Shown here one piece after another: positions 1 to 64,000 of a stretch of 64,000 nucleotides of DNA. The translations under genes and the position numbers were made by a program. The notes under the pieces were generated by a model. It made no database searches. It saw nothing but the letters and a program-made list of their open reading frames with translations, and was not told the origin of the DNA. Origin of the DNA: Candidatus Eiseniibacteriota bacterium (GTDB lineage Bacteria; Eisenbacteria; RBG-16-71-46; SZUA-252); the NCBI GenBank assembly GCA_035716085.1, contig DASTKC010000169.1, forward strand, positions 11,162-75,161, read 5' to 3'. Positions within the stretch are counted from its first letter, which is position 1. Each line of letters opens with the position of its first letter.

Positions 1-229
1 GAAGAGAAGAATCGCGAGGCCCGGGAACAAGAGAATGGGACGCATGAGCGTCATCTCCGCGACGTGCGCCGGCCCGCGGGGGAGATATCGAATATCTTAC
101 TCCCCTCGTTCGCGGCAAGCCATGCGGAAGCCTTCGTGACCCTCGCGAGGCCCGTCTTGACCCCCGCGCAACTCCCCGCTAAACTCTTACGGTTTCGCTA
201 CTTTCCTCCTGAATTGAGGAGACCCTCCG

Positions 230-1624
230 TTGAGCCTGCGCCCACCGCGCGCCCTCATCGTGGACAAGGACTCGTCCGAGACAGCCGAGCTGAAAGCGTT
301 CCTGTCCGCCAACGACATCGACGTCGAGTGGGCGAAGGACGGGGAGCAGGCGTTCAACATCCTCGATGGCGCCAGCGCCAACGGCTCCGGCGAGACGGCG
401 CCCCCCGGCCCCGAGGTCGTGATCACCGAGCTCAAGGCGCACCGCGTGGACGGCATGCGCCTCCTCGAGGTGGCGAAGAAGCGGAATCCCGAGGTCTGCG
501 TGATCTTCATCGCGGACCAGGGCTCGCTCGAGCTCGCGACCGAAGCGATGCGGCAAGGGGCCTACGACTTCCAGCACCGTCCCCTCAACCGGGACAAGAT
601 GCTCGCCGTCATCCGCCGCGCGCTCTCGCACCAGCAGCTCGTGAGCCGCGCGGAGGACCTCGCCGACCGCCTCGACCGGAGGCTCCGCATCCCGAGCCTC
701 ACGGGGCAGTCGCGCGTGATGGAAGACCTCAAGGACAAGATCCTCCAGATCGCGCCGACGCGCGCCACCGTGCTCATCTACGGTGAGACCGGGACGGGCA
801 AGGAGCTGATCGCACAGGCCATCCACCAGCTCTCGCCCCGGAAGGACGAGCGCTTCGTGAAGCTTCACTGCGCGGAGCTCTCGGCCAACATCATCGAGAG
901 CGAGCTCTTCGGGCACGAGAAGGGGTCGTTCACCGGCGCCGATCAGCAGCGGAAAGGGCGTTTCGAGATCGCGGACCACGGGACGCTCTTCATCGACGAG
1001 ATCTCCGAGATCTCGGCCCCGATCCAGACGAAGCTCCTCCGCGTGCTTCAAGACCGGCAATTCGAGCGCGTCGGCGGGAACGAGACCGTGACCGTGGACG
1101 TGCGCGTGATCGCGGCGACGAACCGCCGGCTCGACCTCATGGCCGCGCGGGGGTTGTTCCGCGAGGACCTCTTCTACCGGCTCAAGGTGATCCAGCTCGA
1201 GGTGCCGCCGCTTCGCGACCGGCGGGAGGACATCCCGCTCCTGATCGAGGCCTTCATCCGGGAGTTCGACAAGGAGCACGGACGCAAGGTCACCGGTGTC
1301 ACCCGCGGGGTGGTGGACCGGATGATGGAGTACGAATGGCCGGGCATCGTGCGCGAGCTCAAGAACACGATCGAAGAGATGGTGATCTTCGCCCAAGGGC
1401 GGAAGCTCCTCGACGTGTCCGATCTCCCGATCACGATCCGCCAGCAGCGCGCCTCCGCGGCGACGGCCATGCCCGTGTCGGTGGGCATGTCGATGAACGA
1501 GATCGAGCGCGCGGCGCTCGAGGCGACGCTCCGCTCCGTGGGCTACGACAAGCAGCGCGCGGCGAAGATCCTCGGGATCGGACTTCGGACCCTCTACCGG
1601 AAGCAGAAGGAGTACGGACTGTGA
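230..1624 (+). CDS. Sigma-54-dependent response regulator (NtrC family): receiver + AAA+ sigma54-interaction + HTH
   Basis: Walker A GETGTGKELIAQAIH, GAFTGA-like ESELFGHEKGSFTGA, C-terminal Fis-type HTH (KQRAAKILGIGLRTLYRK). TTG start with GAGGAG RBS 8 nt upstream. Confidence 0.85.
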   Translation: MSLRPPRALIVDKDSSETAELKAFLSANDIDVEWAKDGEQAFNILDGASANGSGETAPPGPEVVITELKAHRVDGMRLLEVAKKRNPEVCVIFIADQGSLELATEAMRQGAYDFQHRPLNRDKMLAVIRRALSHQQLVSRAEDLADRLDRRLRIPSLTGQSRVMEDLKDKILQIAPTRATVLIYGETGTGKELIAQAIHQLSPRKDERFVKLHCAELSANIIESELFGHEKGSFTGADQQRKGRFEIADHGTLFIDEISEISAPIQTKLLRVLQDRQFERVGGNETVTVDVRVIAATNRRLDLMAARGLFREDLFYRLKVIQLEVPPLRDRREDIPLLIEAFIREFDKEHGRKVTGVTRGVVDRMMEYEWPGIVRELKNTIEEMVIFAQGRKLLDVSDLPITIRQQRASAATAMPVSVGMSMNEIERAALEATLRSVGYDKQRAAKILGIGLRTLYRKQKEYGL

Positions 1625-2085
1625 GCGAGCGGACCGAGACCGCGGCTCCGGCTCTGGGCGGACGCCCGGCCCAGGGCATCTCCGAGGTCATCCTGGTCGT
1701 GAAGGACGTCGCGCGGTCGTTCGCGTTCTATCGCGACGTCGTCGGGCTCGCCGTCGACAACGCCGGCAACGAGAAGTTCGCCTGGCTCTGGGCGGGCCCG
1801 CCGGGGAAGTCGCAACGGATCGGGATCACGACGGGGCCCTTGTCGTTCGGCGCGGCGCACGTGAAAGGGCCGCTCCATTTCGCGTTCGGGACCGAGGACG
1901 AGCGCATCGAGGAGCTCAAGGCCGCGCTCGAGCGCCATGGGCTCGAGGTGGAGGGGCCGGTCTCGTTCCCGTTCTGGGGCGCGCGATCGATCTACTTCAG
2001 CGATCCCGACGGCAATCGCGTCGAGTTCTGCGGCTTCGGCCCGACGCAGGGCACGGGGCGGGTCCACATCAAAGCCAAGCGCTGA
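1621..2085 (+). CDS. VOC/glyoxalase-bleomycin resistance family protein
   Basis: GTG start overlapping the NtrC stop (GTGA). About 150 aa with a VOC-like fold pattern (…VKDVARSFAFYRDVVGL…, …IYFSDPDGNRVEF…). Confidence 0.65.
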   Translation: MSERTETAAPALGGRPAQGISEVILVVKDVARSFAFYRDVVGLAVDNAGNEKFAWLWAGPPGKSQRIGITTGPLSFGAAHVKGPLHFAFGTEDERIEELKAALERHGLEVEGPVSFPFWGARSIYFSDPDGNRVEFCGFGPTQGTGRVHIKAKR

Positions 2086-2118
2086 CCTCCGTCGCGGCAG
2101 ACTCTCTCGTTAGGCTCA

Positions 2119-2793
2119 CTACAACGACGACAAGACTAGGGCGATGAAGATGACCGAGGCCGCCAGCACCACTCCGGTGCCGGCCAACCCCGCCGCCGAC
2201 CCGAGCTGAGCTCCGACATACGACCCGCGCTCCTTCACCTCCCCATGGGTATCCCGTCGCTTGGTCTCGAAGATCTGGTACGCGATGCCGAACGAGGCGG
2301 AGGGATTGACACCGACTCGCAGAATCGGTGCGGGTGTCACCAGCTCCTTGTTGTCCTCCTCATGCCCGAACAGGATCAGGCCCGGCGCCAGGTCCACGCT
2401 CGCGCTCTTGCCGAGCCAGTATCGAAGCCTGCCACGCAAACCGAAGTGCGTTCTGTCGGAGCCGTCCCCTCCCGCGAACAGGGAGCCGCCGATCGAGATG
2501 CGGCTCGTGACGTTGTGCGCCGCTCCCCCGTCGAAGGAGAGGTAGTAGCGCTCCTCGGACGCGTGACGCTCATCCTCGTTCAGCCGGCGGAGCACCGTCA
2601 GCTCGGTGACTCCGAACGTGCCGCAGTGCGCCCGGGGTCCAGCGTGCCAGGAGAACGACTTCCTTGGCGGCGCGTCCCCCTCCGCCAGGTCGAGCACAGC
2701 ACCGCACCCCGCAGCGGAGGCGACACCGGCGGCCAGCGTGAGCCCTCGAAGGGTTCGAAGGCCGGCACGAATCAAGGCGACGTTGGCGCTCAT
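2119..2793 (-). CDS. Hypothetical lipoprotein with C-terminal hydrophobic anchor
   Basis: Signal peptide with lipobox-like AAGC after internal Met (MSANVALIRAG…AGCG). C-terminal TM segment. No recognisable family. Confidence 0.4.
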   Translation of the reverse strand: MSANVALIRAGLRTLRGLTLAAGVASAAGCGAVLDLAEGDAPPRKSFSWHAGPRAHCGTFGVTELTVLRRLNEDERHASEERYYLSFDGGAAHNVTSRISIGGSLFAGGDGSDRTHFGLRGRLRYWLGKSASVDLAPGLILFGHEEDNKELVTPAPILRVGVNPSASFGIAYQIFETKRRDTHGEVKERGSYVGAQLGSAAGLAGTGVVLAASVIFIALVLSSL

Positions 2794-2833
2794 GCCCACT
2801 CCAACGCCACCGGTCATCAAAAACGCACGCCGC

Positions 2834-5170
2834 CTACCGCGCCGCCCGCAGCTCCCCGGCGATCCGCGCGATCTCCTGGTTGATCCTCGCCGCCTCGGCA
2901 GGATCCCGAGCCAGGCGCGCCGCCTCCTGGAGCGCCGCGATCCCCTCCGCCGGCTTGTGCATCCCGTTGATCAGGATCAGCGCCGCCTCGCGCGCCGCGG
3001 CGAAGCGGTCCGGATGGTCTTCGGGAATCTGGCCGAGTACTTGAAGCGCCTCGTCGAATCGCTCCAGCTCCGCGAGCACCGAGCCCATGCGGATCAGCGC
3101 GCGCGCGTCGTGAGAGATCTCGTAGCACCTCCGGTATTCGGCGAGCGCCTCGTTCGGCTTGCCGAGCGCCTGGAGCGCGATGCCGTGATAGAGGTGGATG
3201 ACGCCGTCGTTGGGTGAGCGCTCCACGCCGAGCGCGGCCACGCGCTCCGCCTCTCCGTACTTCTCGAGCTGGAGCTTGGCGTAGGCGAGCGTGTTGAGGA
3301 GCCGGGGCGTCATCTGCGCGGCGCGCACCTGGAGTCCTCGATCAGCCCATTCCTCCGCGCGGTCGTCCTGGTTCAGCCGGCCGAAGAGCACCGCGTAATC
3401 GGCGCACCAGAGCCCGACGCGGGTCACCGCGGTGGGCGCGGGCATCGCGGCCCGGAACACGCTGTCCCGCTCGGCTCGCGTGCTCACCTTGGGCGGGACG
3501 CGGCGCACCTCGATGATCGGACCGGACATCGTCCTGGGGTCCGCCTTCCAGACGACCGGCGCGTTCGCGTGAATCCAGCGGTAGTACGCCGACTCGACCG
3601 GATACGCGAGGGAGTCGACCGCGAAGCGGTGCGACACCTCCTGCGACGTGACGTAGTACTCGAGTCCGTCCAGGAATTCACGGTGGTAGGCCGGGCGCAC
3701 GAGGGGCGCGCGCGTCGCGAAGAAGGGCCAGATCACGATCGACCGCTCGTCGGCGCGGAACACCGGCCCGTACAGCTCGACCCCCATCGGGGCGGTGGCC
3801 GGGATGTTCTCGAGGATCCATCGCCGCACGACGTGCCGCGTATCGGGAAGCGCGAGCGCGCGCCGGAGCCCGACGTACTCGGGGAGCGGCCACGCGACCG
3901 CGGTCAGGGCGAGGAGGGCCGGCGCGAGCACGACCGCGCGGCGTCCTGCCTCCCGGGCCATGAGCCAGCGCCCCGCTTCGATCACGGCGAGCGCGGCCGC
4001 GATGAAGAGCACCGGCATCGCGACCAGCATGTACCGCTCCTGCGCCGCCTTGAGCACGCCGTTCGCGAGCACCATCACCGCTGGGATCAAAGCGATGGCC
4101 TGCGCCGCCCGTCCGCGGCGCCAGAGGTAGCCGCTCCCCGCGATCCCGAGCAGGTAGGCCGCCCACCCCATCGCGTGCGGCAGCGACACGGTGATGTACG
4201 TGGGGAGCGAGAACGGAAACGTGGTCTGCCCGACCCAATCCGAGAAGAGCGCGCTCCGCTGCGTGCCGATGTCGCGGAGGGTCGTCTTCCAGTCGATGAA
4301 CGTGAACGGAGTCGCCACGACGAGCGCGGCGAAGACCGCCAGGAGCGCCAGCCCGTACCCGCGGCTCCGCCAGAAGTCCCGTCCGTACGCCACCGCCAGC
4401 GGAATCACGAGGATCAACGGCACGTACTTGCATGCGCCCGCGAAGCCGATCATCGCGCCGGCGATGATGGCGTCCCGCTCGGAGCCCGTTTCGGCGAGGC
4501 GAGTCATCGCGATGGCGGCGAGGAGGACGAAGAGGAGCGCCAGGAGATTGGGGTCGGCGACGTGCTGCGACGTCTGGATGTGGAGCGGGTTGAGCGCGAG
4601 GAGGAGTCCGCCCAGGAGCCCCACCTCGCGTCCGGCCAGCCGCTGGCCGAGCCGGAACGTAAGGAACACCGTGACCGCTCCCACGAGCACGCCCGCGAGG
4701 CGCGCGAGCAGGAAGCACTGATCCACGTGCTCCGTGAAGAACTCGACGAAGTCCCTCGCGCTGCCGTCCGGATGCGACAGGCCCCACCACGCCTTGAACG
4801 CGATCTGGCAGACGAGCGCGAAGTAGAAGCTGAAGGCGGGCCAGCCGCCGGTGTGCGGGTTGAGGTCCCAGTGCCGGAGGCCGCCGCTCCACATGACCCA
4901 GGCCCGGCCCATCGTCGTGCGGTCGGTCTCCTCGACCACGGAGTCGTCGAGGACGTTGATCTTGAGGGTCGGGTCGGGCAGACGGTCGGCGACCCCCCAG
5001 AGCCGGATCGCGATCGAGAGCGCCACGAGCAGGAGCGCCAGCCGGTCCGCCTTCCGCAGGCGATCCATCCAGGACGGGCCCTTGGCCTTGGGCGGAGCGG
5101 GGTGAGGCGCCTTAGCTCCGCGCGCGCCTCTAGCTTGCAGCCGGTTCTTCTGTCGCGAGCCACCTGCCAT
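2834..5170 (-). CDS. Glycosyltransferase family 39/83 (ArnT/PMT-like) membrane protein with C-terminal TPR repeats
   Basis: Multi-TM N-terminal region typical of the ArnT/PMT_2 family. C-terminal TPR motifs (…AYAKLQLEKYGEAERVAA…, ALQALGKPNEALAEYRRCYEI…). Confidence 0.75.
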   Translation of the reverse strand: MAGGSRQKNRLQARGARGAKAPHPAPPKAKGPSWMDRLRKADRLALLLVALSIAIRLWGVADRLPDPTLKINVLDDSVVEETDRTTMGRAWVMWSGGLRHWDLNPHTGGWPAFSFYFALVCQIAFKAWWGLSHPDGSARDFVEFFTEHVDQCFLLARLAGVLVGAVTVFLTFRLGQRLAGREVGLLGGLLLALNPLHIQTSQHVADPNLLALLFVLLAAIAMTRLAETGSERDAIIAGAMIGFAGACKYVPLILVIPLAVAYGRDFWRSRGYGLALLAVFAALVVATPFTFIDWKTTLRDIGTQRSALFSDWVGQTTFPFSLPTYITVSLPHAMGWAAYLLGIAGSGYLWRRGRAAQAIALIPAVMVLANGVLKAAQERYMLVAMPVLFIAAALAVIEAGRWLMAREAGRRAVVLAPALLALTAVAWPLPEYVGLRRALALPDTRHVVRRWILENIPATAPMGVELYGPVFRADERSIVIWPFFATRAPLVRPAYHREFLDGLEYYVTSQEVSHRFAVDSLAYPVESAYYRWIHANAPVVWKADPRTMSGPIIEVRRVPPKVSTRAERDSVFRAAMPAPTAVTRVGLWCADYAVLFGRLNQDDRAEEWADRGLQVRAAQMTPRLLNTLAYAKLQLEKYGEAERVAALGVERSPNDGVIHLYHGIALQALGKPNEALAEYRRCYEISHDARALIRMGSVLAELERFDEALQVLGQIPEDHPDRFAAAREAALILINGMHKPAEGIAALQEAARLARDPAEAARINQEIARIAGELRAAR

Positions 5171-5268
5171 ATGGGCAATCTCCTCGACCGACCGGGATCG
5201 CGCCGCGGGGGCGCGCCGAAGGCCGGGTCAGTCTATGTGGATGCCTGCCAAGGGGCTAGTCCCGAAAG

Positions 5269-5295
5269 TTAGCACTCCGGCATGGGGATTGCGCA
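5269..5295 (+). promoter_or_regulatory. Degenerate CIRCE-like inverted repeat upstream of groES
   Basis: TTAGCACTC-N9-GATTGCGCA versus consensus TTAGCACTC-N9-GAGTGCTAA. Left arm is perfect, right arm matches 6 of 9 positions. Confidence 0.3.
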
Positions 5296-5376
5296 TCTAA
5301 GGCTCACGGGAAGGGGCAGAGGCTCCTCCTTTGCCCATTTGTCACCCAACCACAATCCACAAGGAGTACTCGAATC

Positions 5377-5664
5377 ATGAATGTGAAGCCGCTCGCTGAC
5401 CGTATTCTCGTCCGCCGTCTCGAGGACACCGAGGTGAAGCGCGGTGGGATCATCATTCCCGACACCGCCAAGGAGAAGCCCCAGCAGGCCGAGGTCGTGG
5501 CCGTCGGCCCGGGCCGCATCACCGACGACGGCAAGCGCGTCGCCCTCGAGGTGAAGACGGGCGACAAGATCCTCATGGGCAAGTACTCGGGCACCGAGGT
5601 CAAGATCGACGGCAACGAGTACCTCATCATGCGCGAGGACGACGTCCTCGCGATCGTCGGCTAA
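5377..5664 (+). CDS. groES: Co-chaperonin GroES
   Basis: 95 aa, [46 protein letters not shown]… AAGGAG RBS 10 nt upstream. Confidence 0.95.
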
Positions 5665-7341
<1,677 letters not shown>

Positions 7342-7415
7342 AACTTCCCACGGCCGGCCTCGGCCGGGCGCGTCCGCTATGGAAGGCTAGCGCGCTGAAG
7401 AGGTGATGAACGGAA

Positions 7416-7452
7416 GGGGGTGGAGCGAAAGCTCCACCCCGTTTCTATTTCT
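7416..7452 (+). terminator. Rho-independent terminator downstream of groEL
   Basis: Stem GGGGTGGAGC / GCTCCACCCC with GAAA loop, followed by GTTTCTATTTCT. Confidence 0.6.
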
Positions 7453-7544
7453 GGTATCGCCCGTTCGCTTTGGACTCCACGATGCGTTGTTCCCCAAGCA
7501 AGGAGATAGCTTCCCCGCAAACCGTCCGGAGGGAGAGGCGACCG

Positions 7545-8279
7545 ATGAACGCATGGCGCGGCGTGCTCCGATCTGCCGTCGTGGGTCTGGCATTCCTGTT
7601 CACCGGGGGATGCGGGCCGAGGGTGGACTTCCTCCACAGGGAGCCCGATTTCGGGTACCCCACCCTCAAGCAAGGAGGGATCGCCGCACTCGGGGGGGTC
7701 ACCACCCAGGGGAGCCCTGAGGGCCGGCGCTCGCTCCGCGAGCCTCTATCCCAGGGTCTGGAAACCGCTCTCCGGGGGGAGCGCCGCGACCTGACGGTGC
7801 TCGGGGTCGACCAGGTTCTCTGGGAGATCGGGGATGGCTTCCGCGAGGACCTGCTCGATGCCTTCGATCGAGACGGCGGGCTGGAACAGGAGGACCTGGC
7901 GCTTCTGGACAGCCTGGTGGGGGACCAGGCCCGGTACGTCGCGCTCGCCAGGGTCGAGGACCAGTGGATCACCCGGGACGAGGCGGAAGACGAATCCGAG
8001 CCCAACGAGACCAAGACCACCGTGACGGTTTCGCTCACGATTCGCGTCGCGTTCGTGGTCTACGACCTTCAGGCCGGTCGCTCGGTCTGGAGCGCGACCC
8101 TAACGGGCTCCGACAAGAACTCCTCGACCTTCACCGATAAGGAGCAGGGTTTCTGGGCAACCCTCGCGAGCGCGGTCCTGGGCCTCGATGATCACGACGA
8201 CCCGTCGGCTCCCAACGCGGCCGGCACCCTCCGGAAGATCTTCTCCAAGTTCGCCAAGGAGCTGCCGAGCGACGACTAG
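7545..8279 (+). CDS. Hypothetical acidic lipoprotein
   Basis: GGAGGGAGAGG RBS then ATG. Signal peptide MNAWRGVLRSAVVGLAFLFTGGC (lipobox). Acidic Asp/Glu-rich body. No family recognised. Confidence 0.5.
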   Translation: MNAWRGVLRSAVVGLAFLFTGGCGPRVDFLHREPDFGYPTLKQGGIAALGGVTTQGSPEGRRSLREPLSQGLETALRGERRDLTVLGVDQVLWEIGDGFREDLLDAFDRDGGLEQEDLALLDSLVGDQARYVALARVEDQWITRDEAEDESEPNETKTTVTVSLTIRVAFVVYDLQAGRSVWSATLTGSDKNSSTFTDKEQGFWATLASAVLGLDDHDDPSAPNAAGTLRKIFSKFAKELPSDD

Positions 8280-8485
8280 CCGCTCCGCACCCGTCCTCGT
8301 TCTGCCCCGATGGCTCGACCGAGCCACGACACGTCGCGAGATCACCCTACGCGGCGGCCCCGAAATCGCGATCTCACCCACTCGTGCGGCAGGCTGCTTC
8401 GAGCCATTGCAAGACATTGCCGCACAGCCACTTCGTAAGAGTTCGACCATGATCCCGTGGTCGATTCCTTGCATTCGACTCAGGC

Positions 8486-10879
8486 ATGATTCGCCGGGTG
8501 CTTCCGCTCCTGATCGCGTGCTCCATCGGTGTGCCCTCGGGTCGCGCCGCGGCTCAGATGGTCCGAGCCGATTTTCCGGTGACGGACGGCCCTGTCTACG
8601 TCACGGCGCTCTCGGGAAACACGCTCTACCTGGCCGGCGCGTTCACGCGCGTCGGGACGGCGCTCGGCAGCGCAGTCCCGGTCGATTCCGGCAGCGGCGC
8701 GGCGCTCCCCAACTTCCCCAAGTTCGACGGACCGGTGCACGCCATCCTCGCGGACGGCGCGGGCGGGTGGTACGTCGGCGGCGAGTTCACCAAGGCCGGC
8801 GGCGTGTCGCGCGCCAACCTGGCGCGCGTACTCTCGAACCTCACGGTCGCGTCCTGGAATCCGGGAGCCGATGGTGCTGTTCGCGCGCTCGCGCTGAGCG
8901 GCACCACGGTGTATGTCGGCGGTGACTTCTCCAACGTGGCGGGCCAGGGTCGAAGCCGGATCGCCGCGGTGGATGCATCCACGGGAGCCTTGAGCAGCTG
9001 GAATCCGAGCGCCATCGGCACGGCGGTCCGGACGCTCGCGGTGAGCGGCGCGACGGTCTATGCCGGCGGCGATTTCAGCACTATCGGTGGGCAGTCGCGC
9101 GCCAACATCGCGGCGCTGAGCACCGCCACCGGTCTGGCCATGGCGTGGAATCCCAGCGCGAGCACCGTCGTGGACGTCATCGTCGTGAACGGCCCCACGG
9201 TCTATGCCGGGGGTCTCTTCACGACCATCGGCGGACAGACGCGGCGTCGCATCGCCGCGCTCAACGCCTCGGACGGGCTGGCCACGAGCTGGAACCCCAA
9301 CGTGACGATCGGCGAGGTTTGCGCGATCGCGGTGAGCGGCTCCACGGTCTACGCGGGTGGGAGCTTCAGCACGATCGGCGGGCAATCGCGCCAGAACCTG
9401 GCGGCGCTGAACGCGTCCGACGGCCTCGCGACGTCGCTGATCGCCACGACGAACGGCATCGTTCGCGTGCTTCAGATCCAAGGCCCGAAGCTCTTCGTGG
9501 GCGGGGAGTTCAACTCGTTCCGCTCGGAGGAGCGGCGATACCTGGCGGCTCTCGACACGGGCACGGGTCTGACGTTGCCGTGGAATCCGGCAGCGAACAA
9601 TCCCGTGCACGCGATCGCGGTGAATGGAGCCTCCGTGTGCGTCGGCGGACTCTTCACGACGCTCGGGGGCCAGATCCGAAATCGCCTGGCCGCGGTCGAC
9701 GCCGGCACCGGAGCCTTGCTGCCGTGGAATCCCGACAGCGACTCGGAGGTCTACGCTCTTGTCGTGAGCGGAGGCACGGTCTACGTCGGAGGCTACTTCG
9801 CATCGATCGGCGGTCAGCTCCGAAGCTTCATCGCGGCCGTCGATGCGGTCACCGGCGTGCCGACCGCGTGGGACCCGAACTCGAACGGGCAGATTCTCAG
9901 CCTGGCCGTCGCGAACGGCGTGGTCTACGTCGGCGGCAGCTACACGTCGATCGGAGGCGCCGCGCGCAATTCCCTGGCGGCGCTCGACCCCGCCACGGGC
10001 CTCGCCACGGCCTGGAATCCCGGCGCCAACGATTGGGTGATGTCGCTCCTTCCGGGAACGGGCGTCATCTATGCCGGCGGTTATTTCACGTCGATCGGAG
10101 GGCAGTCTCGCTCCTACATCGCGGCCCTGAGCACCTCGACCGGCCTGGCGACGAGCTGGAATCCAGCGGCAAGCGCCCATGTGGAAGCGCTCGCCATGGG
10201 CACCTCGGTCGTCTACGCCGGGGGAGCCTTCACGACGATCGGAGGACAGCCGCGGAACCGGCTGGCCGCGGTCGCGACGGGGACGGGACTCGCCACCTCC
10301 TGGAATCCCAATGCGGACGACATCGTCTACTCCATGGCCGTCAACGGGAGCACGATGTACGTGGGCGGGAGCTTCACGACCATGGGAGTGTCCGGGCGAA
10401 GCCGCGTGGCGGCCGTCGATATCGCGAGCGGTGCCACGACCTCGTGGAATCCCTCGGCGGACGGCCCGGTGTACTCGATCGCCGCCACGGGCAGCCGGGT
10501 CTACCTGGGCGGTGAGTTCCTCGAAGTCGGAGGACTGCCGCAGAGCGGCGTCGCGAGCATCTTCCCGAACATCACCGCCGTCATCGAAGCCCCGAGCGCC
10601 GTCGAGACCGTGCTCGGTCCGCCTTCACCGAACCCGTTCGTCCAATCGACCTCGATTCGGCTCTCGCTCCAGAAGGATGCGGTCGTCACACTCCGCGTCT
10701 TCGACGTCCACGGCCGGCAGGTCGCCGTGCTGGCCGACGGCAGCTACCCCGCTGGGACGCATGTGTTTGGGTGGGACGGGAGGACCCGGGCCGGCCAGGC
10801 TGCGATGAGCGGCGTCTACTTCTGCGAGCTCAGGACCGCGACCGCTTCCCTCAAGCGAAAGCTCGTCCTCGTTCGCTAG
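8486..10879 (+). CDS. Large secreted repeat protein (about 15 tandem ~47-aa beta-propeller-like repeats) with FlgD-Ig/T9SS-type C-terminal domain
   Basis: Signal peptide. Repeat unit tVYaGGxFttIGGqsRxxIAAldasTGlatsWNP recurs across about 1.9 kb. C-terminus …PNPF…RVFDVHGRQVAVL…SGVYFCEL…KLVLVR matches the T9SS/FlgD-Ig sorting-domain pattern. Confidence 0.7.
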   Translation: MIRRVLPLLIACSIGVPSGRAAAQMVRADFPVTDGPVYVTALSGNTLYLAGAFTRVGTALGSAVPVDSGSGAALPNFPKFDGPVHAILADGAGGWYVGGEFTKAGGVSRANLARVLSNLTVASWNPGADGAVRALALSGTTVYVGGDFSNVAGQGRSRIAAVDASTGALSSWNPSAIGTAVRTLAVSGATVYAGGDFSTIGGQSRANIAALSTATGLAMAWNPSASTVVDVIVVNGPTVYAGGLFTTIGGQTRRRIAALNASDGLATSWNPNVTIGEVCAIAVSGSTVYAGGSFSTIGGQSRQNLAALNASDGLATSLIATTNGIVRVLQIQGPKLFVGGEFNSFRSEERRYLAALDTGTGLTLPWNPAANNPVHAIAVNGASVCVGGLFTTLGGQIRNRLAAVDAGTGALLPWNPDSDSEVYALVVSGGTVYVGGYFASIGGQLRSFIAAVDAVTGVPTAWDPNSNGQILSLAVANGVVYVGGSYTSIGGAARNSLAALDPATGLATAWNPGANDWVMSLLPGTGVIYAGGYFTSIGGQSRSYIAALSTSTGLATSWNPAASAHVEALAMGTSVVYAGGAFTTIGGQPRNRLAAVATGTGLATSWNPNADDIVYSMAVNGSTMYVGGSFTTMGVSGRSRVAAVDIASGATTSWNPSADGPVYSIAATGSRVYLGGEFLEVGGLPQSGVASIFPNITAVIEAPSAVETVLGPPSPNPFVQSTSIRLSLQKDAVVTLRVFDVHGRQVAVLADGSYPAGTHVFGWDGRTRAGQAAMSGVYFCELRTATASLKRKLVLVR

Positions 10880-10885
10880 CGCGGC

Positions 10886-11372
10886 TCAAGGCGTTCGTAA
10901 GATTGTCGAGTCCGCGATCGCGACGAGCCTGTGGATGCGCCAGGACTTGTCGGACGCCTGCTCCGCCAGCAGCGTGTACCGCCCCGACTCCACCTTCGGT
11001 TTCCCCTCCTCCGTGAATTCCTCCTGGAACGTCCCGCTCTGCGCCGCGAGCCCGCCCACGACCTTCATGTCCTCCGGCACCACGCGGAAATTCGTCACGT
11101 CGACGCTCGCGTAGAGGGACGAGAGGAACTCCTGAACGGCCTGGCGGCCGTTGGCGGTGGCCGCGTTCGAGTAAACGACCGAGGCGTCCTCGGTGAAGAT
11201 GCTCTCGAACAGGATCGGGTCGCGCCGGTCCGCCGCTTCGGCGTAGTGGATCCAGAGCGTGTCGATGGCGGCCTTGGCGTTGGCCGCCTGGGAGGCGGTA
11301 TCGAGGTCGGATGTGGCGGAGCACGAAGCCAGGGCGACGAGCAGAGCAACCAGGCCGAGCAGGGTCCGCATA
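10886..11372 (-). CDS. Lipoprotein with NTF2/SnoaL-like (DUF4440-type) domain
   Basis: GGAGGAG RBS. Signal peptide MRTLLGLVALLVALASCSA. About 140-aa alpha+beta domain resembling SnoaL-like proteins (weak, by eye). Confidence 0.45.
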
Positions 11373-11407
11373 GCTCCTCCGTGGAGACGTCGGGTCGAGC
11401 GGCTCCC

Positions 11408-11448
11408 AGGATAACAAAAGGGCCCGGCGCGTGTTGCGCGCCGGGCCC
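11408..11448 (-). terminator. Strong rho-independent terminator (minus strand)
   Basis: Minus-strand read: GGGCCCGGCGCGC aaca GCGCGCCGGGCCC followed by TTTTGTTAT. 12-bp GC stem. Confidence 0.65.
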
Positions 11449-11720
11449 GGTAGGGACCCCCACGTCCCCTTACCCCCCACTGCGTACGGCGTCCCGTCGC
11501 TCCGACCGCCTGCACGCAGGCGCTTTCGCTCGGGGACGCGCGTCGGCCTGACCCCCGTGCAGGCACGACGTCGAAATCGGCGAAGGGGGGACGAGAGCGT
11601 TGCTCACCGATGAGCGCCCCCACGGCGTCCACGTCGGTCCGGCCGCTCACCGGCAGCGCACCGGATCGTCCCCCCTACCCGACTTCGATCGGTTGCGGTC
11701 TCATCGACGCCCGCCCGTCT

Positions 11721-11737
11721 TGGCACCAGCCGTGCCA
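11721..11737. promoter_or_regulatory. Perfect 6-5-6 palindrome TGGCAC-cagcc-GTGCCA in ORF-free region
   Basis: Read directly. Left half equals the sigma-54 -24 element, but the symmetry argues for a dimeric-regulator operator. Confidence 0.35.
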
Positions 11738-11929
11738 GCCTCCCTCGACTGTGCCGCGCGCGGCAAACGCAAGGCGTCCACGGTCTGAAACCGCGTAGCA
11801 ATACCCATTCCTGATCGCCCGAACGTGGAACATTCCACAAAGGGGATGGAGGGAATTGCCGGACTTGTATCCAGGAAAACGTCGGCCGAGGGGTCGAACG
11901 AACAGAAAATGTCGCGAGGTTGGCCGCCT

Positions 11930-12838
11930 CTAGCGAGCCGAGGAGCGGAACGCCTCTTCGACCATGTCGGCGTGGATCGCGACCGTGTCCTCGACGCGTT
12001 GCGCGTAGCCCCCGGCGAGATAGGCCGCGACCGGAACGGAGCGCTCGCGCGCCGCGTCGAAGACGAGCTTGTCCCGCGCGCGCAGGTCCTCGCGCGTCAG
12101 CTTGAGCCCACCGAGCTGGTCCTCCTCGAACGGGTCCGCGCCCGCCACATAGGCCACCAGGTCGGGACGGTGACTCTCGAGGATGCGCGGCACCCAGTGT
12201 CCGAGCGCAGCCAGGTAGACCTTGCCGTCTGCCCCCCGGTCTAGACCGACGTCCTGATCGCTCGGTGGCTTCACGAGCGGGTAGTTGTCCTCCTCGTGGA
12301 TCGAGAAGGTGAAGACACTGGGATCGCCCCGGAAGATGGCGGCCGTCCCGTTTCCCTGATGGACGTCCACGTCGATCACGGCCGCGCGCTGGATCGTCCC
12401 ATCGTGGAGCAGATCGCGGATCGCGATCGCGACGTCGTTCAGCACGCAAAAGCCCTCGCCGTGATCCGCGAACGCGTGGTGGAAGCCTCCCCCGAAGTTC
12501 ACGGCCGCGCCGCGCTCCCTTGCCAGGCGCGCCGCGAGAATGCTCCCTCCCGCACAGAGAAACGAGGCGTCCACGAGCTTCTTCGAGTAGGGAAGCTCGA
12601 GAATGGCCTCCTCGAGCTCGGTGAGCGTCCCCCGCACGAGCTTCTCGATGTACTCCTCGTCGTGAACCCGGGCGACCTGCGCCCGCGTGGCGGGAACGGG
12701 CTCCGCGAAATCGGTCTCGGATGCGAGCCCGCGGCGAACGACCTCGTCCCGGAGCATCCGGAATTTCCGCATGGGAAAGACGTGGAGCCCGATCTCGGCG
12801 AAGTACGCGTGGCTGTGGACGAGCCCAGGCTTGGGCAC
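11930..12838 (-). CDS. Histone deacetylase-family (HDAC/acetoin utilisation/acetylpolyamine amidohydrolase-like) protein
   Basis: GTG start placed at domain boundary (…GLVHSHAYFAEIGLHVFPMRKF…). Motifs FGGGFHHA, CVLNDVAIA, DVDVHQGNGT are typical of the arginase/deacetylase fold. Confidence 0.8.
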   Translation of the reverse strand: MPKPGLVHSHAYFAEIGLHVFPMRKFRMLRDEVVRRGLASETDFAEPVPATRAQVARVHDEEYIEKLVRGTLTELEEAILELPYSKKLVDASFLCAGGSILAARLARERGAAVNFGGGFHHAFADHGEGFCVLNDVAIAIRDLLHDGTIQRAAVIDVDVHQGNGTAAIFRGDPSVFTFSIHEEDNYPLVKPPSDQDVGLDRGADGKVYLAALGHWVPRILESHRPDLVAYVAGADPFEEDQLGGLKLTREDLRARDKLVFDAARERSVPVAAYLAGGYAQRVEDTVAIHADMVEEAFRSSAR

Positions 12839-12843
12839 GGGTC

Positions 12844-13788
12844 CTACTCGAACTGGAACGGGGAGCTGACGCGGTGCGCTTCCGGCACGGCCACCGCGGC
12901 TCCGGCCGGGACGGCGGAGCCGGACGCGGCGGGGACGAGCGCGCGATACAGGACCACGAGCGAGGCCATCACGAATGGGAAGAGGAAGGCCGAGACGGCC
13001 GACGTCCAGACCACGGTCGCGACCTTGAGGAGCGGGTGGTCCCCTCCTGCCACTGCCGTCACAACCTGAAGGATCTCGGCGGGGAAGGAAAGAACCAGGG
13101 CCGCGAGGACGACGAAAAAGAGCACCACGATCAGCCGTCCCAGGATGCCGCCGAAGTGCGACGCGACGAGGCTGAAGCTCACGCGAATCGACCGGAACGG
13201 TCCGCGCCGGTCGAGCACGAGCGCCGGAAACGCGAACCAAAGCATGAAGAGCATCAGGATGGCGTAGATGAGACACGGCACCATCGCGAGGAGCCCGATC
13301 GCTCTCGTCAGCTCTTCCGGCCGCGTTGGAATCGTGCGGACGAGAATGGCAGCCCCGGCGAAAAGGAGGAACGGAGGTCCGGCCACGATGACGAGCTGCG
13401 CGACCGCGCACACGAGGAACGCGAGCATCCGCTCGAGCACCGAGCGGACGGAGCTCCCCAGCGTGGTCGCGACCCCGCGCAAAATTCCGTCCTGGAGCAG
13501 GAGGAATGGCATGTAGATCAGCACGAGGACGGGGATGTAGGCGGGAATCTGGACGAGCGCCGCGCTCGTGACCGCCTGACTGCTCGCCTCGTCGATCGAC
13601 TGCACCCGGTCCATGGAGAGCGCGACGTAGAGGCCCATCCCGAGGCGGTAGAAGTAGAGAAAGATGAGCGCCGGGAATCCGGGCTTGATGGATGCCTTGC
13701 CCAGCGCGAGGACGGTGCGCAGATAGGTGGAGACGGGCGGAAGCGAAGGACGGCTCGCCGGCCGGGGCAGCGTCACCTGATCGTCCAT
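12844..13788 (-). CDS. Integral membrane protein (6-7 TM; GP-PDE-membrane/DUF975-like)
   Basis: Hydrophobic segments throughout. Ends 6 nt before the HDAC-like gene (operon). Family assignment weak. Confidence 0.45.
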   Translation of the reverse strand: MDDQVTLPRPASRPSLPPVSTYLRTVLALGKASIKPGFPALIFLYFYRLGMGLYVALSMDRVQSIDEASSQAVTSAALVQIPAYIPVLVLIYMPFLLLQDGILRGVATTLGSSVRSVLERMLAFLVCAVAQLVIVAGPPFLLFAGAAILVRTIPTRPEELTRAIGLLAMVPCLIYAILMLFMLWFAFPALVLDRRGPFRSIRVSFSLVASHFGGILGRLIVVLFFVVLAALVLSFPAEILQVVTAVAGGDHPLLKVATVVWTSAVSAFLFPFVMASLVVLYRALVPAASGSAVPAGAAVAVPEAHRVSSPFQFE

Positions 13789-13840
13789 CGCTGCATCATA
13801 CCCGGTCGGGCCGAGACGCCCAAGGGGCGCTTCGGTTAGG

Positions 13841-15196
13841 ATGCCGCCGATGATCCGAGGCATGTCGCGAGCCGCGGTCAAGATCAACGAGTGGACGGAG
13901 CGCTGGGTCCCCGGCGCGTTCACCATCGCGTGGATCCTCACGCTCATCGTGATCGTCCTCGCGCTCATCCTGGCCAGAGCCTCGTTCCTGGATTGCGCGC
14001 GCGCCTGGGGCGACGGCTTCTGGGAGCTCCTCCCGTTCTCCATGCAGATGTGCCTCGTGATGTTCACGGGGTCGATCGTCGCCGTGTCTCCCCCCGTCGC
14101 GCGTCTTCTCGCGCGGCTCGCCGCGCTCCCGAAGAGCCCGCGCCAGTCGATCCTCCTCACCGCGCTCGTCTCGATGCTCCTGGCGCTCGTTCACTGGGGG
14201 CTCAGCATCGTGGGAAGCGCCGTGCTCGTGCGCGAGATCGGCCGCGGCCGGACGCGCGTGGACTACCGGCTCCTCGTCGCGGCCGCCTATCTCGGCATGG
14301 GGACGACCTGGCACGCGGGGCTCTCCGCCTCCGCGCCGCTCCTCGTGGCCACGCCAGGGCACTTCCTCGAGAAGGAGATCGGGCTCATTCCGGTGGGTCA
14401 GACGATCTTCTCGCCCTTCAACCTCGTGCTCGTGGCCGTCGTGATCGCCGTGTTCACCGTGATCACGCCGCTCCTCCATCCGTCGCCGGAGCGCACCGTG
14501 ACCGTGGGGGAGGCGCAGCTCGCCGCAATCCGGAGCTTCGCGCCTCCGCGCAAGCCGGCCGGTCCCCTCGCGCCGGCAGCGCGGCTCGAGTACTCGCCGC
14601 TCGTCAACTGGACCTTCGGAGCGCTCGCGCTGGTGTGGCTGGGAGCCTACCTGGCCAAGCCGCAGCACCCGATCACGCTCAACGTCTTGAATTTCGTGAT
14701 GCTCGGGCTCGCGGTGCTCCTCCATCCGTCGGCGGCGTCGCTCGTGGCCGCGGCCGAGGAGGCGGGAGCGCTCGTGTTCGGGATCATCCTCCAGTTCCCG
14801 CTCTACGCCGGCATGTACGGGATCATCCAGTCCACCAAGCTCGCCGAGATCCTCGCGGACGGCTTCGTCCGCATCGCGAACGGATCGACGTACCCGCTCC
14901 TCGTCTACTGGTACTCGGGAATCGTGAACTACTTCGTTCCCTCGGGCGGCTCGAAGTGGGCGATCGAGGCGCCGTACATCCTCGCCGCGGGGAAGAGCCT
15001 CGGCGTCCCGGCCGCGAAGGTGGTGACCGCGTACGCGTGGGGGGACATGATGACCGACATCATCCAGCCCTTCTGGGCGATCCCGCTCCTCGCCGCGGCC
15101 AAGCTCGACTTCCGGGAGATCCTCGGCTTCTGCATGGTGCTTTTCTGCGTCTACGCGCCCATCGTGTCGCTCGCCTTCCTCTTCTTCCCGCGGTAG
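13841..15196 (+). CDS. Short-chain fatty acid transporter (AtoE family)
   Basis: About 450 aa polytopic protein. N-terminus MSRAAVKINEWTERWVPGAFTIAW… and overall architecture resemble AtoE/TIGR00366. By-eye similarity. Confidence 0.65.
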   Translation: MPPMIRGMSRAAVKINEWTERWVPGAFTIAWILTLIVIVLALILARASFLDCARAWGDGFWELLPFSMQMCLVMFTGSIVAVSPPVARLLARLAALPKSPRQSILLTALVSMLLALVHWGLSIVGSAVLVREIGRGRTRVDYRLLVAAAYLGMGTTWHAGLSASAPLLVATPGHFLEKEIGLIPVGQTIFSPFNLVLVAVVIAVFTVITPLLHPSPERTVTVGEAQLAAIRSFAPPRKPAGPLAPAARLEYSPLVNWTFGALALVWLGAYLAKPQHPITLNVLNFVMLGLAVLLHPSAASLVAAAEEAGALVFGIILQFPLYAGMYGIIQSTKLAEILADGFVRIANGSTYPLLVYWYSGIVNYFVPSGGSKWAIEAPYILAAGKSLGVPAAKVVTAYAWGDMMTDIIQPFWAIPLLAAAKLDFREILGFCMVLFCVYAPIVSLAFLFFPR

Positions 15197-15221
15197 ACTT
15201 CGGGCGCGCACAGCGCCCGCC

Positions 15222-18116
15222 ATGACCACCCAGACCACGCTTCCGCTCTTCGAGGAGATCCAGCTCGACCCCGAGCAGCGCGCCGCCGTCGAGCACGGCG
15301 ACGGTCCGCTCCTGATCGTGGCCGGCGCGGGCACGGGAAAGACCGCCGTCATCGCCCGCCGGATCGCGCATCTCATCGCGACCAAGCGCGCCCGTCCGTC
15401 GCAGATCCTCGCGCTCGCGTTCAACGAGAAGGCCGCGGCCGAGATGCAGGAGCGGGTCGACGTGCTCGTCCCCTACGGCTACGCGGACGTCACGATCCGC
15501 ACCTTCCACTCCTTTGGCGAGGACGTCCTGTCCGGGCATGGCATGGAGATCGGGATCGCCCCCGGATTCTCCGTGCTCGACCAGACGGCGCAGGCGCTCT
15601 TCCTCGCGGAGCGGCTCGACGAGCTGGGGCTCGCGCGCTACGCGCCGCTCTCCGACCCCACGCGCTATCTCTCGTCCCTCGCCACGTACTTCGGCCGGGC
15701 CAAGGACGAGCCGATCTGGCCCGAAGGGCTCAGGGACCGCGCGGCGTGGCTCGACGAGGAGGACTCACGCGACCGTGTCCTCGAGCTGGCCCACGCGTAC
15801 GAGCGCTACAACCAGCTCCTCTGGGAAGCCGGCTTCGTCGATTTCGGCGACCTCCTCGCGCTCACGCTCAAGCTCTTCGACGAGAGCCCGGGCACGCTCC
15901 GCCGCTTCCAGGAGCGCTTCACGCATGTGCTCGTCGACGAGTTCCAGGACACGAATCCCGTCCAGTTCGAGATCGTGAAGCGCCTCACGGCGCTCCACCG
16001 GAACCTCGTGGTCGTCGGGGACGACGACCAGTCGATCTACGGATTCCGGGGCGCGCACTTGAAGAACATCCTCGACTTCCACGACCAGTACCCGGACGCG
16101 AAGGGAATCGTTTTGCGCCGGAACTACCGGAGCACGAAGCCGATCCTCGAGGTGTCCCGGCGGCTCATCGTCACGAACAGGGAGCGCCTCGAGACGCGCA
16201 TCGGGATCTCGAAGCTCCTGACGACGGATGTCGAAGGCGAGTTCCCCCGCTGGCGCGAGTTCGCGACCGAAGCGGAGGAGGCCGAGTGGATCGCGGAGCA
16301 GATGGCGGAGGCCGTGGCTTCGGGGCGCCGGCGCTACCGGGATTTCGCCATCCTCGTCCGCACCAACCGCACGGCCGAGCCCTTCCTGCGCGCGCTCGAC
16401 CAGCGCGGCATTCCCTACTACTTCTCGGGCAGCCGCGGCCTCTTCCAGCGGCCCGAAGTGAAGGAGCTGGTCGCGCTCCTCCGCTCGCTCTTCCAGGAAT
16501 CGAGGCCGGAATACCTCTACCTGCTCGCGGCCGAGGGCTACGGCGTCGCCGAGGACGACCTCGCGCGCCTCATCGACCGGCTCCCGATGGAGCCGCTCTC
16601 CTTCAAGTCCGTGCTCGAGCGCGCCGCCCAAGGGACCGGTATCTTCCGGGATCTCGTCTCGGACGACGCACGCGGGAAGCTGGGCGAGATGCTCGCCCAC
16701 CTGAGCGAGCTCCACGACTTCGCGAAGGGCAAGCGGACGGGCGAGGTGCTCTACCGCTACCTCGAGCTCCGCGGCGTGCTCCGGAAGCTCGTCTCGTCCG
16801 AGCGGTTCGAGGACGAGGCGCGCGCGCGGAACATCGTGAAGTTCTTCTCCATCGTGCGCTCGTTCGAGAAGGTCGCCGTCTCCGATCGCGTCGCGCTCTT
16901 CCTCCGGCACCTGGACGCGATCCAGGACTACGGCGAGGATCCCGCGGTCGCCGACATCGACAGCGCACTCGACGTGGTTCAGGTCTTGACGGTGCACAAG
17001 GCGAAGGGGCTCGAGTTCCCGGTCGTCTTCCTGGTGCAGCTCGCCGCGGGCAAGTTCCCGACGAACAACCGAAGCGGCGGCCTCGATCTTCCGGCGCCGC
17101 GCGGCGACGCCGCGGCTGACTCCGAAACGCACCGCGAGGAAGAGCGCCGCCTTTGCTACGTCGCCTTCACGCGCGCGCGGGAGGAGCTGGTCCTGACCTT
17201 CGCGCGGGACTACGGCGGTTTCGGGCGCGAGCGGCAGCCGAGCCTGTTCCTGCAGGAGGCGTTCGATCTCGGCAAGCCCCTGCCGCCGAAGCGGCGGAAG
17301 CGGGCGATCGAGGAGCTGGAGGAGCATCGGCCGGGACTGCCGGCGCTCGCGCTCGTGGACGCGCACGCCACGCGGGATCCTCTGGAGCTCAGCGTGCGGC
17401 GTCTCGAGGACTACGAGACGTGTCCGCTCAAGTACCGCTTCCTCCACGAGATCTCCGTCGACCCCATTCTCACGCGCGATCACCGCGTGAACTTCGGGAA
17501 CGCGATGCACCAGGCGGTCGCCCATGCGCTGAATCAGCGGATGCTGGGGCGCGCGGCGCCGTTCGACGAAGTGGCCGGGGTGTTCCAGCGGGCATGGCGG
17601 CGCGAGGGCTATCGCTCCGAGGAGCACGAGCGCCGCCGGTTCGAGCAGGGGCTGGACGCGATCCGCGATTTCGTGGCGCGGGAGATCGACGCGGGGCCCG
17701 TGCCGTCCGCGGTGGAGCGGCACTTCCGCGTGAAGCTCGATGACGTCATCGTCACGGGGAGGATGGACCGGGTCGACGACCAGGACGGGGAGATCGTGCT
17801 GATCGACTACAAGACGACCGATCTGGACGATCCGGAGAAGGGAGACGCGGAGGCGAAGGACAGTCTTCAGCTCTCCGTCTACGCGCTCGCGTATCGCGAG
17901 CTGACGGGGCGCACGCCCCAGCGGGTCGAGCTGCGATACGTGCTCACGGGAGACGTGGGGCGGGCCGGGCCCGACGACAAGCGCCTCGAAAAGACGCGCG
18001 CGAAGATCGCCGCCATCGCGGCGTCGATCCGTGCGGGCGATTTCGAGGCGCGTCCGAGCGAGCGGAACTGCTCGATCTGCGCGTGCCGGCCGATCTGCAG
18101 CCGGTCGGTGCGCTAG
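15222..18116 (+). CDS. UvrD/PcrA-family helicase fused to C-terminal PD-(D/E)xK nuclease with Cas4/AddB-type Fe-S cysteine motif
   Basis: Walker A AGAGTGKTAVIARR, helicase motifs (DEFQDTN, VGDDDQSIYGFRGA). C-terminal …YETCPLKYRF…LIDYKTT…QLSVYALAY…CSICACRPIC. Confidence 0.85.
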   Translation: MTTQTTLPLFEEIQLDPEQRAAVEHGDGPLLIVAGAGTGKTAVIARRIAHLIATKRARPSQILALAFNEKAAAEMQERVDVLVPYGYADVTIRTFHSFGEDVLSGHGMEIGIAPGFSVLDQTAQALFLAERLDELGLARYAPLSDPTRYLSSLATYFGRAKDEPIWPEGLRDRAAWLDEEDSRDRVLELAHAYERYNQLLWEAGFVDFGDLLALTLKLFDESPGTLRRFQERFTHVLVDEFQDTNPVQFEIVKRLTALHRNLVVVGDDDQSIYGFRGAHLKNILDFHDQYPDAKGIVLRRNYRSTKPILEVSRRLIVTNRERLETRIGISKLLTTDVEGEFPRWREFATEAEEAEWIAEQMAEAVASGRRRYRDFAILVRTNRTAEPFLRALDQRGIPYYFSGSRGLFQRPEVKELVALLRSLFQESRPEYLYLLAAEGYGVAEDDLARLIDRLPMEPLSFKSVLERAAQGTGIFRDLVSDDARGKLGEMLAHLSELHDFAKGKRTGEVLYRYLELRGVLRKLVSSERFEDEARARNIVKFFSIVRSFEKVAVSDRVALFLRHLDAIQDYGEDPAVADIDSALDVVQVLTVHKAKGLEFPVVFLVQLAAGKFPTNNRSGGLDLPAPRGDAAADSETHREEERRLCYVAFTRAREELVLTFARDYGGFGRERQPSLFLQEAFDLGKPLPPKRRKRAIEELEEHRPGLPALALVDAHATRDPLELSVRRLEDYETCPLKYRFLHEISVDPILTRDHRVNFGNAMHQAVAHALNQRMLGRAAPFDEVAGVFQRAWRREGYRSEEHERRRFEQGLDAIRDFVAREIDAGPVPSAVERHFRVKLDDVIVTGRMDRVDDQDGEIVLIDYKTTDLDDPEKGDAEAKDSLQLSVYALAYRELTGRTPQRVELRYVLTGDVGRAGPDDKRLEKTRAKIAAIAASIRAGDFEARPSERNCSICACRPICSRSVR

Positions 18117-18158
18117 GCCCGCGCGCGACGAGACGCGGCGGGCCGTGCCGCGGCTGCG

Positions 18159-18491
18159 CTAGGCCGCGAGGACGTTGTCGAGGATCGACGTGATCTGGTG
18201 CTTGGGCACCGCGCCGACGATCTGCTCGACGATCTTCCCACCCTTGAAGATGTAGAGGCTCGGAATGCTCGTGATGCGAAACTGGCTCGCGACGCGTTGA
18301 TTGGCGTCCACGTCCACCTTGGCGACCTTGACCTTCCCCAGATACAGCTTCGCCACTTCCTCCACCACCGGAGCCACCATGCGGCAGGGGCCGCACCATT
18401 CGGCCCAGAAATCCACGAGAACGGGGATCTGCGACTGGAGGACCTCCGAATCGAAGGTCTTGTCACTCACCTGGAGTACCGCGTCGGACAT
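18159..18491 (-). CDS. trxA: Thioredoxin
   Basis: 110 aa, [10 protein letters not shown] active site. Confidence 0.92.
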
Positions 18492-18619
18492 CGCTCAGGC
18501 TCCTTACCATGATGTGGAACACGTTGGGTCGCCGTCTGTTACGTAAGACCGAAAGGCTAACGTCTTAGATGCCCGGGATCAAGGCCGGATTCGAGGGGTC
18601 CTACGCGGGCGGGCGCTCG

Positions 18620-18648
18620 TTGACACTCCCGCCCCGGGTTCCTAGACT
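18620..18648 (+). promoter_or_regulatory. Candidate sigma-70 promoter for ABC transporter operon
   Basis: TTGACA-N17-TAGACT about 35 nt upstream of the TTG start at 18685. In trxA/ABC divergent intergenic region. Confidence 0.35.
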
Positions 18649-18684
18649 CACCCGCTTGCCATCCCACCCAGACTTGGAGACCCC

Positions 18685-19440
18685 TTGATCGAAGTCCAGA
18701 ACCTCGTCAAGACGTTCCACGACCGGAAGAAGGGCGAGATTCCGGCGGTGAAGGGCGTGTCGTTCACGTGCCCCTCGGGCAAGATCTTCGGACTTCTGGG
18801 CCGAAACGGCGCGGGCAAGACGACGACGCTGCGCATGCTCGCGACGATCCTCCAGCCGACGTCGGGCACGGCGCGCATCAACGGGCACGACATCCATCAG
18901 CGCCCCGCCGAGGTGCGGCGCTCGATCGGCTATCTGTCGGGCGACACGAAGCTCTACGACCGTCTCACCGGCCGCGATCTCCTTCAGTACTTCGGGGCTC
19001 TCGCCGGGATGCACGGCGACCGGATCGCCAAGCGGATCCAGGAGCTTCGTGAGACCTTCCAGCTCGATGAGCTCCTCGACAAGCGCGTGGGCAAGATGTC
19101 CACCGGCATGAAGCAGCGGCTCTCGATCGCGCGCGTCCTCTTCCACGAGCCACAGGTACTGATCCTGGACGAGCCCACGGCGGGCCTCGACACGGTCGCG
19201 GCGCGCCGACTGATCAACCTGATCGGCGACATGGGGAAGCGCGGGCTCACGGTCATCTTCTCGACCCACATCATGACCGAGGCCGAGCGGATCTGCGACG
19301 AGATCGCGATCATCGACCGGGGGGAGATCCTGGCCCAGGGGACGGTCGACGCGCTCTGTCACCGGAACGGATCGGGGACCGGCGAGTCGCTCGAGGACGT
19401 CTTCATCCATGCGGTGGAGGAGGTGTCCGTTGAGCGCTAA
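18685..19440 (+). CDS. ABC transporter ATP-binding protein (ABC-2 type)
   Basis: Walker A GRNGAGKTTTL, signature LSTGMKQRLSIA, Walker B ILILDEPTAGLD. Confidence 0.85.
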   Translation: MIEVQNLVKTFHDRKKGEIPAVKGVSFTCPSGKIFGLLGRNGAGKTTTLRMLATILQPTSGTARINGHDIHQRPAEVRRSIGYLSGDTKLYDRLTGRDLLQYFGALAGMHGDRIAKRIQELRETFQLDELLDKRVGKMSTGMKQRLSIARVLFHEPQVLILDEPTAGLDTVAARRLINLIGDMGKRGLTVIFSTHIMTEAERICDEIAIIDRGEILAQGTVDALCHRNGSGTGESLEDVFIHAVEEVSVER

Positions 19441-20620
19441 GACCTTCGCGGTGTTCCGGAAGGAGATCACGGACACCCTGCGCGACGGTCGCTCGGTCTT
19501 CGCCATCTTCATCTTCCCGTTCATCCTCTACCCGGCGATGCTCTTCTTCTCGAGCTGGATCCAGTCCAAGAACATGGAGGCGGCGAAGGAGCTTCAGGTC
19601 CGGGTCGGGGTCGTGGGCTCGGAGGCGCTTCCGTTCGTCGTCGATTCGCTGGCCGCGATCCAGGGCGTCACGCCGGTGCCGATGACCGCGGTCCCGTCCG
19701 ACATCGAGGGCTCGGGCGTGAACGCCGTGCTCGTGATCCCGCACGACCTCTCGGCAGCGCTCGCGCGCGGGGACAGCACCAAGGTCGAGCTCCTCTACAA
19801 GGACGCGGAGAACAAGTCCTCGGCCGCGGAGCGGCGGGTCCGGCCCTTCCTCGACCGGCTGGATCTCATGCTGACGCTCGACTGGGCGAGGGCGCAGGGC
19901 GCGCACGCCGAAGCGGGGCCCGCCTTCACGGTGGAAAGCCGCGACACATCGTCCAAGACCGAGGTCGGCCGATACATCGCGGCGCTCGTGATCCCGTACA
20001 TCCTCATCTTCATGATCACGGCGGGAGCGATGCACACCGCGGTCGACGCGACGACGGGGGAGAAGGAGAGGAGCACGCTCGAGACCCTGCTCGCGACCTC
20101 CGCCACGAGGGCCGAGCTCGTGCTCGGCAAGGTGATGGCCGTGCTCGCCGCGGCCCTGACCGGAGCCATCACAGGAATCACGGGGCTCTGGCTCACGTTT
20201 TCGGTGGTCGCGAAGGCGTTCCCGACCATGGAGTCGAGGACGCTGGACATCGCGATCAGCCCCGACAAGCTCGTGATGATCTTCCTCACGCTCATCCCGG
20301 TCGCGGTCTTCCTGAGCGCGACCCTGGTCGCGATCGGCTGCTTCGCGCGGAGCATGCGCGAGGGCCAGACCTACGCGACGTACGTCTACATGGCGGCCGT
20401 CTTCCTGGGGCTGGGGAGCTTCGGGGAGCAGACGCCTCCCTTGAAGAACTTCATGATCCCGATCTTGAACACCGCGCTCCTCCAGCGCGAGATCTTGACC
20501 GGCACCGTGCAGGCGGCGCATGCGACCGCGGCCATCGGCGTGACCGTCGGTGCCGCCATCATCATGCTGGCCATGGCGGTCCGTTTGTTTTCCAATGAAG
20601 GGGTGCTGTTCCGGAACTGA
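19409..20620 (+). CDS. ABC-2 family transporter permease
   Basis: Overlaps the upstream ATPase. Six predicted TM segments with large first extracytoplasmic loop. Start could be TTG at 19430. Confidence 0.75.
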   Translation: MRWRRCPLSAKTFAVFRKEITDTLRDGRSVFAIFIFPFILYPAMLFFSSWIQSKNMEAAKELQVRVGVVGSEALPFVVDSLAAIQGVTPVPMTAVPSDIEGSGVNAVLVIPHDLSAALARGDSTKVELLYKDAENKSSAAERRVRPFLDRLDLMLTLDWARAQGAHAEAGPAFTVESRDTSSKTEVGRYIAALVIPYILIFMITAGAMHTAVDATTGEKERSTLETLLATSATRAELVLGKVMAVLAAALTGAITGITGLWLTFSVVAKAFPTMESRTLDIAISPDKLVMIFLTLIPVAVFLSATLVAIGCFARSMREGQTYATYVYMAAVFLGLGSFGEQTPPLKNFMIPILNTALLQREILTGTVQAAHATAAIGVTVGAAIIMLAMAVRLFSNEGVLFRN

Positions 20621-20655
20621 GACCACGCGGGTCCGTGAGCCCGCCGGGAGGTGGC

Positions 20656-21891
20656 ATGAAGCGCGACGTCGACACCCTGCTTCGAGAGCGCGGTCTTTCC
20701 GCCGCGCTCATCATCAAGGGGGAGATCCCCAACTTCACCTTCCGCTATCTCGTCGGGCCGCCCGCGGCGCATCTCTCGACGGGCATCCTCGTCTGGAAGC
20801 CGGGGCAGACGCCGCACCTCGTGCACGGCCTGATGGAGCGCGACTCGGCCGCCGCGACCGGATTCGAGCGGAGCGACTTCGGATCCCACCGCTTCCGCCA
20901 GATGCTGGAGGACGAGGGATCGCGCGACGGCGCGATGGCGCGCCTCCTTGCGAAGGTCCTGAGCGACATGGAGGTCCGCGGGCCGGTGCTCGTGCACGGC
21001 ACGGCCGATGTCGGGCGCTACTACCACGTGCTGAACCGGCTCCGCTCGATGGCGCCGCAGATCGAGATCGCGCAGGACGAGGATCTCGGCCTCTTCGAGC
21101 TGGCCCGCGCCACGAAGGATCCCGAGGAGATCGAGGCGGTGCGCGGCGTCGCGGCCGTGTGCAGTCGCGCCTACGAGCGCATCCGCGCGGTCATCGGCGG
21201 AGGCAGACTCGAAGGGAAGAAGCTCAAGGACAAGGAAGGCTGGGTCACCGTCGGCCGCCTTCGCCGCGAGGTGCGGCGGGTGTTCTTCGAGGCGAACCTC
21301 GAGGAGCCGCACGGCAACATCATCGCGATGGGGCGTGACGCGGGCGTGCCGCACAACGAAGGGAACGACGCGGACGTGCTGGAGGAAGGGCGCCCGATCG
21401 TGATCGACCTCTATCCCGCGCAGTCCGGCGGCGGCTACTACTTCGACGTGACGCGAACCTTCTGCGTCGGGCGCGCGCCGGCCGAGCTCAAGGAGATGCA
21501 CGGTGTCGTGCGCGAAGCGGTCGAGCGCACGATGGACTCGCTCTCGTCCGAGGCTCCGGCGCGGATGTATCAGGAGAAGGTCTGTGATTTCTTCGAATCG
21601 AAGGGACACAAGACCATTCGCCAGGACGAGCGACTGGAGGAGGGTTACATCCACGGCCTCGGCCACGGGATCGGTCTCGAGGTCCACGAGCGGCCCAATC
21701 TCGGCGGCACGTCGCAGAACAGGGACCGCCTCTCGCCGGGCTCCCTCTTCACGGTCGAGCCTGGCCTCTACTACCCGTCGCGTCAGATCGGAATTCGGAT
21801 CGAGGACGTGGTCTACGCCCGCCCGGACGGGACGTTCGAAAACTTGACGCCGGTGCCGTACGACCTGGAGGTCGCCCCCGCGTCGTCTTGA
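20656..21891 (+). CDS. M24 family metallopeptidase (Xaa-Pro aminopeptidase/creatinase-like)
   Basis: Pita-bread motifs HGLGHGIGLEVHE, EPGLY. Creatinase-like N-terminal domain. Start (MKRDV) uncertain by a few codons. Confidence 0.8.
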   Translation: MKRDVDTLLRERGLSAALIIKGEIPNFTFRYLVGPPAAHLSTGILVWKPGQTPHLVHGLMERDSAAATGFERSDFGSHRFRQMLEDEGSRDGAMARLLAKVLSDMEVRGPVLVHGTADVGRYYHVLNRLRSMAPQIEIAQDEDLGLFELARATKDPEEIEAVRGVAAVCSRAYERIRAVIGGGRLEGKKLKDKEGWVTVGRLRREVRRVFFEANLEEPHGNIIAMGRDAGVPHNEGNDADVLEEGRPIVIDLYPAQSGGGYYFDVTRTFCVGRAPAELKEMHGVVREAVERTMDSLSSEAPARMYQEKVCDFFESKGHKTIRQDERLEEGYIHGLGHGIGLEVHERPNLGGTSQNRDRLSPGSLFTVEPGLYYPSRQIGIRIEDVVYARPDGTFENLTPVPYDLEVAPASS

Positions 21892-21925
21892 TCTCCCTCA
21901 GCTTCCCGCGCGCACGAGGAATCGA

Positions 21926-23065
21926 ATGAGCCCGCCCGCCGCAAGGCGGCGCGGGAAGGAGCGCGCGATTCTCGCGGGGCGGGCTCCGTCGCGCGTCGAC
22001 CACGACGGCGACACGCTGACCGAGCTCCGCCTCCTCGCGGAGACAGCGGGGGCCTTGGTCCTCGGCGAGGTGCTCCAGCGGCGCGGCTCCGTGCGCTCCT
22101 CCACGTTCCTGAGCAAGGGGAAGATCGAGGAGATCCGCACGCTCGGAGACGAGCAGAACGCCAACCTCCTCCTCCTCGACGACGACCTCTCGCCCGCCCA
22201 GAACCGGAATCTCGAGGAGGACTTGAAGCTCCGCGTCGTGGACCGGAGCGGGCTCATCCTCGACATCTTCGCCCGCCGCGCGCGCACGCGCGAGGCCCGC
22301 CTCCAGGTCGAGCTCGCGCAGCTCGAGTACATGCTCCCGCGCCTGACGCGCATGTGGGAGCACCTCGGTCGTCTCGGGGGCGGCATCGGGACGCGAGGCC
22401 CCGGCGAGACCCAGCTCGAGGTGGACCGCCGGCGCATCCGCGAGCGGATCGCCAAGCTGAAGCGCGAGCTCGAAGGCGTCGTGCGCGAGCGGCGCGTGCA
22501 GCGACGCGGACGCCGGAGCTGCCACAAGGTCTCGCTCGTCGGCTACACGAACGCGGGGAAGTCGACGCTCTTCAACGCGCTCACGCGCGCCAAGGTCTAC
22601 GTCGAGGACCAGCTCTTCGCGACGCTCGATCCCACGACGCGGGTCTTCGCCGCGAAGCAGGGGACGCAGGCCCTTCTCACGGACACGGTGGGATTCATCC
22701 GGAAGCTCCCGTCGCACCTCGTCGCGTCCTTCCGCGCGACCTTGGAAGAGGTGACCGAAGCCGATCTCCTGCTCCACGTGGTGGACGCGTCGGAGCCCGA
22801 TCCCGAGCGCCACATCGAGGCGGTACACACCGTCCTCGAGGAGATCGGCGCGCTCCACCGCCCGCGCCTTCTCGTTTTCAACAAGGTCGATGCGCTTCCG
22901 GACGAGGTGGCGTGGCTCGGCCTTCGCGCGCGGTATCCGGGCGCTTCGTTCGTCTCGGCCGTGACGCGCGAGGGCATTCCCGAGCTGCGTGACGCGACTC
23001 TCGCGCGGCTCGCGGAGGAGAGCCGGCCCGCGCGGCGTGTGAACGGGGAGGAGCCGAGGGCGTGA
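21926..23065 (+). CDS. hflX: GTPase HflX
   Basis: HflX N-terminal domain plus G-domain: G1 GYTNAGKSTL, G3 DTVGF, G4 NKVD. Confidence 0.85.
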   Translation: MSPPAARRRGKERAILAGRAPSRVDHDGDTLTELRLLAETAGALVLGEVLQRRGSVRSSTFLSKGKIEEIRTLGDEQNANLLLLDDDLSPAQNRNLEEDLKLRVVDRSGLILDIFARRARTREARLQVELAQLEYMLPRLTRMWEHLGRLGGGIGTRGPGETQLEVDRRRIRERIAKLKRELEGVVRERRVQRRGRRSCHKVSLVGYTNAGKSTLFNALTRAKVYVEDQLFATLDPTTRVFAAKQGTQALLTDTVGFIRKLPSHLVASFRATLEEVTEADLLLHVVDASEPDPERHIEAVHTVLEEIGALHRPRLLVFNKVDALPDEVAWLGLRARYPGASFVSAVTREGIPELRDATLARLAEESRPARRVNGEEPRA

Positions 23066-24297
23066 CCGTCGCGGGAGTGGGCGCCGCGGTGGGCGCCGAG
23101 CGCGTCCGGCGGATCCAGGAGGCGCTTCGCGAGGACGGCGTCCCGGCGTGGCTCCTCTTCGATTTCCACGGCTCCAATCCCATTTCGCGCAAGGTCGCCG
23201 GCATGGTGTCCGGTCCCGACGGTCCGAAGACGACGCGCCGATGGTTCTACCTCGTCCCCGCGCAAGGCGAGCCGGTCAAGATCGTGCACCGGATCGAGCC
23301 TTCATCGCTCGATCATCTCCCGGGCGAAGCGCTGGTCTATCTCCGCTGGCAGGAGCTAAGGGACGCGCTGGCCAAGGCGGTCGCCAGCGTTCCGGGCCCG
23401 GATCGCGTCGTCGCCATGGAGTACTCGCCGGACGCCGCGCTCCCGTATCTCTCGCGCGTCGACGCGGGCACGGTCGAGATGGTGCGCGCGGCGGGGGCGG
23501 GCGTCGTCTCCTCGGCCGACCTCGCGCAGCGCTTCGACGGCACGCTCGCGCCGGAGGCGAGGGAGGATCACAAGCGCACCGGCCTCGTCCTGAACGGGAT
23601 CATGGCCGCCGCGTTCGCGAGGGTGCGGGACCGCGTGCGCGCCGGCGCGCCTCTCACCGAGGTATCGCTCCAGGCGTGGATCCTCGAGCAATTCCAGGCC
23701 GAGGGGCTCGTGGCCGACGATCCCCCCGCGGTCGCGGTCAACGACCACGCGGGCGATCCCCATTTCACGACGCGGGCCGAGCACGACCGGCCGCTCCGGC
23801 GGGGCGATCTCCTCATGATCGACGCCTGGTGCAGGCGGCCCGCGCCGGGGTCGGTGTACGCCGACTACACGCAGGTCGCGATGGTCGACTCCACGGTGCC
23901 CGAGAAACAGGCGGAGATCTTCGCCGTGGTGCGGGACGCACGCGACGCGGCTATCGAGACGGTGCGCCGCGCGCTTCGCGCGGACACTTCCATCCGCGGA
24001 TGCGATGTGGACGACGCCGCGCGCGGCGTGATCCAGGCCCGCGGGTATGGCGACCGCTTCCTCCACCGCACGGGCCATTCGATCGGCGAGGAGGTGCACG
24101 CGAACGGCGTCCATCTCGACAATCTCGAGACGAGGGACGAGCGTCGCCTCATCGACGGCACGCTCGTGTCGGTGGAGCCCGGCATCTACCTCCCCGAATT
24201 CGGCATCCGGAGCGAGGTCAACCTCCTCATCGATCGCGGCGACGCGATCGTCACCGCCGAGCCCTACCAGCGGGAGCTCCCCGCGCTCCTCGCCTAG
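23062..24297 (+). CDS. M24 family metallopeptidase (second paralog)
   Basis: HRTGHSIGEEVHA, VEPGIY. 4-nt overlap with hflX. Confidence 0.8.
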   Translation: MTVAGVGAAVGAERVRRIQEALREDGVPAWLLFDFHGSNPISRKVAGMVSGPDGPKTTRRWFYLVPAQGEPVKIVHRIEPSSLDHLPGEALVYLRWQELRDALAKAVASVPGPDRVVAMEYSPDAALPYLSRVDAGTVEMVRAAGAGVVSSADLAQRFDGTLAPEAREDHKRTGLVLNGIMAAAFARVRDRVRAGAPLTEVSLQAWILEQFQAEGLVADDPPAVAVNDHAGDPHFTTRAEHDRPLRRGDLLMIDAWCRRPAPGSVYADYTQVAMVDSTVPEKQAEIFAVVRDARDAAIETVRRALRADTSIRGCDVDDAARGVIQARGYGDRFLHRTGHSIGEEVHANGVHLDNLETRDERRLIDGTLVSVEPGIYLPEFGIRSEVNLLIDRGDAIVTAEPYQRELPALLA

Positions 24298-24704
24298 TGG
24301 CCGCACGCGACGTACCGGAAGCCGAGATCCGGTTTCGCACCTCGCGCGCCGGCGGTCCCGGCGGTCAGAACGTGAACAAGGTGGAAACGCGCGTCGAGGC
24401 TCTGTGGAATCTCGACGCGTCGCTTACGTACACCGACGCGCAGAAGGCCCGCATCCGAAGCGAGCTCCAAACCCGGGTCGGCGCGGACGGCACGATTCGC
24501 GTCGTGAGTCAGCGCCACCGGAGCCAGTCGCGAAATCGCGACGCCGCAGTCGAGCGTCTCCGCGCGCTGGTGGCTGGGGCGCTCAGGCCGAGGCGCAAGA
24601 GGAAGGCGACCCGCCCCACAAAGGCCTCGCGCGAATCCCGAATGGAGTCGAAGCGCCGGCGCGCCGAGACGAAGCGGGACCGAAGGTCGATCCCCGAGGA
24701 CTGA
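24297..24704 (+). CDS. arfB: Peptidyl-tRNA hydrolase ArfB (alternative ribosome-rescue factor B)
   Basis: GTG start overlapping the upstream stop. GGQ motif (RAGGPGGQNVNKVET). Basic Arg/Lys-rich C-terminal tail typical of ArfB/YaeJ. Confidence 0.85.
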   Translation: MAARDVPEAEIRFRTSRAGGPGGQNVNKVETRVEALWNLDASLTYTDAQKARIRSELQTRVGADGTIRVVSQRHRSQSRNRDAAVERLRALVAGALRPRRKRKATRPTKASRESRMESKRRRAETKRDRRSIPED

Positions 24705-24896
24705 GCGCGAGGACCACCCACTCAACACGTTGTACCTAGGGCACTTAAGAGCCTATCCGCCCGCCTCCGCCCGCCCCTTCGACCCAGAAATCCCCTCAAC
24801 AAGACCTCCTCCCAAGTCGATATGTAGCAAGAGAAATCGCGGTCGCATGCCCGGCTCGCGCCGGTCCATGCCCGAGACACCTGGAGGCCGTCCCCC

Positions 24897-26609
24897 ATGA
24901 AGTCGTTTCCGACGCAGGCAGGTCCGCGCGCGATCGTCGGCGCGGCGCTCGTGATCCTCGCCCTCGCCGTGGCCGTCCCGATCGTGTGGAAGCGTCCCAC
25001 GAGCGAACCCGGCGTCTCGTCGGGTGAAGGATCGAGCGAGCCGGCACCGCCCGTGCTCGGCCCGCCGTCCGGTCCGCGGGTCTTCCGCTTCTATCAGGAA
25101 TCCCCCACGACGCTCGATCCCGCGCTCGCCGCAGACGCGTACTCCTCGACGGTGGTGGCGCAGATCTACAGCCCGCTCGTAGGGCTCACGTCGAATCTCG
25201 AGCCCACGCCGCAGGTCGCGGATTCCTGGACCATCTCCCGCGACGGGAAGACCTACGTCTTCCACATCCGCGAAGGCGTGCGCTTTCACAACGGCCGCGA
25301 GGTCACGGCCGGGGACTTCGTGTACACGCTGACCCGCTGCTTCCAGGAGCCGTTCCGCTCGGAGGGGCTCGCGGCGGGCTACCTCGACGCCATCGACGGC
25401 GTGCCCGAGTTCCTCGCCGGCAAGGCGACCAGCATCCGCGGCATCCACGCGCTCGACGAGAAGCGCCTCGAGATCAAGCTGAGCCGCCCGTACCGTCCGC
25501 TCCTCTCGGCGCTGGCGCTCGACCAGACCTCGGTCGTGCCGCGCGAGCTCATGGACCGGCACGGGAACGCGATCCTCGAGGTGAAGCCGACCGGCTGCGG
25601 GCCGTTCAAGTACGTGCGCCGCGACGATCGGAGCGTTGTCCTCGCCGCGAATCCCGACTATTTCATGGGAGCCCCGGCGATCGATTCGCTCGTGTTCTTC
25701 ACGCCGGTCGGCGACGTGATCTCGCAGGGGGCGAACGCGCTCCTGGACGGGCGCGCCACGCTGTCGACGTTGCCGATCGACCGGGTGGAGGAGTTCCGGG
25801 CCCGGGCCGGCATCACGATGCTCCGCTGGCAGGATCTCACGCTCGCCTTTCTCGGCATGAACGCGACGATCCCGCCCCTCGACGATCGCCGCGTCCGTCA
25901 GGCCATCGCGTTCGCGGTGGACCGTCAGGCGATGATCCACTTCCAGCCCGAGGGGAAGACGCTCGCCACCGGGATCCTCGCGCCGGGCGTGCCGGGCTAT
26001 TCGCCCGCGACGCGCACGTATCCATGCGACGTCGCGAAGGCGAAGGCTCTGCTCCACCAGGCAGGCTACGGGCCGGATCATCCCCTGCCCACGCTGAAGC
26101 TCTACAAGTCGGTCACGTCGAATTCAGGGGTCCGGGCGCTCGACTCGCTCCTGGTGCGCTCGCTCGCCGAGGCCGGAATCAAGGTCGAGATCCAGTACGT
26201 CACCTGGAAGGTGCTGGACGACGCGATTACCGGACGCAAGGCGCAGCTCTTCAGCCTCTCGTGGGTCGCGGACATTCCCGACCCCGACACGTTCCTCCGC
26301 GCGCTCTTCTACTCGTCGAGCTCGACCAACTACTTCAAGTACCGGAACGCGACCGTGGACTCGCTCCTCGACGCCGCCCGGAGCGCGGAAGATCCGAAAG
26401 TGGCCCAGGCGGCCTATCAGAAGGCCGAGGAGCGGATTCTCCGCGACGCGCCGTTCGTGCCGCTCTTCCATCCCACGAACTTCATCGGGCTGCGCAGCAA
26501 CGTCGTCGGTCTCCAGATGAACCCGCTCGGCATCTCGACCCTGGCCATGGAGAAGCTCCGCTTTGCGGAGCCGAAGGCGGATGGCGACAACCGAAGCGCG
26601 ACCCGCTGA
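24897..26609 (+). CDS. Solute-binding protein, family 5 (OppA/DppA/NikA-like), secreted
   Basis: Signal/anchor, then …FRFYQESPTTLDPALAADAYSSTVVAQIYSPLVG…DGKTYVFHIREGVRFHNG…, typical of SBP_bac_5. Confidence 0.8.
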   Translation: MKSFPTQAGPRAIVGAALVILALAVAVPIVWKRPTSEPGVSSGEGSSEPAPPVLGPPSGPRVFRFYQESPTTLDPALAADAYSSTVVAQIYSPLVGLTSNLEPTPQVADSWTISRDGKTYVFHIREGVRFHNGREVTAGDFVYTLTRCFQEPFRSEGLAAGYLDAIDGVPEFLAGKATSIRGIHALDEKRLEIKLSRPYRPLLSALALDQTSVVPRELMDRHGNAILEVKPTGCGPFKYVRRDDRSVVLAANPDYFMGAPAIDSLVFFTPVGDVISQGANALLDGRATLSTLPIDRVEEFRARAGITMLRWQDLTLAFLGMNATIPPLDDRRVRQAIAFAVDRQAMIHFQPEGKTLATGILAPGVPGYSPATRTYPCDVAKAKALLHQAGYGPDHPLPTLKLYKSVTSNSGVRALDSLLVRSLAEAGIKVEIQYVTWKVLDDAITGRKAQLFSLSWVADIPDPDTFLRALFYSSSSTNYFKYRNATVDSLLDAARSAEDPKVAQAAYQKAEERILRDAPFVPLFHPTNFIGLRSNVVGLQMNPLGISTLAMEKLRFAEPKADGDNRSATR

Positions 26610-28926
26610 CGCTCCTCGCCGCTCGCGCGGCGGTCTGCAGGCGCGAATCTTCCTCACGTTCGGCGTCATCGTCGTGGGGCTGGTCACGGCCGCGGTCACG
26701 TTCTTTGTCCGGAGCGAGTCCGATTCGCTCCTTCGCGAGACGAAGAAGCGCGGCTTCGCCGTGGCCCGAAGCATCGCCTGGCTCTCCACGCCGGCTCTCC
26801 TCTCCTACAACTACATCGCGCTGAACCAGGCCGCGAGCCGCTCGCAGGCAGGGAGCGAGATCGCGTACGTCGTCATCTACGACAAAGAGGGCCAGATCGC
26901 GGCGGACAGCCGGTCCCCCAATTCCTTCGGCCAGCCCCCGCGGGAGACCGCCGACTTCGCCGCCCAGACCGCACGGGAGGAGCGGTGGAGCTTCATCGAG
27001 CCGCGGCGTCCCGGCGACGCGCGCATTCTCGAGATCCTCCTTCCCGTCTACGTCGAGGGTTACGAGGTGAAGTGGGGCACGGTCCGCGTCGGGATCTCGC
27101 TCGAAGGGCTGGACAACGAGGTGGCGGCGCTCACGAAGAACCTCATCATCGCGGGCTTCCTGGCGTCGATCCTGTGCCTCCTCGGCGCGCGGTTCGCGTC
27201 GGGGCGCATCACGAGGCCGATCGGCCGGCTGGTCGGCGCGACACGCGCCATTGCGCAGGGGGACTACTCGCAGCGGCTGAATCTGAAGAGCGGCGACGAG
27301 ATCGAGACCCTGGCGTGGCACTTCGACCACATGGCCGACGAGGTGCAGCGCCAGCAGGCCGAGATCCTGGCGAGCCGGGAGAATCTCGCCCGCATGAACC
27401 AGACCCTCGAGGCCGCCGTCGAGGCGCGGACGCACGCGCTCACCGAATCGGAGGCCAAGTACCGGATCCTCGTCGACAGCTCGCCGCAGGGTCTTCTGAT
27501 CGTGCAGTCCGGGAAGGCGGTCTTCGCGAACCCGACCCTCGAGCCGATGACCGGGCGCCCCGCGTCCGCTCTCGTCCGGCCCGACTTCGATCCGATGCAG
27601 CTCTTCGCCCTCGAGTCGCGGGCTCTCGTGCGCGAGGCGATCCAATCGCCCGCTCGCGACCGGGCGCCGGTCCAGGCCGAGATGGTCCATGCGTCCGGGC
27701 GGAAGGTCTTCGCCGAGGTCCAGGTCGTGCCGCTCGTCTTCCAGAACGCGCCGGCCTCGATGCTCCTCCTGTCCGACGTCACCGCGGTCCGCGATCTCCA
27801 AGACCGGCTCCTCCGCGGCGAGAAGCTCCGCGCGCTCGGTGAGCTGGCGGCCGGGGTGGCGCACGACTTCAACAACAACCTCGGGATCATCCTCGGTCGC
27901 ACGCAGCTCCTTCTCATGAAGACGTCCGACCCGGAGGTCTCGTCCGGCCTCAACGTGATCCGCCAGGCGGCGATGGACGGCGGCGAGGCCGTGCGCCGGA
28001 TCCAGCAGTTCAGCCGCGTCCGCGAGGACCGCGCGCACGAAGTTCTGGAGCTGGGCGAGATCGTCGTGGAGGTCGTGGAGATCACGCGCGGCAAGTGGAA
28101 GAACGAGAGCGAGCGGCGCGGCGTCAAGGTGGACGTGACGGTGGAAGCGTCGAATCCGAGCCCCATCCTCGGCTCCCGCGCGGAGATTCGCGAGGCGCTC
28201 ACCAACCTCATCTTCAACTCCGTGGATGCGCTCCCGGAGGGCGGGACCATCACCATCCGCTGCCGCTCGGACCAAAAGGAGTCGATCGTCGAGGTGGCCG
28301 ACACGGGGATCGGGATGAGCGAGGACGTGAAGAGCCGGATGTTCGAGCCCTTCTTCACGACGAAGGGCATGTCCGGGAACGGGCTCGGACTCTCGATGGT
28401 CTACGGCATCGTATCCCGCCACAAGGGGACGGTCGAAGTCGAGACCGCGCCCGGCGCCGGCACCGTCGTTCGCATGCGCCTGCCGGCGACCGATCTCGAG
28501 GGAACCGTCATGCCCGCGCGTCCGCGGTACGAGGCCCCGGCGCGCGCACGCATCCTCGTTGTGGACGACGAGACCGAGATCCTCGCGGTGCTGCGCGAGG
28601 CGCTCGAGCGCGTGGGGCACACCGTCGAAACCGCCTCCTCGGGGAGGGAAGGCATCGAGCGCTTCCGGAACGGAGCCTTCGACGTCGTGCTCTCGGATCT
28701 CGGGATGGCGGACGTCGGTGGATGGGACGTGGCGCGCGCGGTGCGCGAGAAGGGCCCGCGGCGCGTGGTCCTGGGGCTCGTCACCGGATGGGGAGCCACG
28801 ATCAGCGAGGAGATGGTCAACGCCCACGCGGTGAACTTCGTGATCGCGAAGCCTTTCGACGTGGACGATCTCGTGTCGAAGGTGAATCAGTCCCTGGAGG
28901 CGGTCGCTATGCCTCCAGCCGCTTGA
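26581..28926 (+). CDS. Hybrid sensor histidine kinase (2 TM, periplasmic sensor, HAMP, PAS, HisKA, HATPase_c, C-terminal receiver)
   Basis: HAMP (…RPIGRLVGATRAIAQGDYSQRL), H-box ELAAGVAHDFNNNL, G-boxes DTGIGM and GNGLGLS, REC RILVVDDE…DVVLSDLGMADVGG. Overlaps the SBP gene by about 29 nt. Confidence 0.85.
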   Translation: MATTEARPADAPRRSRGGLQARIFLTFGVIVVGLVTAAVTFFVRSESDSLLRETKKRGFAVARSIAWLSTPALLSYNYIALNQAASRSQAGSEIAYVVIYDKEGQIAADSRSPNSFGQPPRETADFAAQTAREERWSFIEPRRPGDARILEILLPVYVEGYEVKWGTVRVGISLEGLDNEVAALTKNLIIAGFLASILCLLGARFASGRITRPIGRLVGATRAIAQGDYSQRLNLKSGDEIETLAWHFDHMADEVQRQQAEILASRENLARMNQTLEAAVEARTHALTESEAKYRILVDSSPQGLLIVQSGKAVFANPTLEPMTGRPASALVRPDFDPMQLFALESRALVREAIQSPARDRAPVQAEMVHASGRKVFAEVQVVPLVFQNAPASMLLLSDVTAVRDLQDRLLRGEKLRALGELAAGVAHDFNNNLGIILGRTQLLLMKTSDPEVSSGLNVIRQAAMDGGEAVRRIQQFSRVREDRAHEVLELGEIVVEVVEITRGKWKNESERRGVKVDVTVEASNPSPILGSRAEIREALTNLIFNSVDALPEGGTITIRCRSDQKESIVEVADTGIGMSEDVKSRMFEPFFTTKGMSGNGLGLSMVYGIVSRHKGTVEVETAPGAGTVVRMRLPATDLEGTVMPARPRYEAPARARILVVDDETEILAVLREALERVGHTVETASSGREGIERFRNGAFDVVLSDLGMADVGGWDVARAVREKGPRRVVLGLVTGWGATISEEMVNAHAVNFVIAKPFDVDDLVSKVNQSLEAVAMPPAA

Positions 28927-29410
28927 TCCAGCGCACGTCCCCCGACTTGAGCCGCCGCTCCCGGTAGCCCACCGCTTCGAGGAATCGCTCCCCGTCGTCG
29001 AGCCCCATCGGGACCTCCGCCGTGATCGACTGCGCCGCGTGCTCCTCGGCGAGGAACGCTTCCACCATCTCGAGCGCGGCGCGGCCGTATCCATGGCCCC
29101 GCTCCGCCTGCGAGAGCACGAGGCCGCGCAGCACGGACGGCACCTCGTCGGAGCCGACCTCGACTTCGATCGTCCCGATCAGCGCCTTCGTGTCCGTGCG
29201 CCGGATGGCGAAGTAGTAGCGGCTGTCGTCGGCGATCGCCTCTTCATACATCTCTTCCACGGTATTCGGATCGAAGTCCGAGGTGCCGCTCAAGGCCTCG
29301 AAGTAGTCTGGTGCGTCGAGGTAGACCTTCCAGATGGTGGGCAGATGCTCCGGTCCCGGCACCTCCAGCGTGACCAGGGGACCGTCGAGACGGGTGGTGG
29401 ATTCGCTCAT
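28907..29410 (-). CDS. GNAT family N-acetyltransferase
   Basis: About 167 aa. GHGYGRAALE motif-A-like segment. ATGA-type overlap with the upstream protease gene. Confidence 0.6.
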   Translation of the reverse strand: MSESTTRLDGPLVTLEVPGPEHLPTIWKVYLDAPDYFEALSGTSDFDPNTVEEMYEEAIADDSRYYFAIRRTDTKALIGTIEVEVGSDEVPSVLRGLVLSQAERGHGYGRAALEMVEAFLAEEHAAQSITAEVPMGLDDGERFLEAVGYRERRLKSGDVRWIKRLEA

Positions 29411-32331
29411 CGTAGGAGAACGGCCTTTTGCGTGCGCACCCGGTGCCCGGACCGTAGCTGGATGAAGTAGACGCCGGTCCCGACCGGATTCCCCCGGTCG
29501 TCGGTGCCGTCCCACGTGAACGGCGAAGTACCCGCGCGGCCGGACAGGTCAGCGAGGGTGCGCACGAGCGACCCGTCGGCACGATAGACCCGTACCATAA
29601 AGCGGCCGTCCTGGTCCAGGGACACCGGGAACGAAGCGGCGCGCGCGAACGGATTGGGCTGCACGCGGCCGATCGCGAACACGCGCGGCGCGCCGCCAGG
29701 GCCCACGCCTGCCGTCACCGCCGCGTTCACGGGGCCCGCCGTGCTCGACGGCTCACCGTCGCGTGACACCGTGAGCCAGTAGTCGTAGTCCACGCCCGCG
29801 GTCACGTGTTCGTCGACATAGGTGCCGCTCCGGGACTCCCAAGGAAGAATCGCGACTGTCTTCCGGCCGTCGTCCGCGCTCGCCCGCTCGATTTGAACGG
29901 TCGAGCCCGTATTCTCGGACAGATTCCATTCGAGCCGCACGCCCGGCCGATCCAGGAGCGCGATCGCGTTGAAGCTGTTGATCGCGATCGCCGTCGCGGC
30001 GCAGTCGTCCGTGCCGGCCACCTGCACGTCGTCGATCCACCAGCCCAGACCTTCGTTCGGGGGGACGGACCGGAAGTGGAACGCGAACTGGACGGGACCG
30101 CTCAGACCGTCGAGCGGGAAGACCGCTTCGGCGAACGTTGCCTGCGTGCCGGTCCAGCGGAAGCCGTTCGAGTAGCCGCCCACCGGGACGATCGTCGTCC
30201 ATGTCTCCCCAGCGTCGACGGATACCTCCACGTTGAGGCCGTCCACGCCGGGCTCGGTCGAGTACCGCTGCCAGAAGCGGAGCGTGTCGGCGGGACCGGC
30301 CAGCCAGACGGGCTGGCTCACGAGGCGCGCGTCCTCAGCCGGTGCGTATGTGTCGAGGGTGCCCGGCTTTCCGAGACGCCACGCCCACGTGCCCTTCGGC
30401 GTGTGGTTGATGCCGGCCTCGCGATGCCACTCGTTCACGCCGTCGCAGCCGAGCGGCACCGAGATCCAGCGGCGGATCGTGCCCTCGAAGGAATCGCAGA
30501 TCCCCGTCTTCGCGCCGACCAGGACCTGCACGCTGTCGCTGTCGACGAGGCCCGCGGACGCATGGACTCCGTGCGACACGCTCACGCCCCGCGGGTCCGG
30601 AGTGGGAAGGATCGTGGCCGTGATGCTGGAGCCCAGGCTGGTCGAGCTCGCGGCGATCGACCCGTACGTGATCGTGTCCGTGTCCACGCTCATGAAGGCG
30701 GGCTCGGGCCGGATCTTCGCGCCGAGGGATCCGGTGGCCGTGGGGCCGATGTTCAGGAGGGGGAAGTTGAGATGCACGACCTCGCCCGGCTCGGCGCGGC
30801 CGTTTCCGTTGTTGGGCGTGCCCAAAAGGGGAGCGTCGTCGACGACGATGGGCAGACGCCGCACGTCCACGCCGGTCACGAAGAAGCTCGCCATCACGTC
30901 CCCTCCGGCCTCGGCGATGTTCCGGATCGCGACCTGGCTCGGTACGTGGAAGCAGGAGGTCGCGCTGCTCGGACACGAGTTGCCGTTGAACGCGGTGGTG
31001 CCGAGCGGGCCCGGCCACGGATCGTAGCGATCGCCTCGATTGCCGTTCACCGAGGTGGAGACGCCGCAGACCTCCTTCGTGCCGAGCGCGCCCGCCGGTA
31101 GGTCGAGGTTCTGGTTTCCGGGGTGCCCTCCCTGCTCGGGCCCTCCCGCTTCGACCACGTCGACCATCTTGTGGGCGGGGTCGTCGTTGTTGGAGCGGTT
31201 CTCGTCGATGTGGTAGATGACGAGGCCGTGCGCGGGGCCGAGTCCCGCCTCGACCGAGGAGCGGACGAGCGTGGAATCGAAGCCGACCGGCTGCCGGTTC
31301 TCCACGAGGAAGTATTCGTTCGACTCCTGGCCGTTCGTCCACAAGCGGAAGACCTGGCCCGAGCTTTCGACGGGCGGGATGGTCACGCCCGATGAGTCCT
31401 GCGTCACCCAGGTCGGCTGGACCCAGCCGAGCCTCGCCTTGCACCACGCCGACATGTGCGCCGGCGTCGTGCCGGGCGCATGCGCGGGGGAGTGCGTGTA
31501 GAGCCCGTACGCCATCAGATCCCACTCGCCGTCGCCCGAGCTCTGGTTGTCGTCCAGGTCGTAGAGGTCAGGAAGCCCCAGGATGTGGCCGAACTCGTGG
31601 CAGAAGACGCCGATCGAGATGAGATCGCCCGCGCTGTAGTACGCCGAGTTGAGCCCCCACTCCTCGGGCTCCGTCGTGAATGCGTAGAGCGTGGTCCCGT
31701 CCAGCGTGACTCCCCCGGGGAGGTTCCACTTGAGCGACCAGATCTGGTCGACGCTCCCCGTCTCCTCGCCCCCTGGCCCCGCGTGCACGACGAACACGCC
31801 GTCCACGAAGCCGTCGCCGTCGCCGTCGAACTGGGACCAGTCGATGTCGGGGTCCGCGAGAAGCATCGCGTCCTGCGCCATCCCCTGCGCGTTCGTGGGA
31901 AAGGCGCCGAATCCCGACTGGCTGTTCACGTAGTACGAGTAGGGGTGGGGCGCCGTGTACCAGCGCGTCACCACGCCCTGCACGTCGAGCTGATTGCGCG
32001 AGACTTCGCGATAGTAGTCGCGGAAGCTTCCGGTCGGACGCGTGCCGACGCTGAAGAGGAGGCTGTCGTACGCCTCGGGCGGGTGCGCCAGCGTGTCCGC
32101 CGCGAGGTCGGGGAACTGGAGCAGGACGACGACCACTCGCTTGATGCCGGTCGTGGTCGCGCGCGCTTCCGCGAGATCCACCTCGGGAGCGCGATGAAGC
32201 TGTGAGTAGAGCGCGCGGGCGCGGGACACCGTGCGGGCGCCCGGCCCTGTGTTGTCGAGAGGAGGTGCGGCGTGAGCGGCGGTCGCGCCCAGGGCCAGGC
32301 ACACTCCAAGGAGCAGCCCTTGAAGGCGCAA
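29407..32331 (-). CDS. Secreted M6-like (InhA/immune inhibitor A-type) zinc metalloprotease with FlgD-Ig/T9SS-type C-terminal domain
   Basis: Signal peptide MRLQGLLLGVCLALGATAAHA. HEXXHXXGXXD = HEFGHILGLPD. C-terminus PNPFARAASFPVSL…RVYRADGSLVRTL…GVYFIQL…KAVLLR. Confidence 0.7.
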   Translation of the reverse strand: MRLQGLLLGVCLALGATAAHAAPPLDNTGPGARTVSRARALYSQLHRAPEVDLAEARATTTGIKRVVVVLLQFPDLAADTLAHPPEAYDSLLFSVGTRPTGSFRDYYREVSRNQLDVQGVVTRWYTAPHPYSYYVNSQSGFGAFPTNAQGMAQDAMLLADPDIDWSQFDGDGDGFVDGVFVVHAGPGGEETGSVDQIWSLKWNLPGGVTLDGTTLYAFTTEPEEWGLNSAYYSAGDLISIGVFCHEFGHILGLPDLYDLDDNQSSGDGEWDLMAYGLYTHSPAHAPGTTPAHMSAWCKARLGWVQPTWVTQDSSGVTIPPVESSGQVFRLWTNGQESNEYFLVENRQPVGFDSTLVRSSVEAGLGPAHGLVIYHIDENRSNNDDPAHKMVDVVEAGGPEQGGHPGNQNLDLPAGALGTKEVCGVSTSVNGNRGDRYDPWPGPLGTTAFNGNSCPSSATSCFHVPSQVAIRNIAEAGGDVMASFFVTGVDVRRLPIVVDDAPLLGTPNNGNGRAEPGEVVHLNFPLLNIGPTATGSLGAKIRPEPAFMSVDTDTITYGSIAASSTSLGSSITATILPTPDPRGVSVSHGVHASAGLVDSDSVQVLVGAKTGICDSFEGTIRRWISVPLGCDGVNEWHREAGINHTPKGTWAWRLGKPGTLDTYAPAEDARLVSQPVWLAGPADTLRFWQRYSTEPGVDGLNVEVSVDAGETWTTIVPVGGYSNGFRWTGTQATFAEAVFPLDGLSGPVQFAFHFRSVPPNEGLGWWIDDVQVAGTDDCAATAIAINSFNAIALLDRPGVRLEWNLSENTGSTVQIERASADDGRKTVAILPWESRSGTYVDEHVTAGVDYDYWLTVSRDGEPSSTAGPVNAAVTAGVGPGGAPRVFAIGRVQPNPFARAASFPVSLDQDGRFMVRVYRADGSLVRTLADLSGRAGTSPFTWDGTDDRGNPVGTGVYFIQLRSGHRVRTQKAVLLR

Positions 32332-32378
32332 ACTCGAGAACTCCTTCCGGCGGTGAGGCGGTTAAGTTACGGGTGGGG

Positions 32379-33830
32379 TTATAGTTCGGCGGGAGCCGGC
32401 TTCGTGCGCCCGAAGCTCGAGCGCTCCTGCTTCCCCCAGCCACCACGCCCGAGAAGCATATCGACGAGCGCGCCCAAGCGGAAGAGGAGAGTCAGGATAC
32501 GGTAGGAGAAGTTTTCGAGGATGCCGATGGCCACCATCTGCGCGAAGTCCCCCCAGGACCGGTAGAGGCCGAACGAAAGCTCCTCGAGGAACACGGCGGA
32601 AATGGACAGGAACGCGCCCGACGTGATGGCGAGGAAGAGGAAGGCCCAGAAGTAGAGCGGATCGAGAAAGCCCATGAAGTACGCGATCGGGATGATGATG
32701 TAGCCCACCAGCTCCACGATCGGTCCCAGAAACTCGAACAGGAAGTAGTACGGGATGCCGATCCAGCGAAGCGTCCCGGAGTGCTTGCCCCAGATCAGGC
32801 TCTTGTGGCACCAGAGCGAATGGACCATCCCTCGGTGCCACCGGCTCCGCTGCCGCGCGAGCGCGCCCAACCCCTCGGGGACTTCGGTCCAGCAGATGGG
32901 ATCGGGCAGAAAGACGACCGAGTACTCGCGGTTCATCTCCCGCATGCGGCGGTGCAGCCGGAGCACGAGCTCCATGTCCTCGGTGACCGTGCTCGCGTCG
33001 TAGCCCCCGGCCTCGATCACCACATCCTTCCGGAACAGACTGAACACGCCCGAGAGAATGAGGAGGCTGTTCAGGGCGGACAGCCCGAGCCGGCTCGCCA
33101 CGAACGCGCGAAGGTATTCGACCACCTGGAACGCGGCGAGGATGTTCGTGGGGAGCTTGGGCTCGACCACGCGGCCGCGCTGGATCTTGCAGCCGTTCGC
33201 AACGCGCACCTGGCCACCGACCGCGATCACGCGATCCGGATCCTCGAGGAACGGGCGCACGACGCGCAGGAGCGCGTTCTCCTGGAAGACCGAGTCCGCG
33301 TCGACCGTGCAGAAGAGCGGATACCGGGACAGGTTGAGCCCCATGTTGAGCGCGTCGGACTTTCCGCCGTGCTCCTTGTCCACGACCACGAGGTTGGGCA
33401 CCGCGGACGAGCGATAGATCCCGCCGATCGCGCCCAGGGTCGTAAGCCTCCGCCGGTAGACGGCCTCGCGGCGCTCGAGCCCGAACTCCCGGACCAGCTT
33501 CTGGAGCGTGTCGTCCGTCGACCCGTCATTGATCACGATCACCTCGTGCTGCGGGTAATCGAGCGACAGCACCGAGCGCACCGAGTCGACGATGCCGGCC
33601 GATTCGTTGTACGCGGGCACGAGCACGCTGATCGGGAAGGTGAAGTGCGACTTCGCGACCGCCTCGTAGTCCGCGTAGAAGTTCTGCGCGAGGCGGCGGC
33701 GCATGTCGAAGAAGGAGAGGATCAGGAGCCCGAACAGGACGAGCTGGAGCGCGCTGAAGTAGAGCAGGATCACGAGGCTGATCGTGTTGATCAGATGCAT
33801 CGCCCAGGGCTCGAGGACGTAGCCGCTCAT
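32379..33830 (-). CDS. Processive family-2 glycosyltransferase (PgaC/IcaA/cellulose-synthase-like exopolysaccharide synthase)
   Basis: N-terminal TM helices. GT-A core (VLVPAYNES…DGSTDDT…TVDADS), QxxRW = QRSRW. C-terminal TM bundle. ATGA overlap with upstream HEAT gene. Confidence 0.8.
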   Translation of the reverse strand: MSGYVLEPWAMHLINTISLVILLYFSALQLVLFGLLILSFFDMRRRLAQNFYADYEAVAKSHFTFPISVLVPAYNESAGIVDSVRSVLSLDYPQHEVIVINDGSTDDTLQKLVREFGLERREAVYRRRLTTLGAIGGIYRSSAVPNLVVVDKEHGGKSDALNMGLNLSRYPLFCTVDADSVFQENALLRVVRPFLEDPDRVIAVGGQVRVANGCKIQRGRVVEPKLPTNILAAFQVVEYLRAFVASRLGLSALNSLLILSGVFSLFRKDVVIEAGGYDASTVTEDMELVLRLHRRMREMNREYSVVFLPDPICWTEVPEGLGALARQRSRWHRGMVHSLWCHKSLIWGKHSGTLRWIGIPYYFLFEFLGPIVELVGYIIIPIAYFMGFLDPLYFWAFLFLAITSGAFLSISAVFLEELSFGLYRSWGDFAQMVAIGILENFSYRILTLLFRLGALVDMLLGRGGWGKQERSSFGRTKPAPAEL

Positions 33831-34894
33831 CACGCCGTCTCCCGGTGGGGCGTCGGAACGATGCCCATGGCCGAGAGCCCCTCGGCGGCGCTGTCCCGCG
33901 CGAAGCGGTCCTCGCTCGTCAGGGTGCGGAGGAGGACGTCCTTCGACGGCTCGCCCAGCGAGACGAGCGCGTCCAGCGCGTTCTTCCTGACCCACCACGA
34001 CCGGTCGCGAAGAAGCTCGCCGAGCGCGTCGACATAGGCGGTGTCCTGGATCTTCCCGAGCGCCTCCGCCGCGTGCGCGCGCACGAACCAGATCGGGTCG
34101 TGGAGCAGAGGTGCTAAGAGCGGCGCCGTCGAGCGGTCGCCCACGTGCCCCAGCGCCCACGTCGCGGCGGAGCGCACGTCGGAATCGGTGTCGAGGAGCG
34201 CGTCCGCGAGCGACCGCGTCGCGCGCGGATCCTTGATCTCGCCGAGGATGCGGGCAGCCCAGAACCGCGCCTTGGGCGAGCCGTCGCGGAGCGTCTTGAT
34301 GAGGAGCGGCGCCGTGCGCGAGCCCATCTCGATGCAGATGGCCGCGATGCGCGCGGAGACGGCCTGATCGTGCTTGCCCAGGAGCGCGACCAGGGCTTCC
34401 TCCGTCGCCTGGAGGCGCATCCGCCCGAGGGAGCGCGCCGCGACGTTCCGGACGTCGGGGTCCCGGTCCTCGAGCGCGCTCAAGAGCGTCGGCACGGACT
34501 GCGGCAGCTTGAGCTCCCCCAGGATCCGCAGCGCGTGCGCGCGCGTCCACTTGAGCCGGCTCTTCGCGTCCTTCAGGTGCCGGTTCACCGCCCCCGACTC
34601 CTCGAGCGTGCGGAGCACGTCGAGGCGAAGGGACAGCTCGAGCTGGCTGATCTCCTCGGCCGCGAGCTCCGACCAGCGCCCCGAGAGCGACTGGACGATC
34701 CAGGGGAGCGCCTCGCGCTGCCCTTCGGGCGACCGGAGGAGGAGGAACCGCTTCCTCAGATTCTCGAGGAAGCGCTGCTTCGAATCCTCTTCCCGGTTCG
34801 AGTAGATCTTGTTGACGATGGCCGCGATGGTGGTGAGCGCGACGATCCCGAGGAGGAGGAGCAGCGTGAAGATGAGGGACTGGTAGTCGATCAT
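33830..34894 (-). CDS. Membrane-anchored HEAT-repeat (PBS-lyase type) protein
   Basis: N-terminal TM (LIFTLLLLLGIVALTTIAAI). At least 4 HEAT-like repeats (DPDVRNVAARSLG, DSDVRSAATWALG, DPIWFVRAHAAEALG, DRSWWVRKNALDAL). Confidence 0.65.
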   Translation of the reverse strand: MIDYQSLIFTLLLLLGIVALTTIAAIVNKIYSNREEDSKQRFLENLRKRFLLLRSPEGQREALPWIVQSLSGRWSELAAEEISQLELSLRLDVLRTLEESGAVNRHLKDAKSRLKWTRAHALRILGELKLPQSVPTLLSALEDRDPDVRNVAARSLGRMRLQATEEALVALLGKHDQAVSARIAAICIEMGSRTAPLLIKTLRDGSPKARFWAARILGEIKDPRATRSLADALLDTDSDVRSAATWALGHVGDRSTAPLLAPLLHDPIWFVRAHAAEALGKIQDTAYVDALGELLRDRSWWVRKNALDALVSLGEPSKDVLLRTLTSEDRFARDSAAEGLSAMGIVPTPHRETA

Positions 34895-34895
34895 C

Positions 34896-36554
34896 TCACC
34901 ACCGCGCCGATCCCGAGACCCCGAGGTACCAGGTCTCGTAGGAATTGTTGTCGACGGAGTAGGAGGCCTCGAGGCCGAGCGGGAGCGTGCCGAACGCGGT
35001 CAGGTTCAGATAGCCGCTCCAGGTGTGCGTCCAGATGTCCGCGAAGTTGGTGGAGTTGATTCCGGCGAACTCGTAGCGGAATCCGTAGTCGATCGCCGAG
35101 CGCTCCTCGTAGCCCGCGATGGAGACTCCGGCGGAGCCTCGAACGCTTCCGAGCGGGGTGAAGTAGCTCCGGCTCGTGAAGTCCCAGTCGCGATAGGTGA
35201 GCCGGCTGTCCACCGTGACGCTCGGAGTCCCCGTCTTCGCCCGGTAGGACGCGCCACCTCCCGCCGTCCAGCGGCGGTTGTCGTCGGAGTAGACCCCGCG
35301 GGAGACCAGGGCGTCCGCCGTGCCGCGCGCGCTCCACTGCCAGCCGACGCCGCCCTCGTACTCGTCCACGTGCCCCGGCACGAACGCGGTGTCGGGCGCC
35401 GTCTCCTTGAGCGCGATGTAGTCGCGATGAATGGCCCCGCGCGGCGTGAAGCGCCCCGAGAAGCGCCAGACGCGCGCGCCCCACCCGAAGAACGTGTCGT
35501 CCTCGCCGAGCGGGAAGAGCATCGTTCCGGGGTTCTGATCGAACGATCGATACTCGACCGAAGCCGCGGCCTGCCACGGATACCCTCGGAGGAACGAGCC
35601 GTCGATGCGCGTCACCACGCTCGACAGGTCGTAGTTCTTGGCGCTGCCGGCGCCCGGCGTTTCGACGAGATCGAGCCAGGAGACGCGTCCCGTGAACGTG
35701 GCTCTGCGGGCCATCGTGCCGCGCCCCTGGATGTAGGGGCCGTCGGTCTCGAGCGTGAAGTCGGGCGCGAGATCGACGTACTCGCGCTCGTGGGACGCGC
35801 TCCATCCCGTGCCCAGGGACGGCCTGAGGGCGGTCGCGACCGCGCCCTTTTCCTCGGCCATGGCCTCCGGGTCCGCATGCAGGGACTCGGCGCGCGTCAC
35901 GAAGCGGTCCGACGCGGTCGCGGCGCCCCGCCAGCGTGCGACCGACGCGAGGCCGAGCCACGCGTCGCCGGTGCGCGGATCCGCGGCGAGGATGCGCTGG
36001 TACTCGGTGGACGCCTCGGCGAGATCGCCGCTCCAGGAGAGGACGCGCGCGTAGCCGACCCGCGTCTCGAGATTCGTCGAGTCGGCCTGGATCGCGGTGC
36101 GGAACTCGCGCGCCGCTTCCGTGTGGCGTCCGGACCACGCGAGCACGCGCGCGTAGCTCGCGCGAAGCGTGGCGTCGTTCGGCTTCTTGGCGAGGAGCTC
36201 CCGGTACTCGGCGAGCGACTCGTCGTAGCGCCGCTGCCACGAGAGCACGCGCGCGAGGAGGAGCCGCGCGTCGTCGTTGTTCGGACGCATGCGGAGCTCC
36301 GACTGGAGGAGCGGGATCGCTTCGGCTTGCCGGTCTTCGCGAAGGCGCGCGCGCGCGGCATCGTAAGGGCTCACGCCCGCCGTCTGGGCGAGGGCGGGCG
36401 CGGTGTGCGCGAGGATGGCGATGAGGAGCGCCGCGCGGATCGCCGCGCGGAACGGCCTACGGCCGGTCGGCGTCGACCTTCTGGCTTCGGCTGGCTTCAC
36501 GGGCTTCCATTCCCTCGAAGGCGCGCTGGATGATGTCGGCGGAACGCTTGACAC
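34896..36554 (-). CDS. Outer-membrane exopolysaccharide export protein: N-terminal TPR repeats + C-terminal beta-barrel (PgaA/BcsC/PelB-like)
   Basis: Signal peptide. TPR region (…RLLLARVLSWQRRYDESLAEYRELLAKKPND…). C-terminal alternating amphipathic beta-strands ending in aromatic residue W. Alternative GTG start at 36500. Overlaps upstream gene by 44-98 nt. Confidence 0.6.
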   Translation of the reverse strand: MSSVPPTSSSAPSREWKPVKPAEARRSTPTGRRPFRAAIRAALLIAILAHTAPALAQTAGVSPYDAARARLREDRQAEAIPLLQSELRMRPNNDDARLLLARVLSWQRRYDESLAEYRELLAKKPNDATLRASYARVLAWSGRHTEAAREFRTAIQADSTNLETRVGYARVLSWSGDLAEASTEYQRILAADPRTGDAWLGLASVARWRGAATASDRFVTRAESLHADPEAMAEEKGAVATALRPSLGTGWSASHEREYVDLAPDFTLETDGPYIQGRGTMARRATFTGRVSWLDLVETPGAGSAKNYDLSSVVTRIDGSFLRGYPWQAAASVEYRSFDQNPGTMLFPLGEDDTFFGWGARVWRFSGRFTPRGAIHRDYIALKETAPDTAFVPGHVDEYEGGVGWQWSARGTADALVSRGVYSDDNRRWTAGGGASYRAKTGTPSVTVDSRLTYRDWDFTSRSYFTPLGSVRGSAGVSIAGYEERSAIDYGFRYEFAGINSTNFADIWTHTWSGYLNLTAFGTLPLGLEASYSVDNNSYETWYLGVSGSARW

Positions 36555-38796
36555 GTTCTTTAGTTATCGGCGTTTCCCACGTCGTCCATGAGTAGGACGC
36601 CTGAGGCGGTGTCTTGACCGTAAGCTCTTCATTCATAGTGCTTTGGATGGATCCGGCCGGACCCAGGACGAAGACCTCGCCTGGCTTCACGGGTTTGGCT
36701 CCGGCCAGGGTCGGCCCCAGCGAATCGGGACGGAAGCAGGCGGCCGTCGTGGCCCAGGCGAGAAGGCCGACGCCCGGCGTCTGGGTCGTCTCGATGTCCG
36801 CTGTTCCGTCCTTGTCGTCCAGCGCGGCGCGGGACGAGGGGTCGCCGACAACAAGGCCCCACGGAATTGCGATCTCCACCGTGGTCCCCAGCGAATCGAA
36901 GGCGCACTCGAGCCGCCCCCAATCGAAGTACTTCGCCGGAAAGAACAAGCCGTTCCGCGCGACGCGCTCGCGGTTCGTCTCCACGACGAGGGGAACGTAC
37001 GCGCCCGCAGCGTTCGCCACGGGTCGCGCCGGCGCGCGACCTCGCCGCCGCCAGTCGCGTCCGTCCCATTCCCTCATGAAGGACGAGACGTTCATCGCGC
37101 GATCCTGGTAGAGCTCCGCGCCCCCGCGCGGGCTGCCCTTGCTCGGAGGCGTGACCAGGAGCGCGAGCTCGGCGCCGCGGGACCACGAGACGGGAAGCGG
37201 CTGCGGAAGGCGACGGTCGCCGCGCGCGGGATCGAGCACGTCGAACGAGACTCCGAACGTGCGCACCGCGGGTTTGCGCGGCGCGACGTCGAGTCGCAGA
37301 TAGAGGGAGGTTTGATCGGATGTGACGTAGAGAGCGCGAAGCGGGGCTCCGCCCTGGACGGCGTCGGACGCCGCGTAAGGCGAAATCCCGCTCCAGTCGT
37401 CGATCGCGCCGTCGATACGAATGGGCGCGGGAGGGTCGAACGCCAGGAGACCGTAGTTCTCCTCGGGGTCGAGACGGTTCAGCCAGAGCGGATCGCGATC
37501 GCGTGGGCGCTCGCTTCGCTCGACGAGCCAGTTCACCTTGTACCACTCATCGAAGAGCGAGAACAGCAGCGATCCCGATGCGCCGGACTCGGCGATGTCC
37601 TCGAGGAGCCGGACGTCGTCCTGTCCCTGCTGGATCTCGGTGGCGCCACCGTGGTGGATGCCCTGCGGCTGCTGGTGTGCGACCCCGCGGCTGGTCGGCA
37701 CGCCGTATTCCCCGATCAGGAGCGGGATCCCGCGCGTGTGCGCCTTGAGGTCCGCGAGATAGCCGGCGTACGAGCAGACGCCGTGGCGGTCGTGGAACGC
37801 CTGGTAGTTCGGGTCGAGGTTCATGAAGTCGGGGTAGTAGGGATACGCATGGTAGTTCGCGAAGTAGCCGAGGAAGCCCGACGTGAGCGTGGCGGAATCG
37901 ACCGGCACGAGATGCGATGGATCGACGGAGTAAGCGTCCTCGTCGTGCTCCGCTTCGCCGCCACCCCGCTCGGTCTCCGTCGGGTGGCGCATCGGATCCA
38001 GCGTGGGCCAGTTCACGAACGAGACCGCGTGCGCGCGCGCGTAGTGGACCCGTTCGTAGGACACCGTGAGATCGCAGACGCGGCCGAGCCACGCTTCCAT
38101 CGCCGTGCCGTGCTCGACTTTGAACCGAGTGCCCGCGAATTCGGTGATGTCCGGATGGAGCCGCTGCGTCTCGCGCACGGCGTAGGGCTCCCATTCGCGG
38201 CCGATGAGCCACCCCGCCAGCCACGGGGAGACGTCCGCCTCGTAGCGCCCCGAGGCGTGCCCCGGGCGCTCGTCGACGATCGCGTTCCCGTGCACGGCGT
38301 CGATCGCGAGCCGGAGCTCGTTCTCGAATCCACGCGTGTACGCTTCGTCCCAGAAGTCGTTCCCGTCGGGCAGCTCGGTCCAGACTTCCTGGAAGAGCCA
38401 GATGGGATCGTTCGGATGCGCCTCGTTCTCCTCGCGCAGCGCTTCGTAGAAGCGGGGCGGATGGAGCGCGTACACGCGGATCGAGTTCGCGTGCATCGAG
38501 CGCGCGAACCGGAGCCAGCGGCGATAGTCTTCCTTCGTGATCGCGAATTCGCCGGGGTAATGCCCCGGGGGCGCGGCGCCCAGGTTGAGCCCGCGGAAGA
38601 AGACGGTTCGGGAGCCGGAGGGCGTCGCGATCTCGAATCGGTCCCCGCGCGCGAGCACCGCGCGTGTCGGTGGGGAGGGAATGGGCGCGCGTGGATCCCG
38701 GATGGTCTTCCACGGGCGCGGCCCGGCGTCTCCCGCGAGAGCGGGAAGGGCGCAGCCCAGGATCAGGACGGGGACCAGGATGTCGCGCAGCCGCAT
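36457..38796 (-). CDS. Secreted putative glycoside hydrolase (TIM-barrel, GH5/GH-like), probable polysaccharide-processing enzyme
   Basis: Signal peptide MRLRDILVPVLILGCALPALA. N-terminal region …FFRGLNLGAAPPGHY…ANSIRVYALHPPRFYEAL…IWLFQEVW… is TIM-barrel hydrolase-like. Family not assignable by eye. Confidence 0.45.
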   Translation of the reverse strand: MRLRDILVPVLILGCALPALAGDAGPRPWKTIRDPRAPIPSPPTRAVLARGDRFEIATPSGSRTVFFRGLNLGAAPPGHYPGEFAITKEDYRRWLRFARSMHANSIRVYALHPPRFYEALREENEAHPNDPIWLFQEVWTELPDGNDFWDEAYTRGFENELRLAIDAVHGNAIVDERPGHASGRYEADVSPWLAGWLIGREWEPYAVRETQRLHPDITEFAGTRFKVEHGTAMEAWLGRVCDLTVSYERVHYARAHAVSFVNWPTLDPMRHPTETERGGGEAEHDEDAYSVDPSHLVPVDSATLTSGFLGYFANYHAYPYYPDFMNLDPNYQAFHDRHGVCSYAGYLADLKAHTRGIPLLIGEYGVPTSRGVAHQQPQGIHHGGATEIQQGQDDVRLLEDIAESGASGSLLFSLFDEWYKVNWLVERSERPRDRDPLWLNRLDPEENYGLLAFDPPAPIRIDGAIDDWSGISPYAASDAVQGGAPLRALYVTSDQTSLYLRLDVAPRKPAVRTFGVSFDVLDPARGDRRLPQPLPVSWSRGAELALLVTPPSKGSPRGGAELYQDRAMNVSSFMREWDGRDWRRRGRAPARPVANAAGAYVPLVVETNRERVARNGLFFPAKYFDWGRLECAFDSLGTTVEIAIPWGLVVGDPSSRAALDDKDGTADIETTQTPGVGLLAWATTAACFRPDSLGPTLAGAKPVKPGEVFVLGPAGSIQSTMNEELTVKTPPQASYSWTTWETPITKERVKRSADIIQRAFEGMEAREASRSQKVDADRP

Positions 38797-38874
38797 GGAG
38801 ATTCTCCCGATGGGGTATTCGGGAACGATCGGCAGCTCAAGCCCCGTTCTGCAGCGGACGCCGCTCCGCGCGGC

Positions 38875-39561
38875 TCACGGAAAGAGCGCCCGGAGCGCGG
38901 CCTCGTGGTCCTCGAAGGAGTCGAGGAGCGCGTCCGGATCGCACGCGGCCAGCGCTTCACGGCTGATCGAGCCGGTCGCAACCGCGACGGCGCGCGCGCC
39001 GATGGCGCGGGCGCAGGCGATGTCCTTCGGCGTGTCGCCGATGACCGTCGTCTCGGAGCCGGAGAAGGCCCGGCCGGAGAGGACGCGCGCCTTCTCGAGC
39101 GCGATCTGCGCGAGGACGGCGCGATTCTCGTGATCGTCGCCGAAGGCGCCGAAGCGGAAGTACGGCTCGAGATTCCAGCGCCGAAGCTTGAGCCGGGCAC
39201 CCTGGTGCACGTTGCCGGTCAAGAGGCCCACGAGCACGCTGTCGAGCTTGTTGAGCCGCTCGAGCAGCTCCCGGACGCCGGGATAGAGGTGCGCGTCCTG
39301 ATGCTCGCGGACCTCCACAGCGAGTAGCTCCACGTAGCGCCGCAGGCACTCGTCGCGTCGAGCCAGGATGGTGCGCTCGTCGACGCCGGCCAGCCGCATG
39401 ATCTCGGTCACGCACTCCGGATCGGTCATGCCCGCGAAGCGAAAGCCCTCGATGGGTCCGGCGGTCTGATAGGTGTCGCGCAGCGCCCGGGCAAAGGCGA
39501 TCTTGGCCGCGATGCCGTCCCGTAGGAGCGTGCCGTCGATGTCGAAGAGGATGAGTCGCAT
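38875..39561 (-). CDS. HAD-superfamily hydrolase (phosphoglycolate phosphatase-like)
   Basis: Motif I LILFDIDGTL, motif IV GDTPKDIACA. Confidence 0.75.
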   Translation of the reverse strand: MRLILFDIDGTLLRDGIAAKIAFARALRDTYQTAGPIEGFRFAGMTDPECVTEIMRLAGVDERTILARRDECLRRYVELLAVEVREHQDAHLYPGVRELLERLNKLDSVLVGLLTGNVHQGARLKLRRWNLEPYFRFGAFGDDHENRAVLAQIALEKARVLSGRAFSGSETTVIGDTPKDIACARAIGARAVAVATGSISREALAACDPDALLDSFEDHEAALRALFP

Positions 39562-39610
39562 GAGGGGGCGCGGGGCGCCCCCCAGAAGTATCACGCGGCC
39601 CGAGGGCCGG

Positions 39611-40702
39611 TCAACGCGCGGCGGCGGGCTGCGCCGCTTGAGCCGCGGCCATCCCGCTCTCGAAGAGCTTCGGGTTGGTGGACCGTGAGAGCGCGGCCTG
39701 GGCCGTGATCTTGCCCGAGGTCACGAGATCCTTGAGCGCCTGGTCCAGCATGACCATGCCGTCCTTGGCTCCCACCTGCATCATGCTCGGGATCTGGGCG
39801 GTCTTGCCCTCCCGGATCAGGTTCCGGAGCGCGGGCACGCCGACCAGGATCTCGTGCGCGGCGACGCGCCCCTTGCCGTCGGCGGTCGGGATCAGGGTCT
39901 GCGCGACGACTCCCTCGAGCGACTCGCTCAGCATCGTTCGGATCTGTGCCTGGCGGTCGGCGGGGAAGATGTCGACGAGGCGGTCGATGGTCTTGGGCGC
40001 CGAGTTCGTGTGGAGCGTGCCGAACACGAGATGTCCCGTCTCCGCGGCGGTGATCGCGAGCGACGTCGTCTCGAGATCGCGGAGCTCGCCCACGAGGAGA
40101 ATATCCGGATCCTCGCGGAGCGCGCCCCGAAGCGCGGCCGCGAAGCTCGTCGTGTGCGCGCCCACCTCGCGCTGGTTGATGAGGCATCGCTTCCGCTCGT
40201 GAACGAACTCGAGCGGGTCCTCGATCGTGATGATGTGCTTGGGGAACGTGGCGTTCACGTAGTCGATCATCGCCGCGAGCGTCGTCGACTTGCCGCTCCC
40301 GGTCGGTCCCGTCACGAGCACGAGTCCGCGCTCCTTCGACGCGAGATCGCGGAGGATGGCTGGCCCCTTCAGCTCCTCGAGGGTCGGGACCTTCGTCGCG
40401 ATGACCCGGAACACGGCGCCGACGCCGCGGCGCTGCTCGAAATAGTTCGCCCGGAAGCGGGAGAGCCCCGGGATTTCGATGGCGAAGTCGAGCTCGTGCC
40501 GCTCTTCGAAGTCGGCCTTCTGGGCCGGGGTCAGCAAGGAGTAGAGCGCGTCCCGCGTCTCCTTCGGATCGAGCGGCGGCGTCTGGAACGGAACGATGTC
40601 GCCTCGCATGCGCGCCATGGGCGGCGACGCCGTCGAGATGTGAAGGTCGGACGCCTTCGCCTCGACGATCGCCTTGAGGAGCGCCTGGATGTCGACGGGC
40701 AT
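39611..40702 (-). CDS. pilT: Type IV pilus retraction ATPase PilT
   Basis: Walker A GPTGSGKSTT, Asp box, Walker B ILLVGELRD, His box GHLVFGTLHTNSA. Confidence 0.85.
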   Translation of the reverse strand: MPVDIQALLKAIVEAKASDLHISTASPPMARMRGDIVPFQTPPLDPKETRDALYSLLTPAQKADFEERHELDFAIEIPGLSRFRANYFEQRRGVGAVFRVIATKVPTLEELKGPAILRDLASKERGLVLVTGPTGSGKSTTLAAMIDYVNATFPKHIITIEDPLEFVHERKRCLINQREVGAHTTSFAAALRGALREDPDILLVGELRDLETTSLAITAAETGHLVFGTLHTNSAPKTIDRLVDIFPADRQAQIRTMLSESLEGVVAQTLIPTADGKGRVAAHEILVGVPALRNLIREGKTAQIPSMMQVGAKDGMVMLDQALKDLVTSGKITAQAALSRSTNPKLFESGMAAAQAAQPAAAR

Positions 40703-42189
40703 CAGCGTCCCTGACCTTTCCAGAGGCGCTCGCGGTCCTCGTCGCTCAGGATCGTGACTTCGAGAATGCCGGCCCGGTGCTCGGCCTCTTCCGGCTCCGC
40801 CCACGCCGAGGAGCCTTCATGGCGCGCGGTCGGCAGCGCGATCATCGCGAACGGACGATCGCGCAGCACGGCACGCCCGTTCGGGCTGTCTGCGAGGCAC
40901 TGGAGGAGGGCTTTCCCGTCCAGCCATCCCGTGCGGGCGAAGACGAGCCGCCCCACCGCGGCTCCGTCCAGGAGCTCCGCCACGGAATCGCCGTGAAGGA
41001 GGTCGTCCAGCACGACGATGTCCGCTCCGAGACCGACCGAGGCACGACGCCAGTTCACGCTGGAGGGGTCTCCGGCCTGGAACTGGATCCGGGTCACTCC
41101 CGCGGGATAGGGCGCCGTGGGCCACGGCTCGAAGGCGACGACGCGGCGCTCGGGCTTCATGGCGAGAGACGCGAGCGAGGCGAGCACGGTCGAGCCGCCC
41201 GCCCGCGGCGGGCCGTACACGATCACGAGCCCCTCCGGGCCCTCGACGAATTCGCGAATCTCGCCCTCGCCGAGCGGAGAGAGCCCGAGCAGCGAGAGAT
41301 CGGGCGCCTCGGCTCGATCGGGGTGGAGTCGAAGCACCGTCGTCACGCCGGAAGCGCCGCGAGCGTGGCAGACGCCGACGTGCACGCGATCGCCGCTCAG
41401 GTCGGCCATCACGTGCCCCTGGACTGCGAGCTCACCCATCTCCAGATCCGGCGCGCCCAGGTGCGCGAGGCGCGTGCGCAGGTAGAGCATGGTCTCCGGC
41501 TGCTCGACCCCGCGGGGCTCGAGTCCCTTGTCGGTCCGGTAGTGCACCGCGATGCCGCCCTTTTCCGGCACGAAGTGGATCTCGGACGCACGGTCGTTGC
41601 GCGCGGTATAGACGTGATAGAGGAGGAAGGTCGATCCAGAGCGCTCCCAGACCACCCGGTGGCGCGGCTCGCCCCCGGCCGCGGCCGCTATCGTGGCCGC
41701 CTCGGCCGCGCTCGCGCGCGCGGCGACCTTGTCCCGCGATGGCCGCTCCGGCCCGTAGACGTTGTCGAGCACCCGGCGGATCGACCCCTGGCAGCCGATG
41801 ACGAGCGAGACGGGCATCCCCGCCGCCTGCTCGATCTCCCTCACGGCCTCGGAGTCGGTGGGATCGGACATCGCGATGACCATCTCCTCCGGGTTCTGGA
41901 AGAGGGGCATCGCCTGGATGCGACGAAGGAGCGATTCGGGGAAGCGCCGGACGAGATCCATGTCGGCGGCGCCGGACGCGAGGTCCACATACGGAATGCC
42001 GAGCTGCTTGGAGAGGGCCCAGCCGATGTTCTCCTCGGTCGTGAAGCCCATCTCGACGAGGCTCTCGCCGATCAGGCGGCCGGTCTCGAGCTGCTGCTGG
42101 AACGCGGCATCCACCTGTTCCGGAGTCACGATCCCGCCGTCGATCAGGATCGACGCCAGGGTCCGCTTCGTCTGACCGGTCTCGCTCAC
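40702..42189 (-). CDS. MshEN-domain (c-di-GMP receptor type) protein fused to degenerate GspE/PilB-like ATPase domain
   Basis: N-terminus has two MshEN motifs (RTLASILIDGGIVTPEQVDAAFQQQ; RLIGESLVEMGFTTEENIGWALSKQ). C-terminal P-loop region degenerate (GPPRAGGST instead of GPTGSGKT; Walker B/His box not conserved). Start uncertain (GTG 42189, or ATG 42249/42288). ATGA overlap with pilT. Confidence 0.6.
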   Translation of the reverse strand: MSETGQTKRTLASILIDGGIVTPEQVDAAFQQQLETGRLIGESLVEMGFTTEENIGWALSKQLGIPYVDLASGAADMDLVRRFPESLLRRIQAMPLFQNPEEMVIAMSDPTDSEAVREIEQAAGMPVSLVIGCQGSIRRVLDNVYGPERPSRDKVAARASAAEAATIAAAAGGEPRHRVVWERSGSTFLLYHVYTARNDRASEIHFVPEKGGIAVHYRTDKGLEPRGVEQPETMLYLRTRLAHLGAPDLEMGELAVQGHVMADLSGDRVHVGVCHARGASGVTTVLRLHPDRAEAPDLSLLGLSPLGEGEIREFVEGPEGLVIVYGPPRAGGSTVLASLASLAMKPERRVVAFEPWPTAPYPAGVTRIQFQAGDPSSVNWRRASVGLGADIVVLDDLLHGDSVAELLDGAAVGRLVFARTGWLDGKALLQCLADSPNGRAVLRDRPFAMIALPTARHEGSSAWAEPEEAEHRAGILEVTILSDEDRERLWKGQGR

Positions 42190-42485
42190 GAGGCACCTCT
42201 GCGTCCGGGGGTTGGGAATCGATTCGGCCCTGGGCGAATCGCAAGGCATGTGCCATGCGTACCCCACGGCATGGCGCGCCAGGGCCATGGCCGCCGCCTT
42301 GCTCGATTCGGAGGGAACGCGGTGCGAAATGGCGAGTTGAGAAGCGATGAGCGGTGGGTCGCAGCCCCTGGCGGGGACCTCTACGCGGCTCCCGGGGCGG
42401 CGCAATGCTTGCCCCTTGCTCGGCCAGCGGTTATTTTCTGCGCGGTTTCCATGCAGCGCATCGACACCTCATCGGACGGGAGCCC

Positions 42486-44150
42486 ATGGCGCACGCACAA
42501 ATGAAACGGAAATCCGCCGACGCCACTGGAAAGAAACGGAAGTCCGGCTCCACCGAGCCCGAAGCCGCCGCTCCGTCGAAGAAGCAGCCCAAGATCGTGC
42601 GGCTCACCGCCACCGATCTCGCGGAGAAGCAGCGCGAGATCTCGGTCAGCGAGTTCTTCACCAAGAACCGCCATCTCCTCGGATTCGACAGCCCCGCGAA
42701 GGCCTTGTTGACGACGGTGAAGGAAGCCGTCGACAACGCGCTCGACGCGTGCGAGGAGGCGGGCATCCTTCCCGACCTCCTGCTCGAGATCCAGGAGATC
42801 TCCGAGACCCGTTACCGTATCGCGGTCCAGGACAACGGCCCCGGCATCGTGAAGGCTCAAATCCCCAAGATCTTTGGCCAGCTCCTCTCTGGATCGAAGT
42901 TCCACAGGCTGCGCCAGTCGCGCGGCCAGCAGGGGATCGGCATCTCCGCGGCCGGGATGTACGGCCAGCTCACGACCGGCAAGCCGATCACCGTGATCTC
43001 GCGGATCGGCGCCGGGAAGCCCGCGCACAAGTTCGACATCCAGATCGACACGCGGCAGAACCGGCCGGTCGTCGTGGCGGATCACGAAGTCGAGTGGACG
43101 CCGCAGCACGGCACGCGCGTGGAGCTCGAGATCGAGGCCACCTACAAGAAAGGGCGCCACTCGGTCGACGGCTACGTCGAGCAGACGGCGATGGCCAATC
43201 CGCACGCGCAGATCACGTACGTGGCGCCGACGGGCGAACGGACGGAGCTGCCGCGCGTCGCGAACGAGCTGCCGAAGCCCCCGCAGGAGATCAAGCCGCA
43301 CCCGCACGGCGTGGAGCTGGGCATCCTCTTGAAGATGCTCCACGACACGAAGGCCAGGAACCTCCGCGGCTTCCTGACCAGCGAGTTCTCGCGTGTGAGC
43401 GCCGCGGTGGCCGAGGAAATCGCCACCACGGCCGGCCTCTCCGGAGGCATGACCACGCAGAAGGCGGCGCGCGAGCAGGCCGAGGCGCTCTACAAGGCGA
43501 TCCAGGCCACGAAGCTCATGGCCCCACCGTCGAACGTGCTCTCGCCGATCGGCGAGGAGCTGTTGCTCGAGGGCTTGAGGAAGCAGATCGACGCCCGCTT
43601 CTACGCCGCGACCTCGCGGTCACCGTCGGTGTATCGCGGGAACCCGTTTCTCGTGGAGGCTGCCATCGCCTTCGGGGCGGAGCAGCTTCCGGCCGACGAG
43701 CCGATCACGCTGATCCGATTCGCGAACCGGGTGCCACTCCTCTACCAGCAGTCCGCCTGCGCGGTCACGAAGTCGGTGATCCAGACCAACTGGAAGTCGT
43801 ACGGCATCCAGCAGTCGCGCGGCGCGCTCCCGTCCGGCCCGATGATCATCATGGTGCACATCGCGTCCGTGTGGGTGCCGTTCACGTCGGAGTCGAAGGA
43901 AGCGGTCGCCTCGTATCCCGAGATCATGAAGGAGATCAAGCTCGCGCTTCAGGACGTCGGGCGGAAGCTCGGCATCTTCATCCGGCGCGGGATGCGGGAG
44001 GCGGACGCGGAGAAGAAGCGGTCCTATATCGAGAAGTACATCCCGCACATCGGGATCGCGCTTCAGGAAATCCTGAGCATCAGCGACAAGGAAAAGGACA
44101 AGGTCTGCGCGACCTTGAAGGACACCCTAGAGCGGAGCCGGAAGCTATGA
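42486..44150 (+). CDS. top6B: DNA topoisomerase VI subunit B (GHKL ATPase + transducer)
   Basis: Bergerat-fold motifs: N-box [10 protein letters not shown]1 DNGPGI, G2 [12 protein letters not shown]…KN…GF N-terminal signature. Lys-rich 40-aa N-terminal extension. Confidence 0.85.
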
Positions 44151-45235
44151 GCGATACCAACGTCGTTCCCAAGATCAAGAAAGAGGCGAAGGCCGTCGAG
44201 GAGTCGATCCTCAAGAAGAAGACGCCCTCGTTGAAGTTTCCCATCCGTTCGCTCGCGAACGTGAGGTATCTCGAGAAGGAAGGCTACTTCGAGATCCGCG
44301 GGAAGAAGAAGGAGCGGACGCTCACGGTCAACACCGTGAAGACGTTCGCGCAGACGTTGAGAATGATGGCCCTGTCCAAGACCTTGGTCGAGACGGACGA
44401 CATGGCGACCAAGCGAGAGGCGTACTACGTCTCCAAGAACTGGGACGACGCACGGTTCTTGGAGCAGACCGAGTCCGACACGGTGATGGACGACGTCGAG
44501 GCCTTGTTCGAGGTCAACCGCGAGCAGCTCGGATTCGTCCCCGAGGAGAAGGGGGGCGACGTCGCCGGCACCTTGGTCGTCGTGGACAAGGACCCCGATA
44601 CCGGCAAGTCGATCCGGATCGACTGCACCAAGTTCGGCTCCGGCGCGTACTCGATCCCGATTTCCGTGGAAGACTTGAAGTTCGAGACCAAGGCCAAGTT
44701 CATCCTCGTCATCGAGACCGCCGGCATGTTCCAGCGCCTCGTGAAGCACGGCTACTGGAAGAAGGCCAACTGCATCCTGGTCTCGATGGGAGGCGTGCCC
44801 ACGCGCGCCTGCCGCCGGTTCATCCGCCGGCTCGCCGACTCGATGAAGATCCCTGTCTACGTCTTCGTCGACGGCGATCCCTACGGCATCAGCAACATCT
44901 ACCGCACGTTCAAGGTGGGCTCCGGAAACGCGGCGCACATCAACGAGTTCTTCTGCGTTCCGCAGGCGAGGTTCCTCGGCATCACGCCCCAGGACATCAT
45001 CGACTACAAGCTCCCGACGCACCCCTTGAAGGACGTCGACGTGAAGCGCGCCAAGGACGCGGTCAAGAACGACCCGTTCTTCCAGCACCACAAGCCCTGG
45101 GTGAAGGCCATGGAGCAGCTCATGAGCATGGGGGTCCGCGCGGAGCAGCAGGCGCTCGCGGCCCATGGCTTGAACTACGTGATGGACACGTACCTGCCCG
45201 AGAAGATCGCGCACCCTGAGCGGTTCCTGCCGTAA
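44147..45235 (+). CDS. top6A: DNA topoisomerase VI subunit A (Spo11-like)
   Basis: CAP-domain catalytic Tyr context KREAYYVS. Toprim motifs ([10 protein letters not shown]; FVDGDPYG). ATGA overlap with top6B. Confidence 0.85.
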
Positions 45236-45274
45236 GGTCGGGAGCGGCAGCAGGCGATTTGTGAATTCATTCTC

Positions 45275-45294
45275 AACTTGCCCCGGGGCAAGTT
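45275..45294. repeat. Perfect palindrome AACTTGCCCCGGGGCAAGTT (copy 1)
   Basis: Intergenic, 12 nt upstream of the VOC gene ATG. Same 18-bp core as 59817..59834. Confidence 0.8.
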
Positions 45295-45305
45295 GACGAG
45301 GACCC

Positions 45306-45671
45306 ATGCCGATCCGCGGCGTCCATACGATGTTCTACACGTCGGAGCCCGAGGCGATGCGCGTCTTCCTGCGCGACAAGCTCGGGCTTCACGGCGTCGA
45401 CGTCGGCGGCGGCTGGCTGATCTTCGACGTCCCTGAGGCGGACATGGGCTGCCATCCCGCGGACCCGAACAGCGTCCATGGCGAGCCCTCCGGGACGAAC
45501 CACATCTCGTTCTACTGCGACGACGTGCGGAAGACGGTGGAGGAGCTGAAGGGGCGAGGCGTCGAGTTCGTGGACGGGATCGTGGATCGCGGCTACGGCC
45601 TCGTCACGCACTTCAAGGTGCCGGGTGGGTTCGAGGTCGAGCTCTACCAGCCGAAGTACGAGAAGGGTTGA
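45306..45671 (+). CDS. VOC/glyoxalase family protein
   Basis: 121 aa, single betaalphabetabetabeta-type module pattern (…VHTMFYTSEPEAMRVFLRDKLGL…). Confidence 0.65.
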   Translation: MPIRGVHTMFYTSEPEAMRVFLRDKLGLHGVDVGGGWLIFDVPEADMGCHPADPNSVHGEPSGTNHISFYCDDVRKTVEELKGRGVEFVDGIVDRGYGLVTHFKVPGGFEVELYQPKYEKG

Positions 45672-45683
45672 TCGCTCGAAGAA

Positions 45684-46430
45684 CTACGGGTGGGCCAGGA
45701 AGAAGTAGTTCAGCCGCCTTTCGAACTGCTCGATGAACTGATCGCGGGTCAGCGGCGAACGGCCAGCGAGCCAGTCCGGTAAGAGCGAGATGCGGAGCGG
45801 AGCCTCACCCAGGACATCGAATATCTCGCCCGCTCCGCTACCGAAATGATCCGCCCCGCCTAGGCCGCATTCGAAGAGCACGTGCGGTCGTTGGCGTCGC
45901 AGCATCTGAAGCCCTCCCCGGAACACTCCGAGCTCGGCTCCTTCCACGTCCACCTTCACCAGTTTCACAGGCACGTCCCGGGGCAAAACGCGGTCGAGCG
46001 TCTCGACCGTGACATCGATCTGGCGCCGGGTTTCGTTCCCCAGGTCCCGTTCCCGCGCGCTCAGCCCGCTCAACGCCGGATGCTCCACCATGCAATGGAA
46101 CACGGCCGAGCCAGGTTCGGAGCCGATCGCGTACGGATACACATTCATTCCGGGGAATCGCGCCTGAAGCTTCGCGAACTGATCCGGATTCGGCTCGAAC
46201 GCGAAGTGCTTCACCCCTGGAGCGAGTCGCATCATGTGCCGCAGGTAGGCGCCCTCGAACGAGCCGACATCGACGCCGATCCCTCCGCGCCGCAACACCC
46301 GCCGCATGACAGCGATTGTCTGGGAGTCGTAGAGGCTGCCCTTGTGCCCGGTCAGCTTGGCGTGGACGTAACGGAAGGGCTCTTCCCAACGGGTACCGAC
46401 GAGGGTTCGCTTGGCGAGGTCGGCGAGCAT
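45684..46430 (-). CDS. FkbM-family methyltransferase
   Basis: SAM motif-I region GIGVDVGSFEGAY and FkbM-like length/pattern. Confidence 0.7.
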   Translation of the reverse strand: MLADLAKRTLVGTRWEEPFRYVHAKLTGHKGSLYDSQTIAVMRRVLRRGGIGVDVGSFEGAYLRHMMRLAPGVKHFAFEPNPDQFAKLQARFPGMNVYPYAIGSEPGSAVFHCMVEHPALSGLSARERDLGNETRRQIDVTVETLDRVLPRDVPVKLVKVDVEGAELGVFRGGLQMLRRQRPHVLFECGLGGADHFGSGAGEIFDVLGEAPLRISLLPDWLAGRSPLTRDQFIEQFERRLNYFFLAHP

Positions 46431-46502
46431 TCGGGAAGTGTACCCGTGCCTGGCGGCGGCTTCCTAGGGGTCACCCTCGCTTGGCGCCGACGCGCCACCG
46501 GG

Positions 46503-47216
46503 TCACGTCACCGCAGGCTCCGCCTCCGTCTCCGCATGCTCCGCCGGGTCCCGGGCCCCCATGAAGGGCAGCCACAGCACCATCCCCAGCTCGCCGAAAT
46601 AGAGGGGCGACATCACCCGCGATACCGCCGCGATGTGCTCGGGGAAGGCGATGATCGTCACCGAAGTGACCACGTACCCCACGCCCGAGGCGAAGAGCAG
46701 GTATCCGAGGATCTTGGGGAAATAGCCCGACTTGATCGTCAGGATGCCAAACGGGAAGAGCCAGAGTCCCCAGAAGATGGTGAGGATGCGGGCGAGGTTG
46801 TTGCCCCAGAGGATCGAGCCCATGACCAGCGCGTCGAGCTGGGGCTTGGTGAACGCGGAGAGATAGCTCTCGCCGCTCAGGAGGATCAGCGGCGTCATCC
46901 GGTTCGCGATCGTCACGAGCTCCGCTGCGATCGCGACTCCTACGAGCCCCACCATCAATCGCGCGAGCGCGCGGTCGACGTCACGGAACAGCCGGTACAG
47001 CGTCAGCGCCACGACGACGAACAAGATCTGGGATACGAGCGAGATCAGGATGGTCAGGCGGTAGAGCGAGGCCCCGTCGGCAATGTTGCGGGCCGTCGTC
47101 GCAGCGTCGTCGGAGAGGAACCGGGAGGGGACGTACATGTAGCTGAAGATCATCAGGGCGGACATCACGACGTACAGGAATCCGGCGAGTCGGGCGGTCG
47201 ACTTGGGTGAGTCCAT
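46503..47216 (-). CDS. DUF4386-like polytopic membrane protein
   Basis: Six hydrophobic helices, …AGFLYVVMSALMIFSYMYV… pattern. Confidence 0.45.
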   Translation of the reverse strand: MDSPKSTARLAGFLYVVMSALMIFSYMYVPSRFLSDDAATTARNIADGASLYRLTILISLVSQILFVVVALTLYRLFRDVDRALARLMVGLVGVAIAAELVTIANRMTPLILLSGESYLSAFTKPQLDALVMGSILWGNNLARILTIFWGLWLFPFGILTIKSGYFPKILGYLLFASGVGYVVTSVTIIAFPEHIAAVSRVMSPLYFGELGMVLWLPFMGARDPAEHAETEAEPAVT

Positions 47217-47261
47217 GGCTTCCTCCAGCTACCGGCGAATTACGCCACCGCACCCCTCACG

Positions 47262-47684
47262 CTAGAAATCCGCCGCCTTCGTGGAGTCCAGCGGCGGCCG
47301 CCAGGTGCTATCCACCGGCGTCCCCCTCTCCTCGATCCAGATGTAGACGTCGGCTTCCTCCTCGTCCATGTGCAGGCGTTGCCCCTTCGGGAGCCGCTGG
47401 ATCTTGGACCACAGCTCGTCGATGTTGATGCGGTAGTCGTGAGCGAGGCCGATCTCGGACTTGAGGTTGAAGGCGTGCATATAGTCGAGCGCCTTCTTGG
47501 GCACGGTCACCGCCACGGTGGCCAGGTCCTTCCCGGGCTCCCAGACCTCGACTCGTACCACGGTGTCCCTGCCGTACCACCAGGGCTTGGGGTTCGGGAT
47601 GTCGAGGCGGGCCGTCCAGGCGTAGCCGATCCCGAGACAGACGAGGAGGCCCAAGGCCAGGGCTATCCAGAACTTGCGATTCAT
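47262..47684 (-). CDS. Hypothetical secreted/periplasmic protein
   Basis: N-terminal signal/anchor MNRKFWIALALGLLVCLGIGYAW. No family recognised. Confidence 0.4.
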   Translation of the reverse strand: MNRKFWIALALGLLVCLGIGYAWTARLDIPNPKPWWYGRDTVVRVEVWEPGKDLATVAVTVPKKALDYMHAFNLKSEIGLAHDYRINIDELWSKIQRLPKGQRLHMDEEEADVYIWIEERGTPVDSTWRPPLDSTKAADF

Positions 47685-47757
47685 GGATCTTCCTCCTCAT
47701 CCGCTCGGGACCGGCCGGGACCGCGAAGGGGGGACCACCGCGGAGCCCACCCCTCCT

Positions 47758-48615
47758 CTACGCCACCGAACGCTCCTCGGGTTTCAGGGCGACGCTCCGG
47801 GACCCGGCCACGCCCCGCCAGGCCATGGCCAGGGCGAGCGCCAGGCCGAAGGTCGTCACCACGGTCGCTCCCGTGGGCAGGTCGAAGTGGTAGGAGGCGA
47901 GCATCCCGCCGACGCTCACGAGCACCGCAACGATCCAGCCGACGATGAGGCGGCTTCGGGCGCGGTCGGCCAGCAGCATGGCGATCACCGACGGGACGAT
48001 CAAGTACGAGAAAACGAGGAGCACCCCGGCTACCGCCACCGACTGGGTCACGACCAGACCGAACGTGAGGTAGAAAAGGAAATCCCACCAGCGCACGCCG
48101 GCGCGGCTCAGCCCGGCCTCCGCCGGCCGGCCGTGCGTGATGGCGAAGAACGGCCGGCGCCAGATGAAGTGCAGGAAGCCGATCACGAGATAGAGCACGG
48201 CGAGCGTCGCGACTTCCTTGGGTGACGTTGCGAGCAGGTTGCCGACGAACATGAACTTGATGTGCTCGGCGCCTTCGGGCGTGCGGTCCACGATCAGGAT
48301 CGCGGCGGCCGCGGAGACGGCGTACACGATGCCGATGAAGGCTTCCTGCGGGATGCGCCGCTTCTCGGCCTTCAAGAGCGCGAGCAGACCGGCGCCCACG
48401 ACGACCGCCGCGATCGAAAGGTAGTGCGATGCGGGATCGTGGAGATCGAGCCCGAACAGGAACCCGATCGTCGCCCCGAGCGCCGCGACCTGGGCGAGCG
48501 CCAGATCGACGAAGATCACCCCACGCTCGACCACGTGGAATCCGAGATACGCGTGAATGCCCGCAATGACGACGCAGGCGAGGAGCGGCCAGAGAAGGAA
48601 CTGGAAGGCGTCCAT
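47758..48615 (-). CDS. Metal ABC transporter permease (ZnuB/MntB/TroC family)
   Basis: Start trimmed to MDAFQFLLWPL… ABC-3 permease pattern with about 8 TM. Confidence 0.8.
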   Translation of the reverse strand: MDAFQFLLWPLLACVVIAGIHAYLGFHVVERGVIFVDLALAQVAALGATIGFLFGLDLHDPASHYLSIAAVVVGAGLLALLKAEKRRIPQEAFIGIVYAVSAAAAILIVDRTPEGAEHIKFMFVGNLLATSPKEVATLAVLYLVIGFLHFIWRRPFFAITHGRPAEAGLSRAGVRWWDFLFYLTFGLVVTQSVAVAGVLLVFSYLIVPSVIAMLLADRARSRLIVGWIVAVLVSVGGMLASYHFDLPTGATVVTTFGLALALAMAWRGVAGSRSVALKPEERSVA

Positions 48616-49556
48616 CACGACCCCTTTCCCGTGAGCGCGTTCTGGATCAACCCGAGCTGGGCGTCGAAGAGGCCCAGGTAGCTCGTGACCTCCTTCGTCG
48701 CGCCAACCGAGGGAGGCAGGATGACGAGCGCCGCACCGGTGTTTCGGGCGATCTGCTGCGGCATCTTGGGATCGAAGTAGGGCTCGACGAGGAGGAGCTT
48801 CACGTTCTGGGCTTTCATCTCCGTGGTCAGATCCTGGATGTGCTTGGGCGTCGGCGGCACGCCCGGCTTCGGCTCGACGAAATCCATCACCTCGAATCCG
48901 AACGCGCGGGCGAAGTAGGGCCAGGAGCGGTGATACGTCACCACGCGCGTTCCGGTCAGGCCGATCGACTTCGCGCGCTGCTTCCACTCCGCCTCCTTGG
49001 CGCGGACCCGCTTCTCGAAGTCCGCGTACCGTGATGCGAAGGTCGGTGCGTTGGCGGGAGACACGCGGGAGAGTCCGTCGCGGATCGCCGCGGCCATGAT
49101 GATTCCGTTCTCGGGATCGAGCCAGTAGTGGGGGTTTCCGAGCGGGTGCACGTCGCCTTGCTCGCGACCGACCGGCCCGCCGAGCTCGAGGACCTGGATG
49201 TTCTTCGAGGCGTCCACGAAACCGGCGCCGCCGGGGAGGATCTTCGAATTGCGCGCGCTGTTGAGGAGGCCGGGCACCCAGCCCACTTCGAGATCGCGTC
49301 CCACCTCGACGAAGAGATCCGCCTTCTTCAGCTTCACGAGATAGCTCGGCTTGGCATCGACGAAGTGCGGATCCTGATAGCCCCTCGAGAGCGACTCCAC
49401 GGTCACGAGATCGCCGCCGACCTCGTTCGTGATCGAGGCGAGGTCCTCAGTGGTGGTGACGACGTTGATCTTCTTGTCCGCGCGCGCAGCGTGGGGCGCG
49501 GTCATGAGCGCGAGGGTGAGCAGCGGTAGCGCCCACCGTTTTGTGAATCGAGTCAT
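48615..49556 (-). CDS. Metal ABC transporter substrate-binding protein (ZnuA/TroA family)
   Basis: Signal peptide MTRFTKRWALPLLTLALMTAPHAARA. …KINVVTTTEDLASITNEVGGD…DPHFV…NPHYWLDP… is typical of cluster A-I SBPs. Confidence 0.8.
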   Translation of the reverse strand: MTRFTKRWALPLLTLALMTAPHAARADKKINVVTTTEDLASITNEVGGDLVTVESLSRGYQDPHFVDAKPSYLVKLKKADLFVEVGRDLEVGWVPGLLNSARNSKILPGGAGFVDASKNIQVLELGGPVGREQGDVHPLGNPHYWLDPENGIIMAAAIRDGLSRVSPANAPTFASRYADFEKRVRAKEAEWKQRAKSIGLTGTRVVTYHRSWPYFARAFGFEVMDFVEPKPGVPPTPKHIQDLTTEMKAQNVKLLLVEPYFDPKMPQQIARNTGAALVILPPSVGATKEVTSYLGLFDAQLGLIQNALTGKGS

Positions 49557-49570
49557 GGTCGGTCTCCTAT

Positions 49571-50749
49571 CTAGAACGGGTGCTGCCCGTGCGGGCCGAT
49601 GTTGAACGTGGTCTTGAAGAAGTAGCTCATCTCGCTTCCGTCGAAGTCGCGGTCCTGCCCCTGGAGGCTCAGCGACCAGAACTCGCTCGGAGTGAACGTG
49701 AGGAAGCCGAGGCCGCCGGTCGTCGTGTCGTCCGCGATCGCGTCGATCGCCTGCGACCAGTCGTAGCGGGCTCCGAGGTGCCAGCGCCGGGCGAACTGAT
49801 AGTCGGCCCAGGCGAACCCGCCGGTGCGGCGAGGTCCGTCGTCGGGGTCGCGAGCCATCCACTCGAACTGCGCCGTGAGCGAGCGATAGATCGCGCGTTT
49901 CGGATTCTTCCAACGGAACGTGGCGTCCGCGCCGTAGAGCTGGGCGCGCCGCGCGTCGGGAACCGCGAGCGGATCCACCGTTTCCGCCGGCCCGTTCGCG
50001 CCGTTGGCGTACGAGCCGCCCAAGGTGAGATTGGTCGTCTCGCCGAGATCGAAGAACGTCGACGCCCGCGCGAGATACAGGAGGTCCTTCCCGCGGTACT
50101 CGGCGAACGCCGGCACGCTCGTCGAGTCGGGCGTGTTCGTCACCTCGCCGTCGAAGTTGAGGTAGAAGGGAAGCGGCGCGAGCCAGGACACCGACGCCCC
50201 AATTCCAGAGAGCCCTTCCTCACCGAGGAACCGCTCCGCCGCGAGCGGACGATCCGCGAACGGCGTCTCCGGCGGGTGCGTGCGGTTGAACTTTCCGAAG
50301 TTGCTCCGGAATTTACCCAGCTTGGCCGTGAATCCCGCGGGCAACGTGAGGAGCGTGAGGTACCCCTCCTCGACGTCGATCCCTTCGTCCGGACTCACCG
50401 AGATGAAGAAGTCGGCGCGGCTGTACGGGTCGACGGTGGCCTGGTATCCCAGCTCGACCTCGCGGAGCTGGAACGCGCTCGTGTCGGTCCGGTCGAGCGC
50501 GTCGCCGGCCTGACCCTGAAACCATCCGATCGCGCTGATGTTCGGGTTGAGCAAATTCGAGCCCGCGGGCGGCGCCGTGACGCCACCGGACGCCGGCGAA
50601 TCCACGGGCGTGGTTTGCGTCGCGGCCGCGTCGGGCGCGGACACCGTGCTGTCGGAGAACGAGGACGATTCCTGAGCGATCGCGAAGCCCGCGGCGCTTG
50701 AGACCAGCGCGACGGCGAGCACGGCGATCGCCCATGCGTGGTAACGCAT
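49571..50749 (-). CDS. Outer-membrane beta-barrel porin (putative metal/anion uptake porin)
   Basis: Signal peptide. Alternating beta-strand pattern. C-terminal …GPHGQHPF (terminal Phe). Immediately upstream of znuA-like gene. Confidence 0.5.
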   Translation of the reverse strand: MRYHAWAIAVLAVALVSSAAGFAIAQESSSFSDSTVSAPDAAATQTTPVDSPASGGVTAPPAGSNLLNPNISAIGWFQGQAGDALDRTDTSAFQLREVELGYQATVDPYSRADFFISVSPDEGIDVEEGYLTLLTLPAGFTAKLGKFRSNFGKFNRTHPPETPFADRPLAAERFLGEEGLSGIGASVSWLAPLPFYLNFDGEVTNTPDSTSVPAFAEYRGKDLLYLARASTFFDLGETTNLTLGGSYANGANGPAETVDPLAVPDARRAQLYGADATFRWKNPKRAIYRSLTAQFEWMARDPDDGPRRTGGFAWADYQFARRWHLGARYDWSQAIDAIADDTTTGGLGFLTFTPSEFWSLSLQGQDRDFDGSEMSYFFKTTFNIGPHGQHPF

Positions 50750-50820
50750 GAACGTGCCTCCTCTATTCGATTGTCGTGTGAAGCGTGGACCGGCGGACCG
50801 CGCCGGGAAATCGGGGAGAG

Positions 50821-51099
50821 CTAGGTCTGAGGAGGTCCGCGTCCCGTGGGGGCCGCGAGGAGGAGTGCGGGGCTTTCGACGACGACGGCGTCAGCGAGTC
50901 GCTCGGGAGGCGAATCGAGTCGAGGCGGCTCCAGCGGCGAGACGACGTCCACCTGGCTCGCCTGCAGGTCCTTGCAAATCTGACACGGCGGGCCCGGGTG
51001 CTCGTGGAGCACGGCCGATCCCAGCCACGCTCCGAAGAGGAGCAGGGCCAGGAGGGCCATCGCGCGGGATGTCGTTCGAGAGCGCATCATCGTGTCCAA
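50821..51099 (-). CDS. Small secreted His/Cys-motif protein (HEHPGPPCQICK)
   Basis: Signal peptide (MALLALLLFGAWLGSAV). HxH + CxxC. Possible metal-binding. Real start probably the internal Met (about 51060). Confidence 0.35.
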   Translation of the reverse strand: MDTMMRSRTTSRAMALLALLLFGAWLGSAVLHEHPGPPCQICKDLQASQVDVVSPLEPPRLDSPPERLADAVVVESPALLLAAPTGRGPPQT

Positions 51100-51139
51100 C
51101 CGTACCAGCGACCCGCCGGTTCCTGCAACCGTCCGGGCC

Positions 51140-51310
51140 CTAGCCCTTCCGGGCCGCCACGATCATGCCCACCCCCCAGACGATGAGGAGCGCCGGCCAG
51201 TAGCGGAGGAGGTTCCCGTGGAGGTATCCGAACTCCTTCAGGAGGAGGAGGATTCCGACCGCGATCAGCGTGAGGGGAAACGCGATGCTCATGCTTCCTT
51301 TGCCGGGCAT
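51140..51310 (-). CDS. Small membrane protein (56 aa; LiaI/LiaF-N-terminal-like). Not in ORF track.
   Basis: Translated by eye: MPGKGSMSIAFPLTLIAVGILLLLKEFGYLHGNLLRYWPALLIVWGVGMIVAARKG. AGGAG RBS about 7 nt upstream. Two TM helices. Confidence 0.35.
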   Translation of the reverse strand: MPGKGSMSIAFPLTLIAVGILLLLKEFGYLHGNLLRYWPALLIVWGVGMIVAARKG

Positions 51311-51345
51311 CCTCGGGGCTCCTGGGTGGTGGGGTGGCTTCGCCG

Positions 51346-52269
51346 CTAATTCTTCGGGGGCTCTTGGCGCTGGACGCGAATCCGCATGAGATGGCCGCCG
51401 ACGTGGATCACGGTCAGCGGTCCCTTGCCTTCCGCGGTCCAGAAGGCCGCCTTGCCCTTCACGCGTCCGCTCACATGCTCCGTGAAGTCGTTGGTGAACG
51501 AATGCCAGGTGAGCGGGGAGTCGTATTCGACGCGCGCCGCGGCATCCGGGGGCAGCGTGATCTCGACATTCGAGAGGAGTCCGTGCACGTTGATCATTCG
51601 CGGCCGGACCTGACCCACGGCGAGGCGCACGGACGAGCTGATGGCCTTGATCTCGGCTTCGTCGAGGGCGTCCTCACGGAGATTGATCGTCCCGAACGCG
51701 AAGTAATTCGATGAGCGAAGCGACACGCGCTGATGCTCCGGGAGCCTCGCGTCCACGATGCTGCCGAAGAGGCTCATGTCCCCGGCGATGGGCGTCGTGG
51801 GCCACACCAGGTAGCCCACGCCGTTCTTCGCCTCGTAGCCGTGCGCGATCATGTCCTTCCCGAGAATGCTCTTGGCGTTCATGCGCGCTTCATCGGGATC
51901 GCCGGGCTGTGTATGGATCGCGAAGGAACCTCCCACCGCGCGCTGCTGGACCCGGAGCATGCGGATGCCGGGATTCGTGAAGTTGATCACCGTGGCCTGC
52001 GTCGGCGGGAGGCCCATCTCCGTGTGCTTGGAGATCCACCATCCCCCGAACACGAAGGCGGCCGCGACCAGGGCGAGTGCGAAAACGCCGAGAAGTGCGT
52101 TCTTGAGAGCGTTGGCGAGGAGGGCGAGGCCGAAGCCGACGAGGAGCACCGGCCAGAAGCGGGCGAGCCACGGCCAGACGCCATGGGGGAGATAGCCCAG
52201 GGCCGCGCCGAGAAGGAGCGCTCCCATTCCGACCAGGAAGAACCCGAAGACGAGCTTCCCGAATCCCAT
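51346..52269 (-). CDS. LiaF-like protein: N-terminal TM domain + DUF4097 (toastrack) beta domain
   Basis: Four N-terminal TM helices followed by repetitive beta-rich C-terminal region. By-eye family call. Confidence 0.5.
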   Translation of the reverse strand: MGFGKLVFGFFLVGMGALLLGAALGYLPHGVWPWLARFWPVLLVGFGLALLANALKNALLGVFALALVAAAFVFGGWWISKHTEMGLPPTQATVINFTNPGIRMLRVQQRAVGGSFAIHTQPGDPDEARMNAKSILGKDMIAHGYEAKNGVGYLVWPTTPIAGDMSLFGSIVDARLPEHQRVSLRSSNYFAFGTINLREDALDEAEIKAISSSVRLAVGQVRPRMINVHGLLSNVEITLPPDAAARVEYDSPLTWHSFTNDFTEHVSGRVKGKAAFWTAEGKGPLTVIHVGGHLMRIRVQRQEPPKN

Positions 52270-52394
52270 GTGGCACTACGGGTACCACGCGGGCGAGCGG
52301 GTTGCAAGCAGCGAGAGGACGGCTGAGTGCGCGGCCCAAGGAGATCGAGGTGAGAGCGGGATCGAGCCGGGCAAGACACATCGTGGGCCGTGGA

Positions 52395-52787
52395 ATGGCG
52401 CTGGCTGCCGCCGCGATCGTGGTCGCGACGGCTGGCTGCATGAGCGGCGTGCGCTCGCCCATGGAGCACGAGATCACGAAACGGGTCACCCCCGAGAAGC
52501 CGGAATTCGATATCGAAGGCTGGACCGACAGCACGGGAACCCACCACAAGCTCCACGGCCGCGCCCGAATCGTCGGCGATTCGATCCAGCTCTACCAGCG
52601 GAACTACGTGACCAACGCAAACCCAACGGTTACCACCAAGCTGGTGGCGACCGTACTGAGGTCGGACGTCGCGGAAGTGACCGTCGAAAGGTTCGACCCG
52701 GTGAAAACTGGGATGCTCCTCGCCACACCAGTGTTGCTCTACGGGCTGCTCATCCTGATCATCGTCTCAAGTGGGTACGAGCCGTAA
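52395..52787 (+). CDS. Hypothetical lipoprotein with C-terminal TM anchor
   Basis: MALAAAAIVVATAGC lipobox. C-terminal LLATPVLLYGLLILIIV. Confidence 0.4.
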   Translation: MALAAAAIVVATAGCMSGVRSPMEHEITKRVTPEKPEFDIEGWTDSTGTHHKLHGRARIVGDSIQLYQRNYVTNANPTVTTKLVATVLRSDVAEVTVERFDPVKTGMLLATPVLLYGLLILIIVSSGYEP

Positions 52788-52977
52788 GTAGCTGTCTTAT
52801 AGCGGCTAACCCGCCATTACCCACGCCATATCGTCCAAATTAAGGTACCTAAACTTTTTCTTGCCTCGCCGGATTCGAGCGGGCATTCTCCCCGAGTTGC
52901 TAGTGCTTAACTTTTTCGGCTGCTGACGAGGGGCGGCCGGCCCGGCTCTCGGACCCGAAAGGAACTCGACTCCCCGC

Positions 52978-54105
52978 ATGCGCTCCAAGCCCTTCGCCGC
53001 CGCCCTGCTCGCCGCCGCCGTACTGACGATGACTTCGAGCTTCGCCGCCGCCCAGGACTCCATCGAGGACAAGCTCCACTTCTCCGGCTACGGCGAGGTC
53101 CATTACAACAGCCACGAGCTTTCGGAGAATGGAATCATCGAGAACGATCCGCCCGCCGAGGTCGACGTGCATCGCTTCGTGCTCGGCTGGCGCTACGACT
53201 TCACCCCGAAGATCCGGATGGATGCAGAAGTGGACTTCGAGCACGCGGCGACGGAGATCGAGCTGGAGTACGCGTACCTCGAATACGATCTCGCGGCGGC
53301 GACCAGCCTCCGCGCCGGTGCGGTGCTCATGCCGATCGGGCCGCTCAACGAGTTCCACGAGCCGCCCAACTACTATTCGGTCGAGCGGCCGTACGTGGAG
53401 AGCTCGATCATGCCGACCACGTGGCAGGAGATCGGGATCGGTCTCGTGGGACGGCTCGGCGGCGGAGGGTTAGGGTATCGCGCGTACGTGGTCACGGGGC
53501 TCAATGCCTCCGGTTTCGATACGTTCAACGGCATCCGCGAGGGACGCGGACACGGGGCCGAGGCGCCCGCGGAAGATCTCGCGGGTGTGGCCCGGCTCGA
53601 GTACTCGACGAAGAACGGTCTCAACCTCGGCGGCTCCGCCTACTACGGCGGCGCGGACCAGGGGGACTCGACCCTCGGCGACGTCACCGTCACGATCCTG
53701 AACGCGGACGCTCGATTCCGACGCGCCGGATTCGACCTGAAGGGCGTCCTCTATCACGAGTCCGTCGGCGACGCCGACGTGCTGAGCAACGAGCTGGGAA
53801 CCACGATTGGAGAGTCGATGCTCGCCTGGTACGGCGAAGCGGCGTACGACGTCCTGCGGCGGGACCGCGAGGGATCGAGCGGCCGCGCCCTTTTCCTATT
53901 CGGTCGCTATGAAGACTTCGATACGAACACGGACGTTCCGACTGGCTTCGTCGCCAATCCCGCCGCCAACCGTACCGTGATCACCGGCGGCGTCTCCTAC
54001 ATGCCAATCGACAAGATCGCGTTCAAGGCGGACGTCGAGCACTGGACGGACGACACCGACGCCGATCTCACGCGCTTCAATCTCGGCGCTGCGTTTCAGT
54101 TCTAG
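52978..54105 (+). CDS. Outer-membrane beta-barrel porin (OprO/P-like)
   Basis: Signal peptide MRSKPFAAALLAAAVLTMTSSFAAA. Beta-strand periodicity. C-terminal …NLGAAFQF. Confidence 0.5.
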   Translation: MRSKPFAAALLAAAVLTMTSSFAAAQDSIEDKLHFSGYGEVHYNSHELSENGIIENDPPAEVDVHRFVLGWRYDFTPKIRMDAEVDFEHAATEIELEYAYLEYDLAAATSLRAGAVLMPIGPLNEFHEPPNYYSVERPYVESSIMPTTWQEIGIGLVGRLGGGGLGYRAYVVTGLNASGFDTFNGIREGRGHGAEAPAEDLAGVARLEYSTKNGLNLGGSAYYGGADQGDSTLGDVTVTILNADARFRRAGFDLKGVLYHESVGDADVLSNELGTTIGESMLAWYGEAAYDVLRRDREGSSGRALFLFGRYEDFDTNTDVPTGFVANPAANRTVITGGVSYMPIDKIAFKADVEHWTDDTDADLTRFNLGAAFQF

Positions 54106-54690
54106 ATGAAGGAGAGCACCATGCTTTCGAAACTTGCGAAGTCCGCGCTTCTCGCCGCGGTCCTCGGTAACGTCTCGATTCCGGCCGCCCAAGCGGGCAC
54201 GCCCCGCGCCGCGCAGGCTGGCGGGCCGGCGGCGGCGGCGACGGAGCCCGCTCCGTTCGCCCGCGTCTATCTTGCCATTCGCGGCTGCACGTCCTGCGCG
54301 CACTGCCGCACCGCGATCCGCCAGATGGTGAACACGAAGTCCGCCGGCGGCGAAGCGCGCCTGAGCGCTGATCAGGTCGAGGTTCGATATCCTAAGCCGA
54401 GCCCGGTGCCGCTCAAGGACGTGATCCACTCGCTCGCGGAGAACCGCCTCCACGATCTGAGCCTCGTCGACGTGCTCTTCGAAGCCCGCGGGACGATCGC
54501 TCCGGGTCCGAACGGCACCGCGACCTTCAAGCTCTCCGAGACGGGGCAAGCGTTCCCCATCACGATCGACCGCGCGGTGCGCCGGCCGGTGGACGGCACG
54601 GCCGTGCACCTCACGGCGGTCGTGGACGGATGGCGAACCAAGGACAAGTCGGGCCTCTCGCTCGCCGCGCGTACGATCGAGACGAACTGA
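54106..54690 (+). CDS. Secreted protein with CxxCxxC motif (possible metal-binding)
   Basis: Signal peptide. YLAIRGCTSCAHCRTAI. Begins 1 nt after the porin stop (operon). Confidence 0.4.
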   Translation: MKESTMLSKLAKSALLAAVLGNVSIPAAQAGTPRAAQAGGPAAAATEPAPFARVYLAIRGCTSCAHCRTAIRQMVNTKSAGGEARLSADQVEVRYPKPSPVPLKDVIHSLAENRLHDLSLVDVLFEARGTIAPGPNGTATFKLSETGQAFPITIDRAVRRPVDGTAVHLTAVVDGWRTKDKSGLSLAARTIETN

Positions 54691-54770
54691 CGGGACCTCG
54701 TTCCCGGGTTGACAAGACCGGGGCTTGCTCTCAGAATTCGCACCCGTCCAAGGACTTACAAGGAGGTGCC

Positions 54771-55520
54771 GTGGATGATCTGAGGGGCAAGTCGGCGCTC
54801 GTCACCGGCGGAACGCGTGGAATCGGCAAGGCCATCGCGCTCGCGCTCGCGGACATGGGCGCGGACGTCGCGATCAACTTCTTCCGAAGCCGCGAATCGG
54901 CCAAGGCCGCCGTCGCGGAGATCCAGGCGAAGGGCGTCAAGGCTCTCGCGGTGCGCGCGAACATGGGAAACGAGGAACAGATCCCACCCATGTTCGAAGA
55001 GATCAAGAAGAGCTTCGGCAAGCTCGACATCCTCGTCTCGAACGCCGCGCTCGGACACTTCGGCAACGTCCTCGAGGTGACCGACAAGATGTGGGACGTG
55101 GCCATGGCGACCAACGCCAAGGCGCTCCTCTTCTGCGCGCAAGAAGCCGCCAAGATGATGCCGGAAGGCGGCAAGATGGTCGCACTCACCTCGCTCGGCT
55201 CGCACCGCTACATCCCAGGGTACGCCGCGATCGGCGTCTCCAAGGCGGCCATCGAGACGCTCGTGCGGTATCTCGCCTACGAGCTCGCGCCGCGGAAGAT
55301 CAACGTGAACGCGGTGTCGGGCGGGTTCATCGACACCGACTCGCTCAAGATCTTCCCGAGCTACGACCAGATCATCCGGGAATCGACCGCGCGGACGCCG
55401 TTCGGACGGGTGGGCACGCCGGAGGAGGTCGCGAACGTCGCCGCGTTCCTGTGCACCAGCCGGGCATCGTGGGTAACGGGGCAGGTCCTGATCGTGGACG
55501 GGGGCTACACGCTGGGGTAG
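54771..55520 (+). CDS. SDR-family oxidoreductase (FabG/FabL-like)
   Basis: AAGGAGG RBS then GTG. TGGTRGIGKAIA Rossmann motif, NAA, YAAIGVSKAA catalytic Tyr-x3-Lys. Confidence 0.8.
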   Translation: MDDLRGKSALVTGGTRGIGKAIALALADMGADVAINFFRSRESAKAAVAEIQAKGVKALAVRANMGNEEQIPPMFEEIKKSFGKLDILVSNAALGHFGNVLEVTDKMWDVAMATNAKALLFCAQEAAKMMPEGGKMVALTSLGSHRYIPGYAAIGVSKAAIETLVRYLAYELAPRKINVNAVSGGFIDTDSLKIFPSYDQIIRESTARTPFGRVGTPEEVANVAAFLCTSRASWVTGQVLIVDGGYTLG

Positions 55521-55524
55521 GACG

Positions 55525-56043
55525 CTAGCGGTGGCGCGCCGACCACCAACCCGTAAGGCGCGTGCTTCCCAAGAACGCGGCCAGCTTCTGGTCGAAGAGC
55601 AGAAACGCCGTGATCCCGAGATTCACGATGCTCGCGACGACGACGTATCGGACGAGCGTCACCATTCCGCCGAATTCGGGCGGCCGCGTGATGAGGTAGG
55701 CCAGAACCGCGATCTGGCTCAGCATTGCGAACACCACCCCCCACGATCGCGCGGGGCGCTTTCCCAGCCACAAAGCGCCCATCACGTAGAAGTTCCCCGC
55801 CGTGAGCACTGCAGAGAAGAGAAGGCTCTGGATCGCGACCTGGAGCGCGTAGCCGAAGAGGAGCCCTTTGGTGGCCTGCGCGTAGACGTAGAAACCGGTT
55901 CCGAGGATCCCGCGCAGAAGCTCCTCGGCTCCCTTGATCGCCCAGAGCGCGGTGAGCGCCCAGACCTGCCACGGGCGATCCACGGTGCGAGCCTCCCGCA
56001 TGCGGCGGGCCTCGATCCGCTCGCGAGCGCCCCCGGGCGAAGC
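55525..56043 (-). CDS. Hypothetical membrane protein
   Basis: Four hydrophobic helices. Start uncertain (ATG 56043 or 56001). Confidence 0.3.
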   Translation of the reverse strand, partial: ASPGGARERIEARRMREARTVDRPWQVWALTALWAIKGAEELLRGILGTGFYVYAQATKGLLFGYALQVAIQSLLFSAVLTAGNFYVMGALWLGKRPARSWGVVFAMLSQIAVLAYLITRPPEFGGMVTLVRYVVVASIVNLGITAFLLFDQKLAAFLGSTRLTGWWSARHR

Positions 56044-56051
56044 CATCTCGG

Positions 56052-56531
56052 CTACACCGCCGCCATCACGGTGATCGTCGGCTCGTGCCGTACGGGGAAG
56101 TTCACCGAGGCGGCGATGAAGCATTCGGCGTGCGCGTCCTCGTGCAGCGCCCGCGCCTTCTCGGCATCCGAGCCGGCCGCGAGTGTGACGCGCGGCTTCA
56201 GGAGCACGTCCGTGAACTTGAACGTCCGTCCGCCCGCGCGCTCCATCACGCCGGAGGCGTCGTCCTCGTAGGAGATCACCTGGATCTTCGCGCGCGCGCA
56301 GAGCGCCGCGTAGCTCAGGAAGTGGCACGCGGAGAGCGCCGCGACGAGCAGATCCTCCGGATCGTGAATCGCCGGATCCCCCCGGAACACGGCGGCCGAG
56401 GACATCTTGAGCGAGGGCTTGCCCGGGAAATCGACGCGAACCTCGCGCGAGTACGTTTCGTACTTCACGATCGGGCCCTCGCGGGCACCGGTCCAGACGA
56501 GTCTGCAATCGAAGCGATGGGACGGGGGCAT
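56052..56531 (-). CDS. OsmC/Ohr-family peroxiredoxin-like protein
   Basis: About 159 aa, …LVAALSACHFLSYAALCA… with conserved Cys pair spacing of the OsmC family. Confidence 0.7.
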   Translation of the reverse strand: MPPSHRFDCRLVWTGAREGPIVKYETYSREVRVDFPGKPSLKMSSAAVFRGDPAIHDPEDLLVAALSACHFLSYAALCARAKIQVISYEDDASGVMERAGGRTFKFTDVLLKPRVTLAAGSDAEKARALHEDAHAECFIAASVNFPVRHEPTITVMAAV

Positions 56532-56551
56532 CGGTGGTTCCTCCTGCGGCC

Positions 56552-57880
56552 CTAGGCCACGGCGGTCCTGGCGTGCGCGGTCTCGAGATCGCGGTCGAGC
56601 GAGCGCGGCAGCCGCCGGCGCAAATCCAGGAATCCGACCGCGGCCAGGAACGCGAGCGCCATGATCACGCTCCAGACGATGAGCGGCCGGCCGTGGAACG
56701 AGTCGAGAAGGGCGCCCCCCACGACCGGTCCGAGCGACCACCCGATCGAGTTGAAGACGCCGAAGAGTCCCATGTAGCGCCCCCGCGTCGTCTCGCCCGA
56801 GAAGTTCGCCACGAGCTGGAGCGAGGGGGGCGTCGCGATGATCTCCCCGAGCGACACGACGAACGTCGCGACGATCAAGAGCGCCATCCCCCGGCCCCAA
56901 CCCATCATGCCATATCCGAGGCCGTAAAGGACCGCACCCAGCGCGAGCGACGTCGTGAGCCGGAGCGTGCGCGTGAGCTTGACCGCAGGGAACTGGAGGA
57001 ACACCACAGTGAGCCCGTTCAGGGCGTAGAGCGTGCCGAGCTGTATCTTGGTGAGCCCGCCCCACTCCACCGCGTAGACCGACAGCGTCACGATGAGCTG
57101 CGCCATCACGACGAAGAGGACCGTCGAAACGAGGAGATAGCGAAGGAAATTCGGCTCGCGGAGCGCCCTCAGGGATTCCTGGAATTGGAATTTGGGCGGC
57201 GCGGCGGCCTGCCCGATGTCGGGGATCTCCGCGATGCCCGGTTCAGGTCGTGGCCTCCGGCGGCGATGCATCGGTGACGTCTCTTCCACTGCGAACGCCA
57301 TGATCGAGGCCGCGCCGAGCATGACGCCGGAGCCGACCAGGAAGAGGGACGAGTAGGAGAGCGCCGCGAGAAACCCGCCGATCGCGGGTCCGAGCGCCCA
57401 GCCAAGGTTGCCTGCGATCCTGAGCACGCCGTAGTACTCCGCCTGGCGGTCCGCCCCGGCCATGTCGGCGACCATCGCGCCCGACGGCGGCTCGAACATG
57501 CGCCCGCCGAACGCGCTCAACGACGTCGCGAGCACGAAGACGTAGAACGGTGCGTGCGTGAGCACGGCGAAACCGAGCGATGCGAACGCGGCCGCGCGGA
57601 GGAGCTGCGACGCGATGAGCACGATTTTCCGGCCGCTTCGGTCGCTCCACTCGCCTCCCACAACCTGGCCGAGCGCGCCCCCGAGCGCCGCGATGAGGAA
57701 GAGCGCGCCCACCGCGGTCATGGGAATGCCGCGCGTGCCGTGGAGGTAGAGGCTCAGGAACGGGAGGACGATCGCGAATCCCGTCGAGCTCAAGACGCGC
57801 CCGACGAAGAGGTGCAGGAGCCGCCGATCCTCCTCGAAGAGGAGCCGGCGGGGGAAAAGGGTGTCGATCCAGCGGAGCAT
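56552..57880 (-). CDS. MFS transporter
   Basis: 12-TM pattern, …GEWSDRSGRK… MFS motif A. Confidence 0.8.
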   Translation of the reverse strand: MLRWIDTLFPRRLLFEEDRRLLHLFVGRVLSSTGFAIVLPFLSLYLHGTRGIPMTAVGALFLIAALGGALGQVVGGEWSDRSGRKIVLIASQLLRAAAFASLGFAVLTHAPFYVFVLATSLSAFGGRMFEPPSGAMVADMAGADRQAEYYGVLRIAGNLGWALGPAIGGFLAALSYSSLFLVGSGVMLGAASIMAFAVEETSPMHRRRRPRPEPGIAEIPDIGQAAAPPKFQFQESLRALREPNFLRYLLVSTVLFVVMAQLIVTLSVYAVEWGGLTKIQLGTLYALNGLTVVFLQFPAVKLTRTLRLTTSLALGAVLYGLGYGMMGWGRGMALLIVATFVVSLGEIIATPPSLQLVANFSGETTRGRYMGLFGVFNSIGWSLGPVVGGALLDSFHGRPLIVWSVIMALAFLAAVGFLDLRRRLPRSLDRDLETAHARTAVA

Positions 57881-57916
57881 GGCCAAGCGTATCACAAACG
57901 CAGTAGGCTCCCGCCG

Positions 57917-58798
57917 ATGCTGCCGGTCGATGGTGTCGTCGCGGGATACAACCTCGTCCTCGCACTCGTGTGGCTCGGACTTCGCGACCGCGCGCCACAC
58001 GCGTGGGTGGTCGCGCTGTGCCATCTCGTCGCGGCGGGCTTGCCGTGGCTCTTCGCTGGGGCGCGCCCGCGGGGCGTGTGGCGCGCGGTCCGGGAAGGCT
58101 ATCCGCTCGTCGGATTTGCCGTGTTCTGGGGAGAGCTGGGCGTCGTGCAGCGCCTGCGCGGACTGCCGCCGCACGACGAGGCGATCCGCGCGCTGGATCT
58201 CCGTTTGTTCCACGCGCACTGGAGCGATCTGTGGATGGCACGCATGCCTTACCTTGCGCTCCAAGAGGTGATGTTCTTCTGCTACTTCCTCTACTACTTC
58301 CTACTGGTCGTGCCGCCCGTCGCGATTGGCGTGGCGCGCGGGTGGAAGGCGTTCCGATCGGTCGTGCTCGCGGTGATGCTCACGTATCTGAGCTGCTTCC
58401 TCTTCTACATCGCGTTTCCCGTCTACGGTCCGCGTGCGATGGCCGCGGGCATGGCCACGCCGGCGGTCGGCTTCTTCCACACGCTCGTCGAGCGTGCCAG
58501 AGAGAGCGGGGACTCGCTCGGCACCGCCTTTCCGAGCTCGCACGTCGCAGGGGTTGTGACCATGGCGGTGATGGGGTGGCGGTGGCTCGGCCGTGGCTGG
58601 GGGTTCGTGCTCGCGGTAGCCGCCCTGGCCGTCGCTCTCTCGACGGTCTACACGGGAAACCACTACGTGGTCGACGCAGTCGTGGGTGCCCTCTGGGTCG
58701 TGCCGCTCCAGCTCTGGATCCAGCCGATCTTGGAGCGAAGGGACGTAGGACTCCCTCGCCCGGAACGGGCCGACGCAGAGCTGCCCCGCTCGCTATAA
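57917..58798 (+). CDS. PAP2-family (type 2 phosphatidic acid phosphatase-like) membrane protein
   Basis: PAP2 motifs PSSH (FPSSHVAG) and …NHYVVDAVVGAL (SRxxxxxHxxxD-type). Confidence 0.75.
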   Translation: MLPVDGVVAGYNLVLALVWLGLRDRAPHAWVVALCHLVAAGLPWLFAGARPRGVWRAVREGYPLVGFAVFWGELGVVQRLRGLPPHDEAIRALDLRLFHAHWSDLWMARMPYLALQEVMFFCYFLYYFLLVVPPVAIGVARGWKAFRSVVLAVMLTYLSCFLFYIAFPVYGPRAMAAGMATPAVGFFHTLVERARESGDSLGTAFPSSHVAGVVTMAVMGWRWLGRGWGFVLAVAALAVALSTVYTGNHYVVDAVVGALWVVPLQLWIQPILERRDVGLPRPERADAELPRSL

Positions 58799-58811
58799 TC
58801 TTCGGTCCGCC

Positions 58812-59807
58812 ATGAGCCCCGAGCCGAACGACATCCGGATGGACGACCTCCGTCCCTGGCGCCCGCCCGCCCGCGGGGAGGCGCTCGCGCATTACCCGGC
58901 CACGGACAAGGTCCTGCCGCTCGGGGAAGCGCTCGCTCGGTTCGTCCCTGACGGCTCGACCGTCGCCCTCGGCACGTGCCTCGAGCAAATGATCCCCTTC
59001 GCCGCCGCGCACGAGCTGATCCGTCGCGGCGCCCGCGACCTCACGCTCGTCGGCCCCGTCTCCGACATCGCCTTCGACCAGCTCATCGGCGCCGGGTGCG
59101 CGCGCCGCGTGGCGGCCGCGTGGGTCGGGAACGTGATGATGGGGATCGCCTACTCGTTCCGGCGCGCTGTGGAACGGGGAGCGCTCGAGGTGGTCGAGTT
59201 CTCCAACTTCACGCTGGCGCAGGCGCTCCACGCGGCCGCGATCGGCGCTCCGTTCATCCCTACCCGCTCGACGCTGGGCACCGATCTCATCGCGCGGAAT
59301 CCCTGGCTCCAACCGATCGAGGATCCGCTCGGCGGCGGGCCATTGCTCGCCGTGAAGCCGCTCCATCCGGACGTGACGATCGTCCATGTGCAGCGCTCCG
59401 ATCCGCACGGGAACGCGCAGATGTGGGGAAGCCTGGGTATCACGCTGGACGCGGCCCGCGCCGCGCGCGCGGTGATCGTGACGGCGGAGGAGATCGTCGC
59501 GCCCGAGCAGATCCGCCGCGATCCCAATCGCGTGGTGATTCCCGGGCTCGTCGTCGCGGCCGTGTGCGAGTCGCGGTGGGGCGCGCATCCGTCGCCGGTG
59601 CAGGGCTACTACCGGCGCGATCACGAGGCCTACTCCGACTACCACGCCCGCACGAAGACCGAGGAAGGCTACGCCGCGTGGCGAGGGGAGTGGGTGGACG
59701 CCGTGCGCGATCTCGCCGGCTACCTCGCGCGGCTCGGAAACGAGCGCGTGGCCTCGCTGATTCCGCTGGAGCACCACTACGCGGAGCCCGTCGACTATGG
59801 GTACTGA
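58812..59807 (+). CDS. CoA-transferase family protein (glutaconate/3-oxoacid CoA-transferase subunit A-like)
   Basis: …GSTVALGTCLEQMIP…LTLVGPVSD… resembles CoA_trans A subunits. No B subunit adjacent. Confidence 0.65.
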   Translation: MSPEPNDIRMDDLRPWRPPARGEALAHYPATDKVLPLGEALARFVPDGSTVALGTCLEQMIPFAAAHELIRRGARDLTLVGPVSDIAFDQLIGAGCARRVAAAWVGNVMMGIAYSFRRAVERGALEVVEFSNFTLAQALHAAAIGAPFIPTRSTLGTDLIARNPWLQPIEDPLGGGPLLAVKPLHPDVTIVHVQRSDPHGNAQMWGSLGITLDAARAARAVIVTAEEIVAPEQIRRDPNRVVIPGLVVAAVCESRWGAHPSPVQGYYRRDHEAYSDYHARTKTEEGYAAWRGEWVDAVRDLAGYLARLGNERVASLIPLEHHYAEPVDYGY

Positions 59808-61290
59808 CGCGAGGTCACTTGCCCCGGGGCAAGTCGTCGAGCCCGTTGTGCGCCCGCTACCTCCCGAGTGGACACCGCTCCGGGCACTCGAGATCGTGGG
59901 CCGTGACCCCTACACGCTCTTCTTCGAGAGCGGCGGGCCAGCCGGTGAGGCGAGCGAGTGGACGATCCTCGCCTTCGATCCCCTGTACCGGCTCGTGCTG
60001 CGCGATGGACGGCTTCGACGGATGGACCCCGGCGGCTCGGATCACGAGCTCGACGGGCATCCGCTCGACGCGCTAGCGCGTGCCTGGCCGGCGCCTGTTC
60101 ACGCGGCTGAGGGCCAGGCCGCCGAGATCCCGTTCATCTCCGGCCTCGCGGGCTACCTCTCCTACGACCTCAAGGATTGGATCGAGAGATATCCATCCCA
60201 CGCGGTGCGCGATCTCGACTTCCCGGGCCTCTCGCTCCGGTTCCACGACGTGGTGTGGGCCTGGAAGCGGAGCACCGGCGAGGGTTGGGTCGTTTCGACC
60301 GGGTTGGCGGGAGACGAAGAGGGCCGGACCGCGAATCTCGCATTTCGCGCCGGCGCCCGTCTGGCCGAGCAGTGGATCTTGTTCAAAAAGGAAATGGGGC
60401 GCACACCCGAGCGGACTTCGGTTCCGACGCGGCCGACCACGGTCACGTCCACGTTCACCCGGCTCACGTACGAATCCATGGTCGCGCGAGCACTCGAGTA
60501 CATCGCGGCTGGTGACATCTACCAGGTGAACCTGGCACAGCGATTCCGCGTCGAGCCCGTGCCGCCGGCCCTGGATGTCTACCGCGCGCTGCGCACGATC
60601 GCCCCCGCGCCATTCCTGGCTTTTGCTTCGCTTCCCGACGGCGGCATTGCCAGCTCCTCACCGGAGCGCTTCTTCCGCATCAAAGGCCGCACGATCGAGA
60701 CCTGGCCGATCAAGGGCACGCGCCCACGAGGCCGGACGCCGGAGGAGGATGCACGCCTCCTGGCGGAGCTTCGCGCCAGCGCCAAAGACCACGCCGAGAA
60801 CGTGATGATCGTGGACCTGGAGCGAAACGACCTCGGCCGGGTGTGCGAGACAGGCTCGGTCCGCGTCCCGGCGCTCTGCGACGTCGTGTCGCACTCGAAC
60901 GTGCATCACCTCGAGTCTCGGGTGGAGGGCACGTTGCGTGAGGATGCTCACCCCGTGGACGTGCTGCGCGCGCTCATGCCCGGCGGCTCGATCACGGGCG
61001 CTCCCAAGATCCGCGCGGTCGAGATCATCGACGAGCTCGAGCCCGTGCGGCGAGCCGTATACACGGGAGCGATCGGATACTGGGACGTCCGCGGCGGGTG
61101 CGACTGGAACATCGCCATCCGCACCATCTCGGTCGTGGATGACGTCGCCTACTTCCACGCCGGGGGCGGCGTGGTCGCGGACTCGACCCCGGCCGGCGAA
61201 TATGAAGAGACGCTCGTCAAGGCGAGCGGCATGATGCGCGCGCTCGGCGTCGACGCGCACGCCTTGGACGAGGCGCTCGCGCGGCCGTGA
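59797..61290 (+). CDS. Chorismate-binding enzyme (aminodeoxychorismate synthase/anthranilate synthase component I)
   Basis: C-terminal chorismate-binding domain (…SSPERFFRI…GAPK…, …[17 protein letters not shown]…). Start ATG 59797 or GTG 59848. Confidence 0.8.
59817..59834. repeat. Perfect palindrome ACTTGCCCCGGGGCAAGT (copy 2)
   Basis: Identical 18-bp core to 45277..45294. Lies between CoA-transferase stop (59807) and an alternative GTG start (59848) of the chorismate-binding enzyme gene. Confidence 0.8.
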
Positions 61291-62285
61291 AAGCCGCCGT
61301 CGTCGACGCGCAAGCGCCCGTCGCGACGTCCCCGCTACACCTGCGCGACGTTCCCGATCCCGATCCCGGCCCCGGCGAGGTGCGCGTCCGCGTTCTCGCC
61401 TGCGGCGTCTGCCGCACCGATCTCCACGTGATCGAAGGCGACCTCCCGCCGCACAAGCTCCCGGTCATCCCGGGGCACCAGGTGGTCGGGACCGTGGATC
61501 GTCTCGGTCCCGGTGCCACGCGCTTCCAGGTCGGGGACCGAATCGGGATCGCGTGGCTGCGCCACACGGACGGCACGTGCCGGTATTGCCGCTCCGCGCG
61601 CGAGAATCTCTGCGAGGCACAGCGCTTCACCGGCTACGACGCGGACGGTGGCTATGCCGAGTACGCCGTGGTGCCGGAGGCCTTTGCGTACCGGATTCCC
61701 GACGGTTTCGGCGACGCCGAGGCCACGCCGCTCCTCTGTGCCGGCATCATCGGCTACCGGGCGCTGCAACGGAGTGAAACGCCGCGCGGCGGGAAGCTCG
61801 GCATCTGGGGCTTCGGCTCGAGCGCGCACATCACGATCCAGGTCGCCCTCGCTCGGGGCTGCGAGGTCTTCGTGGCCACTCGAGGCGAAAAGCATCAACA
61901 GCTCGCGCGCGAGCTGGGAGCCGCGTGGGTCGGCGGCGCCGCGGACCCGCTTCCCGTGAAGGTCGACGGCGGAATCCTCTTCGCACCCGCGGGAGAGCTG
62001 GTCCCCGTTGCGCTCCACTCGATCGAGAAGGGAGGATCGCTCGCCGTGGCCGGAATCTGGCTCAGCGACATTCCTGCGATGAATTACGAGCGGGAGCTCT
62101 TCTACGAGCGGAATCTGCGGAGCGTGACGGCGAATACGAGGAAGGATGGGGAAGCGATGCTCGCGGAGGCGGCAGCCGTGAGGCTGCGCCCCCGCGTCAC
62201 CGAATTTCCGCTCGCCGAGGCCAACCGGGTGTTGCAGCTCGCCCGGGAGGACCGCCTGAGCGGTACTGCCGTGCTGCGTCCCTAG
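61287..62285 (+). CDS. Zinc-dependent alcohol dehydrogenase family oxidoreductase
   Basis: GTG start overlapping upstream stop. GHQVVGTV zinc-ligand motif, CGVCRTDLH, GxGxxG-type IWGFGSSAH. Confidence 0.85.
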
Positions 62286-62830
62286 ATCCCCGCGTCCATG
62301 ACCAGGACGAGCGCGCCGTTCTTGACGTCGAAATCGTACGTGCCGGACGAGCCGATCGCGTAGAGCGTGAAGTTGCCATCGCCGTGCCTGGCTTCCTCGA
62401 ACAGCGCATCCTTCCCCGCCTTGGTGAAGAGGTGCGCCGACTCGTTCCAGTCGATCTGCTTCGTCTGATTCCCAGCCAGCGAGAAATTGCCCCAGATCTT
62501 CACGGCGGTCGGATCCGCCTTCATCGACGTCTCGTCCGTGTAGGGCAGGGTCGTCGGCTGGGTCATCCAGACTTCCACCGTGAAGGCGTTCGGTGTGTTG
62601 TTCGTGAACTTGCCCAGGAACGCGAGATCGGACAGGTTCTTGATGTCCTCTTTGTGATCCTGGTACTCCTTTTCATCCGAAAGATTGATCGGCATCCCCA
62701 CGAGGCCGTTGCTCGTGACCGTGCCGTCGTCCACGGCGAAGTCGAGCTGGATCTGGCCGGACGTGAGAATGCAGCCCGAGGCGAGAATTCCAATCCCCAG
62801 GCCGAGGATCAGCCAACGCAGTGATTTCAT
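62282..62830 (-). CDS. Hypothetical lipoprotein
   Basis: MKSLRWLILGLGIGILASGC lipobox. Locally lower GC, Asn/Lys/Thr-rich. Confidence 0.4.
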   Translation of the reverse strand: MKSLRWLILGLGIGILASGCILTSGQIQLDFAVDDGTVTSNGLVGMPINLSDEKEYQDHKEDIKNLSDLAFLGKFTNNTPNAFTVEVWMTQPTTLPYTDETSMKADPTAVKIWGNFSLAGNQTKQIDWNESAHLFTKAGKDALFEEARHGDGNFTLYAIGSSGTYDFDVKNGALVLVMDAGI

Positions 62831-62845
62831 GGGTCTGCCTCCTGG

Positions 62846-63424
62846 CTAGGGCTGGAAGTTGTACTGAAGGCCGGCGGTGACGTCGCCGAACTTGCGCGAC
62901 GTTTCGTCGGTGACCATGAGGTCGAGCTGGCTCCGGACGTGCACGGAGATCTTCTCGTTGACCGAGAAGCCCATCCCGAGCCCGAAGTTCCACGTGAACT
63001 TGCTCAGCTCCTCGTCCGTCCGCTCGAGCTTGGTGCTGCCGATGCCGACGTACGGGTAGAACTTGAATCCGGTCGCGAGGGTGTTCGCGAAAAGGAAATT
63101 CGCACCGATCGCCTTTCGATCCCAACCCTCGCGTGAATACGAGAGGCCGTTGAAGGTCTCAGTGCGGTCGTCGTACGACGACTGAGCGTAGTACGGCTCG
63201 ATGGTGACGACCGGGATGACTCTGACCGGAACGCGAACGCCCCATTCGCCGCCGGTTTCGCCGAGGGCGTCACCGGGGCTGAACGAGCTGGCGTCCACGT
63301 CTTGGAGGACGGGAGCGCTGAGGCCGTAGAAAGCCCCCACGCCGACGCGCAACTCCTCCGTCGCCATCGCCGAGCCCGCTCCCAGGAGAGCGACTGCCGC
63401 GGCGAGCGCGAGCCAACGCTTCAT
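62846..63424 (-). CDS. Small outer-membrane beta-barrel protein (OmpW/OmpA-barrel-like)
   Basis: Signal peptide MKRWLALAAAVALLGAGSAMA. 8-strand-like amphipathic pattern. C-terminal …GLQYNFQP. Confidence 0.5.
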   Translation of the reverse strand: MKRWLALAAAVALLGAGSAMATEELRVGVGAFYGLSAPVLQDVDASSFSPGDALGETGGEWGVRVPVRVIPVVTIEPYYAQSSYDDRTETFNGLSYSREGWDRKAIGANFLFANTLATGFKFYPYVGIGSTKLERTDEELSKFTWNFGLGMGFSVNEKISVHVRSQLDLMVTDETSRKFGDVTAGLQYNFQP

Positions 63425-63598
63425 GATTCCCCCTTATGTGCTGTGAGTGTGCCGCGGTCGCTCCGGCGGGTCTCCATCCATGCTCTCGTCTGGCCGGGGA
63501 TACGGCGGGGGGAATGTAGCATGGGAGAAGGTCCGGCACCATGACTACGGGTCCCTACGTGGACCGAAAGGCTTATCCGGCTGAGCGCCGGTGGGTTA

Positions 63599-64000
63599 TC
63601 AGACCTGCTCCGCCATGCGGTACCCGACGCCGGGTTCGGTCATCAAGATCGTCGGCTGGCTGGGGTCCGCCTCCAGCTTCTGCCGGAGCTGAGCCATGTA
63701 GACCCGCAAGTAGTGCCGCTGGTCGGTGCTGGTCGGACCCCAAACCTCGCGCAGCAGGAATTCGTGCGTGAGGACGCGCCCCGCATGCCGGGCCAGCGTG
63801 GCCAGCAGGCGATACTCGATGGGAGTGAGCTGAACGGCGGCGCCGTGGACCGAGACACGCCGCCGCGCCATGTCGATTCGAAGGCTTCCGGATTCGACGA
63901 TCTCCGCGCCCGCGTCGGGCTCCAAGCGGTGCCGTCGAGCGGCACGAACCCGCGCGAGAAGCTCCAGAACCGAGAACGGTTTGGTCACGTAATCGTCGGC
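63599..64000 (-). CDS. OmpR-family response regulator (KdpE/PhoB-like), partial - N-terminus beyond window
   Basis: Winged-helix output domain: …LTPIEYRLLATLARHAGRVLTHEFLLREVWG…RHYLRVYMAQLRQKLE…GVGYRM. ORF runs off the 3' edge. Confidence 0.75.
   Translation of the reverse strand, partial: ADDYVTKPFSVLELLARVRAARRHRLEPDAGAEIVESGSLRIDMARRRVSVHGAAVQLTPIEYRLLATLARHAGRVLTHEFLLREVWGPTSTDQRHYLRVYMAQLRQKLEADPSQPTILMTEPGVGYRMAEQV

Follow-up and report, generated by a model that had tools for sequence, protein, structure and literature searches.

The locus raises the question of what occupies the 558 nt (positions 11372–11929) between an HDAC-like gene and a SnoaL-like gene on the minus strand of the window, i.e., the whole 64,000-nt stretch of DNA that was analysed. 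The original prediction saw no convincing ORF in this gap and proposed a minus-strand non-coding transcript of 100–480 nt running to a terminator, which could be an sRNA, a leader or a long 3′UTR of the HDAC operon. Its position for the HDAC-like stop, 11930, agrees with the TAG codon at 11932–11930, and the SnoaL-like start, placed at 11372, has to be moved to the ATG at 11371–11369. The HDAC-like protein shows 94% identity to its counterpart in a soil MAG of Candidatus Eisenbacteria, and the SnoaL-like product is a 161-aa lipoprotein matching Pfam DUF4440 and SnoaL_4, with a lipobox signal peptide following the ATG. Upstream of the HDAC-like gene lie a gene for a DUF7847/GPDPase_memb-like membrane protein and, divergent from it, a short-chain fatty acid transporter gene (SCFA_trans; both within 12844–15196), an arrangement kept in relatives. 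Elsewhere in the window, a plus-strand region that seemed ORF-free by a crude gene call (24298–24705) encodes an ordinary ArfB-like peptidyl-tRNA hydrolase with a GGQ motif. The features discussed below are collected in Table 1.

Table 1. Coordinates of the features of the gap, its flanking genes and related elements of the window.
Feature	Position	Strand	Description
NtrC-type enhancer-binding protein gene	230–1624	plus	receiver, Sigma54_activat (1.6e-68) and HTH_8 domains; loop motif GSFTGA
SnoaL/DUF4440 lipoprotein gene	10886–11380	minus	SD GGAGGAG 11380–11374, ATG 11371–11369
Extended −10-like box TGtTATCCT	11408–11416	minus	overlaps terminator tail; by-eye consensus match
Intrinsic terminator	11410–11448	minus	12-bp GC stem 11448–11420, loop CAACA, tail UUUUGUUAU
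Hairpin H4 (GGGGAC/GUCCCU)	11452–11469	minus	inside variable G-rich linker 11449–11485
Conserved core	11486–11672	minus	187 nt; R1 score, pairing, conservation
Variable 5′ segment of the predicted RNA	11673–11711	minus	3′ part (TCGAAGTCGG..GTAGGG) pairs with 11566–11588 and extends P1
Sigma-54-type promoter motif, TGGCAC (−24), N5, GTGC (−12)	11723–11737	minus	conserved island
Candidate upstream activating region	11807–11860	minus	conserved AT-rich blocks, variable GC-rich spacers
Invariant block CTGTTCGTT	11897–11905	minus	25 nt after HDAC stop; invariant in 10/10 full-length homologues
HDAC-like ORF stop (TAG)	11932–11930	minus	
Perfect sigma-54 consensus TGGCACATGCCTTGC	42241–42255	minus	precedes the GTG (42189) of an MshEN/T2SSE ATPase gene by ~50 nt

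The comparison set comprised the window and 13 other non-redundant homologous regions, i.e., 14 sequences of about six lineages, all on Candidatus Eisenbacteria contigs; the homologues were taken from three MAG loci, from three metagenome contigs found with the pattern of an invariant hairpin and from contigs with close SnoaL homologues. The order of HDAC gene, gap of 545–575 nt and SnoaL gene is present in all 14 sequences. Within the gap, the core is 87–96% identical across lineages, compared with 58–86% at codon position 3 of both flanking genes; e.g., the core of locus L002 is 90.7% identical, and the third codon positions of its HDAC and SnoaL genes are 62% and 58% identical, respectively. 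A covariance model of the core, R1, scored 210 bits in the window and 177–210 bits in 13 other complete-core loci, the next best match anywhere being 17 bits; the core is single-copy within the window, with one copy per locus. Five independent metagenome contigs (L082, L083, L086, L098 and L099) start inside the RNA, and assembly breaks seem to be clustered at this hyper-conserved segment, perhaps since co-occurring strains share it.

Such conservation could belong to a decayed or frameshifted protein-coding gene or to a small-protein gene, the more so as several ORFs of 45–62 aa lie inside the gap, which is also crossed by an in-frame, 254-aa extension of the SnoaL ORF. The four internal ORFs tested have no Pfam match, however, gene callers left the gap empty on every related contig, and conservation in the gap is equal across all three codon positions. 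The most conserved part contains 1-nt indels, namely an extra T after GGGACGA in L013 and L082, GAGCCAAT in L081, CAA-GC in L082 and GTCCCCC in L002 and L085, and because of these a coding frame through the core is excluded; the extension of the SnoaL ORF is ended in L081 and L092 by a stop eight codons upstream of the ATG. The gap is thus non-coding, as the original prediction had it; the frameshifted or odd-start gene that would have spoken against it was looked for across the homologues and was not found, indels and stops breaking the frames, and a coding origin of the region is hardly credible.

The origin of the gap is indicated by an outgroup lineage (HDAC 70% and SnoaL 52% identity), which keeps the order DUF4350, DUF7847, HDAC, SnoaL and has only 11 nt, TAAaGGAGaacagaATG, from the HDAC stop to the SnoaL start. 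In two further gene contexts, SnoaL homologues likewise adjoin the upstream gene directly; outside the clade, no leader was found before the SnoaL homologues of three different contexts. Since the flanking genes of the outgroup are only 11 nt apart, the region is regarded as a clade-specific insertion; the simplest reading of this comparison with a single syntenic outgroup is that about 550 nt were gained in the window's clade by insertion into the operon junction, and a deletion in the outgroup could also account for the difference. ORF-poor gaps of about 460–520 nt follow the HDAC gene in two other contigs as well, an Eisenbacteria MAG (L003, 1059–1575) and a contig labelled Acidobacteriota (L004, 4906–5367), both without detectable similarity to the RNA.

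A fold model of the RNA was built from lineage-averaged pair probabilities, with RNAalifold and inspection. In this model, helix P1 (GGGACGA/UCGUCCC) closes a four-way junction with nearly no unpaired junction bases and with the arms D1a (9 bp, loop GCCGGUG), D1b with D1c, and D1d; the junction is followed by the invariant hairpin H2 (loop GGGG) and then by helix P5, with a bulged C, which encloses hairpin H3. The 5′ segment of the predicted RNA is lineage-specific in length and sequence, and its pairing with the strand that follows P1 is kept, with double changes at columns 31:149, 33:147 and 44:136. Hairpin H4 varies in sequence, with partial compensation and 77% of cells paired, and its support is weak. 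In a 10-sequence alignment, 91% of the cells of the full-length model are paired, compared with 38–46% when the partners are slid, and in the model-fitted core alignment 99% of the pair cells of the core model are paired, compared with 33–46%.

Compensatory changes in homologous regions, suggested in the original prediction as a check, were found at four core pairs and eight full-length pairs; in the 10-sequence alignment, the latter comprise 16 cells with double changes, and the observed covariation score was reached in 0 of 500 shuffles. The core pairs are D1a 60:74, D1b 84:112, P5 182:236 and H3 200:219. Pair D1b 84:112 occurs in three types (C-G, G-C and A-U) and P5 182:236 changes from G-C to A-U, while D1a 60:74, mostly C-G, is C.C in L095 and G-C in its sisters L094, L097 and L093, a series that reads as an intermediate followed by compensation. 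The compensatory support for the fold appears real but thin, because the independent events are few; most pairs are invariant among the 14 closely related sequences, from which the structure was also partly derived. The single-sequence MFE fold of the window, in which a rod-like D1 replaces the junction, was rejected (82% paired, the long D1 helix being broken in 5–7 of 10 sequences), as was a helix CCGGUGAGC/GCUCAUCGG (I12), which shows uncompensated changes. Both strands fold better than shuffled sequences, with z of −3.7 and −4.1 over 525 nt and of −5.1 and −5.5 over the 302-nt unit; the minus strand is the more stable of the two, at −178 vs. −165 kcal/mol for that unit.

The strand is indicated by the terminator, which is readable only on the minus strand. 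Every lineage retains its stem, and the pair at column 293:304 shows a compensatory switch from G-C to A-U; in the window, TTTTGTTAT follows the stem, to position 11411. The 12-bp GC stem and the minus-strand U-tail had been predicted correctly, and the loop, given as AACA, is the 5-nt CAACA. The U-rich stretch begins 4–6 nt past the stem in L093–L097, L083 and L002/L085, the spacer in the window being 1 nt. The −10-like box that overlaps the tail, TAT(C/G)CT, mostly with an upstream TG, is found in every lineage 36–41 nt from the ATG, with a varying distance to the stem, and is possibly the SnoaL-like gene's own promoter. In most lineages, the 3′ arm of H4 (GUCCYC, 11452–11457) can also pair with a conserved UGGGRAC (11401–11407, minus strand); this pairing would possibly form a long-range helix bracketing the terminator.

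The search for a minus-strand promoter upstream, another of the proposed checks, revealed no sigma-70 −35/−10 promoter in the gap, either by scan or by eye, and returned a match of sigma-54 type, TGGCAC-N5-GTGC; Bacteroidetes-type and ECF-type promoter motifs in the gap were also considered and were not convincing. The match lies within the TGGCAC-N5-GTGCCA palindrome, which the original prediction had located exactly, at 11721–11737. Its sequence, CTGGCACGGCTGGTGC at 11738–11723, has the GG at −24 and the GC at −12 of a sigma-54 promoter in the spacing TGGCAC-N5-TTGC, with G for T at −15 and C for A/T after the GC. The motif is kept in all 10 homologues that reach the site (as TGGCAT in L001), whereas its flanks differ among them in both sequence and length over 50 nt in each direction. 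L002 and L085 have lost the 3′ end of the palindrome (GTGCGA), so that the motif is broken on the opposite strand and intact on the strand of the RNA. The pattern TGGCAC-N5-KTGC has three matches in the window compared with 0.12 expected, two of them being the palindrome read on each strand. As the site is a near-perfect palindrome and its −12 element is GTGCC rather than TTGCW, it could instead be the binding site of a dimeric repressor or activator. With the sigma-54 promoter, the predicted +1 is near 11711, about 12 nt after the −12 C; in every lineage, pairing begins 8–25 nt after this predicted start, and the resulting RNA would be about 300 nt long.

The third match, the perfect sigma-54 consensus further along the window, is intergenic and on the same strand as the MshEN/T2SSE gene near 42189, which encodes a type IV pilus/T2SS secretion or pilus ATPase; the motif is likely a second sigma-54 promoter. 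The NtrC-type enhancer-binding protein encoded at the start of the window may possibly be the activator of the RNA promoter 10 kb away; the rpoN gene was not found in the window.

The roughly 200 bp upstream of the promoter motif contain invariant AT-rich blocks (CTGTTCGTT, CGTTT, TACAA, GGCAA, TTTGTGGAAT and GCTACGCG) and have no convincing consensus RNA fold (alifold −16.6 kcal/mol). The candidate activating region, centred ~95 bp upstream of the −24 element, carries in the window an array of four GGAAY half-sites around an inverted repeat: ATTCC (11856–11852), N13, GTGGAA-TG-TTCCAC (11838–11825), N13 and GGAAT (11811–11807), with TTTGTGGAAT (11841–11832) invariant. The inverted repeat had been recognised in the original prediction, with coordinates one base off (it lies at 11825–11838). 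Taken alone, GTGGAA-N2-TTCCAC is not above chance in the window, a match occurring in 42 of 100 shuffles; most related lineages retain the repeat as TGGAA-N1-2-TTCCA, and one has it reduced to TGGAAT-TTCC. By inference only, this region is putative activator-binding DNA, and both palindromes of the gap are best read as DNA signals, i.e., a sigma-54 promoter and an upstream activator site, and not as RNA features. Nearer to the HDAC-like gene, lineage-specific hairpins, recognised by eye, precede the CTGTTCGTT block, which may be the U-rich tail of a terminator of the HDAC operon or a protein-binding site.

These upstream features bear on the suggestion that the transcript is a long 3′UTR of the HDAC-like operon, or an sRNA processed from it, with no promoter of its own. 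In favour of this, the region follows the HDAC stop immediately and on the same strand, and the gap has its only canonical terminator at the far end; however, the −24/−12 motif is a conserved island between variable flanks, the first 200 nt show DNA-site-like conservation with no consensus fold, and the hairpins and U-rich invariant block after the HDAC stop could, as judged by eye, end the operon transcript. A 3′UTR is thus quite improbable and the least likely of the three options of the original prediction, of which both the sRNA and the leader are viable. Likewise, the resemblance of the upstream 200 bp to protein-binding DNA, and of TGGCAC..GTGCCA to a possible operator, would agree with a DNA-level regulatory region that serves the SnoaL gene only, where the core is bound as DNA and any RNA is non-functional; we consider this very unlikely, as operator DNA does not look like a near-invariant, GC-rich stretch of 187 nt that combines nested helices and compensatory changes with a terminator specific to one strand, and SnoaL homologues elsewhere do without such an upstream region.

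Searches against Rfam 15 gave no match in the whole window at gathering thresholds, and at E ≤ 10 the window, gap and core gave only noise (11–18 bits, with thresholds of 35–112), in agreement with the original prediction, which had seen no match to RNase P, tmRNA, SRP or 6S RNA by eye. By-eye comparison with the consensus of cobalamin, SAM-I, FMN, ZTP, ykkC, SRP, RNase P, 6S and tmRNA produced only short chance resemblances, consistent with the Rfam result, and ARAGORN found no tRNA or tmRNA gene in 10800–12500. A sponge of the CsrB/RsmZ type was rejected by eye, the loops being GCCGGUG, GUGGG, GGGG and the variable CAAC-type loop of D1d, and the single GGA in D1b not being conserved. The scan of metagenomes with the pattern of the invariant hairpin returned only three matches, all syntenic close relatives; nhmmer, a fuzzy motif search and the covariance model detected no distant homologues beside HDAC genes of other Eisenbacteria. 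A mobile-element or plasmid/phage origin was rejected, plasmid and phage collections containing no similarity to the region. As far as we can see, the RNA is confined to one Eisenbacteria clade.

The alternative with the most to recommend it treats the RNA as the 5′ leader of the SnoaL/DUF4440 lipoprotein gene, acting in cis in the manner of a riboswitch or attenuator: the sigma-54 transcript would fold into a sensor domain, and the terminator would set whether polymerase continues into the gene. The layout of promoter, structured domain, terminator, 36 nt, SD and ATG is that of a classic leader; the RNA lies 36 nt upstream of a same-strand gene whose only other promoter candidate is weak, the element always accompanies the SnoaL gene, a terminator U-tract set off from the stem in three lineages makes read-through plausible, and the alternative partner of the H4 3′ arm lies past the terminator. 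Set against this, a variable linker of 37 nt separates the core from the terminator, and inspection revealed no alternative helix, conserved among the lineages, that could compete with the terminator; a conserved −10-like box stands between terminator and gene, and SnoaL homologues occur in three other contexts with no leader. A riboswitch, in particular, is not supported, the element showing no recurrence across taxa, only syntenic copies in one clade, one per locus, unlike riboswitch classes, and no match to a riboswitch in Rfam; a sigma-54 promoter would also be unusual for a riboswitch. We regard a leader as possible, though somewhat unlikely.

The reading that we prefer, and consider somewhat probable, is that the gap is a self-contained gene for a sigma-54-dependent structured RNA of about 300 nt, transcribed from the minus strand. 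An enhancer-binding protein at the GGAAY/TGGAA-TTCCA sites (11807–11860) would activate sigma-54 RNA polymerase at 11737–11723; transcription would begin near 11711, traverse the 187-nt core, with its four-way junction and closing stem and then its second domain, and end at the intrinsic terminator (11448–11410). The RNA would act as a regulator in its own right, and the SnoaL-like gene would owe its expression to the −10-like box in the terminator tail, to read-through or to both. We infer transcription, its start, its sigma-54 dependence and an action in trans from the sequences compared here. The core of the original prediction, a minus-strand non-coding transcript of 100–480 nt to the terminator, gains support from the conservation of the core, the indels, the compensatory changes, the greater stability of the minus-strand fold and the strand-specific terminator. 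The same element could serve as an independent RNA gene and a leader at once, termination giving the RNA and read-through the mRNA. Because its invariant core is long, a protein- or ligand-binding RNA is favoured over a short-seed antisense RNA, of which such a core is less typical. It is conceivable, though doubtful, that the core represents a new sensor or catalytic RNA class, inserted into an operon and under sigma-54 control; if so, a four-way-junction sensor, binding a ligand or protein, would couple a signal to the expression of the SnoaL-like lipoprotein or of a wider Eisenbacteria regulon.

To our knowledge, Candidatus Eisenbacteria have no cultured member, and we know of no regulatory RNA described from them; a literature search on the phylum name returned ecology and genomics papers only. 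The element would thus be the first candidate regulatory RNA for Candidatus Eisenbacteria, whose promoter, fold and terminator are specified closely enough for testing, and it is an apparent case of a complete RNA gene arising within a once-tight operon junction. The covariance model R1 can be used for scanning more genomes.

Among known systems, terminating riboswitch and attenuator leaders share with the candidate the arrangement of a conserved junction domain of several helices and then an intrinsic terminator, immediately before the RBS; the candidate differs in its variable linker, in having no conserved anti-terminator seen, in its restriction to one gene and one clade, and in matching no class. 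Its 7-bp closing stem and ~91-nt domain with almost no unpaired junction bases resemble tRNA-like four-way-junction RNAs (tRNA, tmRNA domain), but it has no T-loop or D-loop signature, and the arm lengths differ (a 9-bp arm and an arm with a 3–4-nt loop); presumably, the four-way-junction domain of the bacterial Y-RNA-like YrlA is a further likeness.

Small RNAs driven by sigma-54 are established, e.g., GlmY/GlmZ (PMC3045617), Qrr1 (PMC10162802) and CrcZ (PMC6296734), and the candidate is best likened to GlmY/GlmZ of Enterobacteriaceae, Qrr of Vibrio, CrcZ/CrcY of Pseudomonas and NcS25 of Burkholderia (PMC3045617, PMC10162802, PMC6296734, PMC8871633, PMC10117139). It differs from them in its phylum, in being homologous to none of them by sequence or structure, in having no repeated protein-binding motif like the A-rich motifs of CrcZ, and in that its sigma-54 dependence is predicted from sequence. 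Common to these RNAs and, as predicted, to the candidate are a stand-alone non-coding gene, a −24/−12 promoter, activator sites ~100 bp upstream, a structured RNA of roughly 100–400 nt and an intrinsic terminator. Small RNAs under sigma-54 control are familiar, as are structured RNAs specific to a lineage, and the RNA would be a new family of a known kind, overturning nothing.

Follow-up and report, generated by a model that had tools for sequence, protein, structure and literature searches.

A cluster of four translationally coupled genes in the MAG of a soil bacterium (Candidatus Eisenbacteria), carried on the minus strand at positions 32379-38796 of the window (the whole 64,000-nucleotide stretch of DNA analysed), probably encodes a synthase-dependent exopolysaccharide synthesis-and-export machine of a type that has not yet been described; we put the probability of this reading at about 0.75. 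Synthase-dependent systems, such as those for cellulose, PNAG, alginate and Pel, are the reference models for the building of the biofilm matrix in Gram-negative bacteria and, to our knowledge, nearly everything known about them comes from Proteobacteria. The cluster is apparently a distinct, undescribed variant of these systems. It is composed of genes for a predicted periplasmic or secreted glycoside hydrolase, a predicted outer-membrane export porin, a single-pass inner-membrane protein with a cytoplasmic HEAT-repeat solenoid and a membrane-embedded processive-type family-2 glycosyltransferase (GT2).

The four minus-strand ORFs listed in the initial annotation are all present at the coordinates given there. 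Three of them correspond by exact look-up to the NCBI gene calls HET9940805-7, and the 779-aa hydrolase matches the NCBI product of locus VFR25_06880 at 100% identity over its entire length. The hydrolase gene (36457..38796) has its stop at 36457, as read directly from the sequence. It is overlapped by the porin gene (34896..36500, 534 aa) over 44 nt if translation starts at GTG 36500 or over 98 nt from the alternative GTG 36554, in agreement with the 44-98 nt originally reported; the start at 36500 is backed by closest homologues of 534-535 aa and by the NCBI call HET9940807. The porin stop (TGA 34896-34898) and the ATG (34894) of the HEAT gene (33830..34894, 354 aa) are 1 nt apart, also as reported. 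An ATGA overlap had been described between the HEAT and GT2 genes. The tight coupling was borne out but the tetranucleotide was not: the HEAT stop (TGA 33830-33832) shares one nucleotide with the GT2 start retained by NCBI (ATG 33830, forming TGATG), and the alternative GTG start at 33833 creates a 4-nt GTGA overlap. The GT2 gene (32379..33830, 483 aa) stops at 32379.

The synthase matches GT2 Pfam families and lacks a PilZ domain. It aligns to residues 129-448 of Rhodobacter sphaeroides BcsA, covering the GT-A domain and extending into the membrane region, with the DDG, DxD (DAD), TED and QRSRW motifs all in place, and TM segments flank its catalytic domain on both sides. Motifs, TM segments and domain search thus agree with its first description as a PilZ-less GT2 of the processive class with QRSRW and flanking TM bundles, and place it among the inner-membrane, presumably processive, family-2 (or GT4) synthases/translocators. 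Searches of PDB and NCBIfam match it best to BcsA (the first in the PDB), hyaluronan synthase and PgaC/IcaA, and not to Dpm-like proteins, which speaks against a non-processive enzyme resembling dolichol-phosphate mannosyltransferase. By homology, it would polymerise a beta-linked glycan from a UDP-sugar and thread it through its own membrane channel, as do BcsA, PgaC and hyaluronan synthase.

The porin carries a predicted signal peptide and matches TPR Pfam families over residues ~70-230. Its AF2 model (pLDDT 88.7) comprises 11 TPR helices and a 16-strand beta-barrel that spans residues 246-551 of the model and ends in ...SARW at the C-terminus. The five best Foldseek matches of the model are BcsC (9b8h, 9b8a and 6tzk), PelB (9h80) and PgaA (4y25). 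Model and fold matches concur with the PgaA/BcsC/PelB architecture initially assigned, i.e. TPR repeats followed by a C-terminal barrel, and the 16-strand model speaks against an outer-membrane protein devoid of barrel. The protein is accordingly modelled as an outer-membrane barrel porin with a periplasmic TPR scaffold, which would conduct the polymer through the periplasm and the outer membrane.

The best guess for the polymer is a beta-linked glycan containing N-acetylhexosamine, in view of the GT2, to which PgaC/IcaA come closest, and of the many family members in which the hydrolase is fused to a CE4 deacetylase. An alternative is a very divergent pga-type (PNAG) system, in which the GT2 would be a remote PgaC orthologue that makes beta-1,6-GlcNAc and the porin a short PgaA, while the hydrolase domain of PgaB and PgaD would have been replaced by the non-homologous GH-A hydrolase and HEAT protein, respectively. 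PgaC_IcaA (TIGR03937) is indeed the best NCBIfam model for the synthase and PgaA the best for the porin TPR region; among the three E. coli synthases compared, PgaC comes nearest (24.8% identity, E 2e-27), the porin barrel superposes on that of PgaA with a target-normalised TM-score of 0.72 and JGI names the synthase 'cellulose synthase/PNAG synthase-like'. The hydrolase-CE4 fusions of relatives reproduce the pair of activities of PgaB, and as in pgaABCD a periplasmic glycoside hydrolase and a small membrane partner encoded beside the synthase complete the set. We nevertheless regard this alternative as possible but on balance unlikely. Both equivalog scores fall far under their cutoffs, at 138 bits against 422.3 for TIGR03937 and 56.7 bits, from the TPR region only, against 366.65 for PgaA (TIGR03939), and an identity of 25% to PgaC is low. 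E. coli PgaB and PgaD have no similarity to any of the four proteins by BLASTP or phmmer, the hydrolase belongs to clan GH-A and is unrelated by sequence to the GH153 domain of PgaB, its top fold matches being other families, and no CE4 domain was found in the window or in any HEAT-type locus. Moreover, PgaD is a two-helix protein encoded downstream of its synthase, whereas the gene of the 354-aa HEAT solenoid precedes that of the GT2, and the TPR region of the porin is much shorter than that of PgaA (534 aa vs 807 aa overall). Finally, the usual genomic partner of the module is a REC phosphorelay protein, whereas the PGA system uses c-di-GMP, which binds PgaC/PgaD (PMC7112194). Such clusters may be mis-assigned by metagenome pipelines in which the 'PNAG' label is given from HMM matches (e.g. 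10.1101/2022.05.02.490339).

The hydrolase consists of a signal peptide, a clan GH-A (beta/alpha)8 barrel (~45-450), a beta-sandwich (~470-730) and a C-terminal helix, in a structural model that is low-confidence in parts. The predicted barrel presents catalytic Glu residues after strand 4 and on strand 7, as expected of clan GH-A, and the catalytic-type Glu residues are invariant. The model is thus consistent with the secreted TIM-barrel-like glycoside hydrolase originally proposed and with a cluster-encoded periplasmic enzyme that would cleave the polymer, and the GH-A barrel and its invariant catalytic-type residues speak against an unrelated enzyme. No Pfam, NCBIfam or PDB match was obtained by sequence or profile, and thus none at sequence level to the retaining glycosidases of the clan (GH157, GH5, GH2, GH72, GH17). 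The usual NEP of these enzymes is replaced by REWEP, and the protein further differs from them by large conserved loop insertions and by the additional beta-sandwich domain. Judged against Pfam, NCBIfam and PDB, it is a candidate for a new glycoside hydrolase family and could serve as a matrix-degrading enzyme. It would be a retaining enzyme of the clan GH-A type, docked on the TPR scaffold of the porin, and would trim or clear the polymer in the manner of BcsZ, PgaB or PelA.

In structure, the hydrolase comes closest to a GH157 laminarinase, GH5 beta-mannanases, GH72 beta-1,3-glucanosyltransferases and a GH17 laminarinase. These neighbours, the best PDB alignment of the GT2 being cellulose synthase BcsA, and the lack of a deacetylase in the cluster are compatible with a neutral polymer of the beta-glucan or beta-mannan type (curdlan-, cellulose- or mannan-like), in which case the hydrolase would be an endo-glucanase or endo-mannanase playing the role of BcsZ. 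Fold neighbours within clan GH-A do not predict the substrate, however, and the GT2 scores higher with PgaC/IcaA than with CelA models, which remain far under their cutoffs. The CE4 fusions found elsewhere in the family point instead to acetylated sugars. In clan GH-A, the Asn of the 'NE' motif contacts the sugar 2-OH, and a Trp takes its place here. A neutral polymer is thus considered rather improbable, and the N-acetylhexosamine-containing glycan is preferred. The cluster shares with bcsABZC a processive GT2 with DDG/DxD/TED/QxxRW motifs, an endo-hydrolase and an outer-membrane TPR protein with a 16-strand barrel whose best fold match is BcsC. It differs by a porin about half the length of BcsC and by the lack of PilZ and of a GH8 enzyme, and none of the four proteins shows detectable sequence similarity to BcsB or BcsZ. 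The likeness to pelABCDEFG resides in the outer-membrane TPR-barrel, PelB being the third-best fold match of the porin, and in the hydrolase-then-deacetylase order of the relatives' fused periplasmic enzymes, as in PelA. The Pel synthase is the GT4 PelF working with PelD, PelE and PelG, whereas the cluster polymer is predicted to be beta-linked, and GT4 family models found no match among the four proteins, whose only glycosyltransferase is the GT2. The Pel system further comprises PelA (GH166 plus deacetylase) and the lipoprotein PelC. Family-model searches of the four genes gave no sign of PelF, PelD, PelE or PelG, and the PelB-like fold of the porin is the only component match. The claim that the cluster matches neither pga, bcs nor pel therefore stands: PgaB, PgaD, BcsB and BcsZ homologues, PilZ and GT4 matches were not detected and the PgaC and PgaA equivalog scores are low.

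The HEAT protein matches HEAT_2 with 216 bits over five stretches and has a single TM helix (residues 8-26) followed by a K/R-rich segment, in line with the single-pass membrane protein of HEAT repeats already recognised. No similarity to known synthase partners is detectable. The TM anchor and K/R-rich stretch are found in 29 of 30 HEAT homologues across phyla, and in 38 of 41 loci the HEAT gene directly precedes that of the GT2 and shares its strand. This obligate adjacency and the conserved membrane anchor make an accessory or regulatory role of the HEAT protein in the synthase plausible, as had been suggested. Bacteroidota variants lack the HEAT protein, which is therefore not universally required. 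From its context, the protein would be held by its N-terminal anchor helix with the solenoid in the cytoplasm and serve the synthase as an obligate partner, taking the part that PgaD, IcaD or the BcsB anchor have elsewhere; the solenoid is a candidate for a new type of synthase partner and would probably also be a docking platform for regulatory input.

Outside Eisenbacteria, a REC gene usually lies just upstream of the HEAT-GT2 pair, an association that is new here: 19 non-Eisenbacteria loci have a REC domain on the same strand within ~500 bp upstream and four further loci have one within ~2 kb, the background density being 0.048 REC domains per kb. In most phyla, the regulatory input would come from this REC-domain phosphorelay protein. 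The window contains no REC gene adjoining HEAT-GT2 and the regulatory idea is therefore borrowed from other phyla. In the Eisenbacteria genome, the nearest candidate would be a hybrid sensor histidine kinase with a C-terminal REC (26563..28926, plus strand; sCache_3_2-HAMP-HisKA-HATPase-REC), tentatively and weakly proposed as the cognate regulator by analogy. Its REC is the nearest to HEAT-GT2, at 3.5 kb, and every Eisenbacteria locus that extends far enough has the kinase gene in this position. Synthase-dependent systems as a class have a c-di-GMP receptor in the synthase complex (PilZ, PelD, PgaCD or MshEN); domain searches found no PilZ, GGDEF-type or MshEN domain in the four proteins. The polysaccharide synthase may be a case of direct control by a two-component system instead of c-di-GMP. 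In its boldest form, which we hold to be doubtful, the proposal is that of a fifth major synthase-dependent system, widespread in soil phyla (Gemmatimonadota, Acidobacteriota, Eisenbacteria and Vulcanimicrobiota) and built on a new GH family, whose synthase would be gated not by c-di-GMP but by a membrane-anchored HEAT adaptor reading the phosphorylation of a REC phosphorelay.

At least 583 species genomes contain a member of the hydrolase family. The hydrolase co-occurs with porin, HEAT protein and GT2 in Eisenbacteria, Gemmatimonadota, Acidobacteriota and Vulcanimicrobiota, with gene order and strands shuffled between phyla. The Acidobacteriota include cultured Geothrix species, in which these ideas are therefore testable by genetics. 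Hydrolase and TPR-barrel form a single ORF in three Gemmatimonadota loci, and GT2 and hydrolase are fused in another case (P0423). Among the representatives listed, 16 of 150 carry a hydrolase-CE4 fusion, to which the loci L037, L070 and L075 are added; the Eisenbacteria version of the cluster is without CE4. Many Gemmatimonadota loci have only hydrolase and porin within 8 kb on each side and the four genes are therefore not always one cluster. Co-conservation in other genomes, on which the initial annotation had made its reading depend, is shown by the linkage across phyla with shuffled order and by the fusions between components. The module occurs in hundreds of species of abundant, poorly studied soil phyla, with generic database names for all its parts.

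The Eisenbacteria neighbourhood is syntenic as a whole, from the MshEN gene to the kinase, and adjacency there is therefore uninformative on its own. This synteny would suit a cluster exporting no free exopolysaccharide, i.e. one making a periplasmic or cell-bound glycan, or genes that are neighbours only by inheritance. The cross-phylum linkage in shuffled order, the hydrolase-porin and GT2-hydrolase fusions, the BcsC/PelB/PgaA-type outer-membrane channel belonging to the set and the overlapping or nearly touching start and stop codons all speak against this view, which appears very improbable compared with a synthesis-and-export machine.

The genes flanking the module differ between phyla and are unrelated housekeeping genes outside Eisenbacteria. 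The surface/biofilm theme proposed for the surroundings is one of the weaker parts of the initial interpretation, as the synteny with the M6 protease and MshEN genes is confined to Eisenbacteria. The start of the MshEN gene lies upstream of that of the hydrolase gene at a distance of ~1.9 kb, and not ~1 kb away as stated previously. The domain is carried by a PilB-like protein with a degenerate ATPase part, encoded beside a PilT gene, and its linkage to the module is seen only within Eisenbacteria. It resembles the C-terminal domain of NfrB, and the E. coli nfrBA-ybcH system (phage N4 receptor) also combines a GT2 with an outer-membrane TPR protein. MshEN is however not fused to the cluster GT2, which ends at residue 483 and is only 22% identical to NfrB (E 7e-4), and neither NfrA nor YbcH has a significant match in the four proteins. 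On the other side, the M6-family metalloprotease gene (29407..32331, minus strand) starts with TTG 47 nt past the GT2 stop, behind a GGAAGGAG motif, and is possibly co-transcribed. The protease had been credited with a T9SS-type CTD, but its C-terminal domain matches FlgD_ig and Por_Secre_tail is not among the matches listed. It combines this domain with an M6 domain and is a lineage-specific neighbour, syntenic only within Eisenbacteria.

The module consists of four minus-strand genes in a window of about 68% GC. The hydrolase gene lies at 36457-38796 and is followed by the genes for a TPR-barrel porin (34896-36500, with an alternative start at 36554), a HEAT-repeat protein (33830-34894) and a family 2 glycosyltransferase, GT2 (32379-33830, with an alternative GTG start at 33833). 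The hydrolase is identical over its full length to an NCBI protein (locus tag VFR25_06880), and the other three products correspond to HET9940805-7. As read from the sequence, the hydrolase and porin genes overlap by 44 nt (98 nt with the alternative porin start), the porin stop and the HEAT ATG lie 1 nt apart, and the HEAT stop and GT2 start share TGATG, or GTGA with the alternative GT2 start. The tight coupling described in the initial annotation therefore stands, apart from the "ATGA" overlap reported for the last junction, which was a small misreading. An M6 protease gene, preceded by a strong, RBS-like GGAAGGAG motif, starts 47 nt past the GT2 stop, so that the transcription unit may run past GT2 and the protease may be co-transcribed with the module. 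Promoter and terminator scans performed at chance level and were uninformative on this point.

The GT2 matched Pfam GT2 families and no PilZ family. Its best curated model is PgaC/IcaA, whose cutoff of 422 bits lies far above the 138 bits scored. The PDB alignment pairs it with residues 129-448 of Rhodobacter sphaeroides BcsA and includes the motifs VPAYNE, DGSTDD (DDG), HGGKSDALN, DAD (DxD), TED and QRSRW, and hydrophobic segments are found on both sides of the catalytic domain. Identity to the Escherichia coli proteins is 24.8% for PgaC (E 2e-27), 21% for BcsA and 22% for NfrB. It falls into the membrane-embedded BcsA/PgaC/HAS class and is the equivalog of no named synthase. For the porin (534 aa), sequence searches made only TPRs visible. 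A barrel of 16 strands follows 11 TPR helices in its AF2 model (pLDDT 88.7), and the top five Foldseek matches comprise three BcsC entries, PelB and PgaA.

The hydrolase (779 aa) gave no match in Pfam, NCBIfam or the PDB, either as a single sequence or as a profile, and its placement came from fold comparison only. Clan GH-A enzymes carry an Arg, an acid/base Glu, a His-x-Tyr, a nucleophile Glu and a Trp. An alignment of 79 sequences from several phyla revealed invariant residues R107, R200-E201-W202-E203-P204, H316, Y318, E363 and W418, which, judged by strand positions in the model, we take to occupy the GH-A catalytic positions. On this ground the enzyme is probably active, with a retaining mechanism on a beta-linked substrate. 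Its GH family is probably a new one. Two loops of low confidence in the model (approximately 264-327 and 369-447) are rich in invariant His, Asp and Glu (H271, E274, D287, D292, H374, H382, D416, E417 and E445); the two loops could be a conserved addition to the fold, absent from GH-A templates, that binds metal or substrate.

The HEAT protein scored 216 bits with HEAT_2 over five stretches. It has one transmembrane helix (residues 8-26) followed by a K/R-rich stretch, which by the positive-inside rule would place the solenoid on the cytoplasmic side. No similarity to PgaD or BcsB was detected. A defence-system reading of the module was rejected since PADLOC returned generic HEAT matches only.

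The association of these four genes was followed through the relatives of the hydrolase. When genomes were scanned with its alignment, 583 of the 600 pattern-matching stretches examined were confirmed as relatives, so that the family occurs in at least 583 species genomes; the neighbourhood analysis covers the best 80 of these loci. In a 50%-identity library, 1321 clusters belong to the family at E<=1e-3, and the stricter threshold of E<=1e-30 leaves 521. The 80 loci lie in Eisenbacteria, Gemmatimonadota, Acidobacteriota (with the cultured carriers Geothrix oryzisoli and G. paludis), Vulcanimicrobiota, Bacteroidota and one cyanobacterium. In Eisenbacteria synteny extends over the entire neighbourhood (Topo VI, MshEN, PilT, HAD, the four genes, M6, GNAT, kinase), which says little on function. 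Outside Eisenbacteria the hydrolase (A), porin (B), HEAT (C) and GT2 (D) genes co-occur in varying order and orientation, for example as A-B-C-D, B(-)-A-C-D, A..D(-)-C(-)-B(+) or A-B-D(-)-C(-), and are flanked by unrelated housekeeping genes (NAD synthase, Nramp, topoisomerase I, DprA, transketolase). In many Gemmatimonadota loci the 8 kb covered on either side contain only the hydrolase and porin genes. In 38 of 41 loci GT2 is directly preceded, on the same strand, by the HEAT gene; contig ends truncate two of the three exceptions, and the third is a Bacteroidales variant. The membrane anchor and K/R-rich stretch were found in 29 of 30 HEAT proteins.

Gene fusions also link the components. 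In three Gemmatimonadota loci (L019 7368-12047, L034 2924-7438 and L055 7446-12020), of which one lies on a polished contig of 3.1 Mb, a single ORF (1505-1560 aa) encodes hydrolase and TPR-barrel together with an additional TPR block at the N-terminus; this would tether a periplasmic enzyme covalently to its outer-membrane channel. The library representative P0423 (1238 aa) is a GT2-hydrolase fusion. Hydrolase-CE4 fusions, with the hydrolase preceding the deacetylase as in PelA, account for 16 of the 150 representatives listed (P0298 and P0331 among them) and were also found in loci L037, L070 and L075. Start codons set too far upstream in high-GC DNA probably explain the long "GT2" ORFs of 600-730 aa, which were left out of the fusion evidence. 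A HEAT_2 domain is also present in one long member of the hydrolase family.

Some individual loci deserve mention. In the cyanobacterium Cyanosarcina radialis (L063 7536-10175) no porin, HEAT or GT2 gene was detected inside 8 kb of the hydrolase-family member, and membership of the family thus does not always go with the module. Three MAGs labelled Bacteroidota, Acidobacteriota and Binatia (among L005, L009 and L010) carry an Eisenbacteria-type locus at 60-65% identity together with the Eisenbacteria-like upstream genes; the order is complete in L005, L009 and L010 stop inside the hydrolase gene, and all three contigs are likely mislabelled or mis-binned. Two Acidobacteriota loci encode HEAT partners of about 1200 aa (L040 13353-16919 and L064 5662-9375, both on the minus strand) that, judged by reading the sequence, appear to consist almost wholly of HEAT-like repeats after the same N-terminal helix; neither locus has an adjacent REC gene. 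The G. oryzisoli HEAT protein WP_243303525 (L041 12348-13433) lacks the N-terminal helix as annotated and its G. paludis homologue has it; the start codon was probably mis-set, or else the gene is damaged.

Like pga, bcs and pel, the module combines a synthase with a TPR-barrel in the outer membrane and a hydrolase in the periplasm. However, scores with the PgaC and PgaA equivalog models are far under the cutoffs and PgaB and PgaD are absent; unlike bcs, the module has no PilZ, BcsB or GH8; unlike pel, it has no GT4; and its GT2 lacks the fused MshEN domain of NfrB. By these comparisons the module lacks what defines each of pga, bcs and pel. Databases name its proteins only generically, a description was not found in a full-text search whose literature coverage is incomplete, and the operon survey (PMC7112194) mentions neither Acidobacteria, Gemmatimonadetes, Bacteroidetes nor HEAT. 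The module is best filed as a type of synthase-dependent exopolysaccharide system distinct from pga, bcs and pel, with the HEAT protein as a candidate new synthase partner. The core of the initial annotation, a non-canonical exopolysaccharide synthase-export operon, is supported, and its observation of the four genes is confirmed.

Control of the synthase by a phosphorelay is suggested by the genes surrounding the HEAT-GT2 pair. A REC domain is encoded at most about 500 bp upstream on the same strand in 19 non-Eisenbacteria loci, and a kinase and REC pair lies within about 2 kb in four further ones, compared with a background of 0.048 REC domains per kb. The form varies with the phylum: single REC in Acidobacteriota, Hpt-REC-REC in Gemmatimonadota and Hpt-REC-GGDEF-REC in Vulcanimicrobiota. 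The signal could be sensed by the HEAT solenoid. The only nearby REC in the window is the C-terminus of a hybrid kinase (26563-28926), 3.5 kb off and convergent, whose position is kept across all Eisenbacteria loci long enough to show it.

Regarding the polymer, Bacteroidota-type loci comprise GT2, TPR-porin, a hydrolase-CE4 fusion and an extra CE4-like gene, and lack the HEAT protein; CE4 is absent from the HEAT/REC-type loci, this window included. Because of the CE4 fusions and of PgaC/IcaA as nearest GT2 relatives, our best guess is a beta-linked N-acetylhexosamine polymer. The structural neighbours of the hydrolase act on beta-glucans and mannans, which would fit a neutral glycan as a less likely alternative.

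The M6 protease, GNAT, HAD, PilT and MshEN genes were rejected as system parts, being linked to the cluster only inside Eisenbacteria, and the surface/biofilm theme first drawn from the M6 and MshEN genes finds no support beyond that phylum. The T9SS-type C-terminal domain attributed to the M6 protease (29407-32331, minus strand), syntenic only inside Eisenbacteria, matches FlgD_ig instead, and Por_Secre_tail (T9SS) is absent among the families listed. A PilB-NUDIX gene beside the hydrolase in three Gemmatimonadota loci, also rejected, looks like an ordinary pilus ATPase. In the PilB-like protein (40702-42405, minus strand), the MshEN domain passes the NCBIfam c-di-GMP-binding motif model (45.9 bits, cutoff 38) and resembles the NfrB C-terminal domain. 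The ATPase region of the protein is degenerate (Walker A GPPRAGGST; PilB model 89 against a cutoff of 675), and the protein may be a c-di-GMP receptor, not a motor. It adjoins a bona fide PilT gene (39611-40804, minus strand). Finally, this bacterial MAG encodes Topo VI A and B subunits on the plus strand (42354-44150 and ~44150-45235), kept in related Eisenbacteria (L001). A-subunit domains were matched in the window, and the B subunit was assigned through a GC3-favoured ORF and the two separate L001 genes. Since L001 carries two genes, a 962-aa ORF (42347-45235) considered as a Topo VI B-A fusion is a frame extension.

Follow-up and report, generated by a model that had tools for sequence, protein, structure and literature searches.

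Gene X strongly appears, from its sequence, to encode a PilB-derived pseudo-ATPase, and together with pilT it fills positions 39611-42189 of the window (the whole stretch of 64,000 nucleotides that was analysed) as one of two consecutive minus-strand genes. The host is an uncultured soil bacterium, Candidatus Eisenbacteria. A dead copy of PilB having a sensor-type N-terminus and being encoded together with pilT suggests an undescribed control of pilus retraction. The initial annotation had already proposed a pseudo-ATPase, a reading which is now strongly supported by the fixation of the degenerate motifs throughout the family and by the purifying selection acting on them.

Gene organization of the X-pilT locus

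The features of the locus are summarized in Table 1. X starts with a GTG codon at 42189, the same position at which its homologues begin. The product of pilT scores 494.8 bits against TIGR01420 (PilT/PilU type IVa pilus ATPase; cut-off 319.1) and its motifs GPTGSGKS, VGELRD, TGHLVFGTLHT and ALRNLIRE are all intact. The two genes were first described as overlapping by four nucleotides (ATGA), which is wrong, as the sequence reads cgcTGATGccc and only a single nucleotide is shared. No further type IV pilus genes were detected by Pfam among the approximately 50 window ORFs scanned, in agreement with the earlier observation that pilB, pilC and pilM-Q are not found nearby.

Table 1. Features of the X-pilT locus and the adjacent cluster (coordinates refer to the window)
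Feature	Position	Strand	Description	Basis
Gene X	40702..42189	-	Strongly supported PilB-derived pseudo-ATPase, 495 aa: N1D MshEN-type, linker, N2D, degenerate CTD	ORF, start codon, Pfam/NCBIfam, PDB sequence matches, AF2 model
GAGG, Shine-Dalgarno-like	42196..42199	-	6 nt upstream of X GTG	Direct sequence reading
MshEN motif I, TLASILIDGGIVTPEQVDAAFQQQ	42091..42162	-	Residues 10-33; non-canonical: T at position 1, A at position 3	
MshEN motif II, LIGESLVEMGFTTEENIGWALSKQ	42004..42075	-	Residues 39-62; extended consensus present, Leu at position 1	
MshEN C-terminal subdomain	41743..42003	-	Residues 63-149	PF05157
Linker	41635..41742	-	Residues 150-185; poorly conserved, predicted disordered	pLDDT <50
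Segment between linker and CTD	41290..41634	-		T2SSE profile positions 18-177; fold matches
Degenerate C-terminal RecA-like domain	40705..41289	-	Residues 301-495; Cys4 zinc module absent, as are the final ~45 residues found in PilB	
Lysine-less P-loop GPPRAGGST	41188..41214	-	Residues 326-334; G326, P327, P328, R329, G331, G332 invariant	
Walker B remnant GADIVVLDDLLH	40993..41028	-	Residues 388-399; catalytic Glu position variable (D/G/E)	
His-box remnant GRLVFARTGWLD	40918..40953	-	Residues 413-424; both His gone; R419, T420, W422 invariant	
TGATG junction	40700..40704	-	X stop and pilT start share 1 nt	
pilT	39611..40702	-	Canonical retraction ATPase, 363 aa	TIGR01420 match and motifs read
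Co-directional cluster, candidate co-transcription	32379..39594	-	HAD hydrolase, secreted 779-aa protein, TPR/beta-barrel, HEAT-repeat, processive GT2 synthase	

Behind X-pilT lies a co-directional exopolysaccharide-type cluster, which had been left out of the earlier reading. Its secreted 779-aa protein gave neither a Pfam match nor a PDB sequence match. In relatives, a gene for a signal-peptide protein of about 240 aa is located between pilT and the HAD hydrolase gene; this gene is missing from the window.

A conserved ATPase fold with lost catalytic motifs

The AF2 model of X (pLDDT 77.5) has the N1D-N2D-CTD fold, with GspE, PilF, PilB and PilT4 as the best Foldseek matches (E 1e-19 to 1e-13), while PilF, PilB and MshE were retrieved as PDB sequence matches. 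At the profile level, Pfam T2SSE (PF00437) is matched with 44.6 bits over profile positions 18-177 of 370 only, and the scores against the PilB equivalog TIGR02538 (89.7 bits) and the T2SS GspE family TIGR02533 (63.3 bits) are below the respective cut-offs of 675.65 and 630.25.

The absence of the P-loop lysine, originally noted by eye, is borne out, with GPPRAGGS falling exactly on GPTGSGK[ST] both in the HMMER alignments to PilF and PilB and in a MAFFT alignment. An intact Walker A or B motif that is merely shifted was considered and rejected, as these two independent alignments agree and no other GK[ST] occurs anywhere in the X protein. Walker B and the His box, also reported as not conserved, are indeed replaced ('ADIVVLDDLLH' opposite canonical 'PDIImVGEIRD' and 'VGRLVFARTGW' opposite 'TGHLVfsTLHT', respectively). 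The same was observed for the Asp box ('afEPWPta' opposite 'tiEDPvEy'), and the Cys4 zinc segment, which the canonical sequences in the MAFFT alignment contain, is deleted. Since every catalytic element has been lost, X is probably unable to hydrolyse ATP.

X and its sister family Y together comprise more than 190 clusters of full-length, intact ORFs, divided over two subfamilies. The GPPRxGG[ST] motif is kept in 120/120 relatives among the matches listed, and D390, L394 and R414 are invariant in the X subfamily in addition to the P-loop and His-box residues given in Table 1. Family Y is approximately 38% identical to X and lysine-less as well, with G, C, V, A, R or L in place of the lysine. 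Its P-loops (GPPGSGGS, GPTGSGCS, GPPGAGVT) do not conserve the X-type Arg; it has the same Walker B and His-box replacements as X, and it too lacks the Cys4 segment. Mean column conservation is 0.74 in the CTD versus 0.76 in the N-domain, the linker being the lowest of the protein (0.53). A dN/dS of 0.16-0.17 was obtained for the whole of X and 0.05 for pilT. Per domain, the values are 0.03-0.085 for N1D, the most strongly constrained part of X, 0.35-0.50 for the linker and 0.16-0.25 for the CTD. Because the replacement motifs are fixed and dN/dS is low, the loss of the catalytic motifs is not a matter of decay. X combines lost catalytic residues with purifying selection and wide conservation, as is characteristic of a pseudoenzyme.

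The junction with pilT is conserved as well. Between X and pilT the gap ranges from -4 to +2 nt in 37/37 Eisenbacteria X-type loci, and pilT directly follows Y (-11 to +28 nt) in 35 of the 37 loci holding enough sequence to be informative, with two exceptions. The Y operons consist of Y-PilT-PilU, i.e. retraction motors only, with pilU usually present after pilT, and their neighbourhoods are unrelated to those of X. All X-type loci lie within one large syntenic block including unrelated genes such as topoisomerase VI, so gene order inside the X subfamily is weak evidence by itself. Canonical pilB genes are likewise often followed by pilT (loci L104-L123); therefore, X and Y may in part have inherited their adjacency to pilT, and new selection need not account for all of it. 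Based on the fixed dead-ATPase motifs and the pilT junctions conserved in both X and Y loci, X appears to be functionally tied to the retraction module, in which it would have a regulatory or adaptor role. For the initial suggestion of a regulatory partner of PilT, this means that the pairing holds in two different genomic contexts, whereas the regulation itself is a matter of interpretation.

The MshEN-type N-terminus and its possible ligand

Both 24-residue MshEN strings quoted in the initial annotation are present at the N-terminus. They span residues 10-33 and 39-62, with a 5-residue spacer between them, and each ends in Gln. The MshEN region does not fail profile thresholds, as two curated cut-offs are passed: residues 63-149 score 71.6 bits against Pfam MshEN PF05157 (cut-off 23.1, E 5.5e-20) and residues 13-62 score 46.2 bits against the NCBIfam model NF053729 'c-di-GMP_motif' (cut-off 38). 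The latter matches 25/25 tested X and Y members. The NfrB model NF008411 also matches X, at residues 7-168. Q33 and Q62 are invariant in the X family, as is the hydrophobic ladder.

High-affinity c-di-GMP sensing had been proposed on the basis of these motifs, and the two half-sites now give different answers. The extended MshEN consensus is (R/K/L)LG...Q (PMC11731258). Motif II, starting with L39-I40-G41, fits this consensus, whereas motif I deviates and has neither R/K/L at position 1 nor Gly at position 3. In the alignment of X to MshE (5HTL), T10 is found opposite R9, A12 opposite G11 and Q33 opposite Q32. Motif I begins with T-L-A in X and mostly with T-L-T across the family, in which the columns are T89/R14/G11 at position 1 and T82/A15/C14 at position 3. 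Also in family Y, Gly never occurs at position 3, and position 1 is variable in both X and Y. In the GSPII-A domain of PilF, c-di-GMP binding was abolished by Ser at position 1 and became 10-30-fold weaker with Ala at position 3 (PMC12002112). Because motif I deviates at two positions that matter in this published mutagenesis, c-di-GMP sensing by the N1D of X is uncertain. A cyclic dinucleotide ligand might, given the conserved Thr/Ala in half-site I, be one other than c-di-GMP.

Proposed role and comparison with known systems

X would descend from a pilB-type extension ATPase, having retained the MshEN-type N1D, the N2D and the RecA-like CTD but lost catalysis. X and PilT would be produced together by termination-reinitiation at the TGATG junction, and the likeliest role of X would be that of a non-catalytic partner of the retraction module. 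Being PilB-shaped, it could occupy the docking place of PilB at the PilM/PilC platform and, once docked, control the timing of access for PilT (plus PilU in sister family Y). Another possibility might be that X binds PilT directly. The strongly constrained N1D would then be the input domain, probably for a nucleotide second messenger, with c-di-GMP as the first candidate. Taken as a whole, this proposal of a PilB-derived, non-catalytic X that is made together with PilT, partners the retraction module and uses its N1D as input is, in our opinion, evenly balanced between right and wrong. A bolder version, which we regard as quite improbable, would make X and Y the first second-messenger receptors dedicated to the retraction module of the type IV pilus. 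On sensing a cyclic dinucleotide, a dead PilB-shaped hexamer at the PilB docking site would then hand the machine over to PilT/PilU. In its strongest form, X would be the sole PilB homologue in these genomes, with PilT-type motors driving both extension and retraction.

The main competitor to a second-messenger input is that X is a ligand-independent structural adaptor which scaffolds or localises PilT, its N1D being kept for protein contacts. The motif I deviations described above favour such an adaptor, as their PilF GSPII-A equivalents lose or weaken binding and a restored consensus failed to bind in the full domain. Moreover, the top Foldseek match is the GspE-GspL complex, and it is the N1 domain of GspE that binds GspL. 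However, the invariant glutamines and hydrophobic ladder, the canonical motif II, the passed NF053729 cut-off and the strongest constraint in the protein all speak against it, and we consider the adaptor a possible but rather unlikely explanation. X might also signal to the synthase-dependent exopolysaccharide cluster downstream, as a second-messenger receptor for its GT2, which resembles BcsA and hyaluronan synthase and has no PilZ domain. From HAD to GT2, the genes of the cluster follow X-pilT in the same direction and at short distances, both in the window and in all long X-type loci, where the cluster is syntenic. NfrB, whose model matches X, is among the GT2 enzymes that are activated by MshEN domains. 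An analogy is available in M. xanthus, where nucleotide-free PilB signals to EPS production and Walker A mutants of PilB up-regulate EPS (PMC11656802). Nevertheless, the cluster is absent from Y-type loci, where coupling to PilT/PilU is retained, and with unrelated genes such as those for Topo VI and ZnuA in the X-type block, its synteny reflects lineage as much as function. We therefore consider a role in EPS signalling unlikely.

Two further explanations concern the ATPase core. X could be the working extension ATPase of this lineage with a non-canonical site, for instance with the P-loop R329 replacing the lysine, as the glycine-rich loop and the next Ser/Thr are retained and R329 is invariant in the X subfamily. 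This is very improbable, given that the Arg is not conserved in Y, that the Lys position varies freely and that the catalytic Glu position holds D, G or E, with the Asp box, both His-box histidines and the Zn module gone. X does evolve faster than its neighbours (51-60% identity, where PilT has 66-80% and Top6A about 90%), as might be expected from a functionless, decaying pilB relic. A decaying pseudogene is, however, rejected by the dN/dS values, as low as 0.03 in N1D, and by the invariant replacement motifs in intact ORFs across the family; this explanation is scarcely credible.

A non-catalytic partner of the retraction module would be of interest since much less is understood about the control of pilus retraction than about that of extension. 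To our knowledge, the known c-di-GMP inputs (the MshEN domains of MshE/PilB, and FimX-PilZ) all target the extension motor. Such a conserved PilB paralogue, dead yet under selection and hard-wired to PilT (and PilU), would represent a novel kind of regulator, and X would also provide a clear example of how a motor ATPase can become a pseudoenzyme. Our literature search returned nothing relevant on a PilB pseudo-ATPase, on a degenerate Walker A combined with MshEN, or on Eisenbacteria pili. Furthermore, X and Y offer a natural way of testing which positions of the MshEN motif are required in ligand binding, and they show that the automatic labels 'ATPase, T2SS/T4P/T4SS family', 'PilB' and 'MshE' are misleading for hundreds of metagenomic proteins.

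Among known systems, the extension ATPases PilB, MshE and PilF (compared using V. cholerae MshE 5HTL, T. thermophilus PilF 6F8L, Geobacter PilB 5TSH/5ZFR and M. xanthus PilB 3JC8) are the best sequence and structure matches. They share the three-domain layout and fold, the two 24-residue motifs with their 5-residue spacer and, in canonical loci, the pilB-pilT order. X differs from them in lacking the Walker A Lys, Asp box, Walker B Glu, His box and Cys4 module, in its shorter C-terminus and in a motif I without the position 3 Gly and position 1 R/K/L. NTPase-fold partners that do not perform normal hydrolysis and organise or regulate a motor are found in archaeal FlaH/ArlH, acting with FlaI, and in TadZ/CpaE of Tad pili. 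These have a KaiC-like and a ParA-like fold, respectively, and no MshEN domain, and we know of none that is derived from the motor family itself.

According to published work on FimX-PilZ-PilB in Pseudomonas and Xanthomonas, a type IV pilus motor can be regulated by a degenerate enzyme homologue that is linked to a second messenger (PMC11656802, PMC8389850). FimX resembles X in being a catalytically degenerate homologue linked to this motor, but it is a degenerate GGDEF/EAL protein of unrelated fold that acts on the extension motor PilB, whereas X is a motor homologue tied to PilT. PilU, the PilT-dependent accessory retraction ATPase, is related to the PilT family, is encoded beside pilT and acts together with PilT, and the Y-type operons hold both. 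In contrast to X, which is PilB-derived, inactive and equipped with a sensor-type domain, PilU is an active ATPase without N1D. Finally, the MshEN glycosyltransferase NfrB uses MshEN as a regulatory input, as X might do, with an active GT2 and polysaccharide synthesis as its output where X has a dead ATPase tied to PilT.

Gene layout and domain architecture

The interval 39611-42189 holds two minus-strand genes, pilT and, directly 5' of it, the gene for a PilB-derived, lysine-less protein, here called X. GAGG lies six bases 5' of the X GTG start, and the start residue is the same in the homologues. The X-pilT junction reads cgcTGATGccc, with one base common to the stop and start codons, which replaces the ATGA overlap of the initial annotation. 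The nearest public relative of the window is a Candidatus Eisenbacteria MAG contig (L006), whose X protein is 96% identical. The G+C content of the window is 62-71%, and between 34891 and 42504, on both strands, many very long ORFs overlap real genes, either from the other strand or in another frame. These, including 36643-39327 and 40777-42504, were rejected as high-G+C artefacts, the real genes being set apart by a GC3 of 0.85-0.94.

Coordinates of features in the window and in related metagenomic loci
Feature	Sequence	Position	Strand	Size or content
X	window	GTG 42189 to TGA 40704-40702	-	495 aa
pilT	window	ATG 40702, end 39611	-	363 aa
Top6B	window	42486-44150	+	bacterial topoisomerase VI
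Top6A	window	44150-45235	+	bacterial topoisomerase VI
Cluster behind pilT	window	32379-39594	-	HAD hydrolase, 779-aa secreted, TPR/beta-barrel, HEAT-repeat, GT2
M6 peptidase and beta-propeller protein	window	29407-32331; 8486-10876	-; +	large, secreted
Sigma-54-dependent response regulator and Cache-HAMP hybrid histidine kinase	window	230-1621; 26563-28926	+; +	
Rejected ORF	window	36643-39327	+	894 aa
Rejected ORF	window	40777-42504	+	575 aa
Signal-peptide protein	L001	10622-11344		~240 aa
Signal-peptide protein	L003	10638-11390		~240 aa
Apparently disrupted pilT 3' of Y	L040	11567-13860		
Y-PilT-PilU operon	L041	11634-13980		
Y-PilT-PilU operon	L042	4037-6262		

The annotated N-terminal MshEN module was recovered by PF05157 (71.6 bits, cut-off 23.1) on X residues 63-149. 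Both 24-residue motifs sit N-terminal to this match and are covered by NCBIfam NF053729 'c-di-GMP_motif' (46.2 bits, cut-off 38). Pfam T2SSE matches residues 195-354 with 44.6 bits over its first half only (profile positions 18-177 of 370), and with the equivalog models for PilB and GspE it reaches 89.7 and 63.3 bits, below their cut-offs of 675.65 and 630.25. By sequence, the top matches of X in the PDB are T. thermophilus PilF, Geobacter PilB, Myxococcus PilB and V. cholerae MshE. An AlphaFold2 model made from 30 family sequences (pLDDT 77.5, with residues 150-185 as a disordered linker) has GspE, PilF, PilB and PilT4 as top Foldseek matches (E 1e-19 to 1e-13). Based on these scores and matches, X has the architecture of an extension ATPase, i.e. 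an MshEN-type N-terminal domain (N1D), a middle domain (N2D) and a C-terminal RecA-like domain (CTD).

Loss of catalytic motifs and selection

Aligning X with HMMER to PilF and PilB, and with MAFFT to canonical PilB/GspE and the window PilT, gave concordant motif replacements. In X, Walker A (GPTGSGK[ST]) reads GPPRAGGS, the Asp box (EDPvEy) EPWPTA, Walker B (VGEIRD) LDDLLH and the His box (TGHLVfsTLHT) VGRLVFARTGW, as the by-eye reading of a lysine-free P-loop with unconserved Walker B and His box had indicated. The tetracysteine zinc module of PilB/GspE (~45 residues) is deleted. A shifted, intact Walker A was ruled out, as the alignments place GPPRAGGS on the canonical motif and no second GK[ST] occurs anywhere in the protein.

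A protein search returned at least 200 relatives of X. Those listed, 120 in number, are 477-584 aa long (mostly 477-518) and 52-94% identical to X, all with GPPRxGG[ST] save two with GPARAGGS. In a 30-sequence alignment, G326, P327, P328, R329, G331, G332, D390, L394, R414, R419, T420 and W422 are invariant, and mean column conservation is 0.74 in the degenerate CTD core versus 0.76 in the N-terminal motifs. Against two close orthologues, dN/dS is 0.16-0.17 for X overall, 0.03-0.085 for N1D and 0.16-0.25 for the CTD, next to 0.05 for pilT. Given the fixed replacement motifs, the conservation and these ratios, X is a pseudoenzyme under selection rather than in decay, with the strongest constraint on the sensor-type N-domain.

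Searching a CTD-only profile against 1.84 billion representative proteins gave 433 matches (42 at E <= 1e-10), with a sister family, Y, as a second tier beside the X family. Y proteins (~500-525 aa, ~38% identical to X; ~70 clusters retrieved, of which the two that carry organism names are both labelled Eisenbacteria) have an MshEN-type N-terminus as in X, also miss the zinc module and extend ~40 residues further at the C-terminus. Shared among Y proteins are 'ADVVVLDxV' at the Walker B site and 'GRLVLARTDW' at the His box. Their P-loops are lysine-less, with G, C, V, A, R or L at the Lys position (e.g., GPPRSGGST, GPPGAGVTT, GPARAGCST, GPTGSGCST and GPPRSGRST). The former catalytic Glu position likewise varies freely, and the variation at the two sites argues against a relocated catalytic residue and makes a still-active, non-canonical ATPase very unlikely. 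That X is a functionless relic is hardly credible in view of the selection acting on it.

The same search retrieved another, separate family of lysine-less PilB-like proteins, which carry the HTH-like segment MPERLYSxYQVADLLG at the N-terminus (P0162, P0166, P0169, P0171, P0172, P0179, P0181, P0185 and P0196). The P-loop is GPPRSG[R/I][TSA]T, Walker B is degenerate and the Cys4 zinc motif is kept (aligned: P0162, P0169, P0171, P0172). Dead PilB-like proteins may have more than one origin.

Coupling to the retraction motor

The gene 3' of X encodes a canonical PilT (TIGR01420, 494.8 bits, cut-off 319.1) with the motifs GPTGSGKS, VGELRD, TGHLVFGTLHT and ALRNLIRE. The pilT start lies -4 to +2 nt from the X stop in 37/37 X-type loci with downstream sequence, mostly as a 1-nt TGATG overlap and as ATGA in eight. 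These loci have one large syntenic block in common, so gene order within the X subfamily is weak functional evidence by itself. A divergent Top6B/Top6A pair (76-92% conserved) lies upstream, adjoining X in all X-type Eisenbacteria loci, with X and pilT on the opposite strand. These are followed by a ~240-aa signal-peptide protein in most loci, missing from the window and its two nearest relatives (L006 and L007), and then by HAD, a ~760-aa secreted protein, a TPR/beta-barrel protein, a HEAT-repeat protein and a GT2 synthase. In the window, the genes behind pilT are co-directional and tightly spaced. The 779-aa secreted protein has no Pfam or PDB match, and the processive GT2 synthase resembles BcsA and hyaluronan synthase, with the PilZ domain absent. 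The cluster resembles a synthase-dependent exopolysaccharide system in which no c-di-GMP receptor is obvious.

Elsewhere in the window, the M6 peptidase and beta-propeller protein carry a FlgD_ig-like C-terminal domain, which may be a lineage-specific sorting/anchoring domain. No link was established between the pilT locus and the sigma-54-dependent regulator (NtrC/PilR-like architecture) or the Cache-HAMP kinase.

Y genes sit in neighbourhoods with no relation to that of X. Nevertheless, in 35 loci Y has pilT behind it at -11 to +28 nt, the encoded PilT being 60-68% identical to that of the window. Among loci with enough downstream sequence, the only exceptions are L040, where pilT looks split or disrupted (132-aa fragment, opposite-strand gene, 209-aa T2SSE fragment), and L072, where no pilT was found within 4.5 kb downstream of Y. 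Usually a second, PilU-like paralogue with intact Walker motifs and AIRNLIRE missing comes next, forming Y-PilT-PilU operons in L041, L042 and ~20 other Y-type loci; the window operon has PilT alone, without PilU. Y thus tests the link to pilT independently of X synteny: with pilT recurring in neighbourhoods unlike that of X, the conserved module is pseudo-PilB and PilT (with or without PilU). As a caveat, canonical pilB in other metagenomic loci (L104-L123) is also often followed by pilT, and an ancestral pilB-pilT operon is the probable source of the X/Y-pilT arrangement, which was then retained. A Pfam scan of ~50 ORFs in the 64-kb window found no canonical PilB, PilC, PilMNOPQ or pilins, as the initial annotation had reported for pilB, pilC and pilM-Q.

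Possible ligand binding and proposed role

The MshEN consensus (R/K/L)LGxx(L/V/I)(L/V/I)xxG(L/V/I)(L/V/I)xxxxLxxxLxxQ occurs twice with a 5-residue spacer (PMC11731258). Of the two c-di-GMP motifs originally assigned to X, motif II (L39-I40-G41...G48...Q62) conforms; its Leu at position 1 is shared with PilF GSPII-B, a 6 nM c-di-GMP binder, and motif II of Y is fully canonical (R-I-G-E...Q). Motif I (T10-L11-A12...G19...Q33), however, is off-consensus at T10 and A12. Across 121 X-family sequences, position 1 is mostly T (89; R 14, G 11) and position 3 is T (82), A (15) or C (14) and never Gly; in Y, position 1 is variable and position 3 is likewise never Gly. With Ser at position 1, PilF GSPII-A no longer bound c-di-GMP; Ala at position 3 cut binding 10-30-fold, and restoration to consensus still gave no binding within the full domain (PMC12002112). 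In favour of ligand binding are the invariant Gln residues of both motifs and hydrophobic ladder, R9 directly before motif I in 103/121 sequences, and the NF053729 match of each of the 25 X and Y proteins tested. On this mixed evidence, the predicted binding of c-di-GMP by X is about evenly balanced. Alternatively, the conserved Thr/Ala in half-site I may reflect reduced affinity, a different ligand or a role in binding protein.

The analysis establishes for X the domain identity, the loss of catalysis, the selection and the coupling to pilT, whereas its interaction with the pilus platform or PilT, the direction of that interaction and the ligand are inferred. Produced stoichiometrically with PilT, this PilB-shaped, non-catalytic protein would most plausibly either sit on the PilM/PilC platform in the place of PilB or bind PilT directly. 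Either way, it would set the timing of retraction motor engagement, with N1D as the input domain, a proposal that has about an equal chance of being right or wrong. A ligand-independent scaffold is a rather unlikely explanation. Improbable, too, is a role of X in signalling to the PilZ-less GT2 exopolysaccharide cluster that lies downstream: this resembles the signalling of nucleotide-free PilB to EPS in M. xanthus (PMC11656802), but Y loci lack such exopolysaccharide genes.

In the literature searched, which covered PilB pseudo-ATPases, degenerate Walker A with MshEN and Eisenbacteria pili, no account of a protein like X was found, and source annotations of X and Y proteins read 'ATPase, T2SS/T4P/T4SS family', 'PilB', 'MshE' or 'hypothetical'. 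Compared with canonical PilB/GspE, X keeps the N1D-N2D-CTD layout, whereas the Walker A Lys, Asp box, Walker B, His box and Cys4 zinc module are gone; a member of the motor family has become a pseudoenzyme attached to the retraction module.

Follow-up and report, generated by a model that had tools for sequence, protein, structure and literature searches.

What is a topoisomerase VI, a member of an enzyme family of archaeal origin, doing in the chromosome of an uncultured bacterium, and what purpose might be served by the lysine-rich segment with which its B subunit begins? The locus that raises these questions lies in a 64-kb stretch of Eisenbacteria DNA (the window; contig DASTKC010000169.1), whose features are collected in Table 1. 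The role of topoisomerase VI in bacteria has been termed puzzling (PMC11302465). The operon itself is a fresh member of an already known kind, bacterial topoisomerase VI having been published before; the N-terminal tail is the new part of the finding.

Table 1. Features of the top6BA locus, in coordinates of the window
Feature	Coordinates	Strand	Details and basis
Minimal divergent intergenic region, MshEN-ATPase/PilT operon (minus strand) versus top6BA	42406..42485	.	ORF map and Pfam on neighbours
Shine-Dalgarno-like GGGAG	42478..42482	+	3 nt before top6B ATG
top6B, topoisomerase VI subunit B	42486..44150	+	554 aa; start ATG 42486, stop TGA 44148-44150; GHKL ATPase, H2TH and transducer domains
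Sequence coding for the polycationic N-terminal tail	42486..42596	+	Residues 1-37; ahead of where every profile and PDB alignment begins
ATGA start/stop overlap, B/A translational coupling	44147..44150	+	Sequence reading
top6A, topoisomerase VI subunit A	44147..45235	+	362 aa; start ATG 44147, stop 45233-45235; CAP/WHD (catalytic Tyr) and Toprim domain
24-bp perfect palindrome TCAACTTGCCCCGGGGCAAGTTGA	45273..45296	.	Downstream of top6A

The original prediction, which named these genes as a topoisomerase VI operon with B and A coupled through an ATGA overlap, is borne out by Pfam, by NCBIfam and by the closest solved structures, and the overlap reads as proposed. All of the domains that it had put forward for a profile search were matched, namely HATPase_c (4.6e-10) and Topo-VIb_trans (2e-58, profile positions 1-159 of 159) in Top6B, and TP6A_N (9.4e-16) and TOP6A-Spo11_Toprim (1.1e-60, profile positions 1-170 of 170) in Top6A. 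Top6A also matches Topo_VI_alpha and passes every Pfam domain cutoff. Top6B scores 704 bits against the NCBIfam equivalog for the B subunit, NF003218 (cutoff 274), and 550 bits against TIGR01052 (cutoff 381). Top6A lies below the equivalog cutoffs, missing all six sub-models with a best score of 486 bits against the 675 of NF003337, and since these are narrow sub-family models we read the result as the probable mark of a divergent bacterial sub-family and not of non-membership. Pfam and NCBIfam place both genes in topoisomerase VI; they are not MutL, nor fragments of a gyrase.

Among solved structures, M. mazei Top6B (2q2e_B, E=3e-153) and M. jannaschii Top6A (1d3y, E=7e-112) stand nearest, and every motif quoted in the original prediction was located. 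Top6B carries the N-box EAVDNALDA at residues 80-88 (E80/N84), the G1 box DNGPGI at 116-121 (D116), the G2 box GQQGIGIS at 147-154, KKGRH at 221-225 in the position of the KGRR loop, and the WKxY stalk motif as WKSY at 436-439. Its switch lysine is K471 in SESKEAV, which aligns with the lysine of S. shibatae ...SAGKESIA, a residue that we take to be K427. The H2TH domain is present, the alignment with M. mazei Top6B running unbroken across residues 250-345. In Top6A, KREAYY occupies residues 89-94, with REAYY (90-94) aligned to the REAYY of M. jannaschii, and the Toprim domain supplies E190 and DGDPYG at 242-247, with D242 and D244 as the DxD pair. The KGRR loop is DNA-sensing, and the functional importance of both KGRR and WKxY is documented (PMC5922973). 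These comparisons show the two coupled genes to encode a complete predicted topoisomerase VI in which the catalytic and DNA-sensing motifs are all intact.

The resemblance to archaeal topoisomerase VI (M. mazei 2Q2E, Saccharolobus shibatae 2ZBK and M. jannaschii Top6A 1D3Y) extends to the two-subunit architecture and the order of domains. The core of the window enzyme aligns throughout, over B residues 42-533 and A residues 60-362, and has in common with the archaeal proteins the N-box, G1 and G2, the switch Lys, WKxY, the loop at the KGRR position, the catalytic Tyr and the Toprim acidic residues. M. mazei Top6B possesses an Ig-like C-terminal domain, whereas window Top6B ends about 20 aa past the aligned region without one, as do bacterial Top6B proteins in general (PMC11302465), and the M. 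mazei loop reads KGRR where the window loop reads KKGRH. At the other end of the protein, archaeal Top6B starts 4-6 residues before the aligned core, whereas window Top6B has about 36 extra, polycationic residues.

Topoisomerase VI had been regarded in the original prediction as sporadic in bacteria; its presence there holds, but the word understates its distribution. In a scan of GTDB species genomes, relatives turned up in at least 574 species; of the best 80 among these at least 574, about 75 are bacteria, from at least eight phyla. A published survey reported bacterial topoisomerase VI in 17 families of seven phyla (PMC11302465), and finding the enzyme in a bacterium is accordingly no surprise. 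The enzymes of that survey (Allen & Maxwell 2024, PMC11302465), among them those of Anaeromyxobacter, Pirellula, Nitrospira and Bdellovibrio, belong with the window proteins to one bacterial clade that nests within archaeal diversity, and the position of the latter, with the A subunit nearest Methanococcales and the B-subunit clade beside DPANN archaea, agrees with its bacterial clusters. The phylum Eisenbacteria is absent from the survey, which mentions no N-terminal extension, tail or clamp motif. In relatives the two genes overlap or are separated by at most 15 nt, and of 80 related loci 61 have top6A after top6B. The top6BA genes in public MAGs already carry a topoisomerase VI annotation.

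Profile and PDB alignments begin at Top6B residue 42-47, and the protein therefore has some 36-40 additional N-terminal residues. Residues 1-36 of this segment include eight Lys and two Arg (10 K+R versus 3 D+E), and lysine makes up 22% of the tail versus 2.9% in the 39 other genes of the window. All 119 close homologues whose N-terminus is complete have an in-frame basic tail of 18-77 aa, the tails being 29% K+R with a median net charge of +9 in a sequence that otherwise drifts freely. An AF2 model assigns no secondary structure to Top6B residues 1-40 (pLDDT 31-42) in a model that is poor as a whole (18-sequence alignment, mean pLDDT 56, pTM 0.40), and the disorder attributed to the tail rests mainly on its composition.

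Basic extensions of like kind occur in most bacterial Top6B proteins, across at least eight phyla. Over 68 bacterial loci the median maximal extension is 73 aa, with starts in distant loci called crudely as the maximal ORF, and the median net charge over the last 40 aa is +7. In archaeal relatives, and in the solved structures, the protein starts 0-20 aa ahead of the core. Four of five DPANN archaeal loci have extensions of 0-19 aa, the fifth (L063) having an acidic maximal ORF of 52 aa; among 81 cluster representatives of less than 53% identity the extension has a median length of 2-3 aa; and PDB and haloarchaeal matches begin at query residue 42 or later. Because four bacterial loci, one of them truncated by its contig end, have extensions shorter than 20 aa, the tail is not obligatory. 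The comparison nonetheless shows that a polycationic N-terminal segment, as predicted from these reading frames, is characteristic of the bacterial topoisomerase VI clade and absent from archaeal Top6B. Thus the Lys/Arg-rich extension first remarked on in this gene is indeed present, and non-canonical with respect to archaeal Top6B, but it is a clade-wide property of the bacterial protein and not a peculiarity of this one.

How might such a tail contribute to the function of the enzyme? The reading that we favour, and consider probable, is that the operon encodes a canonical A2B2 decatenase and relaxase equipped with a polycationic DNA-tethering tail. The enzyme would act as a standard two-gate, ATP-dependent type IIB topoisomerase, capable of both decatenation and relaxation, and topoisomerase VI would probably take the role of Topo IV, given the published absence of ParC/ParE from topoisomerase VI-bearing bacteria outside Pseudomonadota and Terrabacteria (PMC11302465). 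A Pfam scan of the roughly 50 ORFs of the 64-kb window detected no gyrase or Topo IV genes. Two disordered basic tails would stick out from the N-terminal straps at the ATP gate and, to judge from composition, may bind DNA non-specifically, either keeping an enzyme that is by nature distributive bound to the nucleoid, M. mazei topoisomerase VI being distributive (PMC5922973), or aiding capture of the T-segment. Such an action would be analogous to that of the lysine repeats of actinobacterial topoisomerase I, which in Streptomyces TopA stabilise enzyme-DNA complexes and confer processivity (PMC5714199). Streptomyces TopA likewise bears a low-complexity, Lys/Ala/Pro-rich appendage, but it is a type IA enzyme whose repeats are C-terminal and much longer, whereas the window enzyme is type IIB and its appendage N-terminal, and the analogy is one without homology. 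As a further part of this reading, the tails of most other bacterial lineages also carry a [Q/T]xxLF motif with the look of a beta-clamp-binding motif; in the sublineage of the window it appears to have decayed, leaving the basic part alone.

A different function for the tail, which we regard as unlikely here although it fares best of the alternatives, is that of a flexible linker, the basic segment serving mainly as the spacer behind an N-terminal clamp motif in a replisome-tethering module gained when the archaeal enzyme was domesticated. The idea draws on a de novo motif search of 65 bacterial tails, which recovered a common [Q/T]xxLF motif scoring far beyond what shuffled controls gave (EM motif search LLR of 153, 177 and 215, against shuffle means of 65, 79 and 114). 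Eighteen of the 65 tails contain the pattern [LM]F[DEG], where 0.6 would be expected, and nine contain Q..LF, where 0.1 would be expected. Instances include QLDLF, QMDLF, QLGLF, QLVLGL and QMSLSF, in N-terminal peptides such as MKGGQMDLFGG (L030), ...TQLDLFGA (L028) and MANRQLELIARK (L008), and in most cases 4-12 residues separate the motif from the predicted start, with the basic stretch coming after it. In many bacterial Top6B tails [Q/T]xxLF looks like the motif by which proteins bind the beta sliding clamp, and its instances match the clamp consensus QL(S/D)LF, for which variability is acknowledged (PMC9690074). What these tails would share with clamp-binding proteins such as Pol II, Pol IV, MutS and Hda is a consensus motif in a disordered terminal region, a resemblance at the level of sequence. 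The clamp partners reviewed in PMC9690074 include no bacterial topoisomerase, and a literature search outside the subscription journals found nothing relevant on a link between topoisomerase VI and the clamp, nor any published description of the Top6B tail or its motif. A precedent exists in the archaeal-type enzyme NucS/EndoMS, in which a PIP box has been swapped for a beta-clamp motif (PMC8228993).

The window protein itself fits this scheme poorly. Its tail differs from clamp-binding proteins in having no QL[S/D]LF-type motif, and with not a single L, F, I, V, W or Y it cannot form the motif's hydrophobic anchor; a QLxL[I/L] or QLxLxL pattern survives in only about 12 of the 119 close homologues from Eisenbacteria, and many of the Planctomycetota instances (xTLFD) are without the glutamine. 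Eisenbacteria do conserve an N-terminal octamer, MAQAQLKK or MAQALKK, beyond what composition alone would give, and the residual window motif MAHAQMKR (compare MAQAQLKK, QLELI and QLKLKL in relatives) might bind DnaN or some other partner. A broader proposal for the clade, which we put forward tentatively, as a possibility a little short of an even chance, is that on bacterial adoption of the archaeal enzyme Top6B gained [Q/T]xxLF together with a polycationic linker, a module that would anchor the decatenase at the replisome or on DNA that has just been replicated. It would be ancestral to a bacterial clade that takes in Planctomycetota, Acidobacteriota, Myxococcota, Gemmatimonadota and basal Eisenbacteria, and the window lineage, with its basic tail only, would be derived.

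It is very improbable that the tail is a gene-calling artefact of a high-GC genome, with the real start near the canonical N-terminus, for example at the GTG of 42594-42596 (V38, IVRLTA...). High-GC genomes are prone to long spurious upstream ORFs, the frame is here open as far upstream as a GTG at 42354, and both the GC3 (0.76) and the CAI-like index (0.46) of the tail fall below the values for the remainder of top6B. Yet the sequence GGGAG(G/n)CC-ATG, with the GGGAG at a proper distance from the start, is kept in the window and in seven orthologous Eisenbacteria loci, eight species in all, and conservation ends further upstream; frame and basic composition are maintained across the 119 homologues despite indels; eight AT-rich Lys codons stand among 36 codons in a genome of 67% GC; and the internal GTG has no Shine-Dalgarno-like sequence before it. 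The GTG at 42354 was itself considered as a start, giving a 598-aa ORF, and rejected, the upstream peptide being unconserved in relatives and the Shine-Dalgarno sequence and ATG at 42486 being conserved. Because the latter two are conserved in eight orthologous loci, the comparison shows a tail of about 36 aa that, as predicted from sequence, is truly translated and conserved in composition, with a net charge of about +7 to +9.

The operon sits among bacterial genes, as had been proposed. Its neighbours encode PilT-type and MshEN ATPases (divergently), GroES/GroEL, thioredoxin, HflX, a sigma-54 activator and an OMP beta-barrel, and a ten-gene neighbourhood is conserved in six other Eisenbacteria species in the order HEAT-TPR-unknown-HAD-PilT-MshEN <-> Top6B-Top6A-unknown-ABC3. 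This synteny with six Eisenbacteria MAG contigs on both sides identifies the contig as bacterial, neither archaeal nor chimeric. The resident look ascribed to the genes from their G/C-rich third positions is upheld by GC3 values of 0.915 for top6B and 0.939 for top6A, versus a background of 0.885 +/- 0.04, and by CAI-like indices of 0.72 and 0.75 versus 0.70. Overall GC dips to 0.60 at 44-45 kb, a feature considered as a sign of recent horizontal transfer and rejected, the dip being limited to codon positions 1 and 2, where low GC follows from a Lys-rich conserved protein. Top6A is 90-94% identical among Eisenbacteria species, neighbouring genes being 50-77% identical, and top6BA is demonstrably under strong purifying selection. 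In an NJ tree the main Eisenbacteria clade has 100% bootstrap support; bacterial monophyly reaches only 47%, and for this reason no claim is made on the number of archaea-to-bacteria transfers.

Judged by its conserved neighbourhood and fully host-like codon usage, the operon is long-resident and vertically inherited in Eisenbacteria. The contrary explanation, a recent horizontal acquisition, mis-binned archaeal fragment, chimeric assembly or mobile or defence type IIB relative (Topo VIII, mini-A or an MksG/Wadjet-type Toprim nuclease), could appeal to the archaeal origin of the family, to the grouping of bacteria with DPANN archaea (84% NJ bootstrap) and to a top6A overall GC of 0.61, the lowest in the window, but has hardly any likelihood left in the face of a top6A GC3 of 0.94, synteny on both flanks, separate and full-length subunits with B at equivalog level (NF003218), and the absence of any homologue from the bacterial plasmids of PLSDB, in which haloarchaeal megaplasmids were the sole matches. 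Topo VIII, mini-A and MksG-type nucleases do share Toprim/CAP and GHKL ancestry with the window enzyme, but they are fused or truncated, sequence-divergent and located on plasmids or in defence loci, whereas the window enzyme has a conserved chromosomal housekeeping context. Topo VIII in particular is a fused, plasmid-borne protein (PMC7671362, PMC11302465), and in the window there are two genes in chromosomal synteny, not a single A-B polypeptide on a plasmid or integrated element.

The flanks of the operon add some detail. ORF map and neighbour Pfam matches agree with the predicted divergence from the MshEN-ATPase/pilT operon; the real MshEN gene probably starts further downstream, which would lengthen the intergenic region, and a promoter scan of the divergent region found no sigma-70 consensus promoter. 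The palindrome noted after the operon is present and perfect over its 24 bp; its 18-bp core has one further copy in the window, at 59817, it is missing from 80 related loci, and its position is the left edge of a three-gene insertion specific to this genome. It may serve as an operator for the gene that follows, or as a terminator hairpin that has no U-tract. As an intrinsic terminator it was rejected, having no U-tract, no hit in a consensus scan, and a regional folding energy no better than shuffles (z=-0.45).

Taken alone, the window carries a modest message, that of an ordinary-looking housekeeping topoisomerase VI of Eisenbacteria. Set among its relatives, it reveals an enzyme that is inherited vertically and strongly conserved throughout an entire uncultured phylum, with a tail that provides a simple sequence marker for telling bacterial from archaeal Top6B. 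To our knowledge, no bacterial topoisomerase VI has so far been characterised, and the conservation of the enzyme, its basic appendage and the clamp-like motif make its role in bacteria experimentally approachable. If the ancestral clamp module is real, it would constitute the first clamp-tethered bacterial type II topoisomerase, and would offer a concrete, testable answer to the question of what topoisomerase VI does in bacteria.

Both subunits of topoisomerase VI (Topo VI) are encoded in the window, by top6B and top6A, which are joined by the ATGA overlap described in the original prediction. In the first product Pfam recognises HATPase_c and Topo-VIb_trans (2e-58, whole profile covered); the second has TP6A_N, the alpha all-beta domain of Topo VI and TOP6A-Spo11_Toprim (1e-60). 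In NCBIfam, Top6B scores 704 bits against the Topo VI-B equivalog NF003218 (cutoff 274), and Top6A matches all sub-family models strongly, at up to 486 bits, yet under their narrow cutoffs. The nearest solved structures are Methanosarcina mazei Top6B (E=3e-153, query 42-533 on chain 6-497) and Methanocaldococcus jannaschii Top6A (E=7e-112). Pfam, NCBIfam (for B) and structure matches agree on the predicted B+A operon, and every motif originally quoted is present: in Top6B the N-box (E80/N84), G1 DNGPGI (116-121) and G2 GQQGIGIS (147-154), and in Top6A REAYY (90-94), Toprim E190 and D242-x-D244. Identity as MutL, a gyrase fragment or Topo VIII is excluded. In Top6B, K471 is the switch lysine, residues 436-439 form a WKSY stalk motif, and a KKGRH loop (221-225) lies at the position of KGRR; work on M. 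mazei Topo VI showed the KGRR loop and WKxY stalk, both DNA-sensing elements, to be essential (PMC5922973). NF003337 and the other best NCBIfam models for Top6A are titled 'DNA topoisomerase IV subunit A' though they model Topo VI-A, a trap that could spread mis-annotation as Topo IV/ParC.

Coordinates of the Topo VI operon and of other features in the window
Feature	Position	Strand	Remarks
Beta-propeller protein	8486-10879		FlgD Ig-like C-terminal domain
M6 peptidase	29407-32331		FlgD Ig-like C-terminal domain
PilT-type ATPase	39611-40804	-	full; adjoins MshEN-domain gene
MshEN-domain protein	40702-42405	-	T2SSE ATPase match partial, profile positions 18-177 of 370
top6B	42486-44150	+	ATG 42486, TGA 44148-44150, 554 aa
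ATGA overlap of top6B/top6A	44147-44150	+	read off the nucleotide sequence
top6A	44147-45235	+	ATG 44147, ends 45235, 362 aa
Palindrome TCAACTTGCCCCGGGGCAAGTTGA	45273-45296		24 bp, perfect; 37 nt past top6A stop, 9 nt ahead of glyoxalase-family gene ATG
Three-gene block	45306-47216		glyoxalase/bleomycin-resistance family, FkbM-type methyltransferase, DUF4386; between top6A and 47262-47684 gene
trpE-like anthranilate synthase I gene	59797-61290
Second copy of palindrome core	59817-59834		18 bp, exact

Profile and structure alignments start at Top6B residue 42-47, behind a 36-residue tail that contains 10 K+R, 3 D+E and no L, F, I, V, W or Y. A GGGAG Shine-Dalgarno element lies 3 nt upstream of the top6B ATG, and because GGGAGnCC-ATG is kept in 8/8 orthologous Eisenbacteria loci compared, with sequence farther upstream unconserved, starts at an upstream GTG or an internal codon are ruled out. 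Lysine makes up 22% of the tail but 2.9% of the window's proteins; at 67% GC, lysine codons are costly for this genome. AF2 predicts no secondary structure for the tail, in a model that is weak as a whole. The predicted Lys/Arg-rich extension is borne out by its position ahead of the alignment start and by its basic, in-frame counterparts in 119/119 close homologues with a complete N-terminus, whose tails drift in sequence and length (18-77 aa) and have 29% K+R, 51% A/P/S/G/T and a median net charge of +9. Judged from sequence, the tail is truly translated, so that the Topo VI encoded in the window is complete and bears a polycationic N-terminal appendage.

For distant loci, the extension was taken as the maximal in-frame ORF upstream of the Top6B core. 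Across 68 bacterial loci its median is 73 aa, the last 40 residues having medians of 26% K+R and +7 net charge, and only 4/68 fall below 20 aa, one of them ended by a contig edge. In four of five DPANN archaeal loci the extension is 0-19 residues long, and in the fifth the maximal ORF is acidic and adds 52 aa. Among cluster representatives at 50% identity, the median is 2-3 aa for those less than 53% identical to the query (n=81), and half of the closer ones (n=26) have at least 50 aa. Matches from M. mazei, S. shibatae and haloarchaea all begin at query residue 42 or later. The basic tail is thus, as far as sequence comparison goes, a feature of the bacterial Top6B clade; the claim that it is not part of canonical Top6B stands with respect to archaeal proteins, but the tail is common in the bacterial clade rather than peculiar to this gene. 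No mention of a Top6B N-terminal extension was found in the literature outside subscription journals, and it is apparently an undescribed variant feature of bacterial Top6B.

QLDLF-like strings, seen by eye before any motif search, recur in bacterial tails. An unbiased EM search of 65 such tails gave QPRLF as consensus at width 5 and AQPSLFEE at width 8, with log-likelihood ratios of 153-215 versus 65-114 (maxima 83-122) for composition-preserving shuffles. Judged against 500 shuffles, [LM]F[DEG] occurs in 18/65 tails (0.6 expected), Q..[LMIV][FL] in 15/65 (1.1 expected) and Q..LF in 9/65 (0.1 expected). The motif usually lies 4-12 residues past the predicted start, with the basic stretch behind it, and takes forms such as QLDLFG, QMDLFG, QGDLFG, QMRLFG, QLGLF, QLVLGL, QMSLSF and QLSLL; many Planctomycetota tails have xTLFD[LE][DE], and basal Eisenbacteria tails have QLELI, QLELL or QLEVLF, some QLKLKL. 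In E. coli, QLGLF is the clamp motif of Pol II, QLVLGL that of Pol IV and QMSLF that of MutS. The pattern matches the bacterial beta-clamp-binding consensus QL(S/D)LF, in which variation is tolerated (PMC9690074). Only about 12/119 close homologues keep a QL-type pattern, and the corresponding decapeptide of the window's tail, free of L, F, I, V, W and Y, cannot form the hydrophobic anchor. Intriguing as the clamp-binding-like motif in sister lineages is, clamp binding is therefore a hypothesis, drawn from sequence, for the family as a whole and not for the Top6B of this window.

The surroundings of the operon are ordinary bacterial ones, as predicted: a PilT/MshEN gene pair lies divergently upstream, and the window also encodes GroES/GroEL, thioredoxin, HflX, a sigma-54 activator, a UvrD/PD-(D/E)XK helicase-nuclease, an OMP beta-barrel and ABC transporters. 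Metagenomes, and MAGs labelled mostly Candidatus Eisenbacteria at NCBI, supply the nearest Top6B homologues (78-98% identity), and Eisenbacteria loci rank top in the scan of GTDB species genomes (77-85% identity among the matches listed). The divergent pair is kept in six Eisenbacteria species, and because those six loci share with the window the order HEAT-TPR-unknown-HAD-PilT-MshEN <-> Top6B-Top6A-unknown-ABC3, the contig is bacterial and not chimeric, and the operon was in place before these species split. GC3 reaches 0.915 in top6B and 0.939 in top6A (0.885 +/- 0.04 for 39 other window genes), and the operon's CAI-like index exceeds the background mean; a GC dip at 44-45 kb is due only to the first and second codon positions, the protein being rich in Lys. 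Codon usage and gene order thus uphold the reading of the genes as resident rather than freshly transferred, and no homologue was found on bacterial plasmids in PLSDB. Species whose flanking proteins match at 50-77% identity have Top6A proteins that match at 90-94%, an indication of strong purifying selection on the subunit. Elsewhere in the window, two large secreted-type proteins end in FlgD Ig-like domains, which may be a lineage-typical sorting or anchor domain.

Beyond top6A lies a perfect palindrome without a U-tract, whose 18-bp core has one exact second copy (zero expected by chance) within the first codons of a trpE-like gene. No copy occurs in 80 related loci, and the palindrome may be an operator or other regulatory site. 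Directly past it starts a three-gene block that, by comparison with five syntenic Eisenbacteria loci reaching past top6A, all without it at this position, is a lineage-specific insertion.

Bacterial Topo VI is known from 17 families in 7 phyla, with at least two transfers from archaea inferred (Allen & Maxwell, PMC11302465), and at least 574 species-level GTDB genomes hold a relative; the original description of Topo VI as only sporadic in bacteria thus overstated its rarity. The best 80 of these include Eisenbacteria, Acidobacteriota, Myxococcota, Planctomycetota, Gemmatimonadota, Nitrospiraceae, Verrucomicrobia and Binatia, along with five DPANN archaea. In a bootstrapped NJ tree of core sequences, the window belongs to the main Eisenbacteria clade, which has 100% support; bacteria plus DPANN loci have 84%, and bacterial monophyly only 47%. 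Top6B from three MAG loci labelled Eisenbacteria (L035, L041 and L043) lies far from the main clade (L001-L008), a placement suggestive of mis-binning, of a second acquisition or of a deep division of the phylum; L041 has a long tail of GKGAK repeats. Many representatives of Top6B clusters (P0121, P0124, P0125, P0136, P0141, P0143 and others) reach 1000-1500 aa, and their match falls into two stretches interrupted around query residues 120-155, in the GHKL G2 region; these, including the representative nearest the bacterial clade, probably carry inteins.

The original observation and its reading are confirmed. As a system the operon is of a known kind, and public MAG annotation already gives these genes the Topo VI name. 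By the family mechanism, an A2B2 enzyme would bind and bend the G-segment on Top6A with its H2TH and stalk elements, catch a T-segment between the GHKL domains before ATP-driven dimerisation, and cleave with a 2-nt stagger by the Tyr and Toprim residues ahead of T-segment passage. The Top6B N-terminus would sit at the strap atop the ATP gate, placing a pair of flexible tails with charges of about +7 to +9 at T-segment entry, where they may add non-specific DNA affinity and so lengthen residence on DNA or improve T-segment capture. M. mazei Topo VI is distributive in vitro (PMC5922973), and the lysine repeats of actinobacterial TopA offer a precedent for such a role (PMC5714199). The operon is an ordinary core finding and the tail a suggestive extension of it, the clamp-like motif being absent from this gene. 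Eisenbacteria, absent from the published survey, are a phylum not yet in the literature for Topo VI; Topo IV is missing in holders outside Pseudomonadota and Terrabacteria (PMC11302465), and if it is absent here too, as in other non-proteobacterial holders, Topo VI would probably be the main decatenase.
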